Shown here: piece by piece, positions 1-32,000 of the stretch
How positions within the stretch are numbered: position 1 is the first letter of the stretch
Layout of the letters: each line of letters begins with the position of its first letter
Source of the DNA: Microcystis aeruginosa NIES-2549
Lineage (GTDB): Bacteria > Cyanobacteriota > Cyanobacteriia > Cyanobacteriales > Microcystaceae
Assembly: GCF_000981785.2 (NCBI RefSeq)
Contig: NZ_CP011304.1
Location: forward strand, 2,910,001 to 2,942,000
Reading direction: 5' to 3'
DNA length: 32,000 nt
The notes under the pieces: generated by a model
Told to the model about the DNA's origin: nothing
Seen by the model: the letters and a program-made list of their open reading frames with translations, nothing else
Databases searched by the model: none
Made by a program: the position numbers and the translations under genes

Positions 1-332
1 GAATATTTCAGCCAAAAACCGGAGAATTAGAAATTTATCGATTGAATCAAGGAAGATATGAACAACAAAAAACTAATGAAAACAATCGTTATTGGATAGC
101 AGAGATTAACTTATTTTTGGGAGTCTGGCAGGGAAAAAAAGCGGAAGTAACAGCCTATTGGTTACGTTGGTGGGATAAGTCGGGCAATCTGTTATTGTGG
201 GGGAGTGAGTTAGTGGAGCAAGAGCGTCAACGAGCCGAACAAGCTGAGTTAGAACTTGAGCAAGAACGAATTTCTCGCCAACGTTTGGTGCAAAAGTTAA
301 AAGAGTTGGGAGTCAATCCTGAAAATCTATAG
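1..332 (+). CDS. Uma2 family endonuclease (DUF820), 5'-truncated by the window edge
   Basis: The reading frame is open from base 3 (IFQPKTGELEIYRLNQGRYEQQ...), so the listed start at 42 is internal. The protein and DNA are near-identical to the C-terminal third of the next gene (803-1113). Confidence 0.7.
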   Translation, partial: IFQPKTGELEIYRLNQGRYEQQKTNENNRYWIAEINLFLGVWQGKKAEVTAYWLRWWDKSGNLLLWGSELVEQERQRAEQAELELEQERISRQRLVQKLKELGVNPENL

Positions 333-354
333 CCCATTTTAGATATTTGAATTA

Positions 355-1113
355 GTGAAATTACTTATGACAGCCATGCAACTACTTCAGTCAAACCCCT
401 TACCAACTATTACCTGGGAAAAACTGCCAGAAGATTTCATTCTACCTGACGAACCTGTGGACAACAACTTGCAACCCCTATTAGCAGCAGCTTTACGAGA
501 ATCGTTAGAATTAGCAGGACTAATTCTAGAATCGATGCTAATTGCCTCTAATTTTGGCTTGTGTGCTACCGTTAAAACTCAAACTGTTGTCAAAGCACCT
601 GATTGGGTTTATATTCCCTCAGTAAAACCCATTGCTAGTGGAGAAATTCGGCGCAGTTACACTCCCCACCTCGAAGGAGAAATTCCTACCATCGTCCTAG
701 AGTTTATCTCGGAAACCGAAGGGGGTGAGTATTCCATCAATCCTCACTATCCCTATGGAAAATGGTATTTTTACGAGCAAATCTTACAAGTACCTGTCTA
801 TGGAATATTTCAGCCAAAAACGGGAGAATTAGAAATTTATCGATTAAATCAAGGAAGGTATGAACAACAAAAACCTGATGAAAACAATCGTTATTGGATA
901 GCAGAGATTAACTTATTTTTGGGAGTCTGGCAAGGAACCAAAGCTGAATTTACTACTAATTGGTTGCGCTGGTGGGATAAGTCGGGCAATCTGTTATTAT
1001 GGGGGAGTGAACGAGTCGCACAAACTGAATATCAACTCGAACAGGAGCGAATGTTACGGCAAAAATTAGCTGAAAAATTAAGAGAATTAGGCGTTGAACC
1101 AGAAACCTTGTAG
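355..1113 (+). CDS. Uma2 family endonuclease (putative restriction-endonuclease-like, DUF820)
   Basis: 252 aa ORF with the typical cyanobacterial Uma2 layout: LPDDF.LPDEPVDN..QP.LAAAL near the N-terminus, then the WVYIPSV and VLEFISE core. The start could be GTG 355 or ATG 367. Confidence 0.8.
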   Translation: MKLLMTAMQLLQSNPLPTITWEKLPEDFILPDEPVDNNLQPLLAAALRESLELAGLILESMLIASNFGLCATVKTQTVVKAPDWVYIPSVKPIASGEIRRSYTPHLEGEIPTIVLEFISETEGGEYSINPHYPYGKWYFYEQILQVPVYGIFQPKTGELEIYRLNQGRYEQQKPDENNRYWIAEINLFLGVWQGTKAEFTTNWLRWWDKSGNLLLWGSERVAQTEYQLEQERMLRQKLAEKLRELGVEPETL

Positions 1114-1174
1114 GAGACTTGTCAAATGCTGATAAAATCATGGAAGGAATCTTGGTAATGATTCGGGGCTGAAG

Positions 1175-2215
1175 ATGCAACCTAACCTAACAAATGACTT
1201 AAATCACATTCTTGCCCATACTAAAACCCTGTGGGAGGAATTGCGGGGACAACGGATATTTATTACCGGAGGTACAGGCTTTTTTGGCTGTTGGCTTCTG
1301 GAAAGTTTTATCTGGGCCAATGATCAGCTAGACTTAAAAGCATCGGCAGTGGTTTTAACCAGAAATCCTGATAGTTTCAGGCAAAAAGCTCCTCATTTAG
1401 CCAATCATCCCGCTATTCAATTCCATAGCGGTGATGTTAGGTCATTTCAGTTTCCTGAAGGGGAGTTTTCTTATATTATTCATGGTGCCACTGAAGCGAG
1501 TGCCAAGCTCAATCAAGAAGATCCCTTACTAATGTTTGATACGATTATTGAGGGAACACGACATACTTTAGAATTTGCTAAATTTTGTCAGGCTAAAAAG
1601 TTCTTATTAACCAGTTCCGGTGCCGTTTATGGCAAGCAGCCATCAGAAATCACCCATGTTTCTGAAGACTATTTAGGCTCTCCTGATTTAACTAATCCGG
1701 GTTATGCTTATGCAGAAGGAAAACGAGCCGCGGAAATGCTCTGTACTCTTTATGCTAAACAACAGGGATTAGAAACGAAAATTGCTCGTTGCTTTGCCTT
1801 TGTCGGTCCCTATTTGCCCCTGGATACCCATTTTGCTATTGGTAATTTCATTCGAGATGGTATGACGGGGGGGCCGATTCTCATCCAGGGGGATGGTACT
1901 CCTTATCGTTCTTACCTCTATGCGGCGGATTTGGCGATTTGGCTGTGGACAATTTTGTTTAAGGGAAAATCATGCTACCCTTACAATGTCGGTTCAGATG
2001 AGGATTTAACTATCGCTGAATTAGCAAAAGTTGTTGCCACTACATTTGCATCAAAAGTCGAGGTAATTATAGCTAAAGAACCTATCCCCGGTAAACCTGC
2101 TGAACGTTACGTTCCTTCAGTAAAACGAGCCTTTTCTGAGTTACAACTTAAACCCTTGATTCCCTTAAGGGAATCAATTATCCGAACGGCTAGTTATAAT
2201 TCATCGAAATTTTAG
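1175..2215 (+). CDS. NAD-dependent epimerase/dehydratase (extended SDR, nucleotide-sugar modifying)
   Basis: N-terminal Rossmann motif ITGGTGFFGCW, a catalytic YAEGK (YxxxK) motif, and 346 aa length typical of NDP-sugar dehydratases/epimerases. Confidence 0.85.
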   Translation: MQPNLTNDLNHILAHTKTLWEELRGQRIFITGGTGFFGCWLLESFIWANDQLDLKASAVVLTRNPDSFRQKAPHLANHPAIQFHSGDVRSFQFPEGEFSYIIHGATEASAKLNQEDPLLMFDTIIEGTRHTLEFAKFCQAKKFLLTSSGAVYGKQPSEITHVSEDYLGSPDLTNPGYAYAEGKRAAEMLCTLYAKQQGLETKIARCFAFVGPYLPLDTHFAIGNFIRDGMTGGPILIQGDGTPYRSYLYAADLAIWLWTILFKGKSCYPYNVGSDEDLTIAELAKVVATTFASKVEVIIAKEPIPGKPAERYVPSVKRAFSELQLKPLIPLRESIIRTASYNSSKF

Positions 2216-2225
2216 GATTTACACC

Positions 2226-3431
2226 ATGAATCAGAAAAAATCCCTGCGGAATTGTCCAATTTGTCAAGAAGAAAATGGGGAGATTCTTCACACACAAAAT
2301 TTTGTTTTACCTGAAGGTCATCCCCTCTCAAATGGATATGATATACTATGTTGTGATCGCTGTGGTTTCGTCTATGCTGATACAACAGTAAGTCAGAAAG
2401 ATTATGATGTTTTTTACGCCAAATTATCCAAATACGAGGACAAAAAAACCGCTACGGGAGGAGGGGAATCTCCCTATGATGCCGCACGACTTCAAAAAAC
2501 GGCTGAATGTATTGCTGAATTTTTACCCGATAAGAGCGTTCGCATTTTAGATATTGGCTGTGCCAATGGTGGTTTATTAGGCTATCTTAAAAAACTAGGA
2601 TATAACAATTTATGTGGTTTAGATCCATCTCCTGCTTGTGTTGAGAATACAAAACAGCTTTACGGAATAGAAGCTTATGCTGGTTCTATTTTTACGCCGC
2701 CTCAAGATTTAGGAGATTTTGATCTTGTCATTCTTTCTCATGTGTTAGAGCATATACAGGATCTGAAATTTTCTGTAAAATTAATAGAACAATTAATAAA
2801 AGTAGGGGGATATCTATATGTAGAAGTTCCCAATGCCTCGGGATATGTTGATCATGTTTTTGCCCCTTTTCAAGATTTTAATACTGAACATATTAATCAT
2901 TTTTATCATCCCCATTTGTCAAATTTATTAATTCAATTTGGATTGACCAATAAGTTAATCGGAGAAAAAGTTTTTGATGTCTCTCCGGGGATGTCTTATC
3001 CAGCCATTTATAGCTTTTGGCAGAAGCAAGAGTCTAATTCATCGGAATTGGTAATTGCTCAGGACAAAATGCTCAAACAAAGAATCCTGCTTTATATTGA
3101 AAGCTCAAAAAAAATAATGACTGATATAGATATTAAATTACAGTCAGTGTTAGAGGATGCTGCCGATGTGATTGTTTGGGGAACGGGACAATTAGCCATG
3201 AAACTACTGGCCGAAACTTCACTGGCAAAAGCCAATATAGTTGCTTTTGTTGATGGAAATCCCATTAATCAAGGTAGTGTTATTTCAGGGATTACGGTGC
3301 TATCACCTCATGAAATTCAATTGAGAGAGATGAGACAGCCGATTATTGTAACCTCAATTTTATCTCAAGAAGCTATTTACAATGCTATCCAAAAAATGCA
3401 GCTGCCTAACCCAGTTATTTTATTGAGATGA
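2226..3431 (+). CDS. Class I SAM-dependent methyltransferase with N-terminal Cys4 zinc ribbon and C-terminal Rossmann-like module
   Basis: CPICQ...CCDRCGF zinc-ribbon pattern and SAM motif I ILDIGCANGG. The C-terminal VIVWGTGQLAMKLL...VAFVDGNP...GITVLSPHE resembles the N-terminal module of the two FkbM proteins. The architecture recalls NDP-hexose C-methyltransferases (inference). Confidence 0.75.
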   Translation: MNQKKSLRNCPICQEENGEILHTQNFVLPEGHPLSNGYDILCCDRCGFVYADTTVSQKDYDVFYAKLSKYEDKKTATGGGESPYDAARLQKTAECIAEFLPDKSVRILDIGCANGGLLGYLKKLGYNNLCGLDPSPACVENTKQLYGIEAYAGSIFTPPQDLGDFDLVILSHVLEHIQDLKFSVKLIEQLIKVGGYLYVEVPNASGYVDHVFAPFQDFNTEHINHFYHPHLSNLLIQFGLTNKLIGEKVFDVSPGMSYPAIYSFWQKQESNSSELVIAQDKMLKQRILLYIESSKKIMTDIDIKLQSVLEDAADVIVWGTGQLAMKLLAETSLAKANIVAFVDGNPINQGSVISGITVLSPHEIQLREMRQPIIVTSILSQEAIYNAIQKMQLPNPVILLR

Positions 3432-3472
3432 GCAAAGGCGAACTTAGCAATTAGTTCACCTTTTTCTCAAAA

Positions 3473-4570
3473 TTAAAGACCCCGTTGATAGATAATCTTT
3501 CTGAGACTATCATTAGTTGAATAAGGGCTATCAATGGAGTCAATCATAATGGGTTCATCCTTGTTGCAAGCTCTAGTTAATATTTCTCCTGACATTAACT
3601 CCCGGCAAGAAATCTGTCCTTTCTGGAGGGGAACCGCTAAATATAAATCTTCATTGATGCGGTCATGGTTGAGAATGTAACCTTCTGGCAAATCTCTTTT
3701 AGCATAAACCCCTCGAACCAGCGCATCAAGATACTTAATTTCTCTTTCAGGGGGCATTCTTTTTTGAGTACCAGGCGCGCCACACATTTCTTTAGCTTTT
3801 TGAAAAGCTTTAAACCAAATATCGACCTGTTCGGGTAAGGAACAATAAGGAGAGACAGGGACTCCATCCATCTCAATATCGATATGTCTTTCAAAAGTTC
3901 TCGCCCCCTTAGCGTAGGCTATCAGCATTGAGGATGTCCAATCAGTATATTCATGGGTTGAAAAACCAATGACATGATTGGGGTAGCGATTTTTTAAATA
4001 ATCAATTTGATTCATCTCTAGCTCAGAATCTTCGGAAGGGTAGAGAGAAACACAATGGTTAATAGCCAAAGGAACATTACGATTTTCAAAGAAGATGACT
4101 AAATCATCTATATCCTTGAGGGAAGAACCTCCCGTTGACACAATTACCGGTTTGCGAGTTTCGGCGATTTTCTCAATTAAAAACCAGTCGTTGAGATCTG
4201 AACTAGCGATTTTAATAATGGGGATGCCCAGTTCAACACAAAGATTAACAGACTTTTCATCAAAAGGAGTCGCCATCGGAATACATCCACCTTGACGTAC
4301 TGCTTTCACTAGAGTTGCGTAATCATCTTCTGTCATTTTTGTATCGAGAGTTTTTTTGATATAGCGAATATCAGTCCTGTCCCGAAAATCTCGATGAATG
4401 AAATTGTCCACATCTCTGAATTGAAGCTTGATCGATGCTCTGACATTATTAAACCTAACAATTCTAGAGAAGTCAGTGATGATTTTTAATCCTCTCTCTA
4501 AACTACCCCAATGATTATTAGCAAGTTCTAAAACAAAGAGTTCGTCAAAAATATCGCGGTTAATAGACAT
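3473..4570 (-). CDS. NeuB-family nonulosonic/sialic-acid-type synthase (PEP-dependent aldolase with C-terminal SAF domain)
   Basis: 365 aa. NeuB-like blocks are visible: ELANNHWGS, ATPFDEKS, IKIASSD, VIVSTGGSSL.DID, NHCVSLYP, GFSTHE, FERH, then a SAF-like C-terminal domain. Substrate specificity is not inferable. Confidence 0.85.
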   Translation of the reverse strand: MSINRDIFDELFVLELANNHWGSLERGLKIITDFSRIVRFNNVRASIKLQFRDVDNFIHRDFRDRTDIRYIKKTLDTKMTEDDYATLVKAVRQGGCIPMATPFDEKSVNLCVELGIPIIKIASSDLNDWFLIEKIAETRKPVIVSTGGSSLKDIDDLVIFFENRNVPLAINHCVSLYPSEDSELEMNQIDYLKNRYPNHVIGFSTHEYTDWTSSMLIAYAKGARTFERHIDIEMDGVPVSPYCSLPEQVDIWFKAFQKAKEMCGAPGTQKRMPPEREIKYLDALVRGVYAKRDLPEGYILNHDRINEDLYLAVPLQKGQISCRELMSGEILTRACNKDEPIMIDSIDSPYSTNDSLRKIIYQRGL

Positions 4571-4619
4571 TGGATAATCCTCCTTAAAATTAGACTCTAT
4601 TATTCCCTTGCATGAAAAG

Positions 4620-5273
4620 CTAATGCTTTATTAGACCTATCAATTCGGGAAAACTATAAATTTTACATAACTGCTCGGAAGTTTCAGATTCGTGTACTTT
4701 TCCATAGCCATAGGTGGCGGCAATGAAACTAAGTCCACAGGATTTGGCTGCCTGAGCATCATCACGAGAATCTCCAACCAAGATAGCAGATTGTTGATCG
4801 ATTTGATACTTTGTCAAGATATGTTGACAAATTGCCGATTTAGAGGAATAGGGATGAGTTCCCGTATCTGGAGATATAACATCGGCAAAAAAATGTAGCA
4901 TCTGGAGATGATCTAAAATCTTAAAGGTTGGGTGGCTAGGCTTGTTAGTAACAATAAACATTGTAATATTAAAGTCGGACAATTGGCAAAGAGTTTCTAC
5001 AACTCCTTCATAGATATCAGTTTTTTCCCAACCTTCACTATCGTAGCTTTTGCGAAACTCCCGCGTTAAATCATCAATCAGATCTGGATCAGCATTGCCG
5101 ATCATCTGTTTGAACATTTCGGCCACAGGGGGGCCAATTAAGCTTGTAGAAATCTGATCTAGAGCAAAGTCTGGAAGTACAGATGACAACGCCTTTGTTA
5201 GAGAATATTTAATTCCCCTTGACGAATTAATGAGTGTACCATCTAGATCAAAAAATATGTTTTGGATTTTCAT
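4620..5273 (-). CDS. HAD-IA family hydrolase (phosphatase, phosphoglycolate-phosphatase-like)
   Basis: HAD motif I IFFDLDGTLINS lies immediately after ATG at 5273. Motif II VTNK and motif IV-like VGDSRDD are present. Starting at 5273 removes the overlap with the upstream gene that the 5375 ORF start would create. Confidence 0.8.
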   Translation of the reverse strand: MKIQNIFFDLDGTLINSSRGIKYSLTKALSSVLPDFALDQISTSLIGPPVAEMFKQMIGNADPDLIDDLTREFRKSYDSEGWEKTDIYEGVVETLCQLSDFNITMFIVTNKPSHPTFKILDHLQMLHFFADVISPDTGTHPYSSKSAICQHILTKYQIDQQSAILVGDSRDDAQAAKSCGLSFIAATYGYGKVHESETSEQLCKIYSFPELIGLIKH

Positions 5274-5280
5274 ATCAGTT

Positions 5281-6024
5281 TTAAGGTTTATAGGCAATAA
5301 TCCCAACTCCCTCCCGACCATCATCTTGAGCATCAGGTAAGTAATCGATACGGGAAATGAACCCTCTTCTCTCAACTATAAGACCCATCTGGGTACAGAC
5401 ACGCGCTAATATATCTGGATCTAGAGTATGAAAAAAGTTGGGCAAATTGGGAGCCAGTTCTGTGGGCATAAATTGGGGGAAGTTATCAATTTGTCCCGGC
5501 CAAAGATCGCCCCGATGCTTTCTTTCTTCATAGATAGGTAAAAATGATTTTAAAAATCTATTATAGGGAGTATCGGCAATCAAATAAACTCGACCCCCAG
5601 AACAAAGCCAACGGGACATATTACGGACTGATTCCTCAATTTCCGTCCCGGTTAAAAAGTGTAGGACTCTTGAGCAAAGGATGGCTCCCAAACTTTCCTC
5701 CTCCAGATTAATCTGATCGGGTAAAGAGCCTTGTAACAATCTAAGACGATTTTTTTGGTGAGAAGGTGTTTTTTGAAGACAAATTTCTAGATGCCGCCGA
5801 TCTGGATCACAGGCAATCACTTCCGCGCCTGTTGCTAAAGCCGCTAAACTTGCGATCCCGTAAGCTGCCCCGATATCAAGACAAGCTTTGGGAGCCAAGG
5901 GAGCAAACTTGACAAAAGCTTCGGTATAAGGATCTATCCAAGCAGTCATAAACCCCATCAAGTTTAGGGTGGGGATGAGCATTTCAGAAACGGGATCAGG
6001 CATCTCTACAGAGTTAGACGACAT
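5281..6024 (-). CDS. Class I SAM-dependent methyltransferase
   Basis: Glycine-rich SAM motif CLDIGAAYGIASLAALATGAEVIACD, then ILCSRVLHF and GGRVYL blocks typical of the Methyltransf_11/25 fold. Confidence 0.7.
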   Translation of the reverse strand: MSSNSVEMPDPVSEMLIPTLNLMGFMTAWIDPYTEAFVKFAPLAPKACLDIGAAYGIASLAALATGAEVIACDPDRRHLEICLQKTPSHQKNRLRLLQGSLPDQINLEEESLGAILCSRVLHFLTGTEIEESVRNMSRWLCSGGRVYLIADTPYNRFLKSFLPIYEERKHRGDLWPGQIDNFPQFMPTELAPNLPNFFHTLDPDILARVCTQMGLIVERRGFISRIDYLPDAQDDGREGVGIIAYKP

Positions 6025-6055
6025 TGAATTGAGTTTCTCCTCAAATTAACGGCAA

Positions 6056-7237
6056 TTAGGCTTCGCTGGTAAAGCGAGAATTGGGAATAGCATAAAAAAC
6101 TGACTCTAGACCATTCTCACCATGAGGTATAAGAAAATAAGAGTAATCACTGCATATACTATTTACCAATAAGGGAAGTCTCCATAAATGATCCTGTAGA
6201 TGATAAGTTGAAATAGCCAAGATAGGAGTATATTTCTCGATTATGTTACTTGCTCCCAGAATAGTATCTATTTCTGCACCTTCAATATCCATCTTGATAA
6301 ATGTTGGTGCTTCATCAGCAATAGTTTCATCAAGGGGAACTACATCTACTTCTAAGTTTCCTTGACTGGAAATTGCCGATCCTTCTGAACCAGCCGCTAA
6401 AAATCTCAGTTTTTCTCGTTCTTTACCTGTAGCATTTTGGTAAATTATCACCTTGGCTTGAAGCTGATGATCTAAATTAGAAAGATATGCTTTTAAGTTT
6501 GTTACATTAATTGGATCGGGTTCAAAACAAATTATTTTCTCAATTGAATCTCCCTGAAGATCAATAAATGTCTTCAGGGTATCACCATCAAAAGTGCCAC
6601 AATCTACAAAAACTTCCTTTTTTAAAAGAGGCCTTAAGAAAGTCGGGAAATATTGTATTTCCTGAGACGAAAATAAACCATCAGACTCTAGTAAAATTCG
6701 CCACTTAATCTGCTTCAAATATTCCCGCTTAGATTCTGTATCTTGCCAAAGATCAAAAGCTGCGATAACATCCCCCGTTTGTTCATAAATTTTGTGAGGT
6801 AAATCAAGATAAAAATGAGGCAAAAATTCTTGTGGATGGCACCAAAAAAAGACGGCACACAGGGCAACATTTTGACACCCTAATTGATGTAATTGCTCCT
6901 GAATCAAAGTCAGGCTATTCTCTCGATTAAATACGGTAATAAGGAATAAAGCATTTTGACCATAATTAAGAGCAGCAATTTCAGGGGAAAGAACCTCAAC
7001 TCCCTCAAGTTTTGTATTCCAGATAGCCGCATTATTATCAGCAAAAGCCACTGGTTCTATGCCAATCTTCCGTAAACCTTTAAGACACTTTCTTCCTAAG
7101 TTGCCAGAGCCAAATAAAACAACTTGTCCTTGAGATTTTTCTAACAACCCGCCAAAAACAGAGGTTTCATAATTGATGACGGCATCAATCGGCTTTGCTA
7201 GAAGGTTTTTAAGATCAACTAATAAGTCGGAAGTCAT
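6056..7237 (-). CDS. FkbM family methyltransferase with N-terminal Rossmann-like domain
   Basis: FkbM signature blocks VFVDCGTFDGDT, ICFEPDP and FIKMDIEGAE. N-terminal VVLFGSGNLGRK...VAFADNN...GVEVLSPE module. Confidence 0.8.
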   Translation of the reverse strand: MTSDLLVDLKNLLAKPIDAVINYETSVFGGLLEKSQGQVVLFGSGNLGRKCLKGLRKIGIEPVAFADNNAAIWNTKLEGVEVLSPEIAALNYGQNALFLITVFNRENSLTLIQEQLHQLGCQNVALCAVFFWCHPQEFLPHFYLDLPHKIYEQTGDVIAAFDLWQDTESKREYLKQIKWRILLESDGLFSSQEIQYFPTFLRPLLKKEVFVDCGTFDGDTLKTFIDLQGDSIEKIICFEPDPINVTNLKAYLSNLDHQLQAKVIIYQNATGKEREKLRFLAAGSEGSAISSQGNLEVDVVPLDETIADEAPTFIKMDIEGAEIDTILGASNIIEKYTPILAISTYHLQDHLWRLPLLVNSICSDYSYFLIPHGENGLESVFYAIPNSRFTSEA

Positions 7238-7263
7238 AGGCTGTTAAGTATCTAATGTATTGG

Positions 7264-8448
7264 TTAAGGTTGGGTAAAGCGAGAATTAGGAATAGCATAA
7301 AAAATGACATCTTGACCATCGTGCAGATGGGGTTCAAGAAAGAAAGAATAATCTTGGCACATACTCTTGATTAATAAGGGAATTCGCCATAAATGATCCT
7401 GTTGGTGATAAACTGAAATTGCCAAAATTGGGGAATGATTCTTGATAATCTCTCTTGCTCCCATAATTGCATCTATTTCCGCCCCCTCAATATCCATTTT
7501 AATAAAGGTTGGTGCTTCATTAGCTAAAACTTCATCAAGAGAAATTGCTTCTATTTCTAAAGTTCCTTGGCTGGAAATTGCAGATGCACCCGAACCTGTT
7601 GCTGAAAATCTTAGCTTTTCTCGTTGCTTGCCTACTGCATTTTGATAAATAATTATTCTATCTCGAATTGTGCTATCTAAATTAGATAGAGAATGCTGGA
7701 GCTTTTCAACATTCTGAGGATCGGGTTCAAAACAAATTACTTTTCCTATAGCACCCGCATTGATAGCCGCTAAAGATTGAACGGTATCCCCATCAAAAGC
7801 ACCACAATCAATAAACACTTCTTGGTTGATTACAGGTAACAAAAAACGAGGGAAATAAGTGATCTCTTTGTAAGCTGACAAGCCGTCAAAATCTAATAAT
7901 ATTCTACATTTTAATTGATTAAGATATTGTTCTTTTGAGTAGTCATCTTGTAGAATCATAAAAGCGGCGATGACATCCTCGGCTTGCTCATAAATTTTGT
8001 GAGGCAAATCGATGAAATAGTAAGGTAAAAAAAACTGATTATATCGCCAGAAAAGAGCGATAAAAGAAGCGACATTGAGAAAACCTATTTTTTGTAATTG
8101 ATTTCTAATTGTGATAAAACTGCGGTTTCTTCCTATGCTCCAAATGGCCACTATAAATAAGACATTATCGCCATATTTTTTCATCACAGTTTCAGGAGAA
8201 AGAACCTCAACCCCTTCAATCTTTGTCCCCCACAAAGCCATATTATTATCAGCAAAAGCCACTGGTTCTATGCCAACACTCCGCAAACCAGCAAGACACT
8301 TTCTGCCTAAGTTGCCAGCCCCAAACAATACAATCTGTCCTTGAGATTTTTCGAGCAATTGCTCGAAAAGAGAACTTTCATAATCTTTTATAGAAGCAAT
8401 TGGTTTTTTGAGTAAATTTTCTAATTCGAGTAATAAAGAAGAAGACAT
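7264..8448 (-). CDS. FkbM family methyltransferase, tandem paralog of 6056-7237
   Basis: Same length (394 vs 393 aa) and collinear with the neighbor: VFIDCGAFDGDT, ICFEPDP, FIKMDIEGAE. Roughly two-thirds identical by eye. Confidence 0.8.
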   Translation of the reverse strand: MSSSLLLELENLLKKPIASIKDYESSLFEQLLEKSQGQIVLFGAGNLGRKCLAGLRSVGIEPVAFADNNMALWGTKIEGVEVLSPETVMKKYGDNVLFIVAIWSIGRNRSFITIRNQLQKIGFLNVASFIALFWRYNQFFLPYYFIDLPHKIYEQAEDVIAAFMILQDDYSKEQYLNQLKCRILLDFDGLSAYKEITYFPRFLLPVINQEVFIDCGAFDGDTVQSLAAINAGAIGKVICFEPDPQNVEKLQHSLSNLDSTIRDRIIIYQNAVGKQREKLRFSATGSGASAISSQGTLEIEAISLDEVLANEAPTFIKMDIEGAEIDAIMGAREIIKNHSPILAISVYHQQDHLWRIPLLIKSMCQDYSFFLEPHLHDGQDVIFYAIPNSRFTQP

Positions 8449-8574
8449 AAGTTACCACATCAGGGAAATAAAGCTAGTCTCGCCCAATTACTCAGTGTAA
8501 CAGGGTAAAAAGATTCTAGTGTTTGTTCGTCGGGCAGTTTAAACGGGATTGTTGCTCAGGGTACACCAGATTAC

Positions 8575-8601
8575 TATCCTTGTCAAGGATAATCTATAAA
8601 A
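8575..8601 (+). promoter_or_regulatory. Palindrome TATCCTTgtcAAGGATA followed by a TATAAA -10-like box in the divergent intergenic region
   Basis: A perfect 7+7 inverted repeat at 8575-8591 is followed by TATAAA at 8595-8600, about 65 nt upstream of the ATG at 8665. It lies between divergent operons. No experimental support. Confidence 0.25.
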
Positions 8602-8664
8602 TTGCTAAATAGACTCAATAGAGTCATAATAATCATAATCAACTGGATTTATGGCATCAAAACA

Positions 8665-10476
8665 ATGATTAGAGTTGCCGATTATATCGCCCAAACCCTT
8701 GTCAATCAAGGCGTTCATCATATTTTCTTAGTGACAGGTGGCGGCGCCATGCACCTCAACGATGCCATCGGGCGCTGCCAAGGCTTGAGTTATATTTGTT
8801 GTCACCATGAACAAGCCTGTGCCATGGCGGCAGAAGCTTATGCTAGAGTTACTGGCAAGATCGGGTGTATTAATGTCACCACCGGACCGGGGGGTATTAA
8901 TGCCTTAAATGGAGTTTTTGGTGCTTGGACAGATTCTATTCCTATGCTGATAGTATCGGGACAGGTGAAGCGAGAAACCTGCCTAGCAACCTACAACCTT
9001 CCTCAGTTGAGACAACTGGGGGATCAGGAAGCAGATATTGTTAGCATGGTTAAAGGAATTACGAAGTATGCCGTTCTGATTGATGATCCCCAATCGATTC
9101 GATTCCATTTAGAAAAAGCTCTACATTTAGCTGTTTCCGGTCGTCCGGGCCCTTGCTGGATTGATGTTCCCATTGACGTACAATCCAGTAAAATTGATGA
9201 AAGTCAATTACAAGGTTACGACCCCTCAGAGGATGGAGAACTATGGGATTTACCGTTAATTCAACAACAATGCCGTGAGGTAATTAGTCGGCTGAAAAAC
9301 TCTCCCAGACCTGTGATTATGGCAGGCAGCGGTGTGCGAATTGGCGGTGCTGTTGAAATTTTTGAGAAAGTTATCCAAAGGTTGGGAATCCCAGTTACTA
9401 CGGCTTGGACTCATGATATAATCGCCTCTGATAATCCTTTTTATTGCGGTCGTCCTGGTACAATTGGTGATCGCCCTGGCAATTTTACCGTTCAAAATGC
9501 AGAAACTGTACTGATTCTTGGGAGCCGTCTAAATATTCGTCAAGTCAGTTACAATTGGCAGTCTTTTGCTCGCTGTGCCTTTAAGATTCAAGTGGATGCT
9601 GATCAAGCAGAATTAGACAAACCGACAGTTAAACCTGACCTGCCAATTCATTGTGATGTGAAAGTTTTTCTGGAAGAATTAAACCGCCAATTGGATGAAG
9701 ATAATTTCGACCCCGAAAGTCATTGTGATTGGTTGGCTTGGTGTCAAGAAAGGGTTCAACGTTATCCGATCTTTTTACCCCAAAAACATCAGTCCCAGGA
9801 AAATGCTATTAATCCCTATCATTTGATGAACACCTTATTTAAGTGTTTAGATAAGGATGATGTGATTGTCTGTGGTGATGGGATGGCCTGTGTTGTTACT
9901 TTTCAGTCAGCAATTATCCAAAAAGGACAAAAATTGTTTTCTAACTCCGGCAGTGCCTCAATGGGGTACGATTTGCCGGCTGCCGTGGGGGCAGCCATCG
10001 CTCAACAAGGCAAACGGGTTATCTGTTTTGCTGGAGATGGTAGTCTTCAGATGAATATCCAAGAACTCCAAACCGTCGTCCACCATCAACTTCCCATCAA
10101 AATCTTTGTTCTTAATAATGGTGGTTATCTATCGATTAGAGCAACACAGATTAACTTTTTTGGCAAGCTAGTTGGGGAAAGCTCTCAGAGTGGCGTGTCC
10201 TTTCCTGATATTGTTAAAGTTGCTGAAGCTTATGGCATTCCTGCGACAAGAATTAATTCTCCTGATTTTCAGTCTCAACTGATCGAGGTACTTGAGCAAC
10301 CCGGTCCAGTGGTGTGTGAAATCATGTTAGATACCCAACAGTTATTTGAGCCTAAATTGAGTTCAAGACAACTACCTGATGGCAAAATGGTTTCATCCCC
10401 CCTAGAGGATATGGCTCCCTTCTTAGATAGGGAAGAACTCTTGAGCAATTTATTAATTCCACCGGTGGAGAATTAA
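8665..10476 (+). CDS. Thiamine-diphosphate-dependent enzyme, acetolactate-synthase-large-subunit-like
   Basis: N-terminal pyrimidine-binding domain (VADYIAQTLV..GV.HIF.V.GG, HEQACAMAAEAYAR, TTGPGGINA). C-terminal ThDP motif GDGSLQMNIQELQT...VLNNGGY. ATG 8665 (MIRVADY) is preferred over the listed 8602 start. Confidence 0.85.
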   Translation: MIRVADYIAQTLVNQGVHHIFLVTGGGAMHLNDAIGRCQGLSYICCHHEQACAMAAEAYARVTGKIGCINVTTGPGGINALNGVFGAWTDSIPMLIVSGQVKRETCLATYNLPQLRQLGDQEADIVSMVKGITKYAVLIDDPQSIRFHLEKALHLAVSGRPGPCWIDVPIDVQSSKIDESQLQGYDPSEDGELWDLPLIQQQCREVISRLKNSPRPVIMAGSGVRIGGAVEIFEKVIQRLGIPVTTAWTHDIIASDNPFYCGRPGTIGDRPGNFTVQNAETVLILGSRLNIRQVSYNWQSFARCAFKIQVDADQAELDKPTVKPDLPIHCDVKVFLEELNRQLDEDNFDPESHCDWLAWCQERVQRYPIFLPQKHQSQENAINPYHLMNTLFKCLDKDDVIVCGDGMACVVTFQSAIIQKGQKLFSNSGSASMGYDLPAAVGAAIAQQGKRVICFAGDGSLQMNIQELQTVVHHQLPIKIFVLNNGGYLSIRATQINFFGKLVGESSQSGVSFPDIVKVAEAYGIPATRINSPDFQSQLIEVLEQPGPVVCEIMLDTQQLFEPKLSSRQLPDGKMVSSPLEDMAPFLDREELLSNLLIPPVEN

Positions 10477-10546
10477 TGATTAGAAAATACTTCCGTCACT
10501 GGACAGAATCTTATTATTTTATTGATGGATGGTTCACTTGTAAGTA

Positions 10547-10972
10547 ATGTATATTCTCAAAAAGGCTAAATTGGTTAACCTGATTAAAAAACATAAATTT
10601 GCCCGTTTTTTGCTGGTTGGTGCAATAAATACCCTGTTTGGTTATTTTTTATATGGTAGTCTTATACTGATAGGACTAAATTATAAATATGCTGTCTTGC
10701 TGGCTACTATTATCGGAGTTTTATTTAACTTTCAAACCACGGGAAAGTTAGTTTTTGGTAGCAAAAACAACAAATTGATTTTTCGTTTTGTCTTAGTTTA
10801 TGTGGTGACTTTTCTCTTGAACGTTGAGGCCCTGAGAATTGTTGATGCTATTGATATTGGCATCGAGCAAAAAACTAAAATGTTAATCGCGGGTGCTATC
10901 TTGGTTCTTCCCATGGCTGTCATCTCTTTTATTTTAATGAAACTATTTGTTTTTAGGGAAAGATCACAATGA
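10547..10972 (+). CDS. GtrA family membrane protein
   Basis: 141 aa with four predicted TM helices and the GtrA-like N-terminus FARFLLVGAINTLFGY. The stop overlaps the next start (ATGA at 10969-10972). Confidence 0.75.
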   Translation: MYILKKAKLVNLIKKHKFARFLLVGAINTLFGYFLYGSLILIGLNYKYAVLLATIIGVLFNFQTTGKLVFGSKNNKLIFRFVLVYVVTFLLNVEALRIVDAIDIGIEQKTKMLIAGAILVLPMAVISFILMKLFVFRERSQ

Positions 10973-11901
10973 AAAAAATTACGATTATGACCCCTTGTTA
11001 TAATGAGGAAGGAAATGTTGAAGACCTTTACCTGCGAGTTAAAGAAGTCTTTAATCAGTTACCTAACTATGAGTATGAACATCTTTTTATCGATAACGCT
11101 TCCCAAGATAAAACTGTAGATGAATTAAAAAAATTTGCTCAAAAAGACCCCGGGGTAAAGGTCATCGTCAATGCTAGAAATTTTGGTCCGGTTCGTTCTG
11201 GTTACTATGGGATTCTTCAGTGTTACGGGGATGCGGTTATTCCCATTGTAGCAGATTTGCAAGATCCTCCCGAATTAATCCTAGAATTTGTCAAGAAGTG
11301 GGAAGAAGGCTATAAAGTTGTAAAAGCGTTTAAAACGCCGATGAAAGAAGGAGCTTTTTTCTATTTTGCTAGACAAATTTTTTATTCTTTAATGGATAAT
11401 CTTTCAGATATAAAAATTACTAGAAATTTTACAGGTTTCGGGTTATACGATCAGAAAGTCATCAATGTTCTACGAGAGATTAACGATCCCTATCCCTATT
11501 TTAGGGGACTCATTGAAGAGTTGGGTTTTGAAAGTTTCTCTTTTGAGTATCAACAACAACGGCGAAAACGGGGTATAAGTAGTTACAACTTCTATCGATA
11601 CTATAGCGATGCGATGCTGGGTATTACCAGTCACTCCCAAGTTCCCCTCAGACTAGCCACCATGTTAGGCTTTACTTTGTCCCTCTTGAGTCTGCTAGTG
11701 GCGTTAGGTTATTTAATCGCCAAATTGTTGTTCTGGGATTATTTTCCTTTAGGAACCGCACCAATCATGATCGGACTATTTTTACTCGCTTCTGTGCAAC
11801 TATTTTTTATCGGTATTATTGGGGAATACATTGGCTTAATGCACATGAGAATTTTAAAAAGGCCTTTAGTTGTCGAACGTGAACGGATTAACTTTGAGTG
11901 A
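10969..11901 (+). CDS. Family 2 glycosyltransferase (polyprenyl-phosphate sugar transferase, DPM1/ArnC/GtrB-like)
   Basis: N-terminal ITIMTPCYNEEGN plus the FIDNASQD and ADLQDPPE (DxD-type) blocks. Two C-terminal TM helices, as in GtrB/ArnC-type enzymes. Confidence 0.85.
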   Translation: MKKITIMTPCYNEEGNVEDLYLRVKEVFNQLPNYEYEHLFIDNASQDKTVDELKKFAQKDPGVKVIVNARNFGPVRSGYYGILQCYGDAVIPIVADLQDPPELILEFVKKWEEGYKVVKAFKTPMKEGAFFYFARQIFYSLMDNLSDIKITRNFTGFGLYDQKVINVLREINDPYPYFRGLIEELGFESFSFEYQQQRRKRGISSYNFYRYYSDAMLGITSHSQVPLRLATMLGFTLSLLSLLVALGYLIAKLLFWDYFPLGTAPIMIGLFLLASVQLFFIGIIGEYIGLMHMRILKRPLVVERERINFE

Positions 11902-11914
11902 AGACTGTATTTGT

Positions 11915-12031
11915 TATAGCGTTTCCTAAGCTAGTGAGGTACACCTATTTTTCTTCCCTTTTGCCTCTTGCCTTTTGCCTTTTGCCTAAAACCCATAACT
12001 TTTGTACCTCAGCAGACTGAAAAACGCTATA
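11915..12031. repeat. MITE-like element (about 117 bp) with imperfect 28 nt terminal inverted repeats and an internal CTTTTGCC repeat tract
   Basis: The left end TATAGCGTTTCCTAAGCTAGTGAGGTAC matches the reverse complement of the right end at 20 of 28 positions, with the outer 10 and inner 8 perfect. The core is CCCTTTTGCCTCTTGCCTTTTGCCTTTTGCC. Confidence 0.4.
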
Positions 12032-12740
12032 TACTAACCTAATCTTCGAGGACAAATAGTAATGGCTAGAATGCAAGTTTCCCGATAGCCTTCAAACCGA
12101 CATTTTAGGTAAGGGGAGCATCTCACATTTGCATTAAATATGAATGCTTAACGAGGTAAATAAAAAAGTTAAAAAAGAGAACCATTCAGATAGGCCCAGC
12201 AATGACGAAAGACTTGCGGTAAATTGCCAGAATTCCACATTGCACTAGCAATTCTAACAAGAAAACCAATTTGTTTGACTTGAGATGACCCGAAGCTAGA
12301 ACCAATGGAAATTCCCTTTAAAATAAGCATCATTGGTAATTCACCCAAAATACTTTTTACTCTTCTCGTCCGGCTGGTGGTTTCTTCTATACTTATTTTG
12401 ATCAAAAAATACCGAGTTCTGGGTTAACACACTAGATCATTAAATCTCTGACAGTCTCCTCTATTTCTCCCAAGTTATTTGGATTGTTGCTGCCATCGAG
12501 ATAGAGAACGCAGCCAGAAAAACCACCGATCTCGTCGAAAAAGTCGGGGAACTGAAAAACTGGAAACAGATCGGGGTAGTGGTGATCACCGCTTCGCTCA
12601 GTTCGATCTAGTCCTAGATTTTAAAAATTACCCAAGAAGACAGGCAATAATTATCCCCAAAATACTCTAGGGAGTAACCTAAATAACCAACCTCAAAAAA
12701 ACTCTCTGCTAAACTTGAGTCAGTAGATGCACCCTGATGA

Positions 12741-12776
12741 AAAAGGAGAGTCAAAGAAAGCTCTCCTTTTTTTTTT
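12741..12776. terminator. Hairpin with flanking A and T tracts (possible bidirectional terminator)
   Basis: AAAGGAGAG (12742-12750) pairs with CTCTCCTTT (12761-12769) around a 10 nt loop. A long T run follows on the + strand and a 5 nt A run precedes it. It lies about 20 nt downstream of the minus-strand gene ending at 12798. Confidence 0.45.
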
Positions 12777-12797
12777 GAGAAAGCAATCCGGGGGGAT

Positions 12798-13193
12798 TTA
12801 GCCGCGGTTAGCAGGTAATTTCGCCTTGCGCGCCATATCTTTGAAACCATTCAAACTTGGACCGGGGCGACGGCGAGACAGACTAGGAGTAATCAAGTAT
12901 TTTGTCGCAAATTCCACTTCTTGTGGCTCTACTTTACCGTTAGTGGTGGCTACGGGGGCCGGTGCGCTCACAGGAGCGGCGGGAGTTTCTTTTGCTTGCT
13001 TTTCTTTCTTGATAGAAGTTTTTTGGGCTTTTTTCTCGGCTACAGGGGCGGCAGCAGACTCGACAGCAGCGGCGGGCGCTTCCACAACAGGGGCGGCTGC
13101 TGCCGTGGTTGCTGTTGCTTGTTGTTCACCATCGGTTTCTTTTAGTTCTAGGTAAAAGTCAGATTTTTTGCCACCAAAGAGATTTTTTAACAT
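12798..13193 (-). CDS. Hypothetical Ala/Pro/Lys-rich low-complexity protein
   Basis: 131 aa ORF with ordinary-looking termini (MLKNLFGGKKSDFYLELKE... and ...EFATKYLITPSLSRRRPGP...) around an A/P/T-rich core. The opposite-strand ORFs look like composition shadows. Confidence 0.55.
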   Translation of the reverse strand: MLKNLFGGKKSDFYLELKETDGEQQATATTAAAAPVVEAPAAAVESAAAPVAEKKAQKTSIKKEKQAKETPAAPVSAPAPVATTNGKVEPQEVEFATKYLITPSLSRRRPGPSLNGFKDMARKAKLPANRG

Positions 13194-13411
13194 CGGGGAT
13201 CACTCCGAGAGTTGGGAAAATGTAAAAGACTGAGTATTTTAAAATTTATCATTGACCGGGATCAGGCAGCAAACAAGATTATTGTCTTGACAATTTCTCT
13301 GCTTCATCTATTTTTCTTTGGATAATCACTACCAGAAAAAGGTTTTAAAAACAAGTTAAATTTACAAAAATTTACAAAAATTAAGGACGAGAAACCCCGA
13401 CGCAAACAATG

Positions 13412-13449
13412 GCAAAAACTGCTAGAGACGTTGTCAGCAACGTCTCTAG
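13412..13449 (-). terminator. Rho-independent terminator candidate for the 13476-13790 gene
   Basis: A perfect 11 bp stem, CTAGAGACGTT (13422-13432) with AACGTCTCTAG (13439-13449), encloses a 6 nt loop. On the minus strand it is followed by CAGTTTTTGCC. Confidence 0.55.
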
Positions 13450-13475
13450 ATTATTTATGGGGGATTTGGTCGGAT

Positions 13476-13790
13476 TTAGCCGGCTGCGGGTACACGGCTG
13501 CCGCTAACTCCGGGTACAGGACCACGACGAATATTGGTTTCCGTTTCGATGGGAACGAATTCAATATGATTGAGGAGGGTAGTAACAAAAGCAAAGAGTA
13601 AAAAAGGCAAAGAGAGGACGACGACTAACCCCACGGTAGCGAGGGCAAAAATTTGTCTAGTGCTACTCCAAAGAGCTAGAGTGGAAGCCAGAGTAAGAAA
13701 AATAACGATTAACCAAACGATTATTTGTCCGTAAATATCTCCGAAGGTGAGGGTGCAAACCATGCGATAGTTACGAAAATCCTTATCCAT
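13476..13790 (-). CDS. Hypothetical small membrane protein (two TM helices)
   Basis: 104 aa ORF with two long hydrophobic segments (IIVWLIVIFLTLASTLALW and ALATVGLVVVLSLPFLLFAFV). A terminator-like hairpin lies downstream. Confidence 0.5.
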   Translation of the reverse strand: MDKDFRNYRMVCTLTFGDIYGQIIVWLIVIFLTLASTLALWSSTRQIFALATVGLVVVLSLPFLLFAFVTTLLNHIEFVPIETETNIRRGPVPGVSGSRVPAAG

Positions 13791-13980
13791 AACAGTAAAC
13801 CCCTAGATAGTTAGTTATTGTTTTAGGGTAAGTCTATAATTGTCAACTTGGTCAATATTTAAAGGTTTTTATAAACACTTGTTGATAAATCTTTACAATT
13901 CTGCGCCGAGCGGGTAGCCAAATCTAGAGGTAAGAGCGGTATTGTTTGGTTGCCCTTCCGGAAAACTAAGTTGATATTAT

Positions 13981-14010
13981 AAGAATTGCTAAGAATTGCT
14001 AAGAATTACC
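13981..14010. repeat. 10 bp tandem repeat AAGAATTGCT x3 (third copy degenerate)
   Basis: Direct reading gives AAGAATTGCT AAGAATTGCT AAGAATTACC, about 70 nt upstream of the ATG at 14081. Confidence 0.7.
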
Positions 14011-14080
14011 AAAAAACTGGCCAAAATTTTGGCGAACGCTCTTTACAATTAAGTTAGAAAGGCAAGGAGGAGCAAGCCTA

Positions 14081-14584
14081 ATGAAAACTTTTGTTGAGCG
14101 TTATCGGTCTTGGTTTAATTGGACAACCCTAGCCATGGTTGTTCTCGGTTTCTGGTTAAGTGCCAGTTTCGTCATCGATTTAATCATTATCCCCAGCTTA
14201 TCCGTAGCTGGCATGATGACACAAAATGGCTTTGCCAGTGCCGGTTACTTGCTATTTGGCATTTTTAACCATCTGGAATTAGTTTGTGCGGCGATTGTGC
14301 TGTGTAGCTTTGTTGTCTTCCACCGCTATCATACCTTAATCCATCTCCCCGAACATCGATCGCTCCTATTCGCTGGTGTTCTCTTAGTAATCACCCTAAT
14401 TTACACCTATTTTCTCACTCCCAATCTGAGTGCTATGGGTTTACTGGCTCCCGTTACCGCGTCGGGAATGTCGGGAGAAATGATGTCCTTGCAGATTGGT
14501 TACTGGTTTCTAGAAGTGGTTAAAGGTTTGATAGCTTTTACCCTGTTGCGCTGGTGTTGGCGAGATGCCTTTAAGTTAGCTTAG
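14081..14584 (+). CDS. Hypothetical integral membrane protein (4-5 TM helices)
   Basis: 167 aa hydrophobic ORF preceded by GGAGG-containing AAGGAGGAGCAAG. A strong terminator follows. Confidence 0.65.
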   Translation: MKTFVERYRSWFNWTTLAMVVLGFWLSASFVIDLIIIPSLSVAGMMTQNGFASAGYLLFGIFNHLELVCAAIVLCSFVVFHRYHTLIHLPEHRSLLFAGVLLVITLIYTYFLTPNLSAMGLLAPVTASGMSGEMMSLQIGYWFLEVVKGLIAFTLLRWCWRDAFKLA

Positions 14585-14596
14585 TTGTTGATTACA

Positions 14597-14620
14597 AGCG
14601 GGGTTCAACCCGCTTTTTTT
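14597..14620 (+). terminator. Rho-independent terminator
   Basis: AGCGGG (14597-14602) pairs with CCCGCT (14609-14614) around the loop GTTCAA, and runs into a T tract through 14620. It starts 13 nt after the stop at 14584. Confidence 0.7.
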
Positions 14621-15070
14621 AGTTCTAGTGGTATAAGCCGCCTATTGGATTCATGGACGAAGAGGCACCACAACTGGCGAATCCAAGAATAGAGGTGGTA
14701 AATTTTTTACACTTCATTTAGGCAGACTAGGGCCAAAAAGAATCAAGGAAATTTTTAAACCATACTTTCAGTGAGGACAAGGATTTTCTTCAGTAATGCC
14801 GATGGGGTAGGCGAATTGACAATTTCAGACACCGGCAAAGGAAAGATGGTTCTTCTCGTTTCTGTAGGGATAATTTTCTTTCCAGAAAGATAGTCTTCAA
14901 AGCCTTGCCTGGCAAGACTCCTACCAATGATAAGCACTGATTATCACACCAACTTCGAGGAGAGCCGAGGGATTCCATGATTGATAACGGACAACTTTGA
15001 TAACTTGCTATCTAAGAATAAATCAGTTACAATTCTTGCAAATTAACTTCGTCTGTGAGGAAAGCTGGAA

Positions 15071-16285
15071 GTGTTGTTAAAAAAAGCCAAAAGAAACAGC
15101 CAGATGAGACACATATTTTCTGGAGGAATTTTCATTACCTCCTGTGTGGGGACGGCCATACTTTGCGATGGGGTGAAAGCCATTCCTTCCCCCTTAGACA
15201 TTGACGCTGCTTCTATTCGGGTATCCCAGGAAAAAATTATCATTAATTCCCCCGTGGAATTAGAGAGGACAGACAGAATTCTGACAACCAATTCCTTCTC
15301 GACAACAGAGGGATTAGCCGACAGTAATCTGCCCTCATCCTTAGAAAATAAACTAGAGAAATCTTCCCTCGATACTCTAGCAACAGAAAAGACCGGGACA
15401 ATTTCAACCCTAGAAGAATGGAAGGCGAATCTAGGGACAATGCAAGCGAGTCAGCTTTTCCCAGCAGGGGGTAATAACTCTCCAGAAGTCGAAAAATGGC
15501 AAGCACAAGCATCTACCCCCGTTGATACCAATGTTTCTCCCGAATTGCAGCGTTTACGTCAAGAGTTTCTGATTGAGGAACCGCAAACCCTTTCTGCGAA
15601 ACTGGCGGAAGTTGTGGTTGCCCCTGGTGCCAGTATCTCTACTCCCATCGGTTTTGGAGCAAGTCTTGGGCAGATTTTCGGTGGTTTCGGTTTCCAGTCG
15701 AGAACCCGTTTCACCAATCAAGCAGATGGTGGGTTATCCCTAGGGGGCGGTTTGGGAGACCCCCAGAAAATTGTCGGTTTAGATGTAACTCTGGCGATTT
15801 TGAGCCTTTTTGATGATAATGCTGGACGGGGTAGTTTTAGCTTTAAAATTCACCGTTCTCTGCCAGAAGGTTTTGCTGTGGCCCTAGGATTTGAAAACGC
15901 TATTAACTGGGGTGGGACAGATGGCGGTAGCAGTATCTACGGGGTGGTGAGCAAATTTTTTCAGTTAACAGAAACAACGAAAGAACCCTTTAGCCAATTG
16001 ACGCTCTCTTTGGGTGTTGGTGGTGGTCGTTTTCGCTCGGAAGGAGCCATTGAAGATGGGGTAAACTCGCTCGGTGTCTTTGCTAGTGCGGGTTTACGAA
16101 TTGTTGAACCTGTCTCGGCCATTGTCGAATGGTCGGGTCAAGATTTAAACGCGGGTATTTCCCTGATTCCCTTCCAGAACATCCCCTTGACGGTTAACCT
16201 TGCCGGTGCTGATTTAACAGGCAATGCCGGGGACGGCGCTCGCTTCGTGATGAGTATCGGCTACAATTACTTTTTCCCCCGTTAG
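15071..16285 (+). CDS. Hypothetical secreted / possibly outer-membrane beta-rich protein
   Basis: 404 aa with a signal-like segment (MRHIFSGGIFITSCVGTAILC). The C-terminal half is Gly-rich with alternating hydrophobic pattern and ends IGYNYFFPR, with aromatic residues as in many beta-barrels. The start is ambiguous (GTG 15071 or ATG 15104). Confidence 0.55.
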   Translation: MLLKKAKRNSQMRHIFSGGIFITSCVGTAILCDGVKAIPSPLDIDAASIRVSQEKIIINSPVELERTDRILTTNSFSTTEGLADSNLPSSLENKLEKSSLDTLATEKTGTISTLEEWKANLGTMQASQLFPAGGNNSPEVEKWQAQASTPVDTNVSPELQRLRQEFLIEEPQTLSAKLAEVVVAPGASISTPIGFGASLGQIFGGFGFQSRTRFTNQADGGLSLGGGLGDPQKIVGLDVTLAILSLFDDNAGRGSFSFKIHRSLPEGFAVALGFENAINWGGTDGGSSIYGVVSKFFQLTETTKEPFSQLTLSLGVGGGRFRSEGAIEDGVNSLGVFASAGLRIVEPVSAIVEWSGQDLNAGISLIPFQNIPLTVNLAGADLTGNAGDGARFVMSIGYNYFFPR

Positions 16286-16318
16286 TCGGTTTTCACATTG
16301 TGTAACTTAGTTTTTTGA

Positions 16319-16933
16319 ATGAGGATTAATACCATGTTGATGAAATGGTTGACTAATTGGCAAGTTTCCCTAGTGGCGGCGGTTTTGCTGACCAATGCCC
16401 TAGTCTCTCCTAGTATGGCGCAAACCGGCAACCAATCCGATGTCACCGGGCCGATTCTTTCCACCGGTGATTTTGCCGGTCAAACTATCCCCACCACCAC
16501 CGTCACGGTGACGGGATTTCAGGGGGGAGAACCGGCTCAAATTTCTGTTAATCAAGCGGCGGCTTCTGTGAATACTCAGTTAGCTAATAATGGTTTAACC
16601 TCCCCCACGGGTACCCCGATTTCCCCAACCGTTCAGCAACCGATACTGAGCATCTTAACAGCAGATGCACAGGCGGGTAATAATATCACTGCTGTCACTG
16701 CCGCTCTTACCACTGTACCAGGCGCACCGCCTTTAAGTGTTATTCAAAACTTATTGGACGGCTTAAACGGATTAACCTCTGGTGGTGCGGTTAATCCAGC
16801 TAACTTGTTGGCGGCGGTGCAGACCTATAATGAGATGATTTTAGCCAGTAACGAAGCGTTTCTGGCAAGTCCTCCCGCAGAACTACGGGCAATTCAAGCA
16901 TCCTTAGCTGCATTGGTGGAAGCCGCTCGCTAA
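16319..16933 (+). CDS. Hypothetical secreted protein (signal peptide, T/A/N-rich)
   Basis: 204 aa. The signal-peptide-like VSLVAAVLLTNALVSPSMAQ is followed by a low-complexity T/P/A-rich region and a helical C-terminus. No family recognised. Confidence 0.5.
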   Translation: MRINTMLMKWLTNWQVSLVAAVLLTNALVSPSMAQTGNQSDVTGPILSTGDFAGQTIPTTTVTVTGFQGGEPAQISVNQAAASVNTQLANNGLTSPTGTPISPTVQQPILSILTADAQAGNNITAVTAALTTVPGAPPLSVIQNLLDGLNGLTSGGAVNPANLLAAVQTYNEMILASNEAFLASPPAELRAIQASLAALVEAAR

Positions 16934-16954
16934 CCCGCATTTTCCCTGCTGACT

Positions 16955-18160
16955 TCACCATAGTCTCCTCGGATTAGAGGGCTGTGGTGAAGGCTCCACG
17001 GTGGGCGCGGTGGTTGGCTGTGAGGGGGTTAGAGAAGGGGTATTTCCTCCCCCTAAGGATTCTTGGAGCTTGTCTCGCAGTTTTTTGGCGGTATCGGAGT
17101 CAGGATTAATTTTGAGAGCTTGTTCGTAGGCGGCCAGCGCCTCTTGGTGGCGTTTCCAGTAGGTCAAGAGCAGACCTTTCCCGTACCAAGCTTGATAGAG
17201 TTGAGCATCGAGTTGCAAGGCTTTTTCATAGGCGGCATAGGCGAGGGCTAATTGTCCTAACCGCCACATTTTATTGCCTTGATTAAGCCAGTTTAGGGGA
17301 TTAGTATCGTTCTTATTGGGAACTTCAAAAGCCTTGTATAATTCATCACCAATTTCTCGCAAAGATAAGGCATTGGGAGGCGAACTTTCGACATTTATCT
17401 GCCCTTGAATGCCAGACTGGGGTGCTAATTTCAAAAAAGTAGTGATGGGAATAGCGAGACTAAAGCCAATTGGCACGGGAACCTTTTCGATTTTTTCGGC
17501 TTCATTTTGTCCGTGAACTGCGATGACTCGTCCATTGATATCCAACACTGGACCGCCACTCATGCCCCCATAGGTGACACTGGTATAAACTATCTCATAC
17601 CCCAACTCCGGGGGAAATATTTTCAGCAAGGGTGTAATGTCCTTGGGTAGCACTTTCCCCACATTGAACAATCGTTTCCGCTTGCCGATAAATTTCGGGT
17701 CGGGCCATCCAGAAGCAAAAATAAATTGTTCGTCAGCTACTTGATAGTTACCCAAGGTCGCCAATTGATAATTTTGGTCGCTCTGAAACTGCACGAGGGC
17801 TAGATCTACTCCTGGTAATTTTTTGATGCTATTGTAATCGAGCGGATATTGCTTGCCATCCCAGGTAATAATTTTTAGTTGATCGTAATAGAACTTGCAG
17901 GCATCTCTAGCATCTTTACAGATTACATGACTAGCAGTAAGAACAGTATAAACCCTTCCTTCTTTGGCAATAATTGATCCAGAGCCATTAGCAGTAATTT
18001 TCCCATTCGCCCCCTCTTCTTCTGAGGGGATTAAAACGGTAATCTTTTCAGCAGTTTTTTCTATCTGCTCAGTTGTTGATGCCTTAGCAATCTGAGGAGA
18101 AACCACAAACACCGCTATACTAACTAGGGCGGCGGAAATTTTCAAGAAATTGTTGCTCAT
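16955..18160 (-). CDS. Secreted trypsin-like (S1) serine protease fused to C-terminal TPR repeats
   Basis: Signal peptide (ISAALVSIAVFVVSPQIAKA). Catalytic-triad contexts are VLTASHV (His), VDLALV (Asp) and GMSGGPVLD (Ser). TPR-like AYAAYEKALQLD, AWYGKGLLL and ALAAYEQALKINP precede a P/S/T-rich tail. Confidence 0.8.
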   Translation of the reverse strand: MSNNFLKISAALVSIAVFVVSPQIAKASTTEQIEKTAEKITVLIPSEEEGANGKITANGSGSIIAKEGRVYTVLTASHVICKDARDACKFYYDQLKIITWDGKQYPLDYNSIKKLPGVDLALVQFQSDQNYQLATLGNYQVADEQFIFASGWPDPKFIGKRKRLFNVGKVLPKDITPLLKIFPPELGYEIVYTSVTYGGMSGGPVLDINGRVIAVHGQNEAEKIEKVPVPIGFSLAIPITTFLKLAPQSGIQGQINVESSPPNALSLREIGDELYKAFEVPNKNDTNPLNWLNQGNKMWRLGQLALAYAAYEKALQLDAQLYQAWYGKGLLLTYWKRHQEALAAYEQALKINPDSDTAKKLRDKLQESLGGGNTPSLTPSQPTTAPTVEPSPQPSNPRRLW

Positions 18161-18188
18161 CTGGTTTAAAAATACAGTTGAGTGGAAT

Positions 18189-19094
18189 TTACCAGAGGGG
18201 TGTGGGAGCGGGATTCTTTTCTCTTGGGGTTGACGAGGATGGAGAAGGAAAATCTTCCGAGAAAGTGGGTTCTCTATGGGTGGGAAGCGATGGGGGTGAC
18301 ACTGCGGGCCGTTGCCGACTGGAAGCAGATGGAGAAGATGACCCCGATTTTAAAAAAGTCCCGATAGGAATCGCCCAACTTAATCGACTCATTTGTTCCC
18401 ACAGTGCTGGTGAAGTCACTGTTCCATCAGCAAAAACGTAGGATTTACCCCAGAGAGGATAAGCATGAATCCCGTTAATACCAATAACTTTACCTTGCCG
18501 ATTCAGCAGCGGTCCGCCACTCATGCCATTTTTAATCTTATTGGTATAGCCGATTTGGTAGCCCCCCGAAAAGGATTTATCACTCAAAAGCGACACTTTA
18601 CCAACGGTGAAGGTAAAATCAAAGGGATAGCCGGCGGCGAAAACTTCATCTCCGATAGTGAGATCATCGACATTAGCCAAATCAGCAATAGAATAAACTT
18701 GGCTACTGCGAAAAGAAACTAAGCCTAAATCATAATTATTCAAGCGAACTGTTCTGACCAACTCACCCCGATGTATCTTGCCGTCAGGGGTTTGTATTTG
18801 CCAAACCCGAGAGCGATACCGCCCTAAAACATGGTCATTCGTGAGGACTTTGTAGGAAGAACCCTGCTTTTCAACTAAAATGCCCGAACCCCAGCCTTGC
18901 CCTGATAACACTTTAACGGTAATTGCTCTGGCTAACTGAAGCAGCTGTTGTTCTGAAAGTTGTTGAGAGCTATAGGCATTGGCCCGGTTAGGTTCCAGAG
19001 CGGGAGCATAGCTTGGGACAGCAAGCAAAGGTGTGGACAGTCCCAATAATAAACCGCCCACACCAGCCAAAATTCTTTTTATCGCCCGACTCAC
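18189..19094 (-). CDS. Secreted trypsin-like (S1) serine protease
   Basis: GTG start and a signal peptide (ILAGVGGLLLGLSTPLLAVPSYA). Catalytic contexts are VLTNDHV, YDLGLV and GMSGGPLLN, followed by a P/S-rich C-terminal tail. Confidence 0.8.
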   Translation of the reverse strand: MSRAIKRILAGVGGLLLGLSTPLLAVPSYAPALEPNRANAYSSQQLSEQQLLQLARAITVKVLSGQGWGSGILVEKQGSSYKVLTNDHVLGRYRSRVWQIQTPDGKIHRGELVRTVRLNNYDLGLVSFRSSQVYSIADLANVDDLTIGDEVFAAGYPFDFTFTVGKVSLLSDKSFSGGYQIGYTNKIKNGMSGGPLLNRQGKVIGINGIHAYPLWGKSYVFADGTVTSPALWEQMSRLSWAIPIGTFLKSGSSSPSASSRQRPAVSPPSLPTHREPTFSEDFPSPSSSTPREKNPAPTPLW

Positions 19095-19110
19095 TTGATT
19101 ACTACGCTCC

Positions 19111-19211
19111 TATCTATAGAACTAGAAAAGTTTACCAAACAGCGGGCGTTGGGTTTCCTTGCGTCAACCCAACCTACCTTATCTATAGAACTAGAAAAGT
19201 TCACCAAGCAG
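19111..19211. repeat. Two 32 bp direct repeats (period 69 bp) flanking an 8 bp-stem hairpin
   Basis: TATCTATAGAACTAGAAAAGTTTACCAAACAG (19111-19142) and TATCTATAGAACTAGAAAAGTTCACCAAGCAG (19180-19211) differ at 2 positions. Between them lies GTTGGGTT-N10-AACCCAAC. Each repeat contains the palindrome TCTATAGA. Confidence 0.7.
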
Positions 19212-19824
19212 AACCGCCTGATGGTTTTTGGGGCGACTGTTCGGGGGAAGTCCCCGGCGCCGGAGAAGAGGACGAACCCGTAGCGGGATTTGTTTCCACG
19301 GGAACGCTTTCTAGGAATTTGCTGAAATCGATAGTGGCAGAATCCGATGAGCTTTCAAACAAAGGACTGCTGCTGGCTCCTTGCCGGAGGCCAAATAACT
19401 GCGCAAGTTTTTGCCTCGCATCATCTCCTCTCTTGAGGGTAAATAATAGGTTAGCACTATTAGCCCGTTCTCGCCCACTACTGGAGACATAGATGACTGG
19501 TTCACCATTCAGATAGCCCGTGTTAATATTACCAATTCCGCCTGGTCGAGAGTTCAGGCTATTGAATCTTCCAGTTACTTCTTCACACCGTCGCATGGGA
19601 GTGTAACCGGAACCACTAAAATAATCAGAAGACCAACGAATCACCGCTCTGTATTCATTAGGGCCGGATTGGACAAAAGTTGTGGGAACTCCCACATGGG
19701 GACCCGTCACTGGCACAAGACACTCGAATCTGGTTTGAGCTTGGCTCGGTGATTGTAAGGTCAAGGCAGCTCCTACACCAATCAGAGCAATGGTCAGAGT
19801 TTTTGTCAAAGTTTGTAGTTTCAT
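19201..19824 (-). CDS. COP23-domain-like secreted protein
   Basis: Start at ATG 19824 (MKLQTLTKTLTIALIGVGAALTLQSPSQAQ signal peptide). The mature part (TRFEC...GVPTT...AVIRWSSDYFSGSGYTPMRRCEEVTGRFN...GEPVIYV...LLFTLK) matches my recollection of the cyanobacterial COP23 family pattern. A P/S-rich tail follows. Confidence 0.6.
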   Translation of the reverse strand: MKLQTLTKTLTIALIGVGAALTLQSPSQAQTRFECLVPVTGPHVGVPTTFVQSGPNEYRAVIRWSSDYFSGSGYTPMRRCEEVTGRFNSLNSRPGGIGNINTGYLNGEPVIYVSSSGRERANSANLLFTLKRGDDARQKLAQLFGLRQGASSSPLFESSSDSATIDFSKFLESVPVETNPATGSSSSPAPGTSPEQSPQKPSGGSAW

Positions 19825-19984
19825 TGTTCTTATCCTAATCCTGCAAAGGGACTCCGTTGTACACTTCAAAGGTAGCTTTTATTTTTCCGCAAAACAAACA
19901 AAAGCAAGGCCTTTGCAACAATTCTTATTTTTTGGGATTACCCTTTCTTCAAACTCCTTTAAGAGAGCAATCAGATGAGTTCGT

Positions 19985-21073
19985 TTACCCCAAAGCAGAC
20001 CAAACTTCTAACTTACTGACCACGCGACGAATCACCTCATCGGTAAACTCACTCATGGTCATTTGTCCCCCTAAATCGGGGGTTTTTTTGCCCTCGTGAA
20101 TAGTTTCAAAGACACTTTCATAAATTGCCCGAGAAGCTTTGCGCGCCTCGCTAGTTTCGATATAACCTAACAAAGCTGCCGAGGCTAAAATCATCGCCAT
20201 GGGATTAGCGATATTTTTGCCCTCTAAAGCCGGGGCCGTGCCGTGGGGAGCTTCTGCCATAATAGTTTTAACCGCTAGGGTCTCCTCATCAAATCCCAAA
20301 ACTAAACTTTCGGCCCCGGCAATACTGCCATAGAGTTGCAAGACAAAATCGGATAATAAATCGCCATCGCGATTAAGTGCTGGAATCACCAAAGCTTCGC
20401 CGTCGGTTTGTAAAAGTAGGGCAAAAGTTGCATCAATTAACAGGGGTTGATAACGCACTTCCGGATGTCTTTGGGCTGCTGCGTCTAATTCCTCTTTAAA
20501 CATCCCTTCGTAGGTGGCACTAACGGTGAATTTTGGGCCGCCAAATACCCGCGCCCCGGTTTTTTTGGCCTGTTGAAAGGTAAACTCGGCCACAGCGCGA
20601 CTGGTAGCCCTAGAAATGCGCGAGGTGCGATAGGCAATTTCATCGCCGGTGGCGGTGGTTTCTCGCCATTCTTTGGCCCCGTAGGCATCATCAACGGCCA
20701 TGCGGACAATGGCAATGGGAGAATTAACGCCCCCAATCGGACGAATACCGGGGATACGGCGACCGATGCGGAGAATTACCTGAGAATTCATTGCTTCTCT
20801 TAAAATAGCGTTAGGACTGCCCACATCTCCTTTAATTTCTGGGGTAATAGTGGCAGCTTTGAGAGCTAATCCGGTTTTTAGAGTCGCTTCGGCGGCCTCG
20901 TGAACCACTTGATTGTTACTCTGGCGACGCTGGGCTAAACTAAGATCAAAATCGGCAAAGTTAAGCGGTTGACGAATTATCGAGGGTTGTAATACTCTCA
21001 GGGCTTCTAGTAATAGTTCTTCTCCAGTTTGGTCGCCGTGCATGACCACAATGGTGGGGATATTTTCCGTCAT
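19985..21073 (-). CDS. Isocitrate/isopropylmalate dehydrogenase family protein
   Basis: 362 aa with family blocks (GDQTGEE near the N-terminus, NRDGDLLSD, HGTAP, GKNIANPMAMILASAALL). The N-terminus differs from canonical LeuB, so no specific symbol is given. Confidence 0.85.
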   Translation of the reverse strand: MTENIPTIVVMHGDQTGEELLLEALRVLQPSIIRQPLNFADFDLSLAQRRQSNNQVVHEAAEATLKTGLALKAATITPEIKGDVGSPNAILREAMNSQVILRIGRRIPGIRPIGGVNSPIAIVRMAVDDAYGAKEWRETTATGDEIAYRTSRISRATSRAVAEFTFQQAKKTGARVFGGPKFTVSATYEGMFKEELDAAAQRHPEVRYQPLLIDATFALLLQTDGEALVIPALNRDGDLLSDFVLQLYGSIAGAESLVLGFDEETLAVKTIMAEAPHGTAPALEGKNIANPMAMILASAALLGYIETSEARKASRAIYESVFETIHEGKKTPDLGGQMTMSEFTDEVIRRVVSKLEVWSALG

Positions 21074-21349
21074 AATTTTTGAGTTTTAATAAAAATTTTC
21101 GAGTATATGTTAATGCTTAATTGGCTGGTTAATTGGCTAAAAAAGATACTTTTTACCTTAATTAATTCTGTAATTTTATCAATCTTGCAGAAAAAAATAT
21201 ATAATACCAAGTCTGGTTATTGAAAACTGATTATTTATTCTCCCTTTTGCATAAGTGCCTCTTGCATGAGTGCCTCTTGCCTTAAACCCTAATTAATATT
21301 ATGCCCGATCGCTAATTAAATTAGCAATCGGGCAGTGGTGAGAATTAAT

Positions 21350-21497
21350 GGCTCTCCCAGGTTTGGTGGGTAAAATGTATTCTAAGATACATTGCTCCTA
21401 GCGAGGGGGTGGAACGAACCACAAAGACACAAAGGACACAAAGATCGATCGATCATATTGTAAGTTAAACTCATCACACAGAACCTAGAAGAGCCAA
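21350..21497. repeat. MITE-like repeat, copy 1 (about 148 bp)
   Basis: About 90 percent identical by eye to 22582-22729 in the same orientation. Ends are GGCTCT...AGAGCC. The interior has GGTGGAACGAACCACAAAGACACAAAGGACACAAAGATCGATCGATC. Confidence 0.65.
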
Positions 21498-21513
21498 TTA
21501 ATTAACCCAAGAT

Positions 21514-21750
21514 TTAGAGAGCTTGTTCAACTTCGGCAATTTCGGGAATCTCTTCCCGGAGACGACGTTCGATGCCCATTTTTAGGGTCATGGTGGAACT
21601 GGGACAGGAACCGCAAGCGCCTTGAAGACGCACTTTGACGACTGGCCCGTCGATTTCGACTAATTCCACGTTACCACCATCGGACATCAGGTAGGGGCGC
21701 ATTTCATCTAAGACTTTTTCGACGTTATCGGGAGTCAGTGTTAAAGACAT
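21514..21750 (-). CDS. NifU-like (Nfu-type) Fe-S cluster scaffold/carrier protein
   Basis: 78 aa single NifU C-terminal domain with the CGSCPSS (CxxC) motif and the conserved LDE.RPYL..DGG.VELV context. Confidence 0.85.
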
Positions 21751-21823
21751 AATCAGCCTCTGGTCAGAGATTTATGAGAGTGTAGTTACTTCAATCCTAA
21801 CGCTTTTTGGGCGGGGATAACCC

Positions 21824-22471
21824 TTAAGATTCTAAAAGCTGTAGATTGATAAAAGTGAATTCTGTGGTGGATTTTTCGCCACCGACATCGATTGCGTTAA
21901 TCACTTGACAGGAGGGTAAATAATAATTACCGATTTTTTCGTAGGTTTCCTTAAAGTCACGTTTTCCCTTTAATTCATCGGTTTTAGCATTGCGGAAAAT
22001 GGCATTATAGCGAATAGAAATATAACCTTCTCCCGTATCGAGACTTTCCTCGGTATTAATAGTAAAAGCCATCGGTCCCATGACTCGACTGACTTGACAG
22101 ATTTCCTGGCCGCGGACCTTATAATTAGATCCCATCGCATCGCCGGTGACAAGAATTTCTACCGCACCGGTGGGATCATCTTGCCCGAAATTAAACTGGT
22201 TTTTGCCGTGGGAAGCCTCAAAATTGCCTCTTTTACGGTGAGTAACGATGTCGCGCATTTGATTATAAATACTTTCTTGCACTTTCTCGTCATCAATGCC
22301 CGTTACTTCCACACTATAATCGGCATTAACTTGAATTTTGCCCGTATGGACTTCCTCTCCTTGGGTGAGGATAATATCAGCAGTGTAACCGGGGAATCCT
22401 TCATCCCAAGTGTAACGGTTTTCGTAGGCGGAGCGGAAAATATCTCGGGCGTTCGTCGTGGCTACAGTCAT
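21824..22471 (-). CDS. DUF3386-like conserved cyanobacterial protein
   Basis: Start at ATG 22471 (MTVATTNARDIFRSAYENRYTWDEGFPGYTADI...), which matches my recollection of the DUF3386 N-terminal pattern. The 51 codons upstream in the listed ORF run into the MITE-like repeat and are unlikely to be coding. Confidence 0.6.
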   Translation of the reverse strand: MTVATTNARDIFRSAYENRYTWDEGFPGYTADIILTQGEEVHTGKIQVNADYSVEVTGIDDEKVQESIYNQMRDIVTHRKRGNFEASHGKNQFNFGQDDPTGAVEILVTGDAMGSNYKVRGQEICQVSRVMGPMAFTINTEESLDTGEGYISIRYNAIFRNAKTDELKGKRDFKETYEKIGNYYLPSCQVINAIDVGGEKSTTEFTFINLQLLES

Positions 22472-22581
22472 AATCGCTTTACTTGTGTTGATAACTCCAT
22501 TTATATCATTGTCGCTGATTTTTTCGGCTCTGGCCGAGATTTCTAGAAAACTAGATGAATTTGACAACTTAGGGAAAAGTC

Positions 22582-22729
22582 GGCTCTCCCAGCTTTGGTG
22601 GGTAAAATGTATTCTAAGATACATTTCTCAAGAGCGAGGGGGTGGAACGAACCACAAAGACACAAAGGACACAAAGATCGATCGATCCTATGTCAATTAA
22701 ACTTATCACACAGAACCTAGAAGAGCCAA
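22582..22729. repeat. MITE-like repeat, copy 2 (about 148 bp)
   Basis: Direct-orientation copy of 21350-21497, with the same GGCTCT/AGAGCC ends and the same internal motifs. Confidence 0.65.
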
Positions 22730-22811
22730 AAGTCAGTTAGAATGGGTCAATGACCCGTCCCTTGCTCGATTGCCATAAATCTAAATAAGCAAAAAATAAA
22801 CATGAGCAATT

Positions 22812-23048
22812 ATGACAAAATTAAGTCCAAAAGTTACCGCAATTATTCGTTCTGGTGAACAACAAGGATATGTAGGTGAATGCGTGGAAATTTCGATTGT
22901 CACCCAGGGAAATACCTTAGATGAGGTGGTTAATAATCTCCAAGAAGCCATTTTACTGCATTTAGAGGGAGAAGACCCCAGGGAGTTCGGTCTAGTTGCC
23001 CAACCTTTTCTACAGATTATATTTGAGTTACAGCCAGAATATGCCTAA
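22812..23048 (+). CDS. hicB: HicB family antitoxin (type II TA system)
   Basis: 78 aa. The short HicB/UPF0150-like pattern (GYVGECVE..IVTQG.TLDE...NL.EAI.LHLE) is present. The stop overlaps the ATG of a hicA-like reading frame (ATGCCTAA). Confidence 0.7.
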   Translation: MTKLSPKVTAIIRSGEQQGYVGECVEISIVTQGNTLDEVVNNLQEAILLHLEGEDPREFGLVAQPFLQIIFELQPEYA

Positions 23049-23094
23049 GCTGAAACAACTATCCGGCAAAGACATTATGCTGTTCTTAATTTAA
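23041..23094 (+). pseudogene. hicA: Truncated hicA toxin remnant (17 codons)
   Basis: MPKLKQLSGKDI matches the conserved HicA N-terminus (MPKL...SGKE). The frame then stops after 17 codons, immediately before a repeat-rich insertion. Confidence 0.5.
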
Positions 23095-23123
23095 ATTGCT
23101 TGTTGAGACGAGGTAAGAGGCAA

Positions 23124-23232
23124 CCCCCCTCCGACATTGGGGTAGGGTTGATTCATGAATCAACCCTACTATTAATCAACCCTACTATTAATCAACCCTA
23201 CTATTAATCAACCCTACCAACATCGGGGGGGT
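23124..23232. repeat. Repeat-rich insertion: outer imperfect inverted repeats, a central palindrome and a 16 bp tandem repeat (3.6 copies)
   Basis: CCCCCCTCCGACATTGGGGTAGGG ... CCCTACCAACATCGGGGGGG are the outer arms. The palindrome is GGGTAGGGTTGATTCATGAATCAACCCTAC. The unit CAACCCTACTATTAAT is repeated at 23161, 23177 and 23193, with a partial copy at 23209. Confidence 0.65.
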
Positions 23233-23316
23233 TTAAGGATAGGCGGTTAAGATACGTCTTAGCTGATCAAAAAATCGGGCTAAAATAGAAAAAACTCACC
23301 CTCAGCGATCACGGCG

Positions 23317-25182
23317 ATGGCAGAAGAAACGGCGAAAATCAAGCTTTATCGGAAAACCTATCAACTTCCCCAACTAAATCGCCCCGATTTATTGGTTTTG
23401 CAGGATCAGATTCAAGAAAGACAGCAACTGATTAAAACTGGAAAACGGGTCCGCAATACATGGTTAGGATTGAGGAAAAAAGAAGAACCCCTCAATTTCG
23501 AGGAAACTTTTCAAGAATTGGAAAGATTAGTCGGGGACTATAACCAGTTAATCGGATTTCTCACCGACCATAAGGATGAATACCGACGGTTTTTCCAGTC
23601 ACTGACCGAGGAAATCAAGGAGGCAGTGGCGGTTAAATGCCAGAAATTGGCAGAAACAGAGCGAAAACGCCAATCTTTGGAGAATAGCATCGGCTCGGCC
23701 GACCTGCGAGATACCCTGAGACTACAGAAACAGCAGATTTTCCGCACCGTGATTCTTGTTGGTCGCGCCAGCTTGCTTATGCTCAAGAAAATCGACTTAA
23801 TCAGCGAAAGTATCCAGAAATTAGCCGAAGATCAGGATACACAAAAACAGGTTTTCTCGAAAATGATCGGCGAGTTGAACGGGTACAAACAAGTGTATCA
23901 GTTGCAGCTGGAGTTAGATAATCTGGAAAAAGAAGCGATCGAAATGGCCAAAGTAGCCATTAATCTAGAACAATACCTAAAACCAATTATCGGGCAGTTT
24001 CAAGGCTTAATCGATCGAGTAGTGACCATTGACGGGGAACTTTCCCGCAGTGTCAGCGAAGTGGAATCCCTCGTCCAGAACATTCTTAGTTCCGAATCGG
24101 CCGTATCTTTCCGCAAAAACGAGAATCTATCGGCTAGTTTGCTCAATTTCCTCGTCACCAGCGAAGAAAAGCGCGGCCGTTTAGCGATCGCATTAGAGCG
24201 AGCCGAGCAGGAAGGATGGCAATGGACAGACGTGGAAATCCCCGACGAGGAAATCGAACTGGAAACCGCCATTCAACGCATCAACAACCATGTAATCGAG
24301 AGAGTTGGGAATTTTACCACCTCCGTCGTCGGTGATTCTCCTATTCCTCCCCCTTCCCAACCAAAGACACCCCTAGACAATAAAACTCCTTCTTCTCCAT
24401 CAGATTGGATGATTCCATCTAAATCTGCTCAACCAGAGACACCCCTAGACAATAAAACTCCATTTACCGAAAACCTACCCAATGGGATAACACTAGAGAT
24501 GGTGAACTTACCAGCAGGTCAATTTCTCATGGGATCTCCTGACAGTGATCCCGATGCTAGGGATTGGGAAAAGCCTCAACACCAAGTTAAAGTCAACAGT
24601 TTTGCGATTGGGAAATATCTGGTGACTCAGGCACAATATGAAGCGGTAATGGGAACCAATCCCTCTTATTTTAAAAACAATCCGCAAAATCCGGTAGAAA
24701 TGGTTACTTGGAACGATGCTCAAGCCTTTTGTCAGAAATTGAGTCAAATAACCGGGAAAACCTATCGCCTCCCCACAGAAGCGGAATGGGAATATGCCTG
24801 TCGTGCGGGGACTACTACTCGCTATTATTTCGGTGATGATGCCAATCAGTTAGGAGATTACGCTTGGTATATCGGAAATCCTCAGCAGACAACTCATCCT
24901 GTGGGCCAGAAAAAGCCCAATGCTTGGGGACTGTATGACATGAGTGGCAATGTTTGGGAGTGGTGCGAAGACGATTGGCACGATAACTATATCGGAGCGC
25001 CAAAGGATGGATCTGCGTGGACTATCAATAATGATAATCGTTCTCATCCCAAGTGTCTGCGCGGCGGTTCTTGGAACATCAACCCTTATGACTGTCGTTC
25101 TGCCGACCGCGGCAGGAGCAACCCCGTCTACGTCAACGACGACGACGGTTTTCGGGTTGCGTGTGTCTCCCCAGGACTTTAA
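23317..25182 (+). CDS. DGR variable (target) protein: N-terminal helical domain of unknown function plus C-terminal formylglycine-generating-enzyme-like (FGE/SUMF1, CLec-fold) domain carrying the VR
   Basis: The C-terminal about 230 aa carry FGE-sulfatase blocks (LPAGQFLMGSP, HQVKV.SFAIGKY.VTQAQYEAVMG.NPS, PVE.VTWNDAQAFC, YRLPTEAEWEYACRAG, NAWGLYDMSGNVWEWCED, LRGGSW, GFRVA). The last 41 codons are the VR. Confidence 0.85.
   Translation: MAEETAKIKLYRKTYQLPQLNRPDLLVLQDQIQERQQLIKTGKRVRNTWLGLRKKEEPLNFEETFQELERLVGDYNQLIGFLTDHKDEYRRFFQSLTEEIKEAVAVKCQKLAETERKRQSLENSIGSADLRDTLRLQKQQIFRTVILVGRASLLMLKKIDLISESIQKLAEDQDTQKQVFSKMIGELNGYKQVYQLQLELDNLEKEAIEMAKVAINLEQYLKPIIGQFQGLIDRVVTIDGELSRSVSEVESLVQNILSSESAVSFRKNENLSASLLNFLVTSEEKRGRLAIALERAEQEGWQWTDVEIPDEEIELETAIQRINNHVIERVGNFTTSVVGDSPIPPPSQPKTPLDNKTPSSPSDWMIPSKSAQPETPLDNKTPFTENLPNGITLEMVNLPAGQFLMGSPDSDPDARDWEKPQHQVKVNSFAIGKYLVTQAQYEAVMGTNPSYFKNNPQNPVEMVTWNDAQAFCQKLSQITGKTYRLPTEAEWEYACRAGTTTRYYFGDDANQLGDYAWYIGNPQQTTHPVGQKKPNAWGLYDMSGNVWEWCEDDWHDNYIGAPKDGSAWTINNDNRSHPKCLRGGSWNINPYDCRSADRGRSNPVYVNDDDGFRVACVSPGL
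25057..25180 (+). repeat. DGR variable repeat (VR)
   Basis: 118 nt (25057-25174) align without gaps to TR 26724-26841. There are 13 mismatches, all at TR adenines. Weaker similarity extends 6 nt further. Confidence 0.9.
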
Positions 25183-25215
25183 CCCTTTGTTCTTTTGCTC
25201 TTTTGCCCTTTGTCT

Positions 25216-25245
25216 CCCGCCCTTAGGCGGGTCGATTTTTTTTTT
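25216..25245 (+). terminator. GC hairpin plus T10 tract downstream of VR (terminator; possibly also the DGR target-recognition hairpin)
   Basis: CCCGCC (25216-25221) pairs with GGCGGG (25226-25231) around the loop CTTA. TCGA and ten T residues (25236-25245) follow. It starts 34 nt after the target-gene stop. Confidence 0.65.
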
Positions 25246-25292
25246 GAGAAAAGAATGTTAAGATTTATTACAGATAAAGAGAGGTAAAGTCG

Positions 25293-25646
25293 TTGAGCGA
25301 ACTATCAATTATCCAGAAGATGTACGATTTAATTAAATGGTATGTCCCAATCCTAACACGAATTCCCAAAACGCACAAATTTACCCTAGGAGAAAGACTG
25401 ATCAATAACTTGTATAGTGTACTAGAGGAACTCATTCTGATTAAATACGAGCGAGAAAAATTAGATAGATTGGTAGCTCTCAACGCTCGACTGGACGTTA
25501 TCCGTTATCAAACCCGACTCCTATGGGATTTTTCTCCGCTTTCTCCAGAAAGATACGAATATGTGAGTAAATTGATAGAAGAAATTGGTCAAGAGCTAGG
25601 TGGCTGGATCAAACAGCAAAAAAATAAACGGACACCAACGAAATGA
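25293..25646 (+). CDS. avd: DGR accessory variability determinant (Avd; four-helix-bundle protein)
   Basis: 117 aa, basic and helical. The typical Avd / 23S-rRNA-IVS-family N-terminus is present ([27 protein letters not shown]). A TTG start lies 8 nt after AAGAGAGG, with ATG 25320 as an alternative. The stop overlaps the RT start (ATGA at 25643-25646). Confidence 0.8.
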
Positions 25647-26701
25647 AGCGATACGGCAACCTCTACACGGATATTATCAACTTCCAAAATCTCACCCTAG
25701 CGGCCAATAAAGCGCAGAAAGGAAAAAGATTTAAAGAGAATGTTTTAGAATTTAATTATAATCGAGAGCGAGAATTAATTATTTTAGAGCAAGAATTACG
25801 AGATAAAACCTACCAGCACGGAAACTATAAGACTTTTTATATTCGAGAGCCAAAAATCCGCATGATCTCGGCTGCACCCTATAGAGATAGAGTCGTTCAT
25901 CACGCCTTATGTAATATAATCAATCCAATTTTCGAGCGGACTTTTATTAATAATTCCTATGCCAATCGAGTGGGATTCGGTACTCATAAAGCTTTAAGAA
26001 AGTTTATTCAATACTCCCGAACTAGCCGCTATGTTTTGCAGTGCGACATCGAGAAATATTTTCCCAGTATCGATCACGAAATTCTTAAAATAATGATCGA
26101 AAAAAAAATCAAATGTCGCGATACCCTCTGGCTAATCGAAAGCATCATCGACAACAGTAACGAACAGATTCCAGTTAACCATTGTTTTGATGATGAGGAT
26201 TTGCTAACCTCTATATCTAGAAGAAAAGGTTTGCCGATGGGAAATTTAACCAGCCAGTTTTTTGCCAATATTTTTCTGAACGGACTAGATCATTTTGTTA
26301 AAGAAAACCTCAAAGTCAACAAATATTTACGCTACGTCGATGATTTTAGCTTATTTTCCGATGATCGAGAGTTTCTCTGCTACGCTCGACAGGAAATCGA
26401 GAAGTATTTAGCTTCAATAAAGCTAAGAATCCATTCCGTTAAGAGTCAACTATTCGAGACAAAAATCGGAGCTACTTTTGTTGGATTTCGAGTATTTCCC
26501 GACCGCGTGAAGGTAAAAAATGATAATCTACATCGAGGAAGAAGAAGAATTAAGCGACTCAAACAAGAGCTGGCAAATGGTACGATCACGCTCGAAGAGA
26601 TGTCTCGTTCTTTACAAAGTTGGTTCGCACATCTTCAACACGGTGATACACGACAGTTAAGAGAAAAGCTATTTGATTCTCTCATCTCGATGAGAAATTA
26701 A
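25643..26701 (+). CDS. DGR-type reverse transcriptase (RNA-directed DNA polymerase)
   Basis: 352 aa with RT motifs 1-7: [49 protein letters not shown] (the GxxxSQ signature typical of DGR RTs) and the catalytic YVDDFSLF. It has no maturase/endonuclease or retron-type extensions. Confidence 0.9.
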
Positions 26702-26723
26702 AGAAGGAGTAGAACAATTTCGA

Positions 26724-26847
26724 CTGCGCGGCGGTTCTTGGAACAACAACCCTAATAACTGTCGTTCTGCCAACCGCAACAGGAACAACCCCGACAACGA
26801 CAACAACAACAACGGTTTTCGGGTTGCGTGTGTCTCCCCAGTACTTT
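26724..26847 (+). ncRNA. DGR template repeat (TR), part of the template RNA
   Basis: Starts 22 nt after the RT stop. By my count it has about 32 adenines in 118 nt, mostly as 13 AAC codons in the VR reading frame. The 3' end GGTTTTCGGGTTGCGTGTGTCTCCCC has no adenine and is identical in the VR. Confidence 0.9.
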
Positions 26848-26967
26848 CCCTCACCAGAGTCGGTGCATGAGAATGTATCGAGCGAGTAAGGAAAAGTCCA
26901 GTTCTATTCCCGCGATGCTGGCGACAGTATCCGAACATTGCCACGAAATCGGTTAGCTTGGTAGGAG

Positions 26968-27001
26968 ATATCCGAACAGTTAACCGATTTCGGATATTTT
27001 T
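26968..27001 (+). terminator. Hairpin plus T tract downstream of TR (candidate end of the DGR transcript)
   Basis: ATATCCGAA (26968-26976) pairs with TTCGGATAT (26989-26997) around a 12 nt loop, followed by TTTT. An alternative pairing is CGAAATCGGTTA (26943-26954) with TAACCGATTTCG (26981-26992). Confidence 0.5.
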
Positions 27002-27101
27002 GGTGTTGAGGTTTCAGTGCCTCTGTCGTCTCTCTTTTGATACTAAATCCGTTGAGTATAGGCTACATATCAGGACAGGCACTCATGCAAGAGGCAAAAG
27101 G

Positions 27102-27218
27102 GGCGTTGCTGATTTGATATCTGAATCTTCTTTTCTGGTATTTTTAAAACCTAGAGCCAAACTAACTTTTGCCCGGGAACCTGCACATTTGGCATTCATA
27201 CCTTGATTCAGCAACGCC
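27102..27218. repeat. MITE-like element or long hairpin (117 bp) bounded by perfect 11 bp inverted repeats
   Basis: GGCGTTGCTGA (27102-27112) and TCAGCAACGCC (27208-27218) are the arms. Immediately upstream is GGCACTCATGCAAGAGGCAAAAGG, the reverse complement of the motif at 21260-21283. Confidence 0.4.
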
Positions 27219-27303
27219 GACACAGCTAGTCTCTCTGCTATAGTACAAAAGTAGTTTAGCATGATACGCTATCTAACCTTATTGCGATCGCGTTGAACTT
27301 TTC

Positions 27304-27594
27304 CTATTCCCCTTGAGTTGCTTGTCTAACCTGTTCGATCTCTAATTCTAAAGCTTGTGCTATCTGTTCAAAGTTCAATCCTAATGCCAATAAACGAGGA
27401 ATAGAGGCTAATTTTGCCGCTAATTCGCCTTCTTGTCGGCCTTCCTCTCTACCTTCCTCTCTACCTTCCTCTCTACCTTCTTCTAAAGCTTCCTGATACA
27501 CTTTAGTTTGTTTTAAATCACTTAAACTAAACATCGCTTCTATCTCCTTTCTACTGACTTGGGGTAACTTATAAACCAAGATTGTCTCTATCAA
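27304..27594 (-). pseudogene. C-terminal remnant of an Rpn/YhgA-like putative transposase (PD-(D/E)XK family)
   Basis: The TTG-initiated 96 aa ORF begins mid-domain: IETILVYKLPQVSRKEIEAMFSLSDLKQTKVYQEALEEGREEG... These are the C-terminal blocks I recognise from cyanobacterial Rpn-family proteins. The N-terminal nuclease domain is absent. Confidence 0.45.
27440..27475. repeat. 12 bp tandem repeat CCTTCCTCTCTA x3 (encodes an EGRE-type repeat on the minus strand)
   Basis: Three perfect units are read directly, plus the partial unit CCTTCTTC. They lie within the Rpn-like remnant. Confidence 0.85.
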
Positions 27595-27694
27595 TTCTAA
27601 AAGTTCTTGCTGTTGTTTGACTTACGGTGGCACACCATAAATCATCCTCTTGCCAAACAATAACTTTAATATTCATCTTTAACTTTTTTTGTCC

Positions 27695-28207
27695 TTATAT
27701 GTCGAAGTAATGATCGATATCAATCGGGAACCATTCCCCATCTAATACCTGTTCGAGGGAGAAAGGAGGCTCTAGAGGAATCGCGTCGCGAGTGACTGCT
27801 TTCGCTTGTATTAAAGTTTTCCGAGCGTTCGAGTAGGCTTTTTGAAAATAATCCCGCGCGTGGTTGGTGAGAGTGGTGGTTTCTAGCCACTCTCCTAGTT
27901 GAGTTCGGAAACTGGCGATTTCTCCTACCCAGTGACAGACGTTGCGTTCTCGCTCCCGTTCCGATTTGTGATAAGCTAACTTAAACAGGTGTTCGATAAG
28001 TCGGGTTAATAAACTTTCTACAGCCCGTCTGTCACTTTTCCCCATGCACTCCACTTCCTCGATCAGATTTTCCCAGTCCACCTCATCAAACTTTTTTAGC
28101 TTTAAAAGTTCGGCGGTTTTTGAAGCCCAGAGAACAAAATCCTGATCGTATAAGGCTTTCATTGATAAAGCTGTTTCTACTGCCATAGTTTCGTTCCAAC
28201 TGCTCAT
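27695..28207 (-). CDS. DUF29 domain-containing protein
   Basis: LYDQDFVLWASKTAELLKLKKFDEVDWENLIEEVECMGKSDRRAVESLLTRLIEHLFKLAY is the characteristic DUF29 N-terminal pattern. The start may be an internal ATG (28186 or 28162). Confidence 0.75.
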   Translation of the reverse strand: MSSWNETMAVETALSMKALYDQDFVLWASKTAELLKLKKFDEVDWENLIEEVECMGKSDRRAVESLLTRLIEHLFKLAYHKSERERERNVCHWVGEIASFRTQLGEWLETTTLTNHARDYFQKAYSNARKTLIQAKAVTRDAIPLEPPFSLEQVLDGEWFPIDIDHYFDI

Positions 28208-28334
28208 AAAACTATGTCTTCAGCTTAACTTGACTGGCGCAAACCTTTTTAACTTTTTTGTCTTTTACTAAGCATTGTAACTCGATCTCATCAGACGTTA
28301 TACAATAAGTCTTGTCCCTCGATCGCATTGTCCC

Positions 28335-30605
28335 ATGACTACCCCCTTCACTGCCGCAGAAATTGCCTCAGAAGGCATCAAACCCGAAGAATACGAAGAA
28401 ATAGTCAAAAGACTGGGAAGACACCCCAACAAAGCCGAATTAGGAATGTTTGGCGTGATGTGGTCGGAACACTGCTGTTATAAAAACTCCCGGCCGCTGC
28501 TCAAACAATTCCCCACTACTGGCGAAAAAATTCTTGTCGGACCGGGGGAAAATGCCGGAGTAGTGGATTTAGGCGATGGATTGCGATTAGCCTTTAAAAT
28601 CGAGTCCCATAATCATCCTTCTGCGGTGGAACCGTTCCAAGGTGCCGCTACTGGAGTCGGAGGCATCCTGCGGGATATTTTTACCATGGGGGCCCGGCCC
28701 ATTGCTATCCTCAACTCCCTCCGTTTTGGTAACTTGCAAGATGCCCGCAATCGTCGCATTTTTGCCGGAGTCGTGGAAGGAATAAGTCATTATGGCAATA
28801 GTGTCGGCGTTCCCACGGTGGGCGGTGAGATATACTTCGATAATGCCTACAATGGCAATCCCCTCGTTAATGCCATGGCTTTAGGGCTAATGGAAACCGA
28901 GGAAATCGTTAAATCTGGGGCAAAAGGCCTGGGAAACCCGGTTTTATACGTTGGTTCTACCACCGGCCGCGACGGTATGGGAGGAGCGAGTTTTGCCAGT
29001 GCCGAATTAACCGATAAATCTATGGATGACCGGCCCGCAGTGCAAGTGGGCGACCCTTTTCTGGAAAAATCCCTGATAGAAGCTTGTTTAGAGGCATTTA
29101 AGACCGGCGCGGTGGTGGCGGCCCAGGATATGGGGGCCGCCGGGATCACCTGTTCTACCTCCGAGATGGCGGCCAAGGGAGGGGTGGGAATTGAATTAGA
29201 TCTCGATAAAATCCCCGTCCGGGAAACTGGGATGGTCCCCTACGAATATCTGCTGTCGGAATCCCAAGAAAGAATGTTATTTGTGGCAGCATCGGGACGA
29301 GAAGGCGAATTAATCGAGATTTTCCATCGTTGGGGACTTCAGGCTGTGGTCGCTGGCCAGGTAATTGCAGAACCGATCGTCCGTATATTATTTAAAGGGG
29401 AAATTGCCGCCGAAATTCCTGCCACGGCCCTAGCGGATAATACTCCGATTTATCATCGGGAATTACTGGCAGAACCGCCGGAATACGCCCAAAAAGCTCA
29501 ATTATGGGAAGATGCCACTATTCCTATTCCCGAATCCCATAACGAGATTTTATTAAAACTGCTCGATAGTCCCTCGATTGCCTCAAAACGCTGGGTTTAT
29601 CGTCAATATGACCATCAAGTCCAGAATAACACCGTTATTCTTCCCGGGGGGGCCGATGCGGCCGTGATTCGCGTGCGTCCTCTGGGTGCTAATCCCGCCA
29701 ATTCTCGGCGAGGTGTAGCGGCGACTACAGATTGTAATCCGCGATACGTTTATCTTGATCCCTATAACGGAGCTAAGTTGGCCGTGGCCGAAGCGGCCAG
29801 AAACCTTAGCTGTGTTGGGGCCGACCCCATTGCTGTCACGGATAATCTCAATTTCGGAAGTCCAGAGAATTCAATCGGTTATTGGCAATTAGCCACTGCT
29901 TGTCAGGGTATTGCCGAAGCTTGTCGGGAAATGAATACACCAGTAACTGGGGGTAATGTCTCTTTGTACAACGAAACCGTTGATGCAGCTGGCAGCCCCC
30001 AGTCTATTTATCCCACTCCCGTGATTGGGATGGTGGGATTAGTGCCGGATATCGGGCAAATTTGCGGCCAAGGTTGGCAAAAAGCGGGGGATTTAATCTA
30101 TATTTTGGGTTTTTCCTTGCCAACTATCGGCGCATCGGAATATTTAGCCGTTATTCACGGTTTGGTGACGGGAAAACCGCCAGTAATTGATTTTGAATTA
30201 GAAAGAAAGGTACAAGCGGCCTGTCGTCGGGGAATTCGCGCCGGTTGGGTGAAATCTGCCCACGATTGCGCCGAGGGAGGTTTAGCCACTGCTCTGGCAG
30301 AATGCTCTATTAGTGGGCAGTTAGGGGCGGAAATTGACCTTTCTTGGCAGCATCAGGGCCGTTTTGACGCGGTGTTATTCGGAGAGTTAGCTAGTTGCAT
30401 TATTGTCTCCGTTTCCCCCGAAAATCGGCAAGATTGGGAAGAATATCTAAAGACACAATTGGGAGACTATTGGCAAATAACCGGCAAAGTTAGCGAAAAA
30501 AGCGATAATCTTCTGATTTTTGACCGGGATAAACAACCGGCGATCGATGTTAGTCTAGAAACTATACAGCAAGTTTGGTCAAAAGCGATCGAAAGAAGGC
30601 TGTAA
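28335..30605 (+). CDS. purL: Phosphoribosylformylglycinamidine synthase subunit PurL (FGAM synthase II)
   Basis: 756 aa with conserved PurL blocks ([60 protein letters not shown]). The length and domain duplication are typical of small PurL. Confidence 0.95.
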
Positions 30606-30742
30606 TCTTGAGGCCGTCAGCTAGATAAGATGGCCGATTATATCGGTAAATAAAGGCTGATAGCTGATCAATAAATCGTTAAAAGAAGATTAAGATCGGT
30701 TAAGATTTTGTTACCAAAGTATTCTGCAGCCCCAACCCTCCC

Positions 30743-32000
30743 ATGTCTAGCCATCTCGACTCATATCTATCCCTGAACCGTATCGATAAGCCTGAAGAAG
30801 CCTGTGGAGTTTTTGGACTCTATGCCCCCGAGGAAGAAGTAGCAAAACTGACCTATTTTGGACTCTATGCCCTGCAACACCGAGGACAGGAATCGGCAGG
30901 TATTGCCACCTACGACGGGGAAACGGTGCATTGTTACAAAGAAATGGGCTTAGTTTCCCAAGTTTTTAGCGAAACTGTCCTTAAAACCTTGCCCGGTACT
31001 CACGCCGTCGGTCATACTCGTTACTCTACCACCGGTTCTAGCCGTCGCGCCAATGCCCAACCTGCTGTGATCGAAACCCGTTTGGGTAAACTTTCCTTAG
31101 CACATAACGGCAATTTAGTCAATACTTTTGAGTTAAGAAATGTATTAGAAAAGCGCGGTTGTGATTTCGTCACCACCACCGACTCGGAAATGATCGCCGT
31201 CGCTATCGGTCAGGAGGTGGATAGTGGCAAGGATTGGATACAAGCGGCGATCGATGCCTTTAGCTATTGTAGCGGGGCTTATAGCCTTGTTATCGGCACA
31301 CCGACGGGAATTATCGGGGCGCGGGATCCCAATGGTGTCAGACCGTTAGTAATTGGGGTTTTGCAAGAAGAAGGCAATCCCTCCCGTTATGTTTTGGCTT
31401 CGGAAACCTGCGGATTAGATATTATTGGGGCCGATTATCTGCGGGATGTGCAGCCGGGGGAATTAGTTTGGATTAGTGAAGATGGCTTATCTTCGGTGGA
31501 TTGGGCCATGAAACCGGAGAAAAAATTATGCGTTTTCGAGATGATTTATTTTGCCCGTCCCGATAGCATTGTTCACGAGGAATCTTTATATACTTATCGG
31601 GTACGTTTGGGGGAACAATTAGCCAAAGAGTCGCCGGTAGAAGCAGATATGGTGATGGGAGTTCCCGATTCGGGTATTCCGGCTGCGATCGGATTTTCGC
31701 GCATTTCTGATATTCCCTACGCGGAAGGATTGATTAAAAATCGTTATGTGGGACGAACTTTTATTCAACCAACCCAACACATGAGAGAGTCGGGAATTAA
31801 GATGAAATTGAATCCTTTAAAGGATGTTTTACAGGGGAAAAGAGTTATTATTGTTGATGATTCGATCGTGCGGGGAACCACTAGCCGGAAATTAGTTAAA
31901 GCTTTACGCGATGCTGGAGCAAGAGAAGTTCACATGAGAATATCTTCGCCTCCGGTGACTCATCCCTGTTTTTATGGCATTGATACGGACAATCAAGAGC
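30743..32000 (+). CDS. purF: Amidophosphoribosyltransferase PurF, 3'-truncated by the window edge
   Basis: ATG at 30743, with the frame open to the window end. It has a propeptide followed by the catalytic CGVFG, plus YALQHRGQESAGIA, GHTRYSTTG, the PRTase motif VIIVDDSIVRGTT and HPCFYGID. Confidence 0.9.
   Translation, partial: MSSHLDSYLSLNRIDKPEEACGVFGLYAPEEEVAKLTYFGLYALQHRGQESAGIATYDGETVHCYKEMGLVSQVFSETVLKTLPGTHAVGHTRYSTTGSSRRANAQPAVIETRLGKLSLAHNGNLVNTFELRNVLEKRGCDFVTTTDSEMIAVAIGQEVDSGKDWIQAAIDAFSYCSGAYSLVIGTPTGIIGARDPNGVRPLVIGVLQEEGNPSRYVLASETCGLDIIGADYLRDVQPGELVWISEDGLSSVDWAMKPEKKLCVFEMIYFARPDSIVHEESLYTYRVRLGEQLAKESPVEADMVMGVPDSGIPAAIGFSRISDIPYAEGLIKNRYVGRTFIQPTQHMRESGIKMKLNPLKDVLQGKRVIIVDDSIVRGTTSRKLVKALRDAGAREVHMRISSPPVTHPCFYGIDTDNQE

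Follow-up and report, generated by a model that had tools for sequence, protein, structure and literature searches.

Evidence for a complete chromosomal diversity-generating retroelement with conserved template-flanking RNA in Microcystis aeruginosa NIES-2549

Main

The chromosome of Microcystis aeruginosa NIES-2549 very probably carries a complete diversity-generating retroelement (DGR), a member of the monophyletic cyanobacterial DGR clade. As proposed by an earlier reading of the DNA made without database searches (the sequence-only reading), four co-oriented parts, namely a target gene, avd, a reverse transcriptase (RT) gene and a template repeat (TR), sit on the + strand within 3.7 kb of the window, by which we mean the whole 32,000-nucleotide stretch analysed. 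Judged from its sequence, the locus holds every defining DGR component: a DGR-type RT, an Avd protein, a TR and variable repeat (VR) with adenine-biased mismatches, a C-terminal CLec/FGE domain bearing the VR, and flanking candidate cis elements.

The element itself is already known. Table S1 of Vallota-Eastman et al. 2020 (BMC Genomics, PMC7517822) lists the NIES-2549 DGR, with RT AKE65309.1 and target AKE65307.1, and the same work places this RT within the cyanobacterial DGR-RT clade; the locus is a textbook case and not a new discovery and, because it already stands in a published catalogue, brings no new kind of biology. What we add is an explicit map, supported by covariation, of the RNA elements that flank the TR, together with natural-population signs of recent activity in the cassette family and a presence/absence polymorphism of the cassette at a Microcystis syntenic hotspot that bears on strain-level bloom diversity. 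Few other natural systems direct hypermutation at one chosen segment of a protein as DGRs do, and a complete, probably active DGR in a bloom-forming cyanobacterium that can be cultured offers a model for what cytoplasmic CLec 'sensors' recognise.

Results

The target gene and its repeat pair

The target gene (23317–25182, + strand) encodes an intact 621-aa protein that matches AKE65307.1/WP_046662610.1 exactly. An N-terminal helical domain of ~340 aa is followed by a Pro/Thr-rich linker holding a 24-aa duplication (24353–24461) and by a C-terminal FGE-sulfatase/CLec domain (24496–25161, + strand; aa 394–615, Pfam PF03781, E = 1e-54), with PDB matches to PvdO (E = 1e-34) and to TvpA (2y3c, E = 1.5e-29), itself a known DGR variable protein. 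The N-terminal part returned neither a Pfam nor a fold match, and its sequence suggests a coiled coil. A prior annotation of the target as a 'possible kinase' does not hold for this domain, which has no Pfam kinase match. Because the N-terminus, judged by eye and with no predictor, lacks signal-peptide-like features, the protein is probably cytoplasmic.

The last 41 codons of the target (581–621) form the VR (25057–25180, + strand), and the TR (26724–26847, + strand) starts 22 nt past the RT stop at 26701, both as anticipated. DGR VRs typically occupy the 3' end of a gene, in a CLec or Ig-like fold. The repeats are 124 nt each and 89% identical; 13 of their 14 mismatches fall at TR adenines, all of them changes from TR-A to VR-G or VR-T at codon position 1 or 2, a bias that is highly significant given 33 A in 124 nt (Fisher's exact p = 4.9e-8). 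The TR adenines are distributed 15/16/2 over codon positions 1/2/3, with 13 AAC codons, and no substitution of an A can reach a stop codon; the 17 codons open to randomisation thus allow ~1e18 protein variants, none with a stop.

The sole non-adenine mismatch, T26842 in the TR versus G25175 in the VR, lies near the 3' end, in an A-poor, IMH-like segment of 34 nt (GGTTTTCGGGTTGCGTGTGTCTCCCCAGGACTTT; 25147–25180, + strand, in the VR) that is otherwise identical in the two repeats and whose first 28 nt occur exactly twice in the window against a chance expectation of 0. This difference appears fixed: the position is G in seven VRs from two families (six VRs of this TR family and the NIES-2481 VR) and T or C in TRs that continue into their own 3' flank. 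Metagenome contigs L007–L011 carry a TR identical over the length present, L009–L011 being partial and L008 differing at position 119, where it shows G and then switches to VR-flank sequence, most likely an assembly join.

Beyond the VR (25183–25245, + strand), a pyrimidine-rich tract (25183–25215) leads into a hairpin of six G–C pairs with a CTTA loop (CCCGCC-CTTA-GGCGGG, 25216–25231) and a T10 run (25236–25245). By analogy with the role of such hairpins downstream of the VR (Guo et al. 2011, PMC3240598), this hairpin, which was detected by the terminator scan, is a candidate DGR target-recognition element that may double as intrinsic terminator for the target gene. A similar layout of tract, hairpin and T-run is seen 3' of the VR in most of the other cyanobacterial loci read; a Calothrix locus showed no clear GC hairpin or T-run there.

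A conserved structured RNA around the TR

Directly 3' of the TR we found a covarying RNA of ~160 nt. Its 42 pairs are formed in 95.8% of cells, against 25–44% in slid controls, and 26 of the 42 show compensatory changes, against 3–9 in the controls; the fold of the whole region has z = -4.6. RNAalifold helix 1 (26841–26899, + strand) joins the 3' end of the TR (26841–26849) to 26891–26899 (GAAAAGTCC) through 8 pairs, with 96.9% of cells paired and compensatory changes in 2, and by analogy with the Bordetella phage system we infer it to be a candidate TR:spacer priming duplex. It encloses a 9-bp stem-loop with a GAGA (GNRA) tetraloop (helix 3; 26860–26881, + strand; 9 pairs, 98.6% paired, compensatory changes in 6), a candidate Avd-binding element that matches the 9-bp stems with GNRA tetraloops prevalent in Cyanobacteriota DGRs (bioRxiv 10.1101/2023.10.23.563531). 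Farther downstream lie a 7-bp stem-loop with a GCGA tetraloop (helix 4; 26914–26931, + strand; 100% paired, compensatory changes in 2 pairs) and a long terminal hairpin made of helices 5 and 6 (26945–27001, + strand), in which 11 of the 13 pairs of helix 5 carry compensatory changes. Terminator-like hairpins had been proposed after both the target gene and the TR, and both are present: the one at 25216–25231, followed by T10, and this last helix of the conserved RNA (~26945–26996), followed by T5, whose loop is above the limit of the terminator scan. The DGR RNA likely ends at the terminal hairpin, which would serve as its terminator.

The minimum free energy (MFE) fold also pairs an upstream arm (GGAGTAGAAC; 26706–26715, + strand) with a downstream arm (GTTCTATTCC; 26901–26910, + strand) in a long-range duplex bracketing the TR, a candidate for the 'cPRT Stop' duplex described elsewhere (bioRxiv 10.1101/2023.10.23.563531). 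At -15 kcal/mol (z = -3.7 versus shuffles), and with a mean over 7 loci of -15.7 kcal/mol for own partners and -12.0 kcal/mol for cross partners, this duplex is moderately supported; taken locus by locus, 3 of 8 give statistical support.

Variation in natural populations and at the slot

The element had been called 'apparently active', and natural-population data on the cassette family support this indirectly. Across 68 Microcystis orthologues of the target, a comparison that the sequence-only reading had recommended, hypervariability is restricted to TR-adenine codons (codon entropy 2.96 bits at A-codons versus 0.42 at non-A codons, p = 2.7e-8), and of the mismatches between the NIES-2549 TR and the VRs of L012 and L013, 15 of 16 and 16 of 18, respectively, are at A sites. 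The clearest signal of activity comes from a sister cassette with ~92% DNA identity to the NIES-2549 copy: metagenome contigs L016, L017 and L018 have a common TR and a common RT yet carry three different VRs. Each pair of these VRs differs at 16–18 positions, all of them TR adenines, and in the 580 nt preceding the VR no difference separates L016 from L018 (100% identity). These comparisons indirectly support recent activity of the cassette family, and by analogy the NIES-2549 element may be active at present.

Around avd, the RT gene and the TR, the locus is strain-variable. The segment comprising these parts, the structured RNA and ~220 nt (25250–27218, no strand assigned; junctions 25249/25250 and 27218/27219) is missing from the slot in all four other readable genomes (L012, L013, NIES-2481 and NIES-843); in three other Microcystis genomes the slot holds ~470–503 bp of unique DNA and a 33-nt tandem array instead. 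One metagenome has a near-identical cassette behind a kinase-CLec target, and in L016 the N-terminal domain of the target is a Ser/Thr kinase. In NIES-2549, the CLec domain is only 86% identical to that of the near-twin NIES-2481 while the flanks are 97–99.5% identical, which suggests that a CLec-plus-cassette block was imported by recombination.

These observations bear on whether the element, though intact, might be silent in NIES-2549, its VR either frozen since an earlier homing event or acquired by recombination from a DGR-active lineage. Other Microcystis genomes have hypervariable VRs at the locus with no adjacent cassette, and NIES-843 reportedly lacks any DGR RT; frozen VRs therefore exist in the genus. 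The apparent import of the CLec domain would fit the same account, as would the promoter scan, whose promoter-like matches were at chance level, with none assignable. Against it, the ORFs, catalytic motifs and cis RNA elements are all intact, the sister cassettes have diversified very recently, and the exact RT protein occurs on 31 contigs from independent samples, which is consistent with purifying selection (the exact target occurs on one). We consider silence unlikely, and favour a complete element whose cassette family has been active recently.

Far less probable still is that strains differ in their VRs through diversifying selection plus recombination between CLec paralogues, with no reverse transcription involved. 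Microcystis has many such paralogues, and there are at least three VR families at this locus, including that of NIES-843, so recombination contributes to the differences between families. Within one family, however, the VR–VR differences are confined to TR adenines as described above, and the interleaved non-A codons and the 580 nt upstream are identical; neither selection nor gene conversion could produce such dependence on a non-coding template. We judge this explanation very improbable.

Avd and the reverse transcriptase

DGR RTs have an accessory protein of the Avd or HRDC type beside them. The avd gene (accessory variability determinant; 25293–25646, + strand; WP_046662611.1) encodes 117 aa from a TTG start, or 108 aa from an internal ATG. 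The sequence-only reading had called its product Avd-like, and the protein scores 131.7 bits against NCBIfam NF033474 (DivGenRetAVD), above the cut-off of 80, in addition to matching Pfam PF22296 (bAvd) and, in the PDB, 4dwl (Bbp7) and 8ub7_B (Avd). The RT gene (25643–26701, + strand; 352 aa, AKE65309.1/WP_046662612.1; PF00078) overlaps avd at a junction that reads ATGA, and the target, avd and RT frames are all complete, in agreement with the earlier description.

DGR RTs are recognised by [I/V/L/M]GxxxSQ in place of QGxxxSP together with the catalytic YxDD. The expected GxxxSQ and YVDD motifs are both present, as MGNLTSQ (aa 199–205, with GNLTSQ at 200–205) and YVDD (aa 231–234), and R73 and M199/G200/Q205 align to R74 and I181/G182/Q187 of the phage bRT. 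Profile searches against other RT classes had been suggested as a check. The PDB search gave the Bordetella phage RT as the closest solved relative (8ub7_A, E = 3e-48, versus 3e-20 for a group II intron RT), and the Pfam search of the RT found no maturase, endonuclease or effector domain. In all six distant cyanobacterial RT relatives (61–68% identity) a TR directly follows the RT match and a VR lies 1.6–2.6 kb upstream of the TR.

A rival account, in which the RT is a group II intron, retron or Abi/DRT defence enzyme and the repeat of 124 nt was duplicated independently of it, is effectively refuted: generic RT models do match, and some sources label cluster members 'retron-type reverse transcriptase', but the RT falls short of the curated cut-off of every non-DGR RT model, and by a wide margin (group II maturase 140 bits against 300, retron St85 59.5 against 235, and several DRT models at 50–125 bits, with Drt2/3/4/5 all far under), Rfam found no intron RNA or retron ncRNA, a bona fide Avd adjoins, and the strict A-specificity of the mismatches is unexpected for an ordinary duplication.

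Discussion

If the element works as its Bordetella phage homologue does, avd and the RT would be co-translated through their ATGA overlap and their products would form an Avd–RT complex. This complex may bind a transcript that starts at the 3' end of the RT gene and spans the TR and the ~160-nt structured RNA, with the GNRA stem-loop contacting Avd, the helix between the TR 3' end and the spacer positioning the priming nucleotide, and the long-range duplex limiting cDNA length. The RT would copy the TR faithfully save at adenines, and the cDNA would replace the VR of the neighbouring target gene, with directionality set by the A-poor 3' homology (26842 T versus 25175 G) and the GC hairpin 36 nt 3' of the VR. 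The predicted outcome is randomisation of the 17 codons on the ligand-binding face of the C-terminal FGE-type CLec domain.

The assignment to the Mtd/Avd/Brt type of Bordetella phage BPP-1 (8UB7, 4DWL) stands in part. The RT and Avd are homologous to the phage pair, and the two systems share adenine-specific TR-to-VR transfer, an A-poor 3' homology with a discriminating TR/VR difference, a hairpin 3' of the VR and, 3' of the TR, a structured RNA that includes a stem-loop and a TR:spacer helix. The target, however, is TvpA-like, a probably cytoplasmic FGE-type CLec protein in contrast to the Mtd tail-fibre tip, and the gene order is target-avd-RT-TR here versus mtd-avd-TR-brt in the phage, where the TR lies between avd and brt. 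The NIES-2549 element is also chromosomal where that of BPP-1 is phage-borne, and its hairpin, ~36 nt past the end of the VR, sits between a pyrimidine-rich tract and a T-run. With TvpA of Treponema denticola the target shares the FGE-sulfatase-type CLec fold and C-terminal VR; TvpA, however, is a surface lipoprotein, and the NIES-2549 protein has the helical N-terminal domain and a signal-peptide-free N-terminus (by eye).

The closest likeness is to the cyanobacterial clade, which corresponds to clade 5 of Roux et al. 2021 and clade 5E of Dore et al. 2024 and includes Nostoc sp. PCC 7120 (alr3497/alr3495) and Nodularia DGR1. Shared with it are the level of RT identity given above, the target-avd-RT-TR order, the conserved TR-flanking RNA, an FGE-type CLec target whose VR is C-terminal and, according to PMC7517822, remote targets at other genomic sites. 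Members of this clade are mostly filamentous or multicellular, whereas Microcystis is colonial and unicellular; nothing essential differs.

A more tentative proposal, which we hold to be possible but doubtful, is that avd-RT-TR is a strain-variable accessory module that travels with the CLec domain, is recombined onto different N-termini (coiled-coil here, Ser/Thr kinase in L016) and in many strains has disappeared or given way to repeat arrays, with frozen hypervariable VRs left behind; diversity would then be spread and fixed pangenome-wide by recombination, and not only made in each lineage. The DGR loci of Thiohalocapsa PB-PSB1 (Dore et al. 2024, PNAS, PMC10907252) are similar, in that RT and TR are present or replaced by repeat arrays between genomes, targets are apparently diversified with no machinery in cis, and CLec domains occur on different N-termini. 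The variation in Thiohalocapsa lies within one aggregate, in another phylum and RT subclade, whereas that in Microcystis lies between strains and metagenomes.

A textbook diversity-generating retroelement of the cyanobacterial clade

The six-frame ORF list places three genes in one orientation, namely a variable target protein of 621 aa (23317–25182), avd (25293–25646; 117 aa from a TTG start, with an internal ATG at codon 10) and a reverse transcriptase (RT) of 352 aa (25643–26701), and the repeat finder returned the sole long direct repeat of the region, 124 nt at 89% identity, between a coding variable repeat (VR, 25057–25180) and a non-coding template repeat (TR, 26724–26847). This agrees exactly, in order, orientation and coordinates, with the diversity-generating retroelement (DGR) of the sequence-only reading, and the ATGA overlap shared by avd and RT and the TR start 22 nt past the RT stop, which it had also described, were both read in the sequence. 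Exactly two copies of the 28-nt 3′ part of this repeat are present in the window, where chance would give zero.

Base-by-base comparison of TR and VR gave 14 mismatches over 124 nt, 13 of which pair an A in the TR with G or T in the VR and fall without exception at codon position 1 or 2; with 33 A among the 124 TR bases, this adenine bias has a Fisher p = 4.9e-8. The fourteenth, T26842 in the TR against G25175 in the VR, lies six bases from the 3′ end. Thirteen TR codons are AAC and the adenines are distributed 15/16/2 over codon positions 1/2/3, such that adenine substitution cannot reach a stop codon and the theoretical repertoire computes to ~1.4e18 proteins. No further VR was found within the 32-kb window; the remote targets of the literature lie outside it.

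The 117-aa protein, previously described as Avd-like, reaches 131.7 bits with the NCBIfam model NF033474 (‘diversity-generating retroelement protein Avd’; cut-off 80), with further matches to Pfam bAvd and, among solved structures, to Bordetella phage Avd (4DWL; 8UB7 chain B). GenBank calls this gene (MYAER_2968) at only 78 aa, while RefSeq and the sequence favour 117 aa from the TTG, which GAGG precedes by ~9 nt, or alternatively 108 aa with the internal ATG as start. The RT contains RVT_1, and the GxxxSQ and YVDD motifs ascribed to it were found, the first as MGNLTSQ, which is diagnostic of DGRs, and the second as the catalytic motif. Of solved structures, the RT is closest to 8UB7 chain A, an RT complexed with Avd (E = 3e-48); group II intron RTs are the next class (E = 3e-20). 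In the structure-match alignment, R73, M199, G200 and Q205 align with R74, I181, G182 and Q187 of the Bordetella phage RT, residues in contact with the template base and with the incoming nucleotide. Other RT classes were rejected, the RT scoring far under the curated cut-off of every named non-DGR family: group II maturase (140 bits, cut-off 300), retron St85 (59.5 bits, cut-off 235) and, lower still, Drt2–5. PADLOC gave generic matches for the RT and none for the target or Avd, and therefore no link to a known defence system. An Rfam scan of 22500–28400 returned one chance-level miRNA match and nothing else, DGR RNA having no curated family.

Exact-sequence look-up identified the target as AKE65307.1, the RT as AKE65309.1 (MYAER_2969) and Avd as WP_046662611.1, all from the NIES-2549 chromosome. 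The element is already known, since exactly this DGR is listed by Vallota-Eastman et al. 2020 (BMC Genomics 21:664, PMC7517822), whose Table S1 gives RT AKE65309.1 and variable protein AKE65307.1 for genome CP011304, together with the remote variable proteins AKE65350.1 and AKE62606.1, to which Table S3 adds AKE64189.1 and AKE66167.1. That study recovered all cyanobacterial DGR RTs in a single monophyletic clade whose members average 67% identity; the window RT does not fall outside it, and its 61–68% identity to six retrieved cyanobacterial relatives agrees with the published average. All six relatives have a VR/TR pair of 120–135 nt, with the VR 1.6–2.6 kb upstream of the TR and the TR directly after the RT match. 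The element is thus a textbook, catalogued DGR of the cyanobacterial clade, confirming the original observation and supporting its interpretation.

The target joins a lineage-restricted N-terminus to a CLec domain

The C-terminal 230 aa of the target form the FGE-sulfatase-type domain that bears the VR (CLec; PF03781, E = 1e-54), which matches the solved structures of PvdO and of Treponema denticola TvpA, the latter a known DGR variable protein. No Pfam match was found for the N-terminal ~340 aa (390 aa searched), and the ‘serine/threonine kinase’ label that databases give this protein finds no support. Homologues of this N-terminal domain (aa 1–340, 23317–24340) are almost confined to Microcystis; in rare relatives, P0150 and P0152 (the latter of Crocosphaera sp. 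Alani8), its fusion partner is GUN4, a porphyrin-binding domain, in place of CLec. An AlphaFold (AF2) model of the region shows, with modest confidence (pLDDT 59.6), a small β-sheet followed by a long helical hairpin, for which a Foldseek search of the PDB gave only generic coiled-coil matches (E ≥ 0.1) and no significant neighbour.

A promoter scan gave 8 matches against 9.1 expected, which is chance level, and we therefore propose no transcription start. A perfect 16-nt tandem repeat, AATCAACCCTACTATT, is present in 3.8 copies at 23158–23217, ~100 nt upstream of the start codon, and could affect the promoter or phase variation. Between DUF3386 and the target lies a conserved 78-aa ORF (22812–23048, forward strand) with no Pfam or PADLOC match, which is also found in NIES-2481; an ORF of similar size is called at the counterpart in L012, another Microcystis genome.

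A conserved RNA fold follows the template repeat

The ~160 nt downstream of the TR are conserved across cyanobacterial orders and fold into six helices with 42 predicted pairs, 26 of which show compensatory double changes. Across this fold 95.8% of cells are paired, compared with 25–44% when partners are slid by 1–3 columns, and its covariation was reached by 0 of 500 shuffles. Among the conserved helices are pairing of the TR 3′ end (26841–26849) with 26891–26899, a 9-bp stem with a GAGA tetraloop (26860–26881), a 7-bp stem with a GCGA loop (26914–26931) and a long terminal hairpin followed by T5 (26945–26990). No local structure upstream of the TR is conserved on its own. In the minimum free energy fold, GGAGTAGAAC (26706–26715), just upstream of the TR, pairs with GTTCTATTCC (26901–26910); taken singly, three of eight loci show a significant long-range duplex of this kind (z about −4), and own partners are separated from cross partners by a moderate gap (−15.7 versus −12.0 kcal/mol), so that a duplex bracketing the TR is probable rather than proven.

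Handa et al. (bioRxiv 10.1101/2023.10.23.563531) described, for DGRs with Avd, an Avd-binding stem-loop just after the TR, which in Cyanobacteriota commonly has 9 bp and a GNRA loop, as well as two duplexes, one for priming (TR:spacer) and a distal one, ‘cPRT Stop’, between sequences up- and downstream of the TR. The RNA features of the window correspond to this description.

Candidate homing elements at the variable repeat

On the 3′ side of the VR, the terminator scan found a CCCGCC-CTTA-GGCGGG hairpin (25216–25231) followed by T10; both terminator-like hairpins of the sequence-only reading, after target and TR, are present. Most other cyanobacterial loci that we read share this layout of a stop codon, a 35–60-nt pyrimidine-rich tract, a short GC-rich hairpin with a 3–5-nt loop and a T-run; at the Calothrix locus (L002) neither the hairpin nor the T-run was clearly seen after the VR. 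DGR target recognition requires a hairpin/cruciform (Guo et al. 2011, PMC3240598), and the post-VR hairpin, which would fit this requirement, is a candidate homing element; with its T10 it would also terminate the target transcript.

The fourteenth TR/VR mismatch, at TR position 119, recurs beyond the window: the base is G in six VRs of the window TR family and in the NIES-2481 VR, and T or C in TRs that continue into their own 3′ flank. One exception, the metagenome contig L008, shows G followed by VR-flank sequence, which is most likely an assembly join. The difference is systematic, as would be expected of a discriminator between the VR and TR 3′ ends (IMH and IMH*). Position 119 is part of the TR:spacer helix, and if priming is phage-like, the base would not be copied into cDNA, and for that reason would never transfer to the VR.

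Population sequences favour an active element

The value of this locus lies mostly in population evidence of activity and in presence/absence polymorphism of the avd–RT–TR cassette in a bloom-forming species. Comparison of the VR across 68 Microcystis orthologues showed that 16 of the 17 codons with a TR adenine at position 1 or 2 have 2.6–3.4 bits of per-site amino-acid entropy and 8–15 residue types, the seventeenth having 1.9 bits, while entropy at the interleaved non-A codons is near zero (means 2.96 versus 0.42 bits, Mann–Whitney p = 2.7e-8). Against the window TR, adenine sites account for 15 of 16 mismatches in the VR of L012 and 16 of 18 in that of L013, a second Microcystis genome, and each carries a different set of substitutions.

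Most tellingly, contigs from three different metagenomes (L016–L018), whose cassette DNA is ~92% identical to that of the window, encode one RT protein and one identical TR beside three different VRs; the pairwise VR differences (16–18 each) are all at TR adenines, and across the 580 nt that precede the VR the identity of L016 and L018 is 100%. The exact RT occurs on 31 contigs and the exact Avd on 31, the exact target on one. These natural-population data favour DGR activity. That the NIES-2549 element is intact and currently silent seems unlikely; we consider its copy very probably functional, or very recently so.

Five metagenome (Logan) contigs with the exact RT (L007–L011) could not be used for reading VRs, being <2 kb and broken at the VR hairpin or TR. 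In the 32 index blocks that list the exact RT, every contig is <2 kb; the five retrieved stop at the VR hairpin or within the TR, and L008 switches from TR sequence to sequence that follows a VR. The TR/VR repeat has most likely produced assembly breaks or chimeras here, which metagenomic surveys of DGRs should take into account.

The cassette is polymorphic, with possible exchange of its CLec module by recombination or grafting

All four other Microcystis genomes with a readable DUF3386–target–DUF29–purL slot carry the target and lack avd–RT–TR; a fifth (L015) has a truncated target and differs in its right-hand context. Positions 25250–27218 of the window are replaced in L012, L013 and NIES-2481 by ~470–503 bp (5934–6436, 3490–3992 and 5865–6334, respectively) of which ~230 bp is unique, unrelated DNA and the remainder a 33-nt tandem array, mis-called as a 136-aa ORF. 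The cassette has sharp boundaries: the left one falls at 25249|25250, immediately behind the VR terminator, and the right one at 27218|27219. In NIES-843, IS elements occupy the region downstream of the target.

At least three VR families occur at this one locus (window, NIES-2481 and NIES-843 types), and hence three ancestral TRs. The VRs of NIES-2481 (5671–5795 of L014) and NIES-843 (about 4700–4851 of L019), both in the orthologous target, were rejected as products of the window TR, with 57 and 89 ungapped mismatches, many non-A, and were left out of the evidence for it; the 3′ IMH-like end of the NIES-843 VR differs as well. These VRs look orphan or frozen, because NIES-843 reportedly lacks a DGR RT, a published RT census (the myRT paper) giving only group II intron RTs there.

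Between the window and its near-twin NIES-2481, identity is only ~86% in the CLec-coding part (24425–25249), against 97–99.5% in the N-terminal part and the flanks, which suggests a recombination tract through which the block of CLec and cassette may have been exchanged. In L016 (JGI metagenome 3300042967, 2970–6401), CLec–avd–RT–TR stands behind a Ser/Thr kinase N-terminus (Pkinase, 523-aa target); the block is ~92% identical to window 24457–27042, with homology beginning at 24457, the linker/CLec boundary. Its left-hand neighbourhood is different (Mo-nitro_C, SulP) and its right flank is common to the window, an arrangement that appears to indicate domain grafting or rearrangement between CLec paralogues. 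For Thiohalocapsa DGRs, Dore et al. 2024 (PMC10907252) described the same patterns, with repeat arrays in place of RT components, targets that lack cis machinery and grafted CLec domains, and such patterns have been hypothesised for cyanobacteria; the Microcystis patterns are new detail, not a new kind of phenomenon.

The right flank holds several smaller features. An 82-bp segment of the window (27043–27124) is absent from the L016–L018 cassettes, and ~65 bp spanning its start (27040–27104), which looks MITE-like, is found inverted upstream of the L016 kinase target. A 25-nt imperfect inverted repeat (27102–27126/27194–27218) stops precisely where the strain-variable segment does, at its right junction. 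Beyond it, a 96-aa ORF on the reverse strand (27304–27594), which contains (EGRE)n encoded by a 12-nt tandem repeat and weakly matches the C-terminus of DUF2887, adjoins the DUF29 gene (27695–28207).

Follow-up and report, generated by a model that had tools for sequence, protein, structure and literature searches.

A repeat pair differing only at template adenines

The locus described here raises the question of how two nearly identical copies of a 118-nt sequence, one closing a protein-coding gene and the other following a reverse transcriptase (RT) gene, came to differ at a single type of base, and whether the parts around them form a complete diversity-generating retroelement (DGR). The window, which is the whole stretch of DNA that was analysed, comprises 32,000 nt of the chromosome of Microcystis aeruginosa NIES-2549, and all positions refer to it (Table 1). 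A first-pass annotation had aligned a variable repeat (VR, 25057-25174) with a template repeat (TR, 26724-26841) and had proposed that the VR departs from the TR only at template adenines. Pairwise alignment upheld this: the repeats match over 118 nt with 0 gaps, and when the mismatches were tabulated by TR base all 13 fell on A and none on C, G or T (TR positions 26746, 26754, 26757, 26772, 26778, 26779, 26785, 26794, 26796, 26800, 26805, 26808 and 26811). Eight are A>G, five are A>T and there is no A>C. The earlier count of 32 TR adenines was also correct (38 C, 26 G and 22 T make up the rest of the 118 nt), and re-translation reproduced both repeat translations and every codon change that had been listed, the changed codons being 12 in number. 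The hypergeometric probability that 13 random mismatches would all fall on the 32 adenines is 5e-9.

An ordinary duplication or gene-conversion tract, whose coding and non-coding copies diverged by point mutation, could in principle have left two such direct copies (1667 nt apart, 89% identity by repeat search). The restriction of all differences to one base of one copy argues strongly against this, as do the location of the AAC-rich copy outside any gene and next to RT and Avd, and the recurrence of the same asymmetry in six other genera and in 21 natural VRs; we consider the duplication to be effectively refuted. Repeat and 26-mer searches found no further VR or TR copies in the window.

In the VR frame the TR codons concerned are 14 AAY, two GAC and one AGG. 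Because 28 of the 32 adenines sit in AAY codons, which cannot become stop codons, and the others are in the GAC and AGG codons, the VR could encode about 1.4e18 different protein sequences, none with a nonsense codon. The 26-mer GGTTTTCGGGTTGCGTGTGTCTCCCC (25147-25172) is adenine-free and identical in VR and TR, as had been noted, but it does not stand before CCCCAG: CCCC is already inside it, and it precedes AG. Two exact copies of this 26-mer occur in the window and none in 100 shuffles. The VR/TR homology extends to 25180/26847 with one non-adenine mismatch, G25175 in the VR versus T26842 in the TR.

Table 1. Features of the DGR locus in window coordinates
Feature	Position	Strand	Evidence or remarks
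Target (variable protein) gene, 621 aa, AKE65307.1	23317-25182	+	ORF; exact protein look-up
37-nt direct repeat, 72-nt spacing, in Pro/Thr-rich linker (QPKTPLDNKTPSS / QPETPLDNKTPFT)	24353-24461	+	repeat search; translation
VR, templated part	25057-25174	+	differs from TR by 13 substitutions, in 12 codons, at template adenines only
IMH-like VR 3' end: adenine-free 26-mer, A-G, VR-specific G25175, ACTTT	25147-25180	+	VR/TR alignment
Polypyrimidine tract, adenine-free, CCCTTTG/CTTTTGC-like repeats	25183-25215	+	29/33 bases C/T; between stop codon and hairpin
GC hairpin CCCGCC-CTTA-GGCGGG (25216-25231) and ten-T run (25236-25245)	25216-25245	+	terminator scan; DNA fold
avd-RT-TR-Sp core, presence/absence module	25250-27218	+	blastn against L012, L024, L025, L034; junction sequences
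avd (accessory variability determinant), 117 aa, TTG start	25293-25646	+	NF033474 and Pfam bAvd
DGR reverse transcriptase, 352 aa, AKE65309.1	25643-26701	+	Pfam RVT_1; motifs
P0 5' strand, long-range duplex across TR	26705-26714	+	pairs with 26901-26911; RNAalifold
TR	26724-26847	+	starts 23 nt after RT stop codon; outside any listed same-strand ORF
Structured RNA 3' of TR, about 150 nt, analogue of BPP-1 spacer (Sp)	26841-26990	+	7-genus alignment, RNAalifold
P1	26841-26849 with 26891-26899	+	TR 3' end with primer-strand analogue
P2	26860-26868 with 26873-26881	+	9-bp stem, GAGA (GNRA) loop; putative analogue of Avd-binding stem-loop
P3	26914-26920 with 26925-26931	+	RNAalifold
P4	26946-26957 with 26979-26990	+	RNAalifold

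The avd and reverse transcriptase genes

The Avd protein is recognised by the NCBIfam model NF033474 (DivGenRetAVD; 1.1e-38, 131.7 bits versus a curated cut-off of 80) and by Pfam bAvd (8e-22), and its best solved relative is bAvd (4dwl, 2.8e-6). The start of the RT gene overlaps avd by 4 nt. For the RT, the best solved relative is the Bordetella phage bRT (8ub7_A, 3.1e-48), with a group II intron RT at 3.2e-20, and the alignment to 8ub7_A brings the IGSLTSQ and catalytic segments into register. The motifs MGNLTSQ and YVDD are present, with Met in place of the Ile/Leu/Val of the DGR [I/L/V]GxxxSQ palm motif. Judged by its sequence, the RT appears to belong to the DGR clade. The top NCBIfam matches of the RT are group II intron, retron and Drt models, as would suit an RT of another system (group II intron, retron or defence-associated RT) lying by coincidence beside a repeat pair, but all of them remain far below their cut-offs (e.g. 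140 bits versus 300). Since bRT leads by 28 orders of magnitude over the group II RTs, the start of the RT lies within an Avd gene, Rfam finds no intron or retron RNA family and a TR/VR pair with adenine-specific differences is present, such an origin is almost certainly wrong.

The adenine-only differences, an Avd above its cut-off, an RT closest to bRT and a VR at the C-terminus of a lectin domain together bear out the DGR interpretation put forward by the annotation. We estimate at roughly 95% the probability that the locus is a complete chromosomal DGR of M. aeruginosa NIES-2549 in the order target-avd-RT-TR. The three core parts follow each other on one strand, and with an upstream FGE-type target this arrangement corresponds to the avd-RT-TR architecture defined as class B2 by Wu et al. 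(2018, NAR 46:11, PMC5758913), whose lineage 4 is cyanobacteria-only. The neighbours are purL, DUF29 and DUF3386 genes and an isocitrate/isopropylmalate dehydrogenase-family gene. The promoter scan gave 9 sites, versus 9.8 expected from shuffles, and none that was convincing for avd-RT-TR; in the terminator scan the hairpin and T run upstream of these genes resemble a terminator.

Exact protein look-up identified the host record as CP011304 (chromosome of 4,294,213 bp), with RT AKE65309.1 and target AKE65307.1. The same combination is listed in Additional file 1 of Vallota-Eastman et al. (2020, BMC Genomics 21:664, PMC7517822); the table also gives AKE65350.1 and AKE62606.1 as remote targets, and a further supplementary table adds AKE64189.1 and AKE66167.1 as remote variable proteins. 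The target is called 'CLec / possible kinase' there, whereas no kinase domain is detectable here. In the text and supplements consulted we found no mention of the RNA structure flanking the TR, the G-versus-T/C position, the tract or the presence/absence of the core. The NIES-2549 DGR is an element already catalogued in 2020, real but ordinary.

The target gene encodes a lectin-fold protein

The target protein consists of a helical N-terminal region (about 340-380 aa), a Pro/Thr-rich linker and an FGE-type C-type-lectin domain at aa 394-615 (Pfam FGE-sulfatase, 1.1e-54), and its gene ends with the stop codon TAA at 25180-25182. For aa 1-390 a Pfam search at E<10 gave only noise and no significant domain. 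The AlphaFold model has pLDDT values of 80-95 for aa 380-560 and below 50 for most of aa 196-379, the helical N-terminal region being modelled with low confidence, and the Foldseek matches of the model are all to the lectin domain. No secretion signal is detectable in the protein. The name given in GenBank, Hanks-type Ser/Thr protein kinase, was rejected after no PF00069 match was found in the whole protein, nor in aa 1-390 at E<=10. Paralogues that do carry PF00069 together with FGE-sulfatase exist (P0095, P0097, P0101-P0103 and the gene of locus L039), and the name has therefore apparently been transferred from these. By blastn, the kinase-fused paralogue loci L039-L042 have in common with the window a block of homology at 24457-27042, which begins just 3' of the linker repeat.

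The suggestion that the target is an FGE/CLec protein of the TvpA class was confirmed by the match of the lectin domain to TvpA (2y3c), at 6e-31 by sequence and with a TM of 0.73 by predicted fold. The 17 adenine-codon positions, residues 586-588, 590, 591, 596, 598-601 and 603-609, fall within the ligand-binding part of this FGE-type C-type-lectin fold, at its C-terminal end. Every CLec variable protein with a solved structure has its variable residues exposed (PMC6328139), and this statement, together with the alignment to the VR of TvpA, suggests that the variable residues of the NIES-2549 protein are on an exposed surface.

Natural variation and related loci

Metagenome and MAG contigs were scanned for VRs in an unbiased manner, with the flanks alone fixed and 72 positions free. 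It yielded 21 distinct VRs, counting that of the window; of their 373 differences, 348 are at the 31 adenine positions (Fisher p = 4e-124), all adenine positions are variable and there are zero stop codons. One G>C site accounts for 17 of the 25 non-adenine differences, and the cognate TR of those strains has C at this site. The 39 differences in loci L039-L043 are all at adenines of the cognate TR. Five contigs with identical RT and identical TR carry three VRs, with 15, 14 and 10 differences, all at adenines. Hypervariation in natural populations is restricted to the adenine codons, the Microcystis homologues having an entropy of 2.62 bits at the 17 adenine-containing codons versus 0.06 at the other 24 positions.

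A search of the genome collection with the RT returned only six relatives (61-68% identical) and no Microcystis representative; close relatives were taken from the exact-protein look-ups and the metagenome scan. The six related loci come from Westiellopsis, Calothrix, Oscillatoria, Pseudanabaenales, Phormidesmis and an uncultured cyanobacterium. In all of them the TR follows the RT, and wherever sequence upstream of the VR is included, as in five of the six, the complete order is target-RT-TR (VR-RT-TR as in the window for L007-L011; the L006 contig begins at the VR). In all six, VR/TR differences inside the templated part are adenine-only. A prophage origin is not supported: the closest RT in the phage collection is less than 40% identical and no cyanophage relative was found there. 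In several Microcystis MAG contigs the target gene, VR, tract and hairpin are the same, and the sequence after them joins directly onto window position 27219.

The 13 differences in NIES-2549 could also be frozen from past activity in a relic that has its parts intact and has lost homing. A single VR state is known for NIES-2549, its protein cluster having one member; the hairpin loop is CTTA, versus a GRNA consensus that is critical in BPP-1; and many Microcystis genomes keep the target gene without an adjacent avd-RT-TR core, from which it follows that the core is dispensable or often lost. We nevertheless consider a relic to be improbable. Neither the avd nor the RT reading frame is truncated, the catalytic YVDD and the DGR fingers/palm motif are preserved, and the RNA helices flanking the TR are maintained by compensatory changes. 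A TR identical to that of the window is carried by a lake metagenome contig (L022), a sister element (RT >90% identical) has the three VR states on an identical RT/TR background described above, and the NIES-2549 VR shows no non-adenine drift from its TR. By analogy with the Bordetella phage DGR, the element may still be active in present-day NIES-2549.

RNA structure flanking the TR

The sequences on both sides of the TR fold into an RNA structure that is supported by covariation. Over the 51 RNA pairs in seven genera, 96.1% of cells are paired versus 30-45% when the partners are slid, and compensatory changes occur in 29 pairs versus 4-9 in the slid controls; the single-sequence fold has z = -5.0. 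The template:primer duplex, the Avd-binding stem-loop and the 'cPRT Stop' duplex of DGR RNAs all have counterparts here that are supported by covariation in seven genera. P0 is the counterpart of the 'cPRT Stop' duplex, with compensatory changes in 4 of 10 pairs and 94% of cells paired. Both this duplex and a GNRA-looped stem like P2 have been reported for cyanobacterial DGRs (bioRxiv 10.1101/2023.10.23.563531), and by analogy Avd may bind P2. The primer strand contains an invariant GUCCA (26895-26900). Neither the whole window at gathering thresholds nor 25000-27700 at E<=5 gave an Rfam match, and therefore the RNA flanking the TR is not a curated RT-associated motif, including RT-10 of the BPP-1 spacer.

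The 3' end of the VR

The mismatch G25175/T26842 had been interpreted as a boundary, as expected for an IMH/IMH*-like pair. Comparison supports and refines the boundary: a G in the VR versus T or C in the TR is kept in seven cyanobacterial genera, across two different reading frames. T26842 sits at a mismatch in the duplex of the TR 3' end with the downstream RNA, and the G of the VR restores the pair there. This placement fits the published BPP-1 model, in which the VR is a better pairing partner for that RNA than the TR is. Two observations bear on the start site of cDNA synthesis: one related locus (L007) has a VR substitution at the adenine immediately before the conserved G, and at the position after it VR and TR stay different, G versus T/C, in all seven genera.

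Between the VR and the hairpin there is a tract of 35 nt in the window, and in five of the six related loci the tract is 52-64 nt long and 83-89% pyrimidine; in L007 the tract is present and the hairpin was not resolved. A polypyrimidine tract lies 3' of every Microcystis VR recovered, and also after remote VRs without a strong hairpin. We found no mention of such a tract in the DGR literature searched, which is only weak evidence of novelty.

The GC hairpin (six G-C pairs, 4-nt loop) has a DNA fold of -8.2 kcal/mol (z = -3.5), and equivalent hairpins occur in related loci. It is a candidate DGR target-site hairpin or cruciform, although an intrinsic terminator would look the same. In phages the consensus is a stem of 7-10 bp with a 4-nt GRNA loop, located 4-34 bp from the VR. 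The hairpin here falls just outside these limits, with a 6-bp stem, the loop CTTA and a start 36 nt past the end of homology, with 35 nt between. Among the Microcystis copies the hairpin loop is present in both orientations.

Perhaps target-site choice in the cyanobacterial avd-RT-TR lineage depends on the one conserved VR nucleotide (G versus T/C in the TR, turning a mismatch into a Watson-Crick pair) and on a 35-65 nt adenine-poor polypyrimidine tract, neither of which has been described for phage DGRs. This proposal is tentative and we think it rather unlikely to be correct; if true, a single base would serve as a minimal IMH, together with a new cis element.

Proposed mechanism

In the mechanism that we propose, the TR would be transcribed with its flanking RNA, and the flanks would fold into a duplex across the TR, a duplex of the TR 3' end with the downstream segment, the GNRA-capped 9-bp stem-loop and two further hairpins. 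The RT-Avd complex would bind this folded RNA. Synthesis of cDNA may then be self-primed from the downstream segment, probably starting at or next to G26841, as the likeness to BPP-1 suggests. C, G and U would be copied faithfully and any nucleotide inserted opposite adenines, and the adenine-mutagenised cDNA would replace VR 25057-25174 at the 3' end of the target gene. Transfer from TR to VR, never the reverse, would most likely be directed by the VR-specific 3' sequence, for which G25175, the polypyrimidine tract and the GC hairpin are the putative determinants.

Significance and comparison with known systems

As a finding the NIES-2549 DGR is nothing new: DGRs are well characterised, surveys have covered those of cyanobacteria, and a published table already lists this very element. 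It makes a clean textbook case and possibly a model, with a short TR, a very large number of potential variants and abundant natural VR diversity in bloom metagenomes, in a species that matters for water quality. The small increments of this work are the one-base VR/TR discriminator, the polypyrimidine tract, the hairpin loops in two orientations and the presence or absence of the core beside the same target. These could guide work on target finding by DGR cDNA.

The element has much in common with that of phage BPP-1 (mtd-avd-TR-Sp-brt): adenine-specific transfer from TR to VR, a VR at the C-terminus of a lectin-fold protein, homologous Avd and RT (33% RT identity by tblastn), a mismatch-containing duplex of the TR 3' end with downstream RNA, a stem-loop immediately 3' of the TR, a long-range duplex that spans it, VR-specific bases that pair better with the primer strand and a GC hairpin after the VR. 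When we re-derived the BPP-1 pairing, the VR IMH paired at 10/10 positions with Sp47-56 and the TR IMH* at 7/10. That the primer RNA favours the VR over the TR as a pairing partner was already proposed for BPP-1 by Naorem et al. (2017, PMC5703328), and is therefore not a new idea. Unlike BPP-1, the NIES-2549 element is chromosomal and not phage-borne, and its order is avd-RT-TR, so that the RNA upstream of the TR comes from the end of the RT gene and not from that of avd. One base plus the flank distinguishes its IMH from its IMH*, versus 5 of 21 positions in BPP-1, and the element is without (GC)14 and the organisation of (GC)14 plus 21 bp. Its hairpin has fewer base pairs, a loop other than GRNA and a polypyrimidine tract before it, and the target has neither a signal peptide nor a phage-tail context.

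With TvpA of Treponema denticola, the target has in common the sequence match (5.7e-31, the LRGGSW...GFR[VL]AC segments of both VRs being aligned), the predicted fold (rmsd 2.9 A) and a VR at the very C-terminal end, where the last strand does not vary. TvpA, a lipoprotein, consists of a single domain, whereas the NIES-2549 target has the helical N-terminal extension, and the Treponema DGR has cassette architecture C in the scheme of Wu et al., versus B2 in NIES-2549.

Repeat pair and cassette genes

When the two intervals were re-aligned, the variable repeat (VR) and the template repeat (TR) matched over 118 nt with no gaps and 13 differences, and at all 13 of them the TR carries an adenine (8 A>G and 5 A>T). 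The TR is composed of 32 A, 38 C, 26 G and 22 T, and the probability that 13 random differences would all fall on TR adenines is 5e-9. The gap-free alignment and the count of about 32 TR adenines in the first-pass annotation were thus reproduced, and re-translation gave identical translations and the same twelve changed codons. The adenine-specific pattern of the pair is a correct observation, far beyond chance. Homology extends to 25180/26847, with a single non-adenine mismatch (G25175 versus T26842). An adenine-free 26-mer at the 3' end, which occurs at only two sites within the window and at none in shuffled sequence, is the same in both copies as had been claimed, but it had been placed before CCCCAG, whereas the CCCC belongs to the 26-mer and the next bases are AG.

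The earlier reading of the locus as a diversity-generating retroelement (DGR) is borne out by Avd, a DGR-type reverse transcriptase (RT), a lectin-fold target and the adenine-only differences. The RT has the DGR-type motifs MGNLTSQ and YVDD, and its nearest match among all solved structures is the Bordetella phage DGR RT (8ub7_A, 3e-48), with group II intron RTs at 3e-20; the nearest solved structure for Avd is bAvd. The cassette order fits architecture B2, which is the order avd-RT-TR (Wu et al. 2018, PMC5758913). This exact DGR is present in Additional file 1 of Vallota-Eastman et al. 2020 (PMC7517822), where the target is labelled 'CLec / possible kinase' and remote targets are recorded elsewhere in the genome, and the element is therefore already catalogued. 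We conclude that it is a canonical DGR known from the literature, and that the side observations are minor leads.

Features of the DGR locus and other repeats (window positions unless stated)
Feature	Position	Strand	Remarks
Target ORF, AKE65307.1	23317-25182	+	621 aa; the VR is its final 40 codons
FGE-sulfatase / C-type-lectin domain	target aa 394-615		family match 1.1e-54
VR	25057-25174		aligned part
Polypyrimidine tract	25183-25215	+	33 nt, adenine-free, after target stop codon
Hairpin CCCGCC-CTTA-GGCGGG	25216-25231 (stem-loop)	+	directly 3' of tract; followed by ten T
avd	25293-25646	+	117 aa; NCBIfam 'diversity-generating retroelement protein Avd', 131.7 bits, cut-off 80
RT, AKE65309.1	25643-26701	+	352 aa; 4-nt overlap with avd
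TR	26724-26847	+	begins 23 nt past RT stop; aligned part 26724-26841
P0	26705-26714 with 26901-26911	+	predicted long-range duplex spanning TR
P1	26841-26849 with 26891-26899	+	predicted; TR 3' end and downstream RNA
P2	26860-26868 with 26873-26881	+	predicted 9-bp stem, GAGA loop
P3	26914-26920 with 26925-26931	+	predicted hairpin
P4	26946-26957 with 26979-26990	+	predicted hairpin
221-nt direct repeat	1-221 and 803-1023		89% identity, at window start
FkbM-type methyltransferase genes	6056-7237 and 7264-8448		tandem paralogues, about 75-77% DNA identity
Repeated element, ~150-170 nt	21327-21497 and 22582-22729		92-98% identical, on either side of DUF3386 gene
16-nt perfect tandem repeat	23158-23217		3.8 copies, 100 nt 5' of target start codon
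Segment of ~80 nt	27043-27124		missing from L039-L043
Inverted repeat	27102-27126 and 27194-27218		flanks the ~80-nt segment

Target protein

The lectin domain matched TvpA (2y3c) at 5.7e-31, in an alignment that places one VR on the other. Its AlphaFold model is of high confidence and can be superposed on structures of PvdO, TvpA and FGE (TM 0.73 and rmsd 2.9 A for TvpA). The N-terminal ~380 residues are predicted to be helical at low confidence. Pfam searches found neither a kinase nor any other domain in aa 1-390 (23317-24486) of AKE65307.1; its GenBank name, 'serine/threonine kinase', is therefore unsupported, and probably derives from paralogues that join a kinase to the same lectin-VR module.

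Natural diversification of the VR

Diversification in nature was assessed at the protein and the DNA level. Across 32 distinct C-terminal tails from Microcystis homologues that share this scaffold, entropy averaged 2.62 bits at the 17 TR-adenine codons versus 0.06 bits at the remaining 24, and in these tails the AGG codon gives R, W or G and the GAC codon D, G or V. A scan of metagenome contigs, using a pattern with fixed flanks and 72 free positions, brought the number of distinct VRs to 21 when the window's own is counted, and also recovered one copy of the TR. These VRs differ from the TR at 373 places, 348 of which are at the 31 adenine positions (Fisher p = 4e-124); every adenine position is variable, and no stop codon was found in any of the 21. 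A single G>C site accounts for 17 of the 25 non-adenine differences and reflects TR lineage, not mutagenesis, because the cognate TR of the sister elements has C there. Five contigs encode one and the same RT protein and share an identical TR, and three VR versions occur among them; these show 15, 14 and 10 differences, every one at an adenine.

Microcystis has two TR lineages. In that of NIES-2549 the 26th VR codon is GAC (26781) and the AG is followed by T (26842); in the sister lineage, as in the metagenome contig L039 (TR 7082-7205), these are CAC and C, which accounts for the frequent His at this codon in homologues. Homologous proteins (among P0021-P0081) that are 85-90% identical to the target each have one of at least two VR scaffolds, ...P.x.xxxxGFRVACVSPGL as in the window or ...RRDxxxxxGFRVVCGAGRTL / VFGRTL; the TR lineage with which this protein family is paired therefore varies from strain to strain.

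An RT scan of representative genomes identified six related loci, which belong to other genera of cyanobacteria and have RTs 61-68% identical to that of the window, and in all six the TR comes directly after the RT, with adenine-only differences within the templated part.

Tract and hairpin downstream of the VR

A pyrimidine-rich tract of 52-64 nt follows the VR in all six related loci (83-89% pyrimidine where measured to the hairpin), and in all seven genera the tract has CCCTTTG/CTTTTGC-like repeats and is adenine-free or adenine-poor. It ends in a clear GC hairpin, often of the GCGAAGC type, in 5/6 related loci; at the Calothrix locus the scan gave no resolved hairpin at the tract end. A literature search found no published description of a polypyrimidine tract beside DGR VRs. 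Hairpins downstream of the VR are established target elements of DGRs, and the one in the window lies just outside the phage DGR hairpin consensus in stem length, loop sequence and distance. The tract also follows a second Microcystis VR class (contigs L013, L017 and L018) without a strong GC hairpin.

Comparison of the loop (25222-25225) with its equivalents in Microcystis contigs (L012-L036) gave CTTA and TAAG as well as TAGC and GCTA on a perfectly conserved CCCGCC/GGCGGG stem. These are reverse-complement pairs, the hallmark left when template switching within a DNA hairpin inverts its loop, and they suggest that the hairpin forms in DNA in vivo.

Modularity of the core

Four Microcystis MAG contigs (L012, L024, L025 and L034) contain the orthologous target gene, whose VR is diversified, together with tract and hairpin, followed by ~60 nt of other sequence before they resume at window 27219. 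The avd-RT-TR-RNA core (25250-27218) is missing from them and is a presence/absence module. Either their VRs rely on a core located elsewhere in the genome, or they are relics. In L039 a sister core (RT >90% identical) lies behind a kinase-lectin gene in a different neighbourhood, with sulfate-transporter and UDP-glucose dehydrogenase genes. The lectin-VR-avd-RT-TR block is shared (L039 3970-7401, window 24457-27042), the N-terminus in L039 is Pkinase, and the homology begins at the lectin-domain start, just past a Pro/Thr-rich linker, an arrangement that amounts to domain shuffling at the linker.

The ~80-nt segment is present in the window and missing from the otherwise collinear sister elements (L039-L043). 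Window 27040-27104, overlapping its start, is found inverted in L039 at 3787-3850, and the segment looks like a small mobile insertion.

Other repeats and genes

The tandem repeat upstream of the target has the unit AATCAACCCTACTATT. The ~150-170-nt element contains CACAAAGA mini-repeats, has another copy at the end of the Microcystis contig L030, and probably represents a small dispersed repeat of Microcystis. Around the FkbM pair are NeuB, epimerase, methyltransferases, HAD, TPP enzyme, GtrA and GT2, and the region looks like a sugar-modification / glycosylation cluster. The 221-nt repeat overlaps a Uma2-family (putative restriction endonuclease) ORF.

VR/TR boundary and RNA around the TR

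The mismatch G25175 versus T26842 had been proposed to mark a boundary like that of IMH and IMH*, the 3'-end sequences of VR and TR in the Bordetella phage BPP-1 DGR. Conservation supports this, as the position after the AG is G in the VR and T or C in the TR in 7/7 genera. Microcystis and the Pseudanabaenales locus have this G in a GGA codon, the remaining genera in AGG or TGG; the G thus occupies differing codon positions, and what is conserved is therefore the nucleotide and not the encoded residue. The Calothrix VR has a substitution at the adenine two bases upstream of the boundary, and copying therefore reaches that far. These positions would bracket the start of copying at the conserved G26841, the parallel of TR G117 in the Bordetella phage DGR. 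The primer-strand analogue has an invariant C opposite the discriminating base, with a conserved T.C or C.C mismatch in TR:RNA where VR:RNA would form G-C. In our sequence check of the Bordetella phage, VR IMH paired with Sp47-56 (in the spacer RNA 3' of the TR) at 10/10 positions and TR IMH* at 7/10, and better pairing of the VR than of the TR has been proposed as the cause of directionality (Naorem et al. 2017, PMC5703328). The window boundary could be read mechanistically in the same terms, as VR-favouring pairing with the primer RNA.

When the TRs of the seven genera were aligned together with their flanking sequence, ~150 nt 3' of the TR proved to be conserved, and helices P0 to P4 were predicted on this alignment with RNAalifold. 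For the 51 predicted pairs, 96.1% of cells are paired versus 30-45% after a shift of the partners by 1-3 columns, and compensatory changes occur in 29 pairs versus 4-9 in the slid controls. The Microcystis TR-flank sequence folded alone gave z = -5.0, and no Rfam family matched the TR-flanking RNA. Cryo-EM of the Bordetella phage DGR ribonucleoprotein has described a template:primer duplex, an Avd-binding stem-loop and a 'cPRT Stop' duplex, and such elements, with GNRA loops, have been reported for cyanobacterial DGRs (Handa et al., bioRxiv 10.1101/2023.10.23.563531). The predicted TR-flanking elements of the window correspond to these structures, and this match to the RNA anatomy of published DGR ribonucleoproteins supports the canonical mechanism and not a new one.

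Follow-up and report, generated by a model that had tools for sequence, protein, structure and literature searches.

A conserved, mostly cyanobacterial N-terminal domain in a DGR target protein of Microcystis aeruginosa NIES-2549

Background

Many cellular DGRs reside in cyanobacteria, and the results below bear on the role of such elements. Two classical DGR targets are Mtd, a tail-fibre protein of Bordetella phage BPP-1, and TvpA of Treponema denticola, a surface lipoprotein of the FGE subtype. GUN4, a domain that will recur below, is a tetrapyrrole-binding domain that DGRs do not diversify; in canonical Gun4 the N-terminal helical domain is short and of another kind.

For DGR proteins a cytosolic location has been predicted and multivalent avidity has been proposed (PMC7517822), and a cytosolic sensor or regulator role of cyanobacterial DGR targets has already been proposed (PMC7517822, PMC7159879, PMC10907252). 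The protein described here, AKE65307.1 of M. aeruginosa NIES-2549, was tabulated as 'CLec & Unknown N-term Extension' (PMC7517822, Table S3), does not appear under 'putative non-cytoplasmic' in the same table, and was recorded elsewhere as 'CLec/ possible kinase' (PMC7517822, Table S1); its RT, AKE65309.1, is also in the tables of Vallota-Eastman et al. 2020 (PMC7517822). The N-terminal extension and the idea of a cytosolic sensor are already known and are not presented as new. What is new in this analysis is the N-domain family, which recurs widely both with and without CLec, its range of partner domains, the stand-alone setting of its genes, the length polymorphism of the linker, and the strain dependence of the DGR cassette.

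Results and discussion

A complete DGR and its target

The window (the whole stretch of 32,000 nucleotides that was analysed) contains a complete DGR, consisting of a target gene with VR, an Avd gene, an RT gene and a TR (Table 1); the repeats, the RT and Avd, and the fold of the target are all those of a DGR. The 621-aa target is AKE65307.1. VR and TR, each of 124 nt, are 89% identical; at 13 of their 14 mismatches TR has adenine, and all 13 fall in codon position 1 or 2. VR encodes aa 581-621, the C-terminal part of the FGE-type C-type-lectin-fold domain, and the Avd-RT-TR cassette next to the gene rewrites this binding head at about 13 or more positions templated by adenine. The GC hairpin just 3′ of VR is terminator-like and may have a DGR role as a target-recognition hairpin. 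The FGE-like domain itself is, judging from its sequence, a non-enzymatic CLec-type scaffold typical of DGR targets: the best NCBIfam score for a catalytic FGE, EgtB or PvdO was 148 bits versus a cut-off of 500 (PvdO), and every other NCBIfam model likewise scored far below its cut-off.

Table 1. Features of the DGR target gene and its cassette, in window coordinates
Feature	Coordinates	Strand	Basis
DGR target gene, 621 aa	23317..25182	+	ORF; full-length 100% identity to AKE65307.1
N-terminal domain, aa 1-340, conserved in an unnamed family found mostly in cyanobacteria	23317..24336	+	Profile matches
Predicted small beta-beta-alpha-beta-beta unit, aa 5-58, with conserved IKIY..TY.LP.L motif	23329..23490	+	AlphaFold2 model (45-sequence alignment), pLDDT 67-88; family consensus
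Predicted long antiparallel helical hairpin, aa 61-124 and 128-204	23497..23928	+	pLDDT 70-93; hydrophobic periodicity 3.5-3.6
Helix segment with the highest conservation and hydrophobicity in the N-domain, IFRTVILVGRASLLMLKKID; family motif LLG.A.LL.LKKI.L	23737..23796	+	Consensus; Kyte-Doolittle maximum
Pro/Ser/Thr-rich linker, aa 341-393	24337..24495	+	Comparison of 70 Microcystis alleles, which differ in its length
Linker repeat copy 1, QPKTPLDNKTP	24358..24389	+	Repeat comparison
Linker repeat copy 2, QPETPLDNKTP	24430..24461	+	Repeat comparison; 1 mismatch to copy 1
FGE-sulfatase / C-type-lectin-fold domain, aa 394-615	24496..25161	+	Pfam PF03781, E 1.1e-54
Variable repeat (VR), 3′ end of target gene	25057..25180	+	Repeat comparison with TR
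GC hairpin CCCGCC-CTTA-GGCGGG, then T-run, just 3′ of VR	25216..25245	+	Sequence
Accessory variability determinant (Avd)	25293..25646	+	Pfam bAvd PF22296, E 8e-22
DGR reverse transcriptase (RT)	25643..26701	+	RVT_1, E 4.3e-23; GNLTSQ and YVDD motifs in translation
Template repeat (TR)	26724..26847	+	Repeat comparison with VR

Within Microcystis the N-domain is nearly invariant and VR hypervariable, the mean column entropy across 70 alleles being 0.135 bits for the former versus 1.56 bits for the latter. When the VRs of other strains are compared with the TR of NIES-2549, differences at adenines outnumber other differences by 15 to 1 (L041) and 17 to 2 (L004); this variation shows past DGR activity in the Microcystis population and is not proof of current activity in NIES-2549. 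The target gene is syntenic across Microcystis strains with or without the Avd-RT-TR cassette, which makes it a core gene and the cassette at its locus accessory and strain-dependent, a distinction that matters for reading DGR activity in bloom metagenomes. NIES-843 and the strain of L041 are among those without the cassette here.

The target is annotated in GenBank as 'serine/threonine kinase' and 'pkn1', and these names, with the 'possible kinase' entry cited above, would make it a Ser/Thr kinase whose substrate or ligand specificity is tuned by the DGR. That can hardly be so: a Pkinase or kinase-like match is missing at E<=1 in Pfam and in NCBIfam, no kinase family was matched in the N-domain of any of 81 family members, the N-domain region is predicted by AlphaFold2 to be a coiled coil, and the same paper that records a possible kinase places the protein under the unknown N-terminal extensions in its Table S3 (PMC7517822). 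Without a family match to the Hanks-type Ser/Thr protein kinases (Pkinase, motifs I-IX), the annotation is wrong; the name, we infer, most likely spread from Chlamydia Pkn1, by way of its FGE-like C-terminus. Its correction removes a label that has entered published domain counts.

An N-terminal domain family with interchangeable partners

An earlier note on this DNA could not assign the first ~330 residues of the target to a family, and the searches agree with it: aa 1-340 gave no match above noise in Pfam or NCBIfam, and none in PADLOC or among PDB sequences, for which a profile of the N-domain returned noise only (BRG1, CheA, eL22). Neither Pfam nor NCBIfam has a family for the N-domain of any of the 81 full-length members, and PADLOC, NCBIfam and Pfam gave no match on diverse N-domain relatives.

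The survey for recurrence that the note had recommended, seeded with the window's own 621-aa protein, found a large family, with and without FGE: 191 cluster representatives (50% identity clusters) at E<=1e-3, of which 98 at E<=1e-30. In every full-length member listed, the N-domain match starts no later than residue ~60, and profile matches span positions 1-345 in relatives down to ~20% identity, with the shared motifs IKIY..TY.LP, DY..I..L..HK..Y..FF, LLG.A.LL.LKKI.L..L..LAEDQ..Q and NFE.Y....GPFQ.LI. A second homologue search returned mostly Microcystis alleles and hardly widened the phyletic range. Among the 81 full-length members, the C-terminal partner is FGE in 32, GUN4 in 13, TPR in four, Lcl_C, a PQQ-type beta-propeller, LRR or HEAT in three each, and WD40 or LRV in two each; LamG and NPCBM were also found in a few family members. 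All of these partners are binding domains, and no enzyme effector is among them. The nearest relatives outside Microcystis (31-52% identity) have GUN4 in place of FGE, and such N-domain-GUN4 fusion genes are present in many cyanobacterial genera. The N-terminal extension is thus a discrete domain family of ~330 aa, strongly conserved and mostly cyanobacterial, placed N-terminally before interchangeable binding domains.

Predicted structure

With a 6-sequence alignment AlphaFold2 gave an unusable model (pLDDT 53.8); 45 diverse sequences bettered the first 200 residues only, with low confidence at aa 205-310 and an overall pTM of 0.58. The model has long helices at 61-124, 128-204 and 217-257, the two helices of the hairpin being ~65 and ~75 residues long, and the family-averaged hydrophobicity has its power peak at a period of 3.5-3.6. 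The heptad-like helical character that the first reading had seen is borne out to this extent, but aa 5-58 are modelled as beta-beta-alpha-beta-beta, so the region is not purely helical. The N-domain is therefore predicted, from a model of moderate confidence, to be mostly helical and coiled-coil-like, with a small beta-containing unit at its start. The Foldseek comparison that had been proposed as a check found no known domain, with 0 matches at E<=1e-3 in PDB and BFVD and generic helical bundles only. A membrane-fusion-protein (HlyD-like) interpretation of the beta-unit and alpha-hairpin was considered and rejected, as the AlphaFold2 model appears to have neither a membrane anchor nor a second lipoyl half past the hairpin.

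Cellular location

The start of the target is well delimited, with an in-frame stop 11 codons 5′ of the ATG and no other start between. Heuristics of hydrophobicity, charge and Cys position were used to assess leaders and TM segments. The N-terminus is charged (MAEETAKIKLYRK), residues 1-340 have a single Cys, at position 108, and the highest 19-aa Kyte-Doolittle mean in the N-domain is 1.42, at aa 144, a site in the helix motif that reaches 1.6 or more in four of 81 members. No Sec or Tat signal peptide, lipobox or TM-grade segment was found by these heuristics in the target, as had been claimed from the letters for signal peptides and TM segments, and none of the 81 family members attains a Kyte-Doolittle mean of 2.0 in any 12-aa window of its first ~41 residues. 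By the same heuristics the protein does not appear to be a classical secreted, lipoprotein or TvpA/Mtd-like surface DGR target, and there are no phage genes among the neighbours of its locus.

The linker and its repeat

The DGR anatomy and the conserved N-domain agree with the earlier picture of a hypervariable binding domain that a Pro-rich spacer tethers to a module without an assigned family. The spacer does contain the reported direct repeat, with a difference at 1 of 32 nt between the copies; the similarity continues over 37 nt (24353-24389 and 24425-24461; 92% identity) with a spacing of 72 nt, and the chance expectation of such repeat pairs in a 1.9-kb gene is, by a rough estimate, ~1e-11. 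As a feature, the 'duplicated linker' fares less well. The stretch aligned to aa 330-393, which includes the last 11 residues of the N-domain and is 64 aa long in NIES-2549, measures 17, 29, 40, 58-65, 93 or 108 aa in 70 Microcystis alleles; because of this variation, the duplication seems to be one allelic form of a spacer that is polymorphic in length, and not a functional motif. The sequon of bacterial N-glycosylation by PglB has an acidic residue at -2; DNKT in the linker, examined as a candidate, has it at -1 instead and was rejected.

Gene neighbourhood and possible functions

The neighbours of the target (15071-30605) are Iso_dh, NifU, DUF3386, DUF29, PurL and COP23; two trypsin-like peptidases are 4-6 kb off, on the opposite strand and past housekeeping genes, and no MoxR, vWA or STAND gene is within ~8 kb. 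In other genera, N-domain relatives are usually encoded alone amid housekeeping genes, with no conserved operon partner. In 13 Nostocales loci the GUN4-type orthologue is directly 3′ of an ABC exporter gene, with NRPS and ATP-grasp genes also in the neighbourhood; this setting was rejected as a general functional link, not being kept in Microcystis, Gomphosphaeria and five other lineages.

The exporter gene in those loci, the combination of a constant N-terminus with a variable C-terminus, and the rare members with NPCBM or LamG glycan-binding domains would suit an N-domain that is a non-classical export module, as LXG or MIX in polymorphic toxins, and a head that works on the cell surface. 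It is very unlikely to be one: neither the target nor its family has a signal peptide, lipobox or TM segment detectable by heuristics; partners such as GUN4, TPR, WD40 and HEAT typically work inside cells; the ABC adjacency looks like lineage-specific synteny, because it is missing in the other lineages examined; and the published localisation prediction did not flag AKE65307.1 as non-cytoplasmic (PMC7517822).

The N-domain might instead be a latent alpha-helical membrane effector, ClyA-type or CC-NLR/MLKL-like, that is released and inserted when the head binds an invader and brings about cell death or arrest (abortive infection). Its N-terminal placement is that of effectors in FGS-containing conflict proteins (PMC7159879; PMC10907252), Microcystis is colonial, and the best-conserved motif is a hydrophobic helix with TM-grade hydrophobicity in 4 of 81 members. 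ClyA-family toxins (SmhB, XaxB, MakA, AhlB, ClyA) recur among the Foldseek matches, but at E 0.15-1, probability <=0.21 and TM-score <=0.25, amid chemoreceptors, SMC proteins and designed bundles. An effector of this kind is unlikely, as the protein has no PADLOC match and lacks an NTPase switch, and its neighbours include no MoxR, vWA or STAND gene; a suicide effector is also hard to reconcile with an N-domain fused to GUN4 across many cyanobacterial genera, because these fusions are widespread among housekeeping genes. The same observations, including the conserved housekeeping setting, give no support to the defence role offered in the earlier note. Its wider proposal of a sensing, regulatory or defence role rather than one at the surface holds in so far as the available tests argue against a classical secreted or lipoprotein target; nothing specific for defence was found.

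A doubtful but possible alternative is that the N-domain is an undescribed signalling or effector domain, mainly of cyanobacteria, through which ligand capture by many interchangeable heads (DGR-diversified CLec, GUN4, TPR, WD40, LRR, HEAT, beta-propeller) feeds one output, for example the remodelling of membranes or assembly of a higher order, with an NLR-like logic that dispenses with the NTPase switch and is made 'adaptive' in Microcystis by the DGR.

The preferred interpretation, held tentatively and at somewhat less than even confidence, is a cytosolic protein of two modules that is predicted to act as a coiled-coil scaffold, without enzyme activity, for a hypervariable binding head. The N-domain would be a long coiled-coil stalk, oligomerising or docked at some fixed place in the cell, and would present the head, possibly multivalently, so that the output would be recruitment, assembly or avidity and not catalysis; the DGR would tune which cytosolic ligand the head captures, and the length of the linker would set the reach of the head and drift freely. 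Several observations weigh against such a scaffold: Foldseek gave no significant structural neighbour for the N-domain, the AlphaFold2 confidence is low at aa 205-310 (pTM as above), the lack of a conserved operon partner leaves no pointer to a pathway, the best-conserved motif is a moderately hydrophobic helix that is equally plausible as a membrane-active element, and a few members have domains, NPCBM and LamG, that typically bind glycans outside the cell.

Because the N-domain is shared with GUN4, TPR and WD40 proteins, its function can be tested in tractable Nostoc or Synechocystis relatives and then in bloom-forming Microcystis; the practical gain is modest pending such functional work on the N-domain.

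Comparison with known systems

In the target, as in Mtd and TvpA, mutagenesis directed at adenines alters a binding site of C-type-lectin fold at the C-terminus; the target differs from them in having no leader or lipobox by heuristics and in its predicted 330-aa coiled-coil domain. ClyA-family alpha-pore-forming toxins, the chemoreceptor signalling domain, SMC arms and BAR domains have a long antiparallel helical hairpin of similar length and supplied the best-ranked Foldseek matches, but E values for ClyA-family proteins and other helical bundles were 0.05-1 and TM-scores <=0.3, and the N-domain lacks sequence similarity to them, a beta-tongue, a hydrophobic head and a secretion signal. Foldseek, with a model of moderate confidence, thus gave no significant structural similarity by which the N-domain would belong to the ClyA family.

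The FGS fusions of NTP-dependent conflict systems and DGR 'antigen sensors' (Kaur et al. 2020 PMC7159879; Dore et al. 2024 PMC10907252) resemble the target in that the partner is strictly N-terminal to FGS, that FGS and GUN4 are alternative C-terminal modules in cyanobacteria, and that the cytosolic sensor is diversified by a DGR. Unlike VMAP, iSTAND and NACHT conflict systems, the target has no vWA, MoxR, VMAP, STAND NTPase or EAD/Trypco adaptor, either in the protein or within ~8 kb. With the cyanobacterial multidomain DGR proteins (PMC7517822) it shares a C-terminal CLec/FGE domain with VR, an N-terminal non-CLec module, a predicted cytosolic location and the order target-Avd-RT-TR; their characterised modules, in contrast, are kinase, orthocaspase, trypsin, TIR, GAF, GUN4 and CHAT. 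The cyanobacterial GUN4 fusion proteins have the same N-domain, with GUN4 where the target has FGE.

Target gene and DGR cassette

The VR at the end of the target gene differs from the TR at 14 positions, 13 of which are TR adenines, and all 13 of these fall at codon positions 1 or 2. Adenine-biased repeat differences are the signature of a DGR VR/TR pair, and the bAvd gene and a reverse transcriptase gene, whose translation contains GNLTSQ and YVDD motifs, lie between the repeats; the earlier note's premise that this ORF is a DGR target is therefore correct, and its FGE/CLec head bears the pattern of DGR-type diversification. Isolated positions of the FGE domain 5′ of the VR also vary strongly from one Microcystis allele to another (2.1-2.9 bits), perhaps because two allele classes are mixed or because residues near the binding site are under selection. 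About 100 nt 5′ of the start codon, the 16-nt unit ATTAATCAACCCTACT is present in approximately four tandem copies (23155-23217).

Features of the target locus (window positions or residues of the target protein) and VRs at four other Microcystis loci (positions within each locus)
Feature	Position	Strand	Basis or remark
Pair of neighbouring trypsin-like peptidase genes (C-terminal TPR repeats in one), and COP23	16955-19869	-	4-6 kb upstream of target
Small ORF, 78 aa, between DUF3386 and target	22812-23048	+	weak HicB/UPF0150-like antitoxin matches, E 0.015-0.05
Target ORF, 621 aa	23317-25182	+	ORF call
Small beta-beta-alpha-beta-beta unit	aa 5-58		predicted, AlphaFold2
Long helical hairpin	aa 61-124 and 128-204		predicted, AlphaFold2, pLDDT 70-93
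Further helices, low confidence	aa 205-310		predicted, AlphaFold2
Last helix, confident	aa 315-338		predicted, AlphaFold2
FGE-sulfatase / C-type-lectin-fold domain	aa 394-615	+	Pfam PF03781, E 1.1e-54
Variable FGE positions	aa 415, 417, 451, 462, 519, 524, 559, 563, 570 (nt about 24559-25027)		
VR, final 124 nt of target gene	25057-25180	+	repeat of TR, 89% identity
GC hairpin with T-run, after VR	25216-25245		
bAvd gene, between VR and TR	25293-25646	+	Pfam, E 8e-22
Reverse transcriptase gene, between VR and TR	25643-26701	+	RVT_1, E 4.3e-23
TR, 124 nt	26724-26847	+	89% identity to VR
VR of L041	6741-6864		A / non-A differences from window TR, 15/1
VR of L004	7782-7905		A / non-A differences from window TR, 17/2
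VR of L006	3933-4056		A / non-A differences from window TR, 18/2
VR of L009	9654-9777		A / non-A differences from window TR, 15/3

Along its whole length the target protein has 100% identity to P0231 (621 aa, Microcystis aeruginosa NIES-2549), which is annotated as 'serine/threonine kinase'. This label and the 'pkn1' label, carried by the target and its Microcystis orthologues, are unsupported because the protein has no kinase domain of any sort; the chance that it is a kinase is practically nil.

Gene order around the target is kept in other Microcystis genomes, but the 2-kb Avd-RT-TR cassette is often absent, making the target a core gene and the cassette accessory. In one M. aeruginosa strain (L041), flanks with 95-98% identity to the window enclose about 0.5 kb (6934-7436) in place of window positions 25250-27218; in NIES-843 (L040 6931-10945), the target gene is followed by IS110 and DDE transposases. 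No Avd or RT was found in the retrieved flanks of ten species-representative Microcystis loci, some of whose contigs end soon after the gene. The VRs of strains with no adjacent cassette nevertheless differ from the window's TR nearly always at adenines, a pattern which implies either that a near-identical TR at another site diversified them in trans or that the cassette was lost once they had been diversified. Many non-A differences occur in a second VR/TR allele class, whose sequence ends ...GFRVVCGAGRTL.

Sequence and predicted structure of the N-domain

Residues 1-340, which the earlier note could not assign to a family, had no match above noise in Pfam (best E 0.038) or NCBIfam, and none at all in PADLOC or among PDB sequences. 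The absence of a signal peptide or TM segment was upheld by heuristics (hydrophobicity windows, start-codon scan and Cys position). An in-frame stop lies 11 codons 5′ of the start with no ATG, GTG or TTG intervening, leaving no space for a hidden leader peptide; the N-terminus is charged; residue 108 is the sole Cys among residues 1-340; and the highest 19-residue Kyte-Doolittle window has a mean of 1.42, under the usual 1.6. None of 81 relatives has a 12-residue window with a mean of at least 2.0 within its first ~41 residues.

An AlphaFold2 model built from a 45-sequence alignment (mean pLDDT 68, pTM 0.58) predicts mostly helices, and the family-averaged hydrophobicity of the long helices has a spectral peak at 3.5-3.6 residues. 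The description of the N-terminus as heptad-like and helical is thus right, except that residues 1-60 are not made up of helix alone. Foldseek found no match to the model at E<=1e-3 in PDB or BFVD; the best matches (probabilities mostly <=0.3, TM-scores <=0.3) were helical bundles of a generic kind, from designed bundles, chemoreceptor signalling domains, SMC arms, BAR domains and ClyA-family toxins. The N-domain is a strongly conserved, non-enzymatic domain that is predicted to be coiled coil, with a per-column entropy within Microcystis of 0.135 bits, compared with 0.55 bits for the linker and 1.56 bits for the VR.

N-domain family and its genomic contexts

A profile search run exhaustively over 1.84 billion cluster representatives returned 191 proteins at E<=1e-3, of which 98 reach E<=1e-30; the majority are 400-750 aa long. 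In every full-length member listed, the match starts within its first ~60 residues, and the shared region is covered by no Pfam or NCBIfam family in any member checked. Conserved motifs are IKIY..TY.LP.L, DY..I..L..HK..Y..FF, LLG.A.LL.LKKI.L..L..LAEDQ..Q and NFE.Y....GPFQ.LI. Recurrence of the domain, which the earlier note proposed to survey, is widespread. Among 81 full-length members, the C-terminal partner is FGE/CLec in 32, GUN4 in 13, TPR in four, Lcl_C, a PQQ-type beta-propeller, LRR or HEAT in three each, and WD40 or LRV in two each; two giant members bear NPCBM and LamG domains. The partners are binding domains in every case and a catalytic effector in none, and the binding heads are exchanged as modules behind the N-domain.

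All 27 named genome loci are cyanobacterial, among them Microcystis, Crocosphaera and members of Nostocales, for example Nostoc, Calothrix, Scytonema, Stigonema, Dolichospermum and Sphaerospermopsis. A distant branch holds P0267, a relative of L030 8001-9050, from one Magnetospirillaceae MAG, and its relative P0163 is on a contig of 55% GC adjoining a transglutaminase-core gene and TRAP transporter genes; therefore, the family may not be strictly cyanobacterial. Microcystis sp. BLCC-F210 (L007, L008) has two N-domain+FGE paralogues at separate chromosomal sites, with N-domains 93% and 83% identical to that of the window.

The target's neighbours in the window (Iso_dh, NifU, DUF3386, a small HicB-like ORF, DUF29 and PurL) are housekeeping or unrelated genes, and no partner toxin ORF was identified for the HicB-like ORF. 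Trypsin-like peptidases are frequent effectors of FGS/DGR conflict systems; the pair upstream, which like COP23 is syntenic in other Microcystis strains, is separated from the target by Iso_dh, NifU and DUF3386. In other genera, relatives are solitary: their neighbours are housekeeping genes (for example NDH-1, PSII and HetZ) and no RT adjoins them. No conserved partner gene was found across the loci examined. A latent membrane-active effector, suggested by a hydrophobic helix that is conserved and by a weak likeness to the ClyA family, is improbable given the GUN4 fusions in many cyanobacterial genera and the complete absence of a defence context.

In Nostocales (L014-L027, e.g. L017 5907-10088), an N-domain+GUN4 orthologue lies directly 3′ of an ABC exporter gene (ABC_membrane_2 + ABC_tran) and is followed by a conserved ~138-aa ORF with no family match; farther upstream are NRPS C-A-T-TE genes, MvdD-type ATP-grasp pairs, or patatin+LamG genes. 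The exporter was rejected as a general functional partner, and its adjacency treated as lineage-specific synteny, because it was not seen outside Nostocales in the loci examined. Together with the NPCBM/LamG partners, this adjacency could point to a non-classical export module, but the intracellular-type partner domains and the lack of a signal make that reading more doubtful still.

Linker polymorphism

The 32-nt direct repeat with one mismatch reported in the linker (24358-24389 and 24430-24461) is real and far beyond chance. The match can be lengthened to 37 nt (92% identity), but since just these 37 nt recur, the 72-nt interval does not amount to a clean tandem duplication. In 70 Microcystis alleles, the stretch aligned to residues 330-393 is 17, 29, 40, 58-65, 93 or 108 aa long. 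The unit Q-P-x-T-x-L/G-x-N/D-K-T-S/P, counted by eye since a strict pattern gives too few, occurs in no copies in the 17- and 29-aa forms, one in the 40-aa form and two in the 64-aa form, to which the window allele belongs; one 108-aa allele has more than two, plus a duplicated N-domain end. From this length polymorphism and the entropy contrast, the duplication appears to be an indel that a flexible spacer tolerates, and not a selected motif. The N-domain end and linker are duplicated together in P0248 (665 aa), and a TAPGNKTSFTEN unit is duplicated in the linker region of P0242; indels and duplications have a hotspot at the domain junction. P0258 is among the Microcystis alleles with larger linker expansions. 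At another locus (L003), the FGE part is tandemly duplicated.

Proposed function and relation to known DGR targets

The best model, which we infer tentatively and at somewhat less than an even chance, is that the N-domain would serve as an elongated scaffold, or as a stalk for oligomerisation or docking, presenting the binding head via a flexible tether, and that in Microcystis the DGR would retune what the head captures in the cytosol. Heuristics found no export signals in the target protein or its family. What the earlier note observed is confirmed, and the sensing, regulatory or defence role that it proposed has partial support: the cytosolic-type, non-export architecture with a diversified head stands, but there is no defence context. 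For this very protein, the literature had largely anticipated the reading. New here are the definition of the N-domain family with its fusion repertoire, the linker length polymorphism among Microcystis alleles, the cassette presence/absence polymorphism and the corrected kinase annotation.

This DGR (RT AKE65309.1, variable protein AKE65307.1) was included by Vallota-Eastman et al. 2020 (PMC7517822), who used the NCBI annotation itself as one criterion for calling kinases and listed AKE65307.1 as 'CLec/ possible kinase' (Table S1) and under 'CLec & Unknown N-term Extension', but not among 'Putative Non-Cytoplasmic Paralogs' (Table S3). They predicted that cyanobacterial DGR variable proteins are mostly cytosolic, proposed regulatory tuning, and suggested for these proteins the multivalent avidity that is an established principle for Mtd. 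'Antigen sensor' roles in conflict systems have been proposed for FGS fusions of this type (Kaur et al. 2020, PMC7159879; Dore et al. 2024, PMC10907252). Thus the core observation and its general interpretation were already on record, while the N-domain itself had never been defined: the target protein is a multidomain DGR target of a known, predicted cytosolic type, bearing an undescribed domain.
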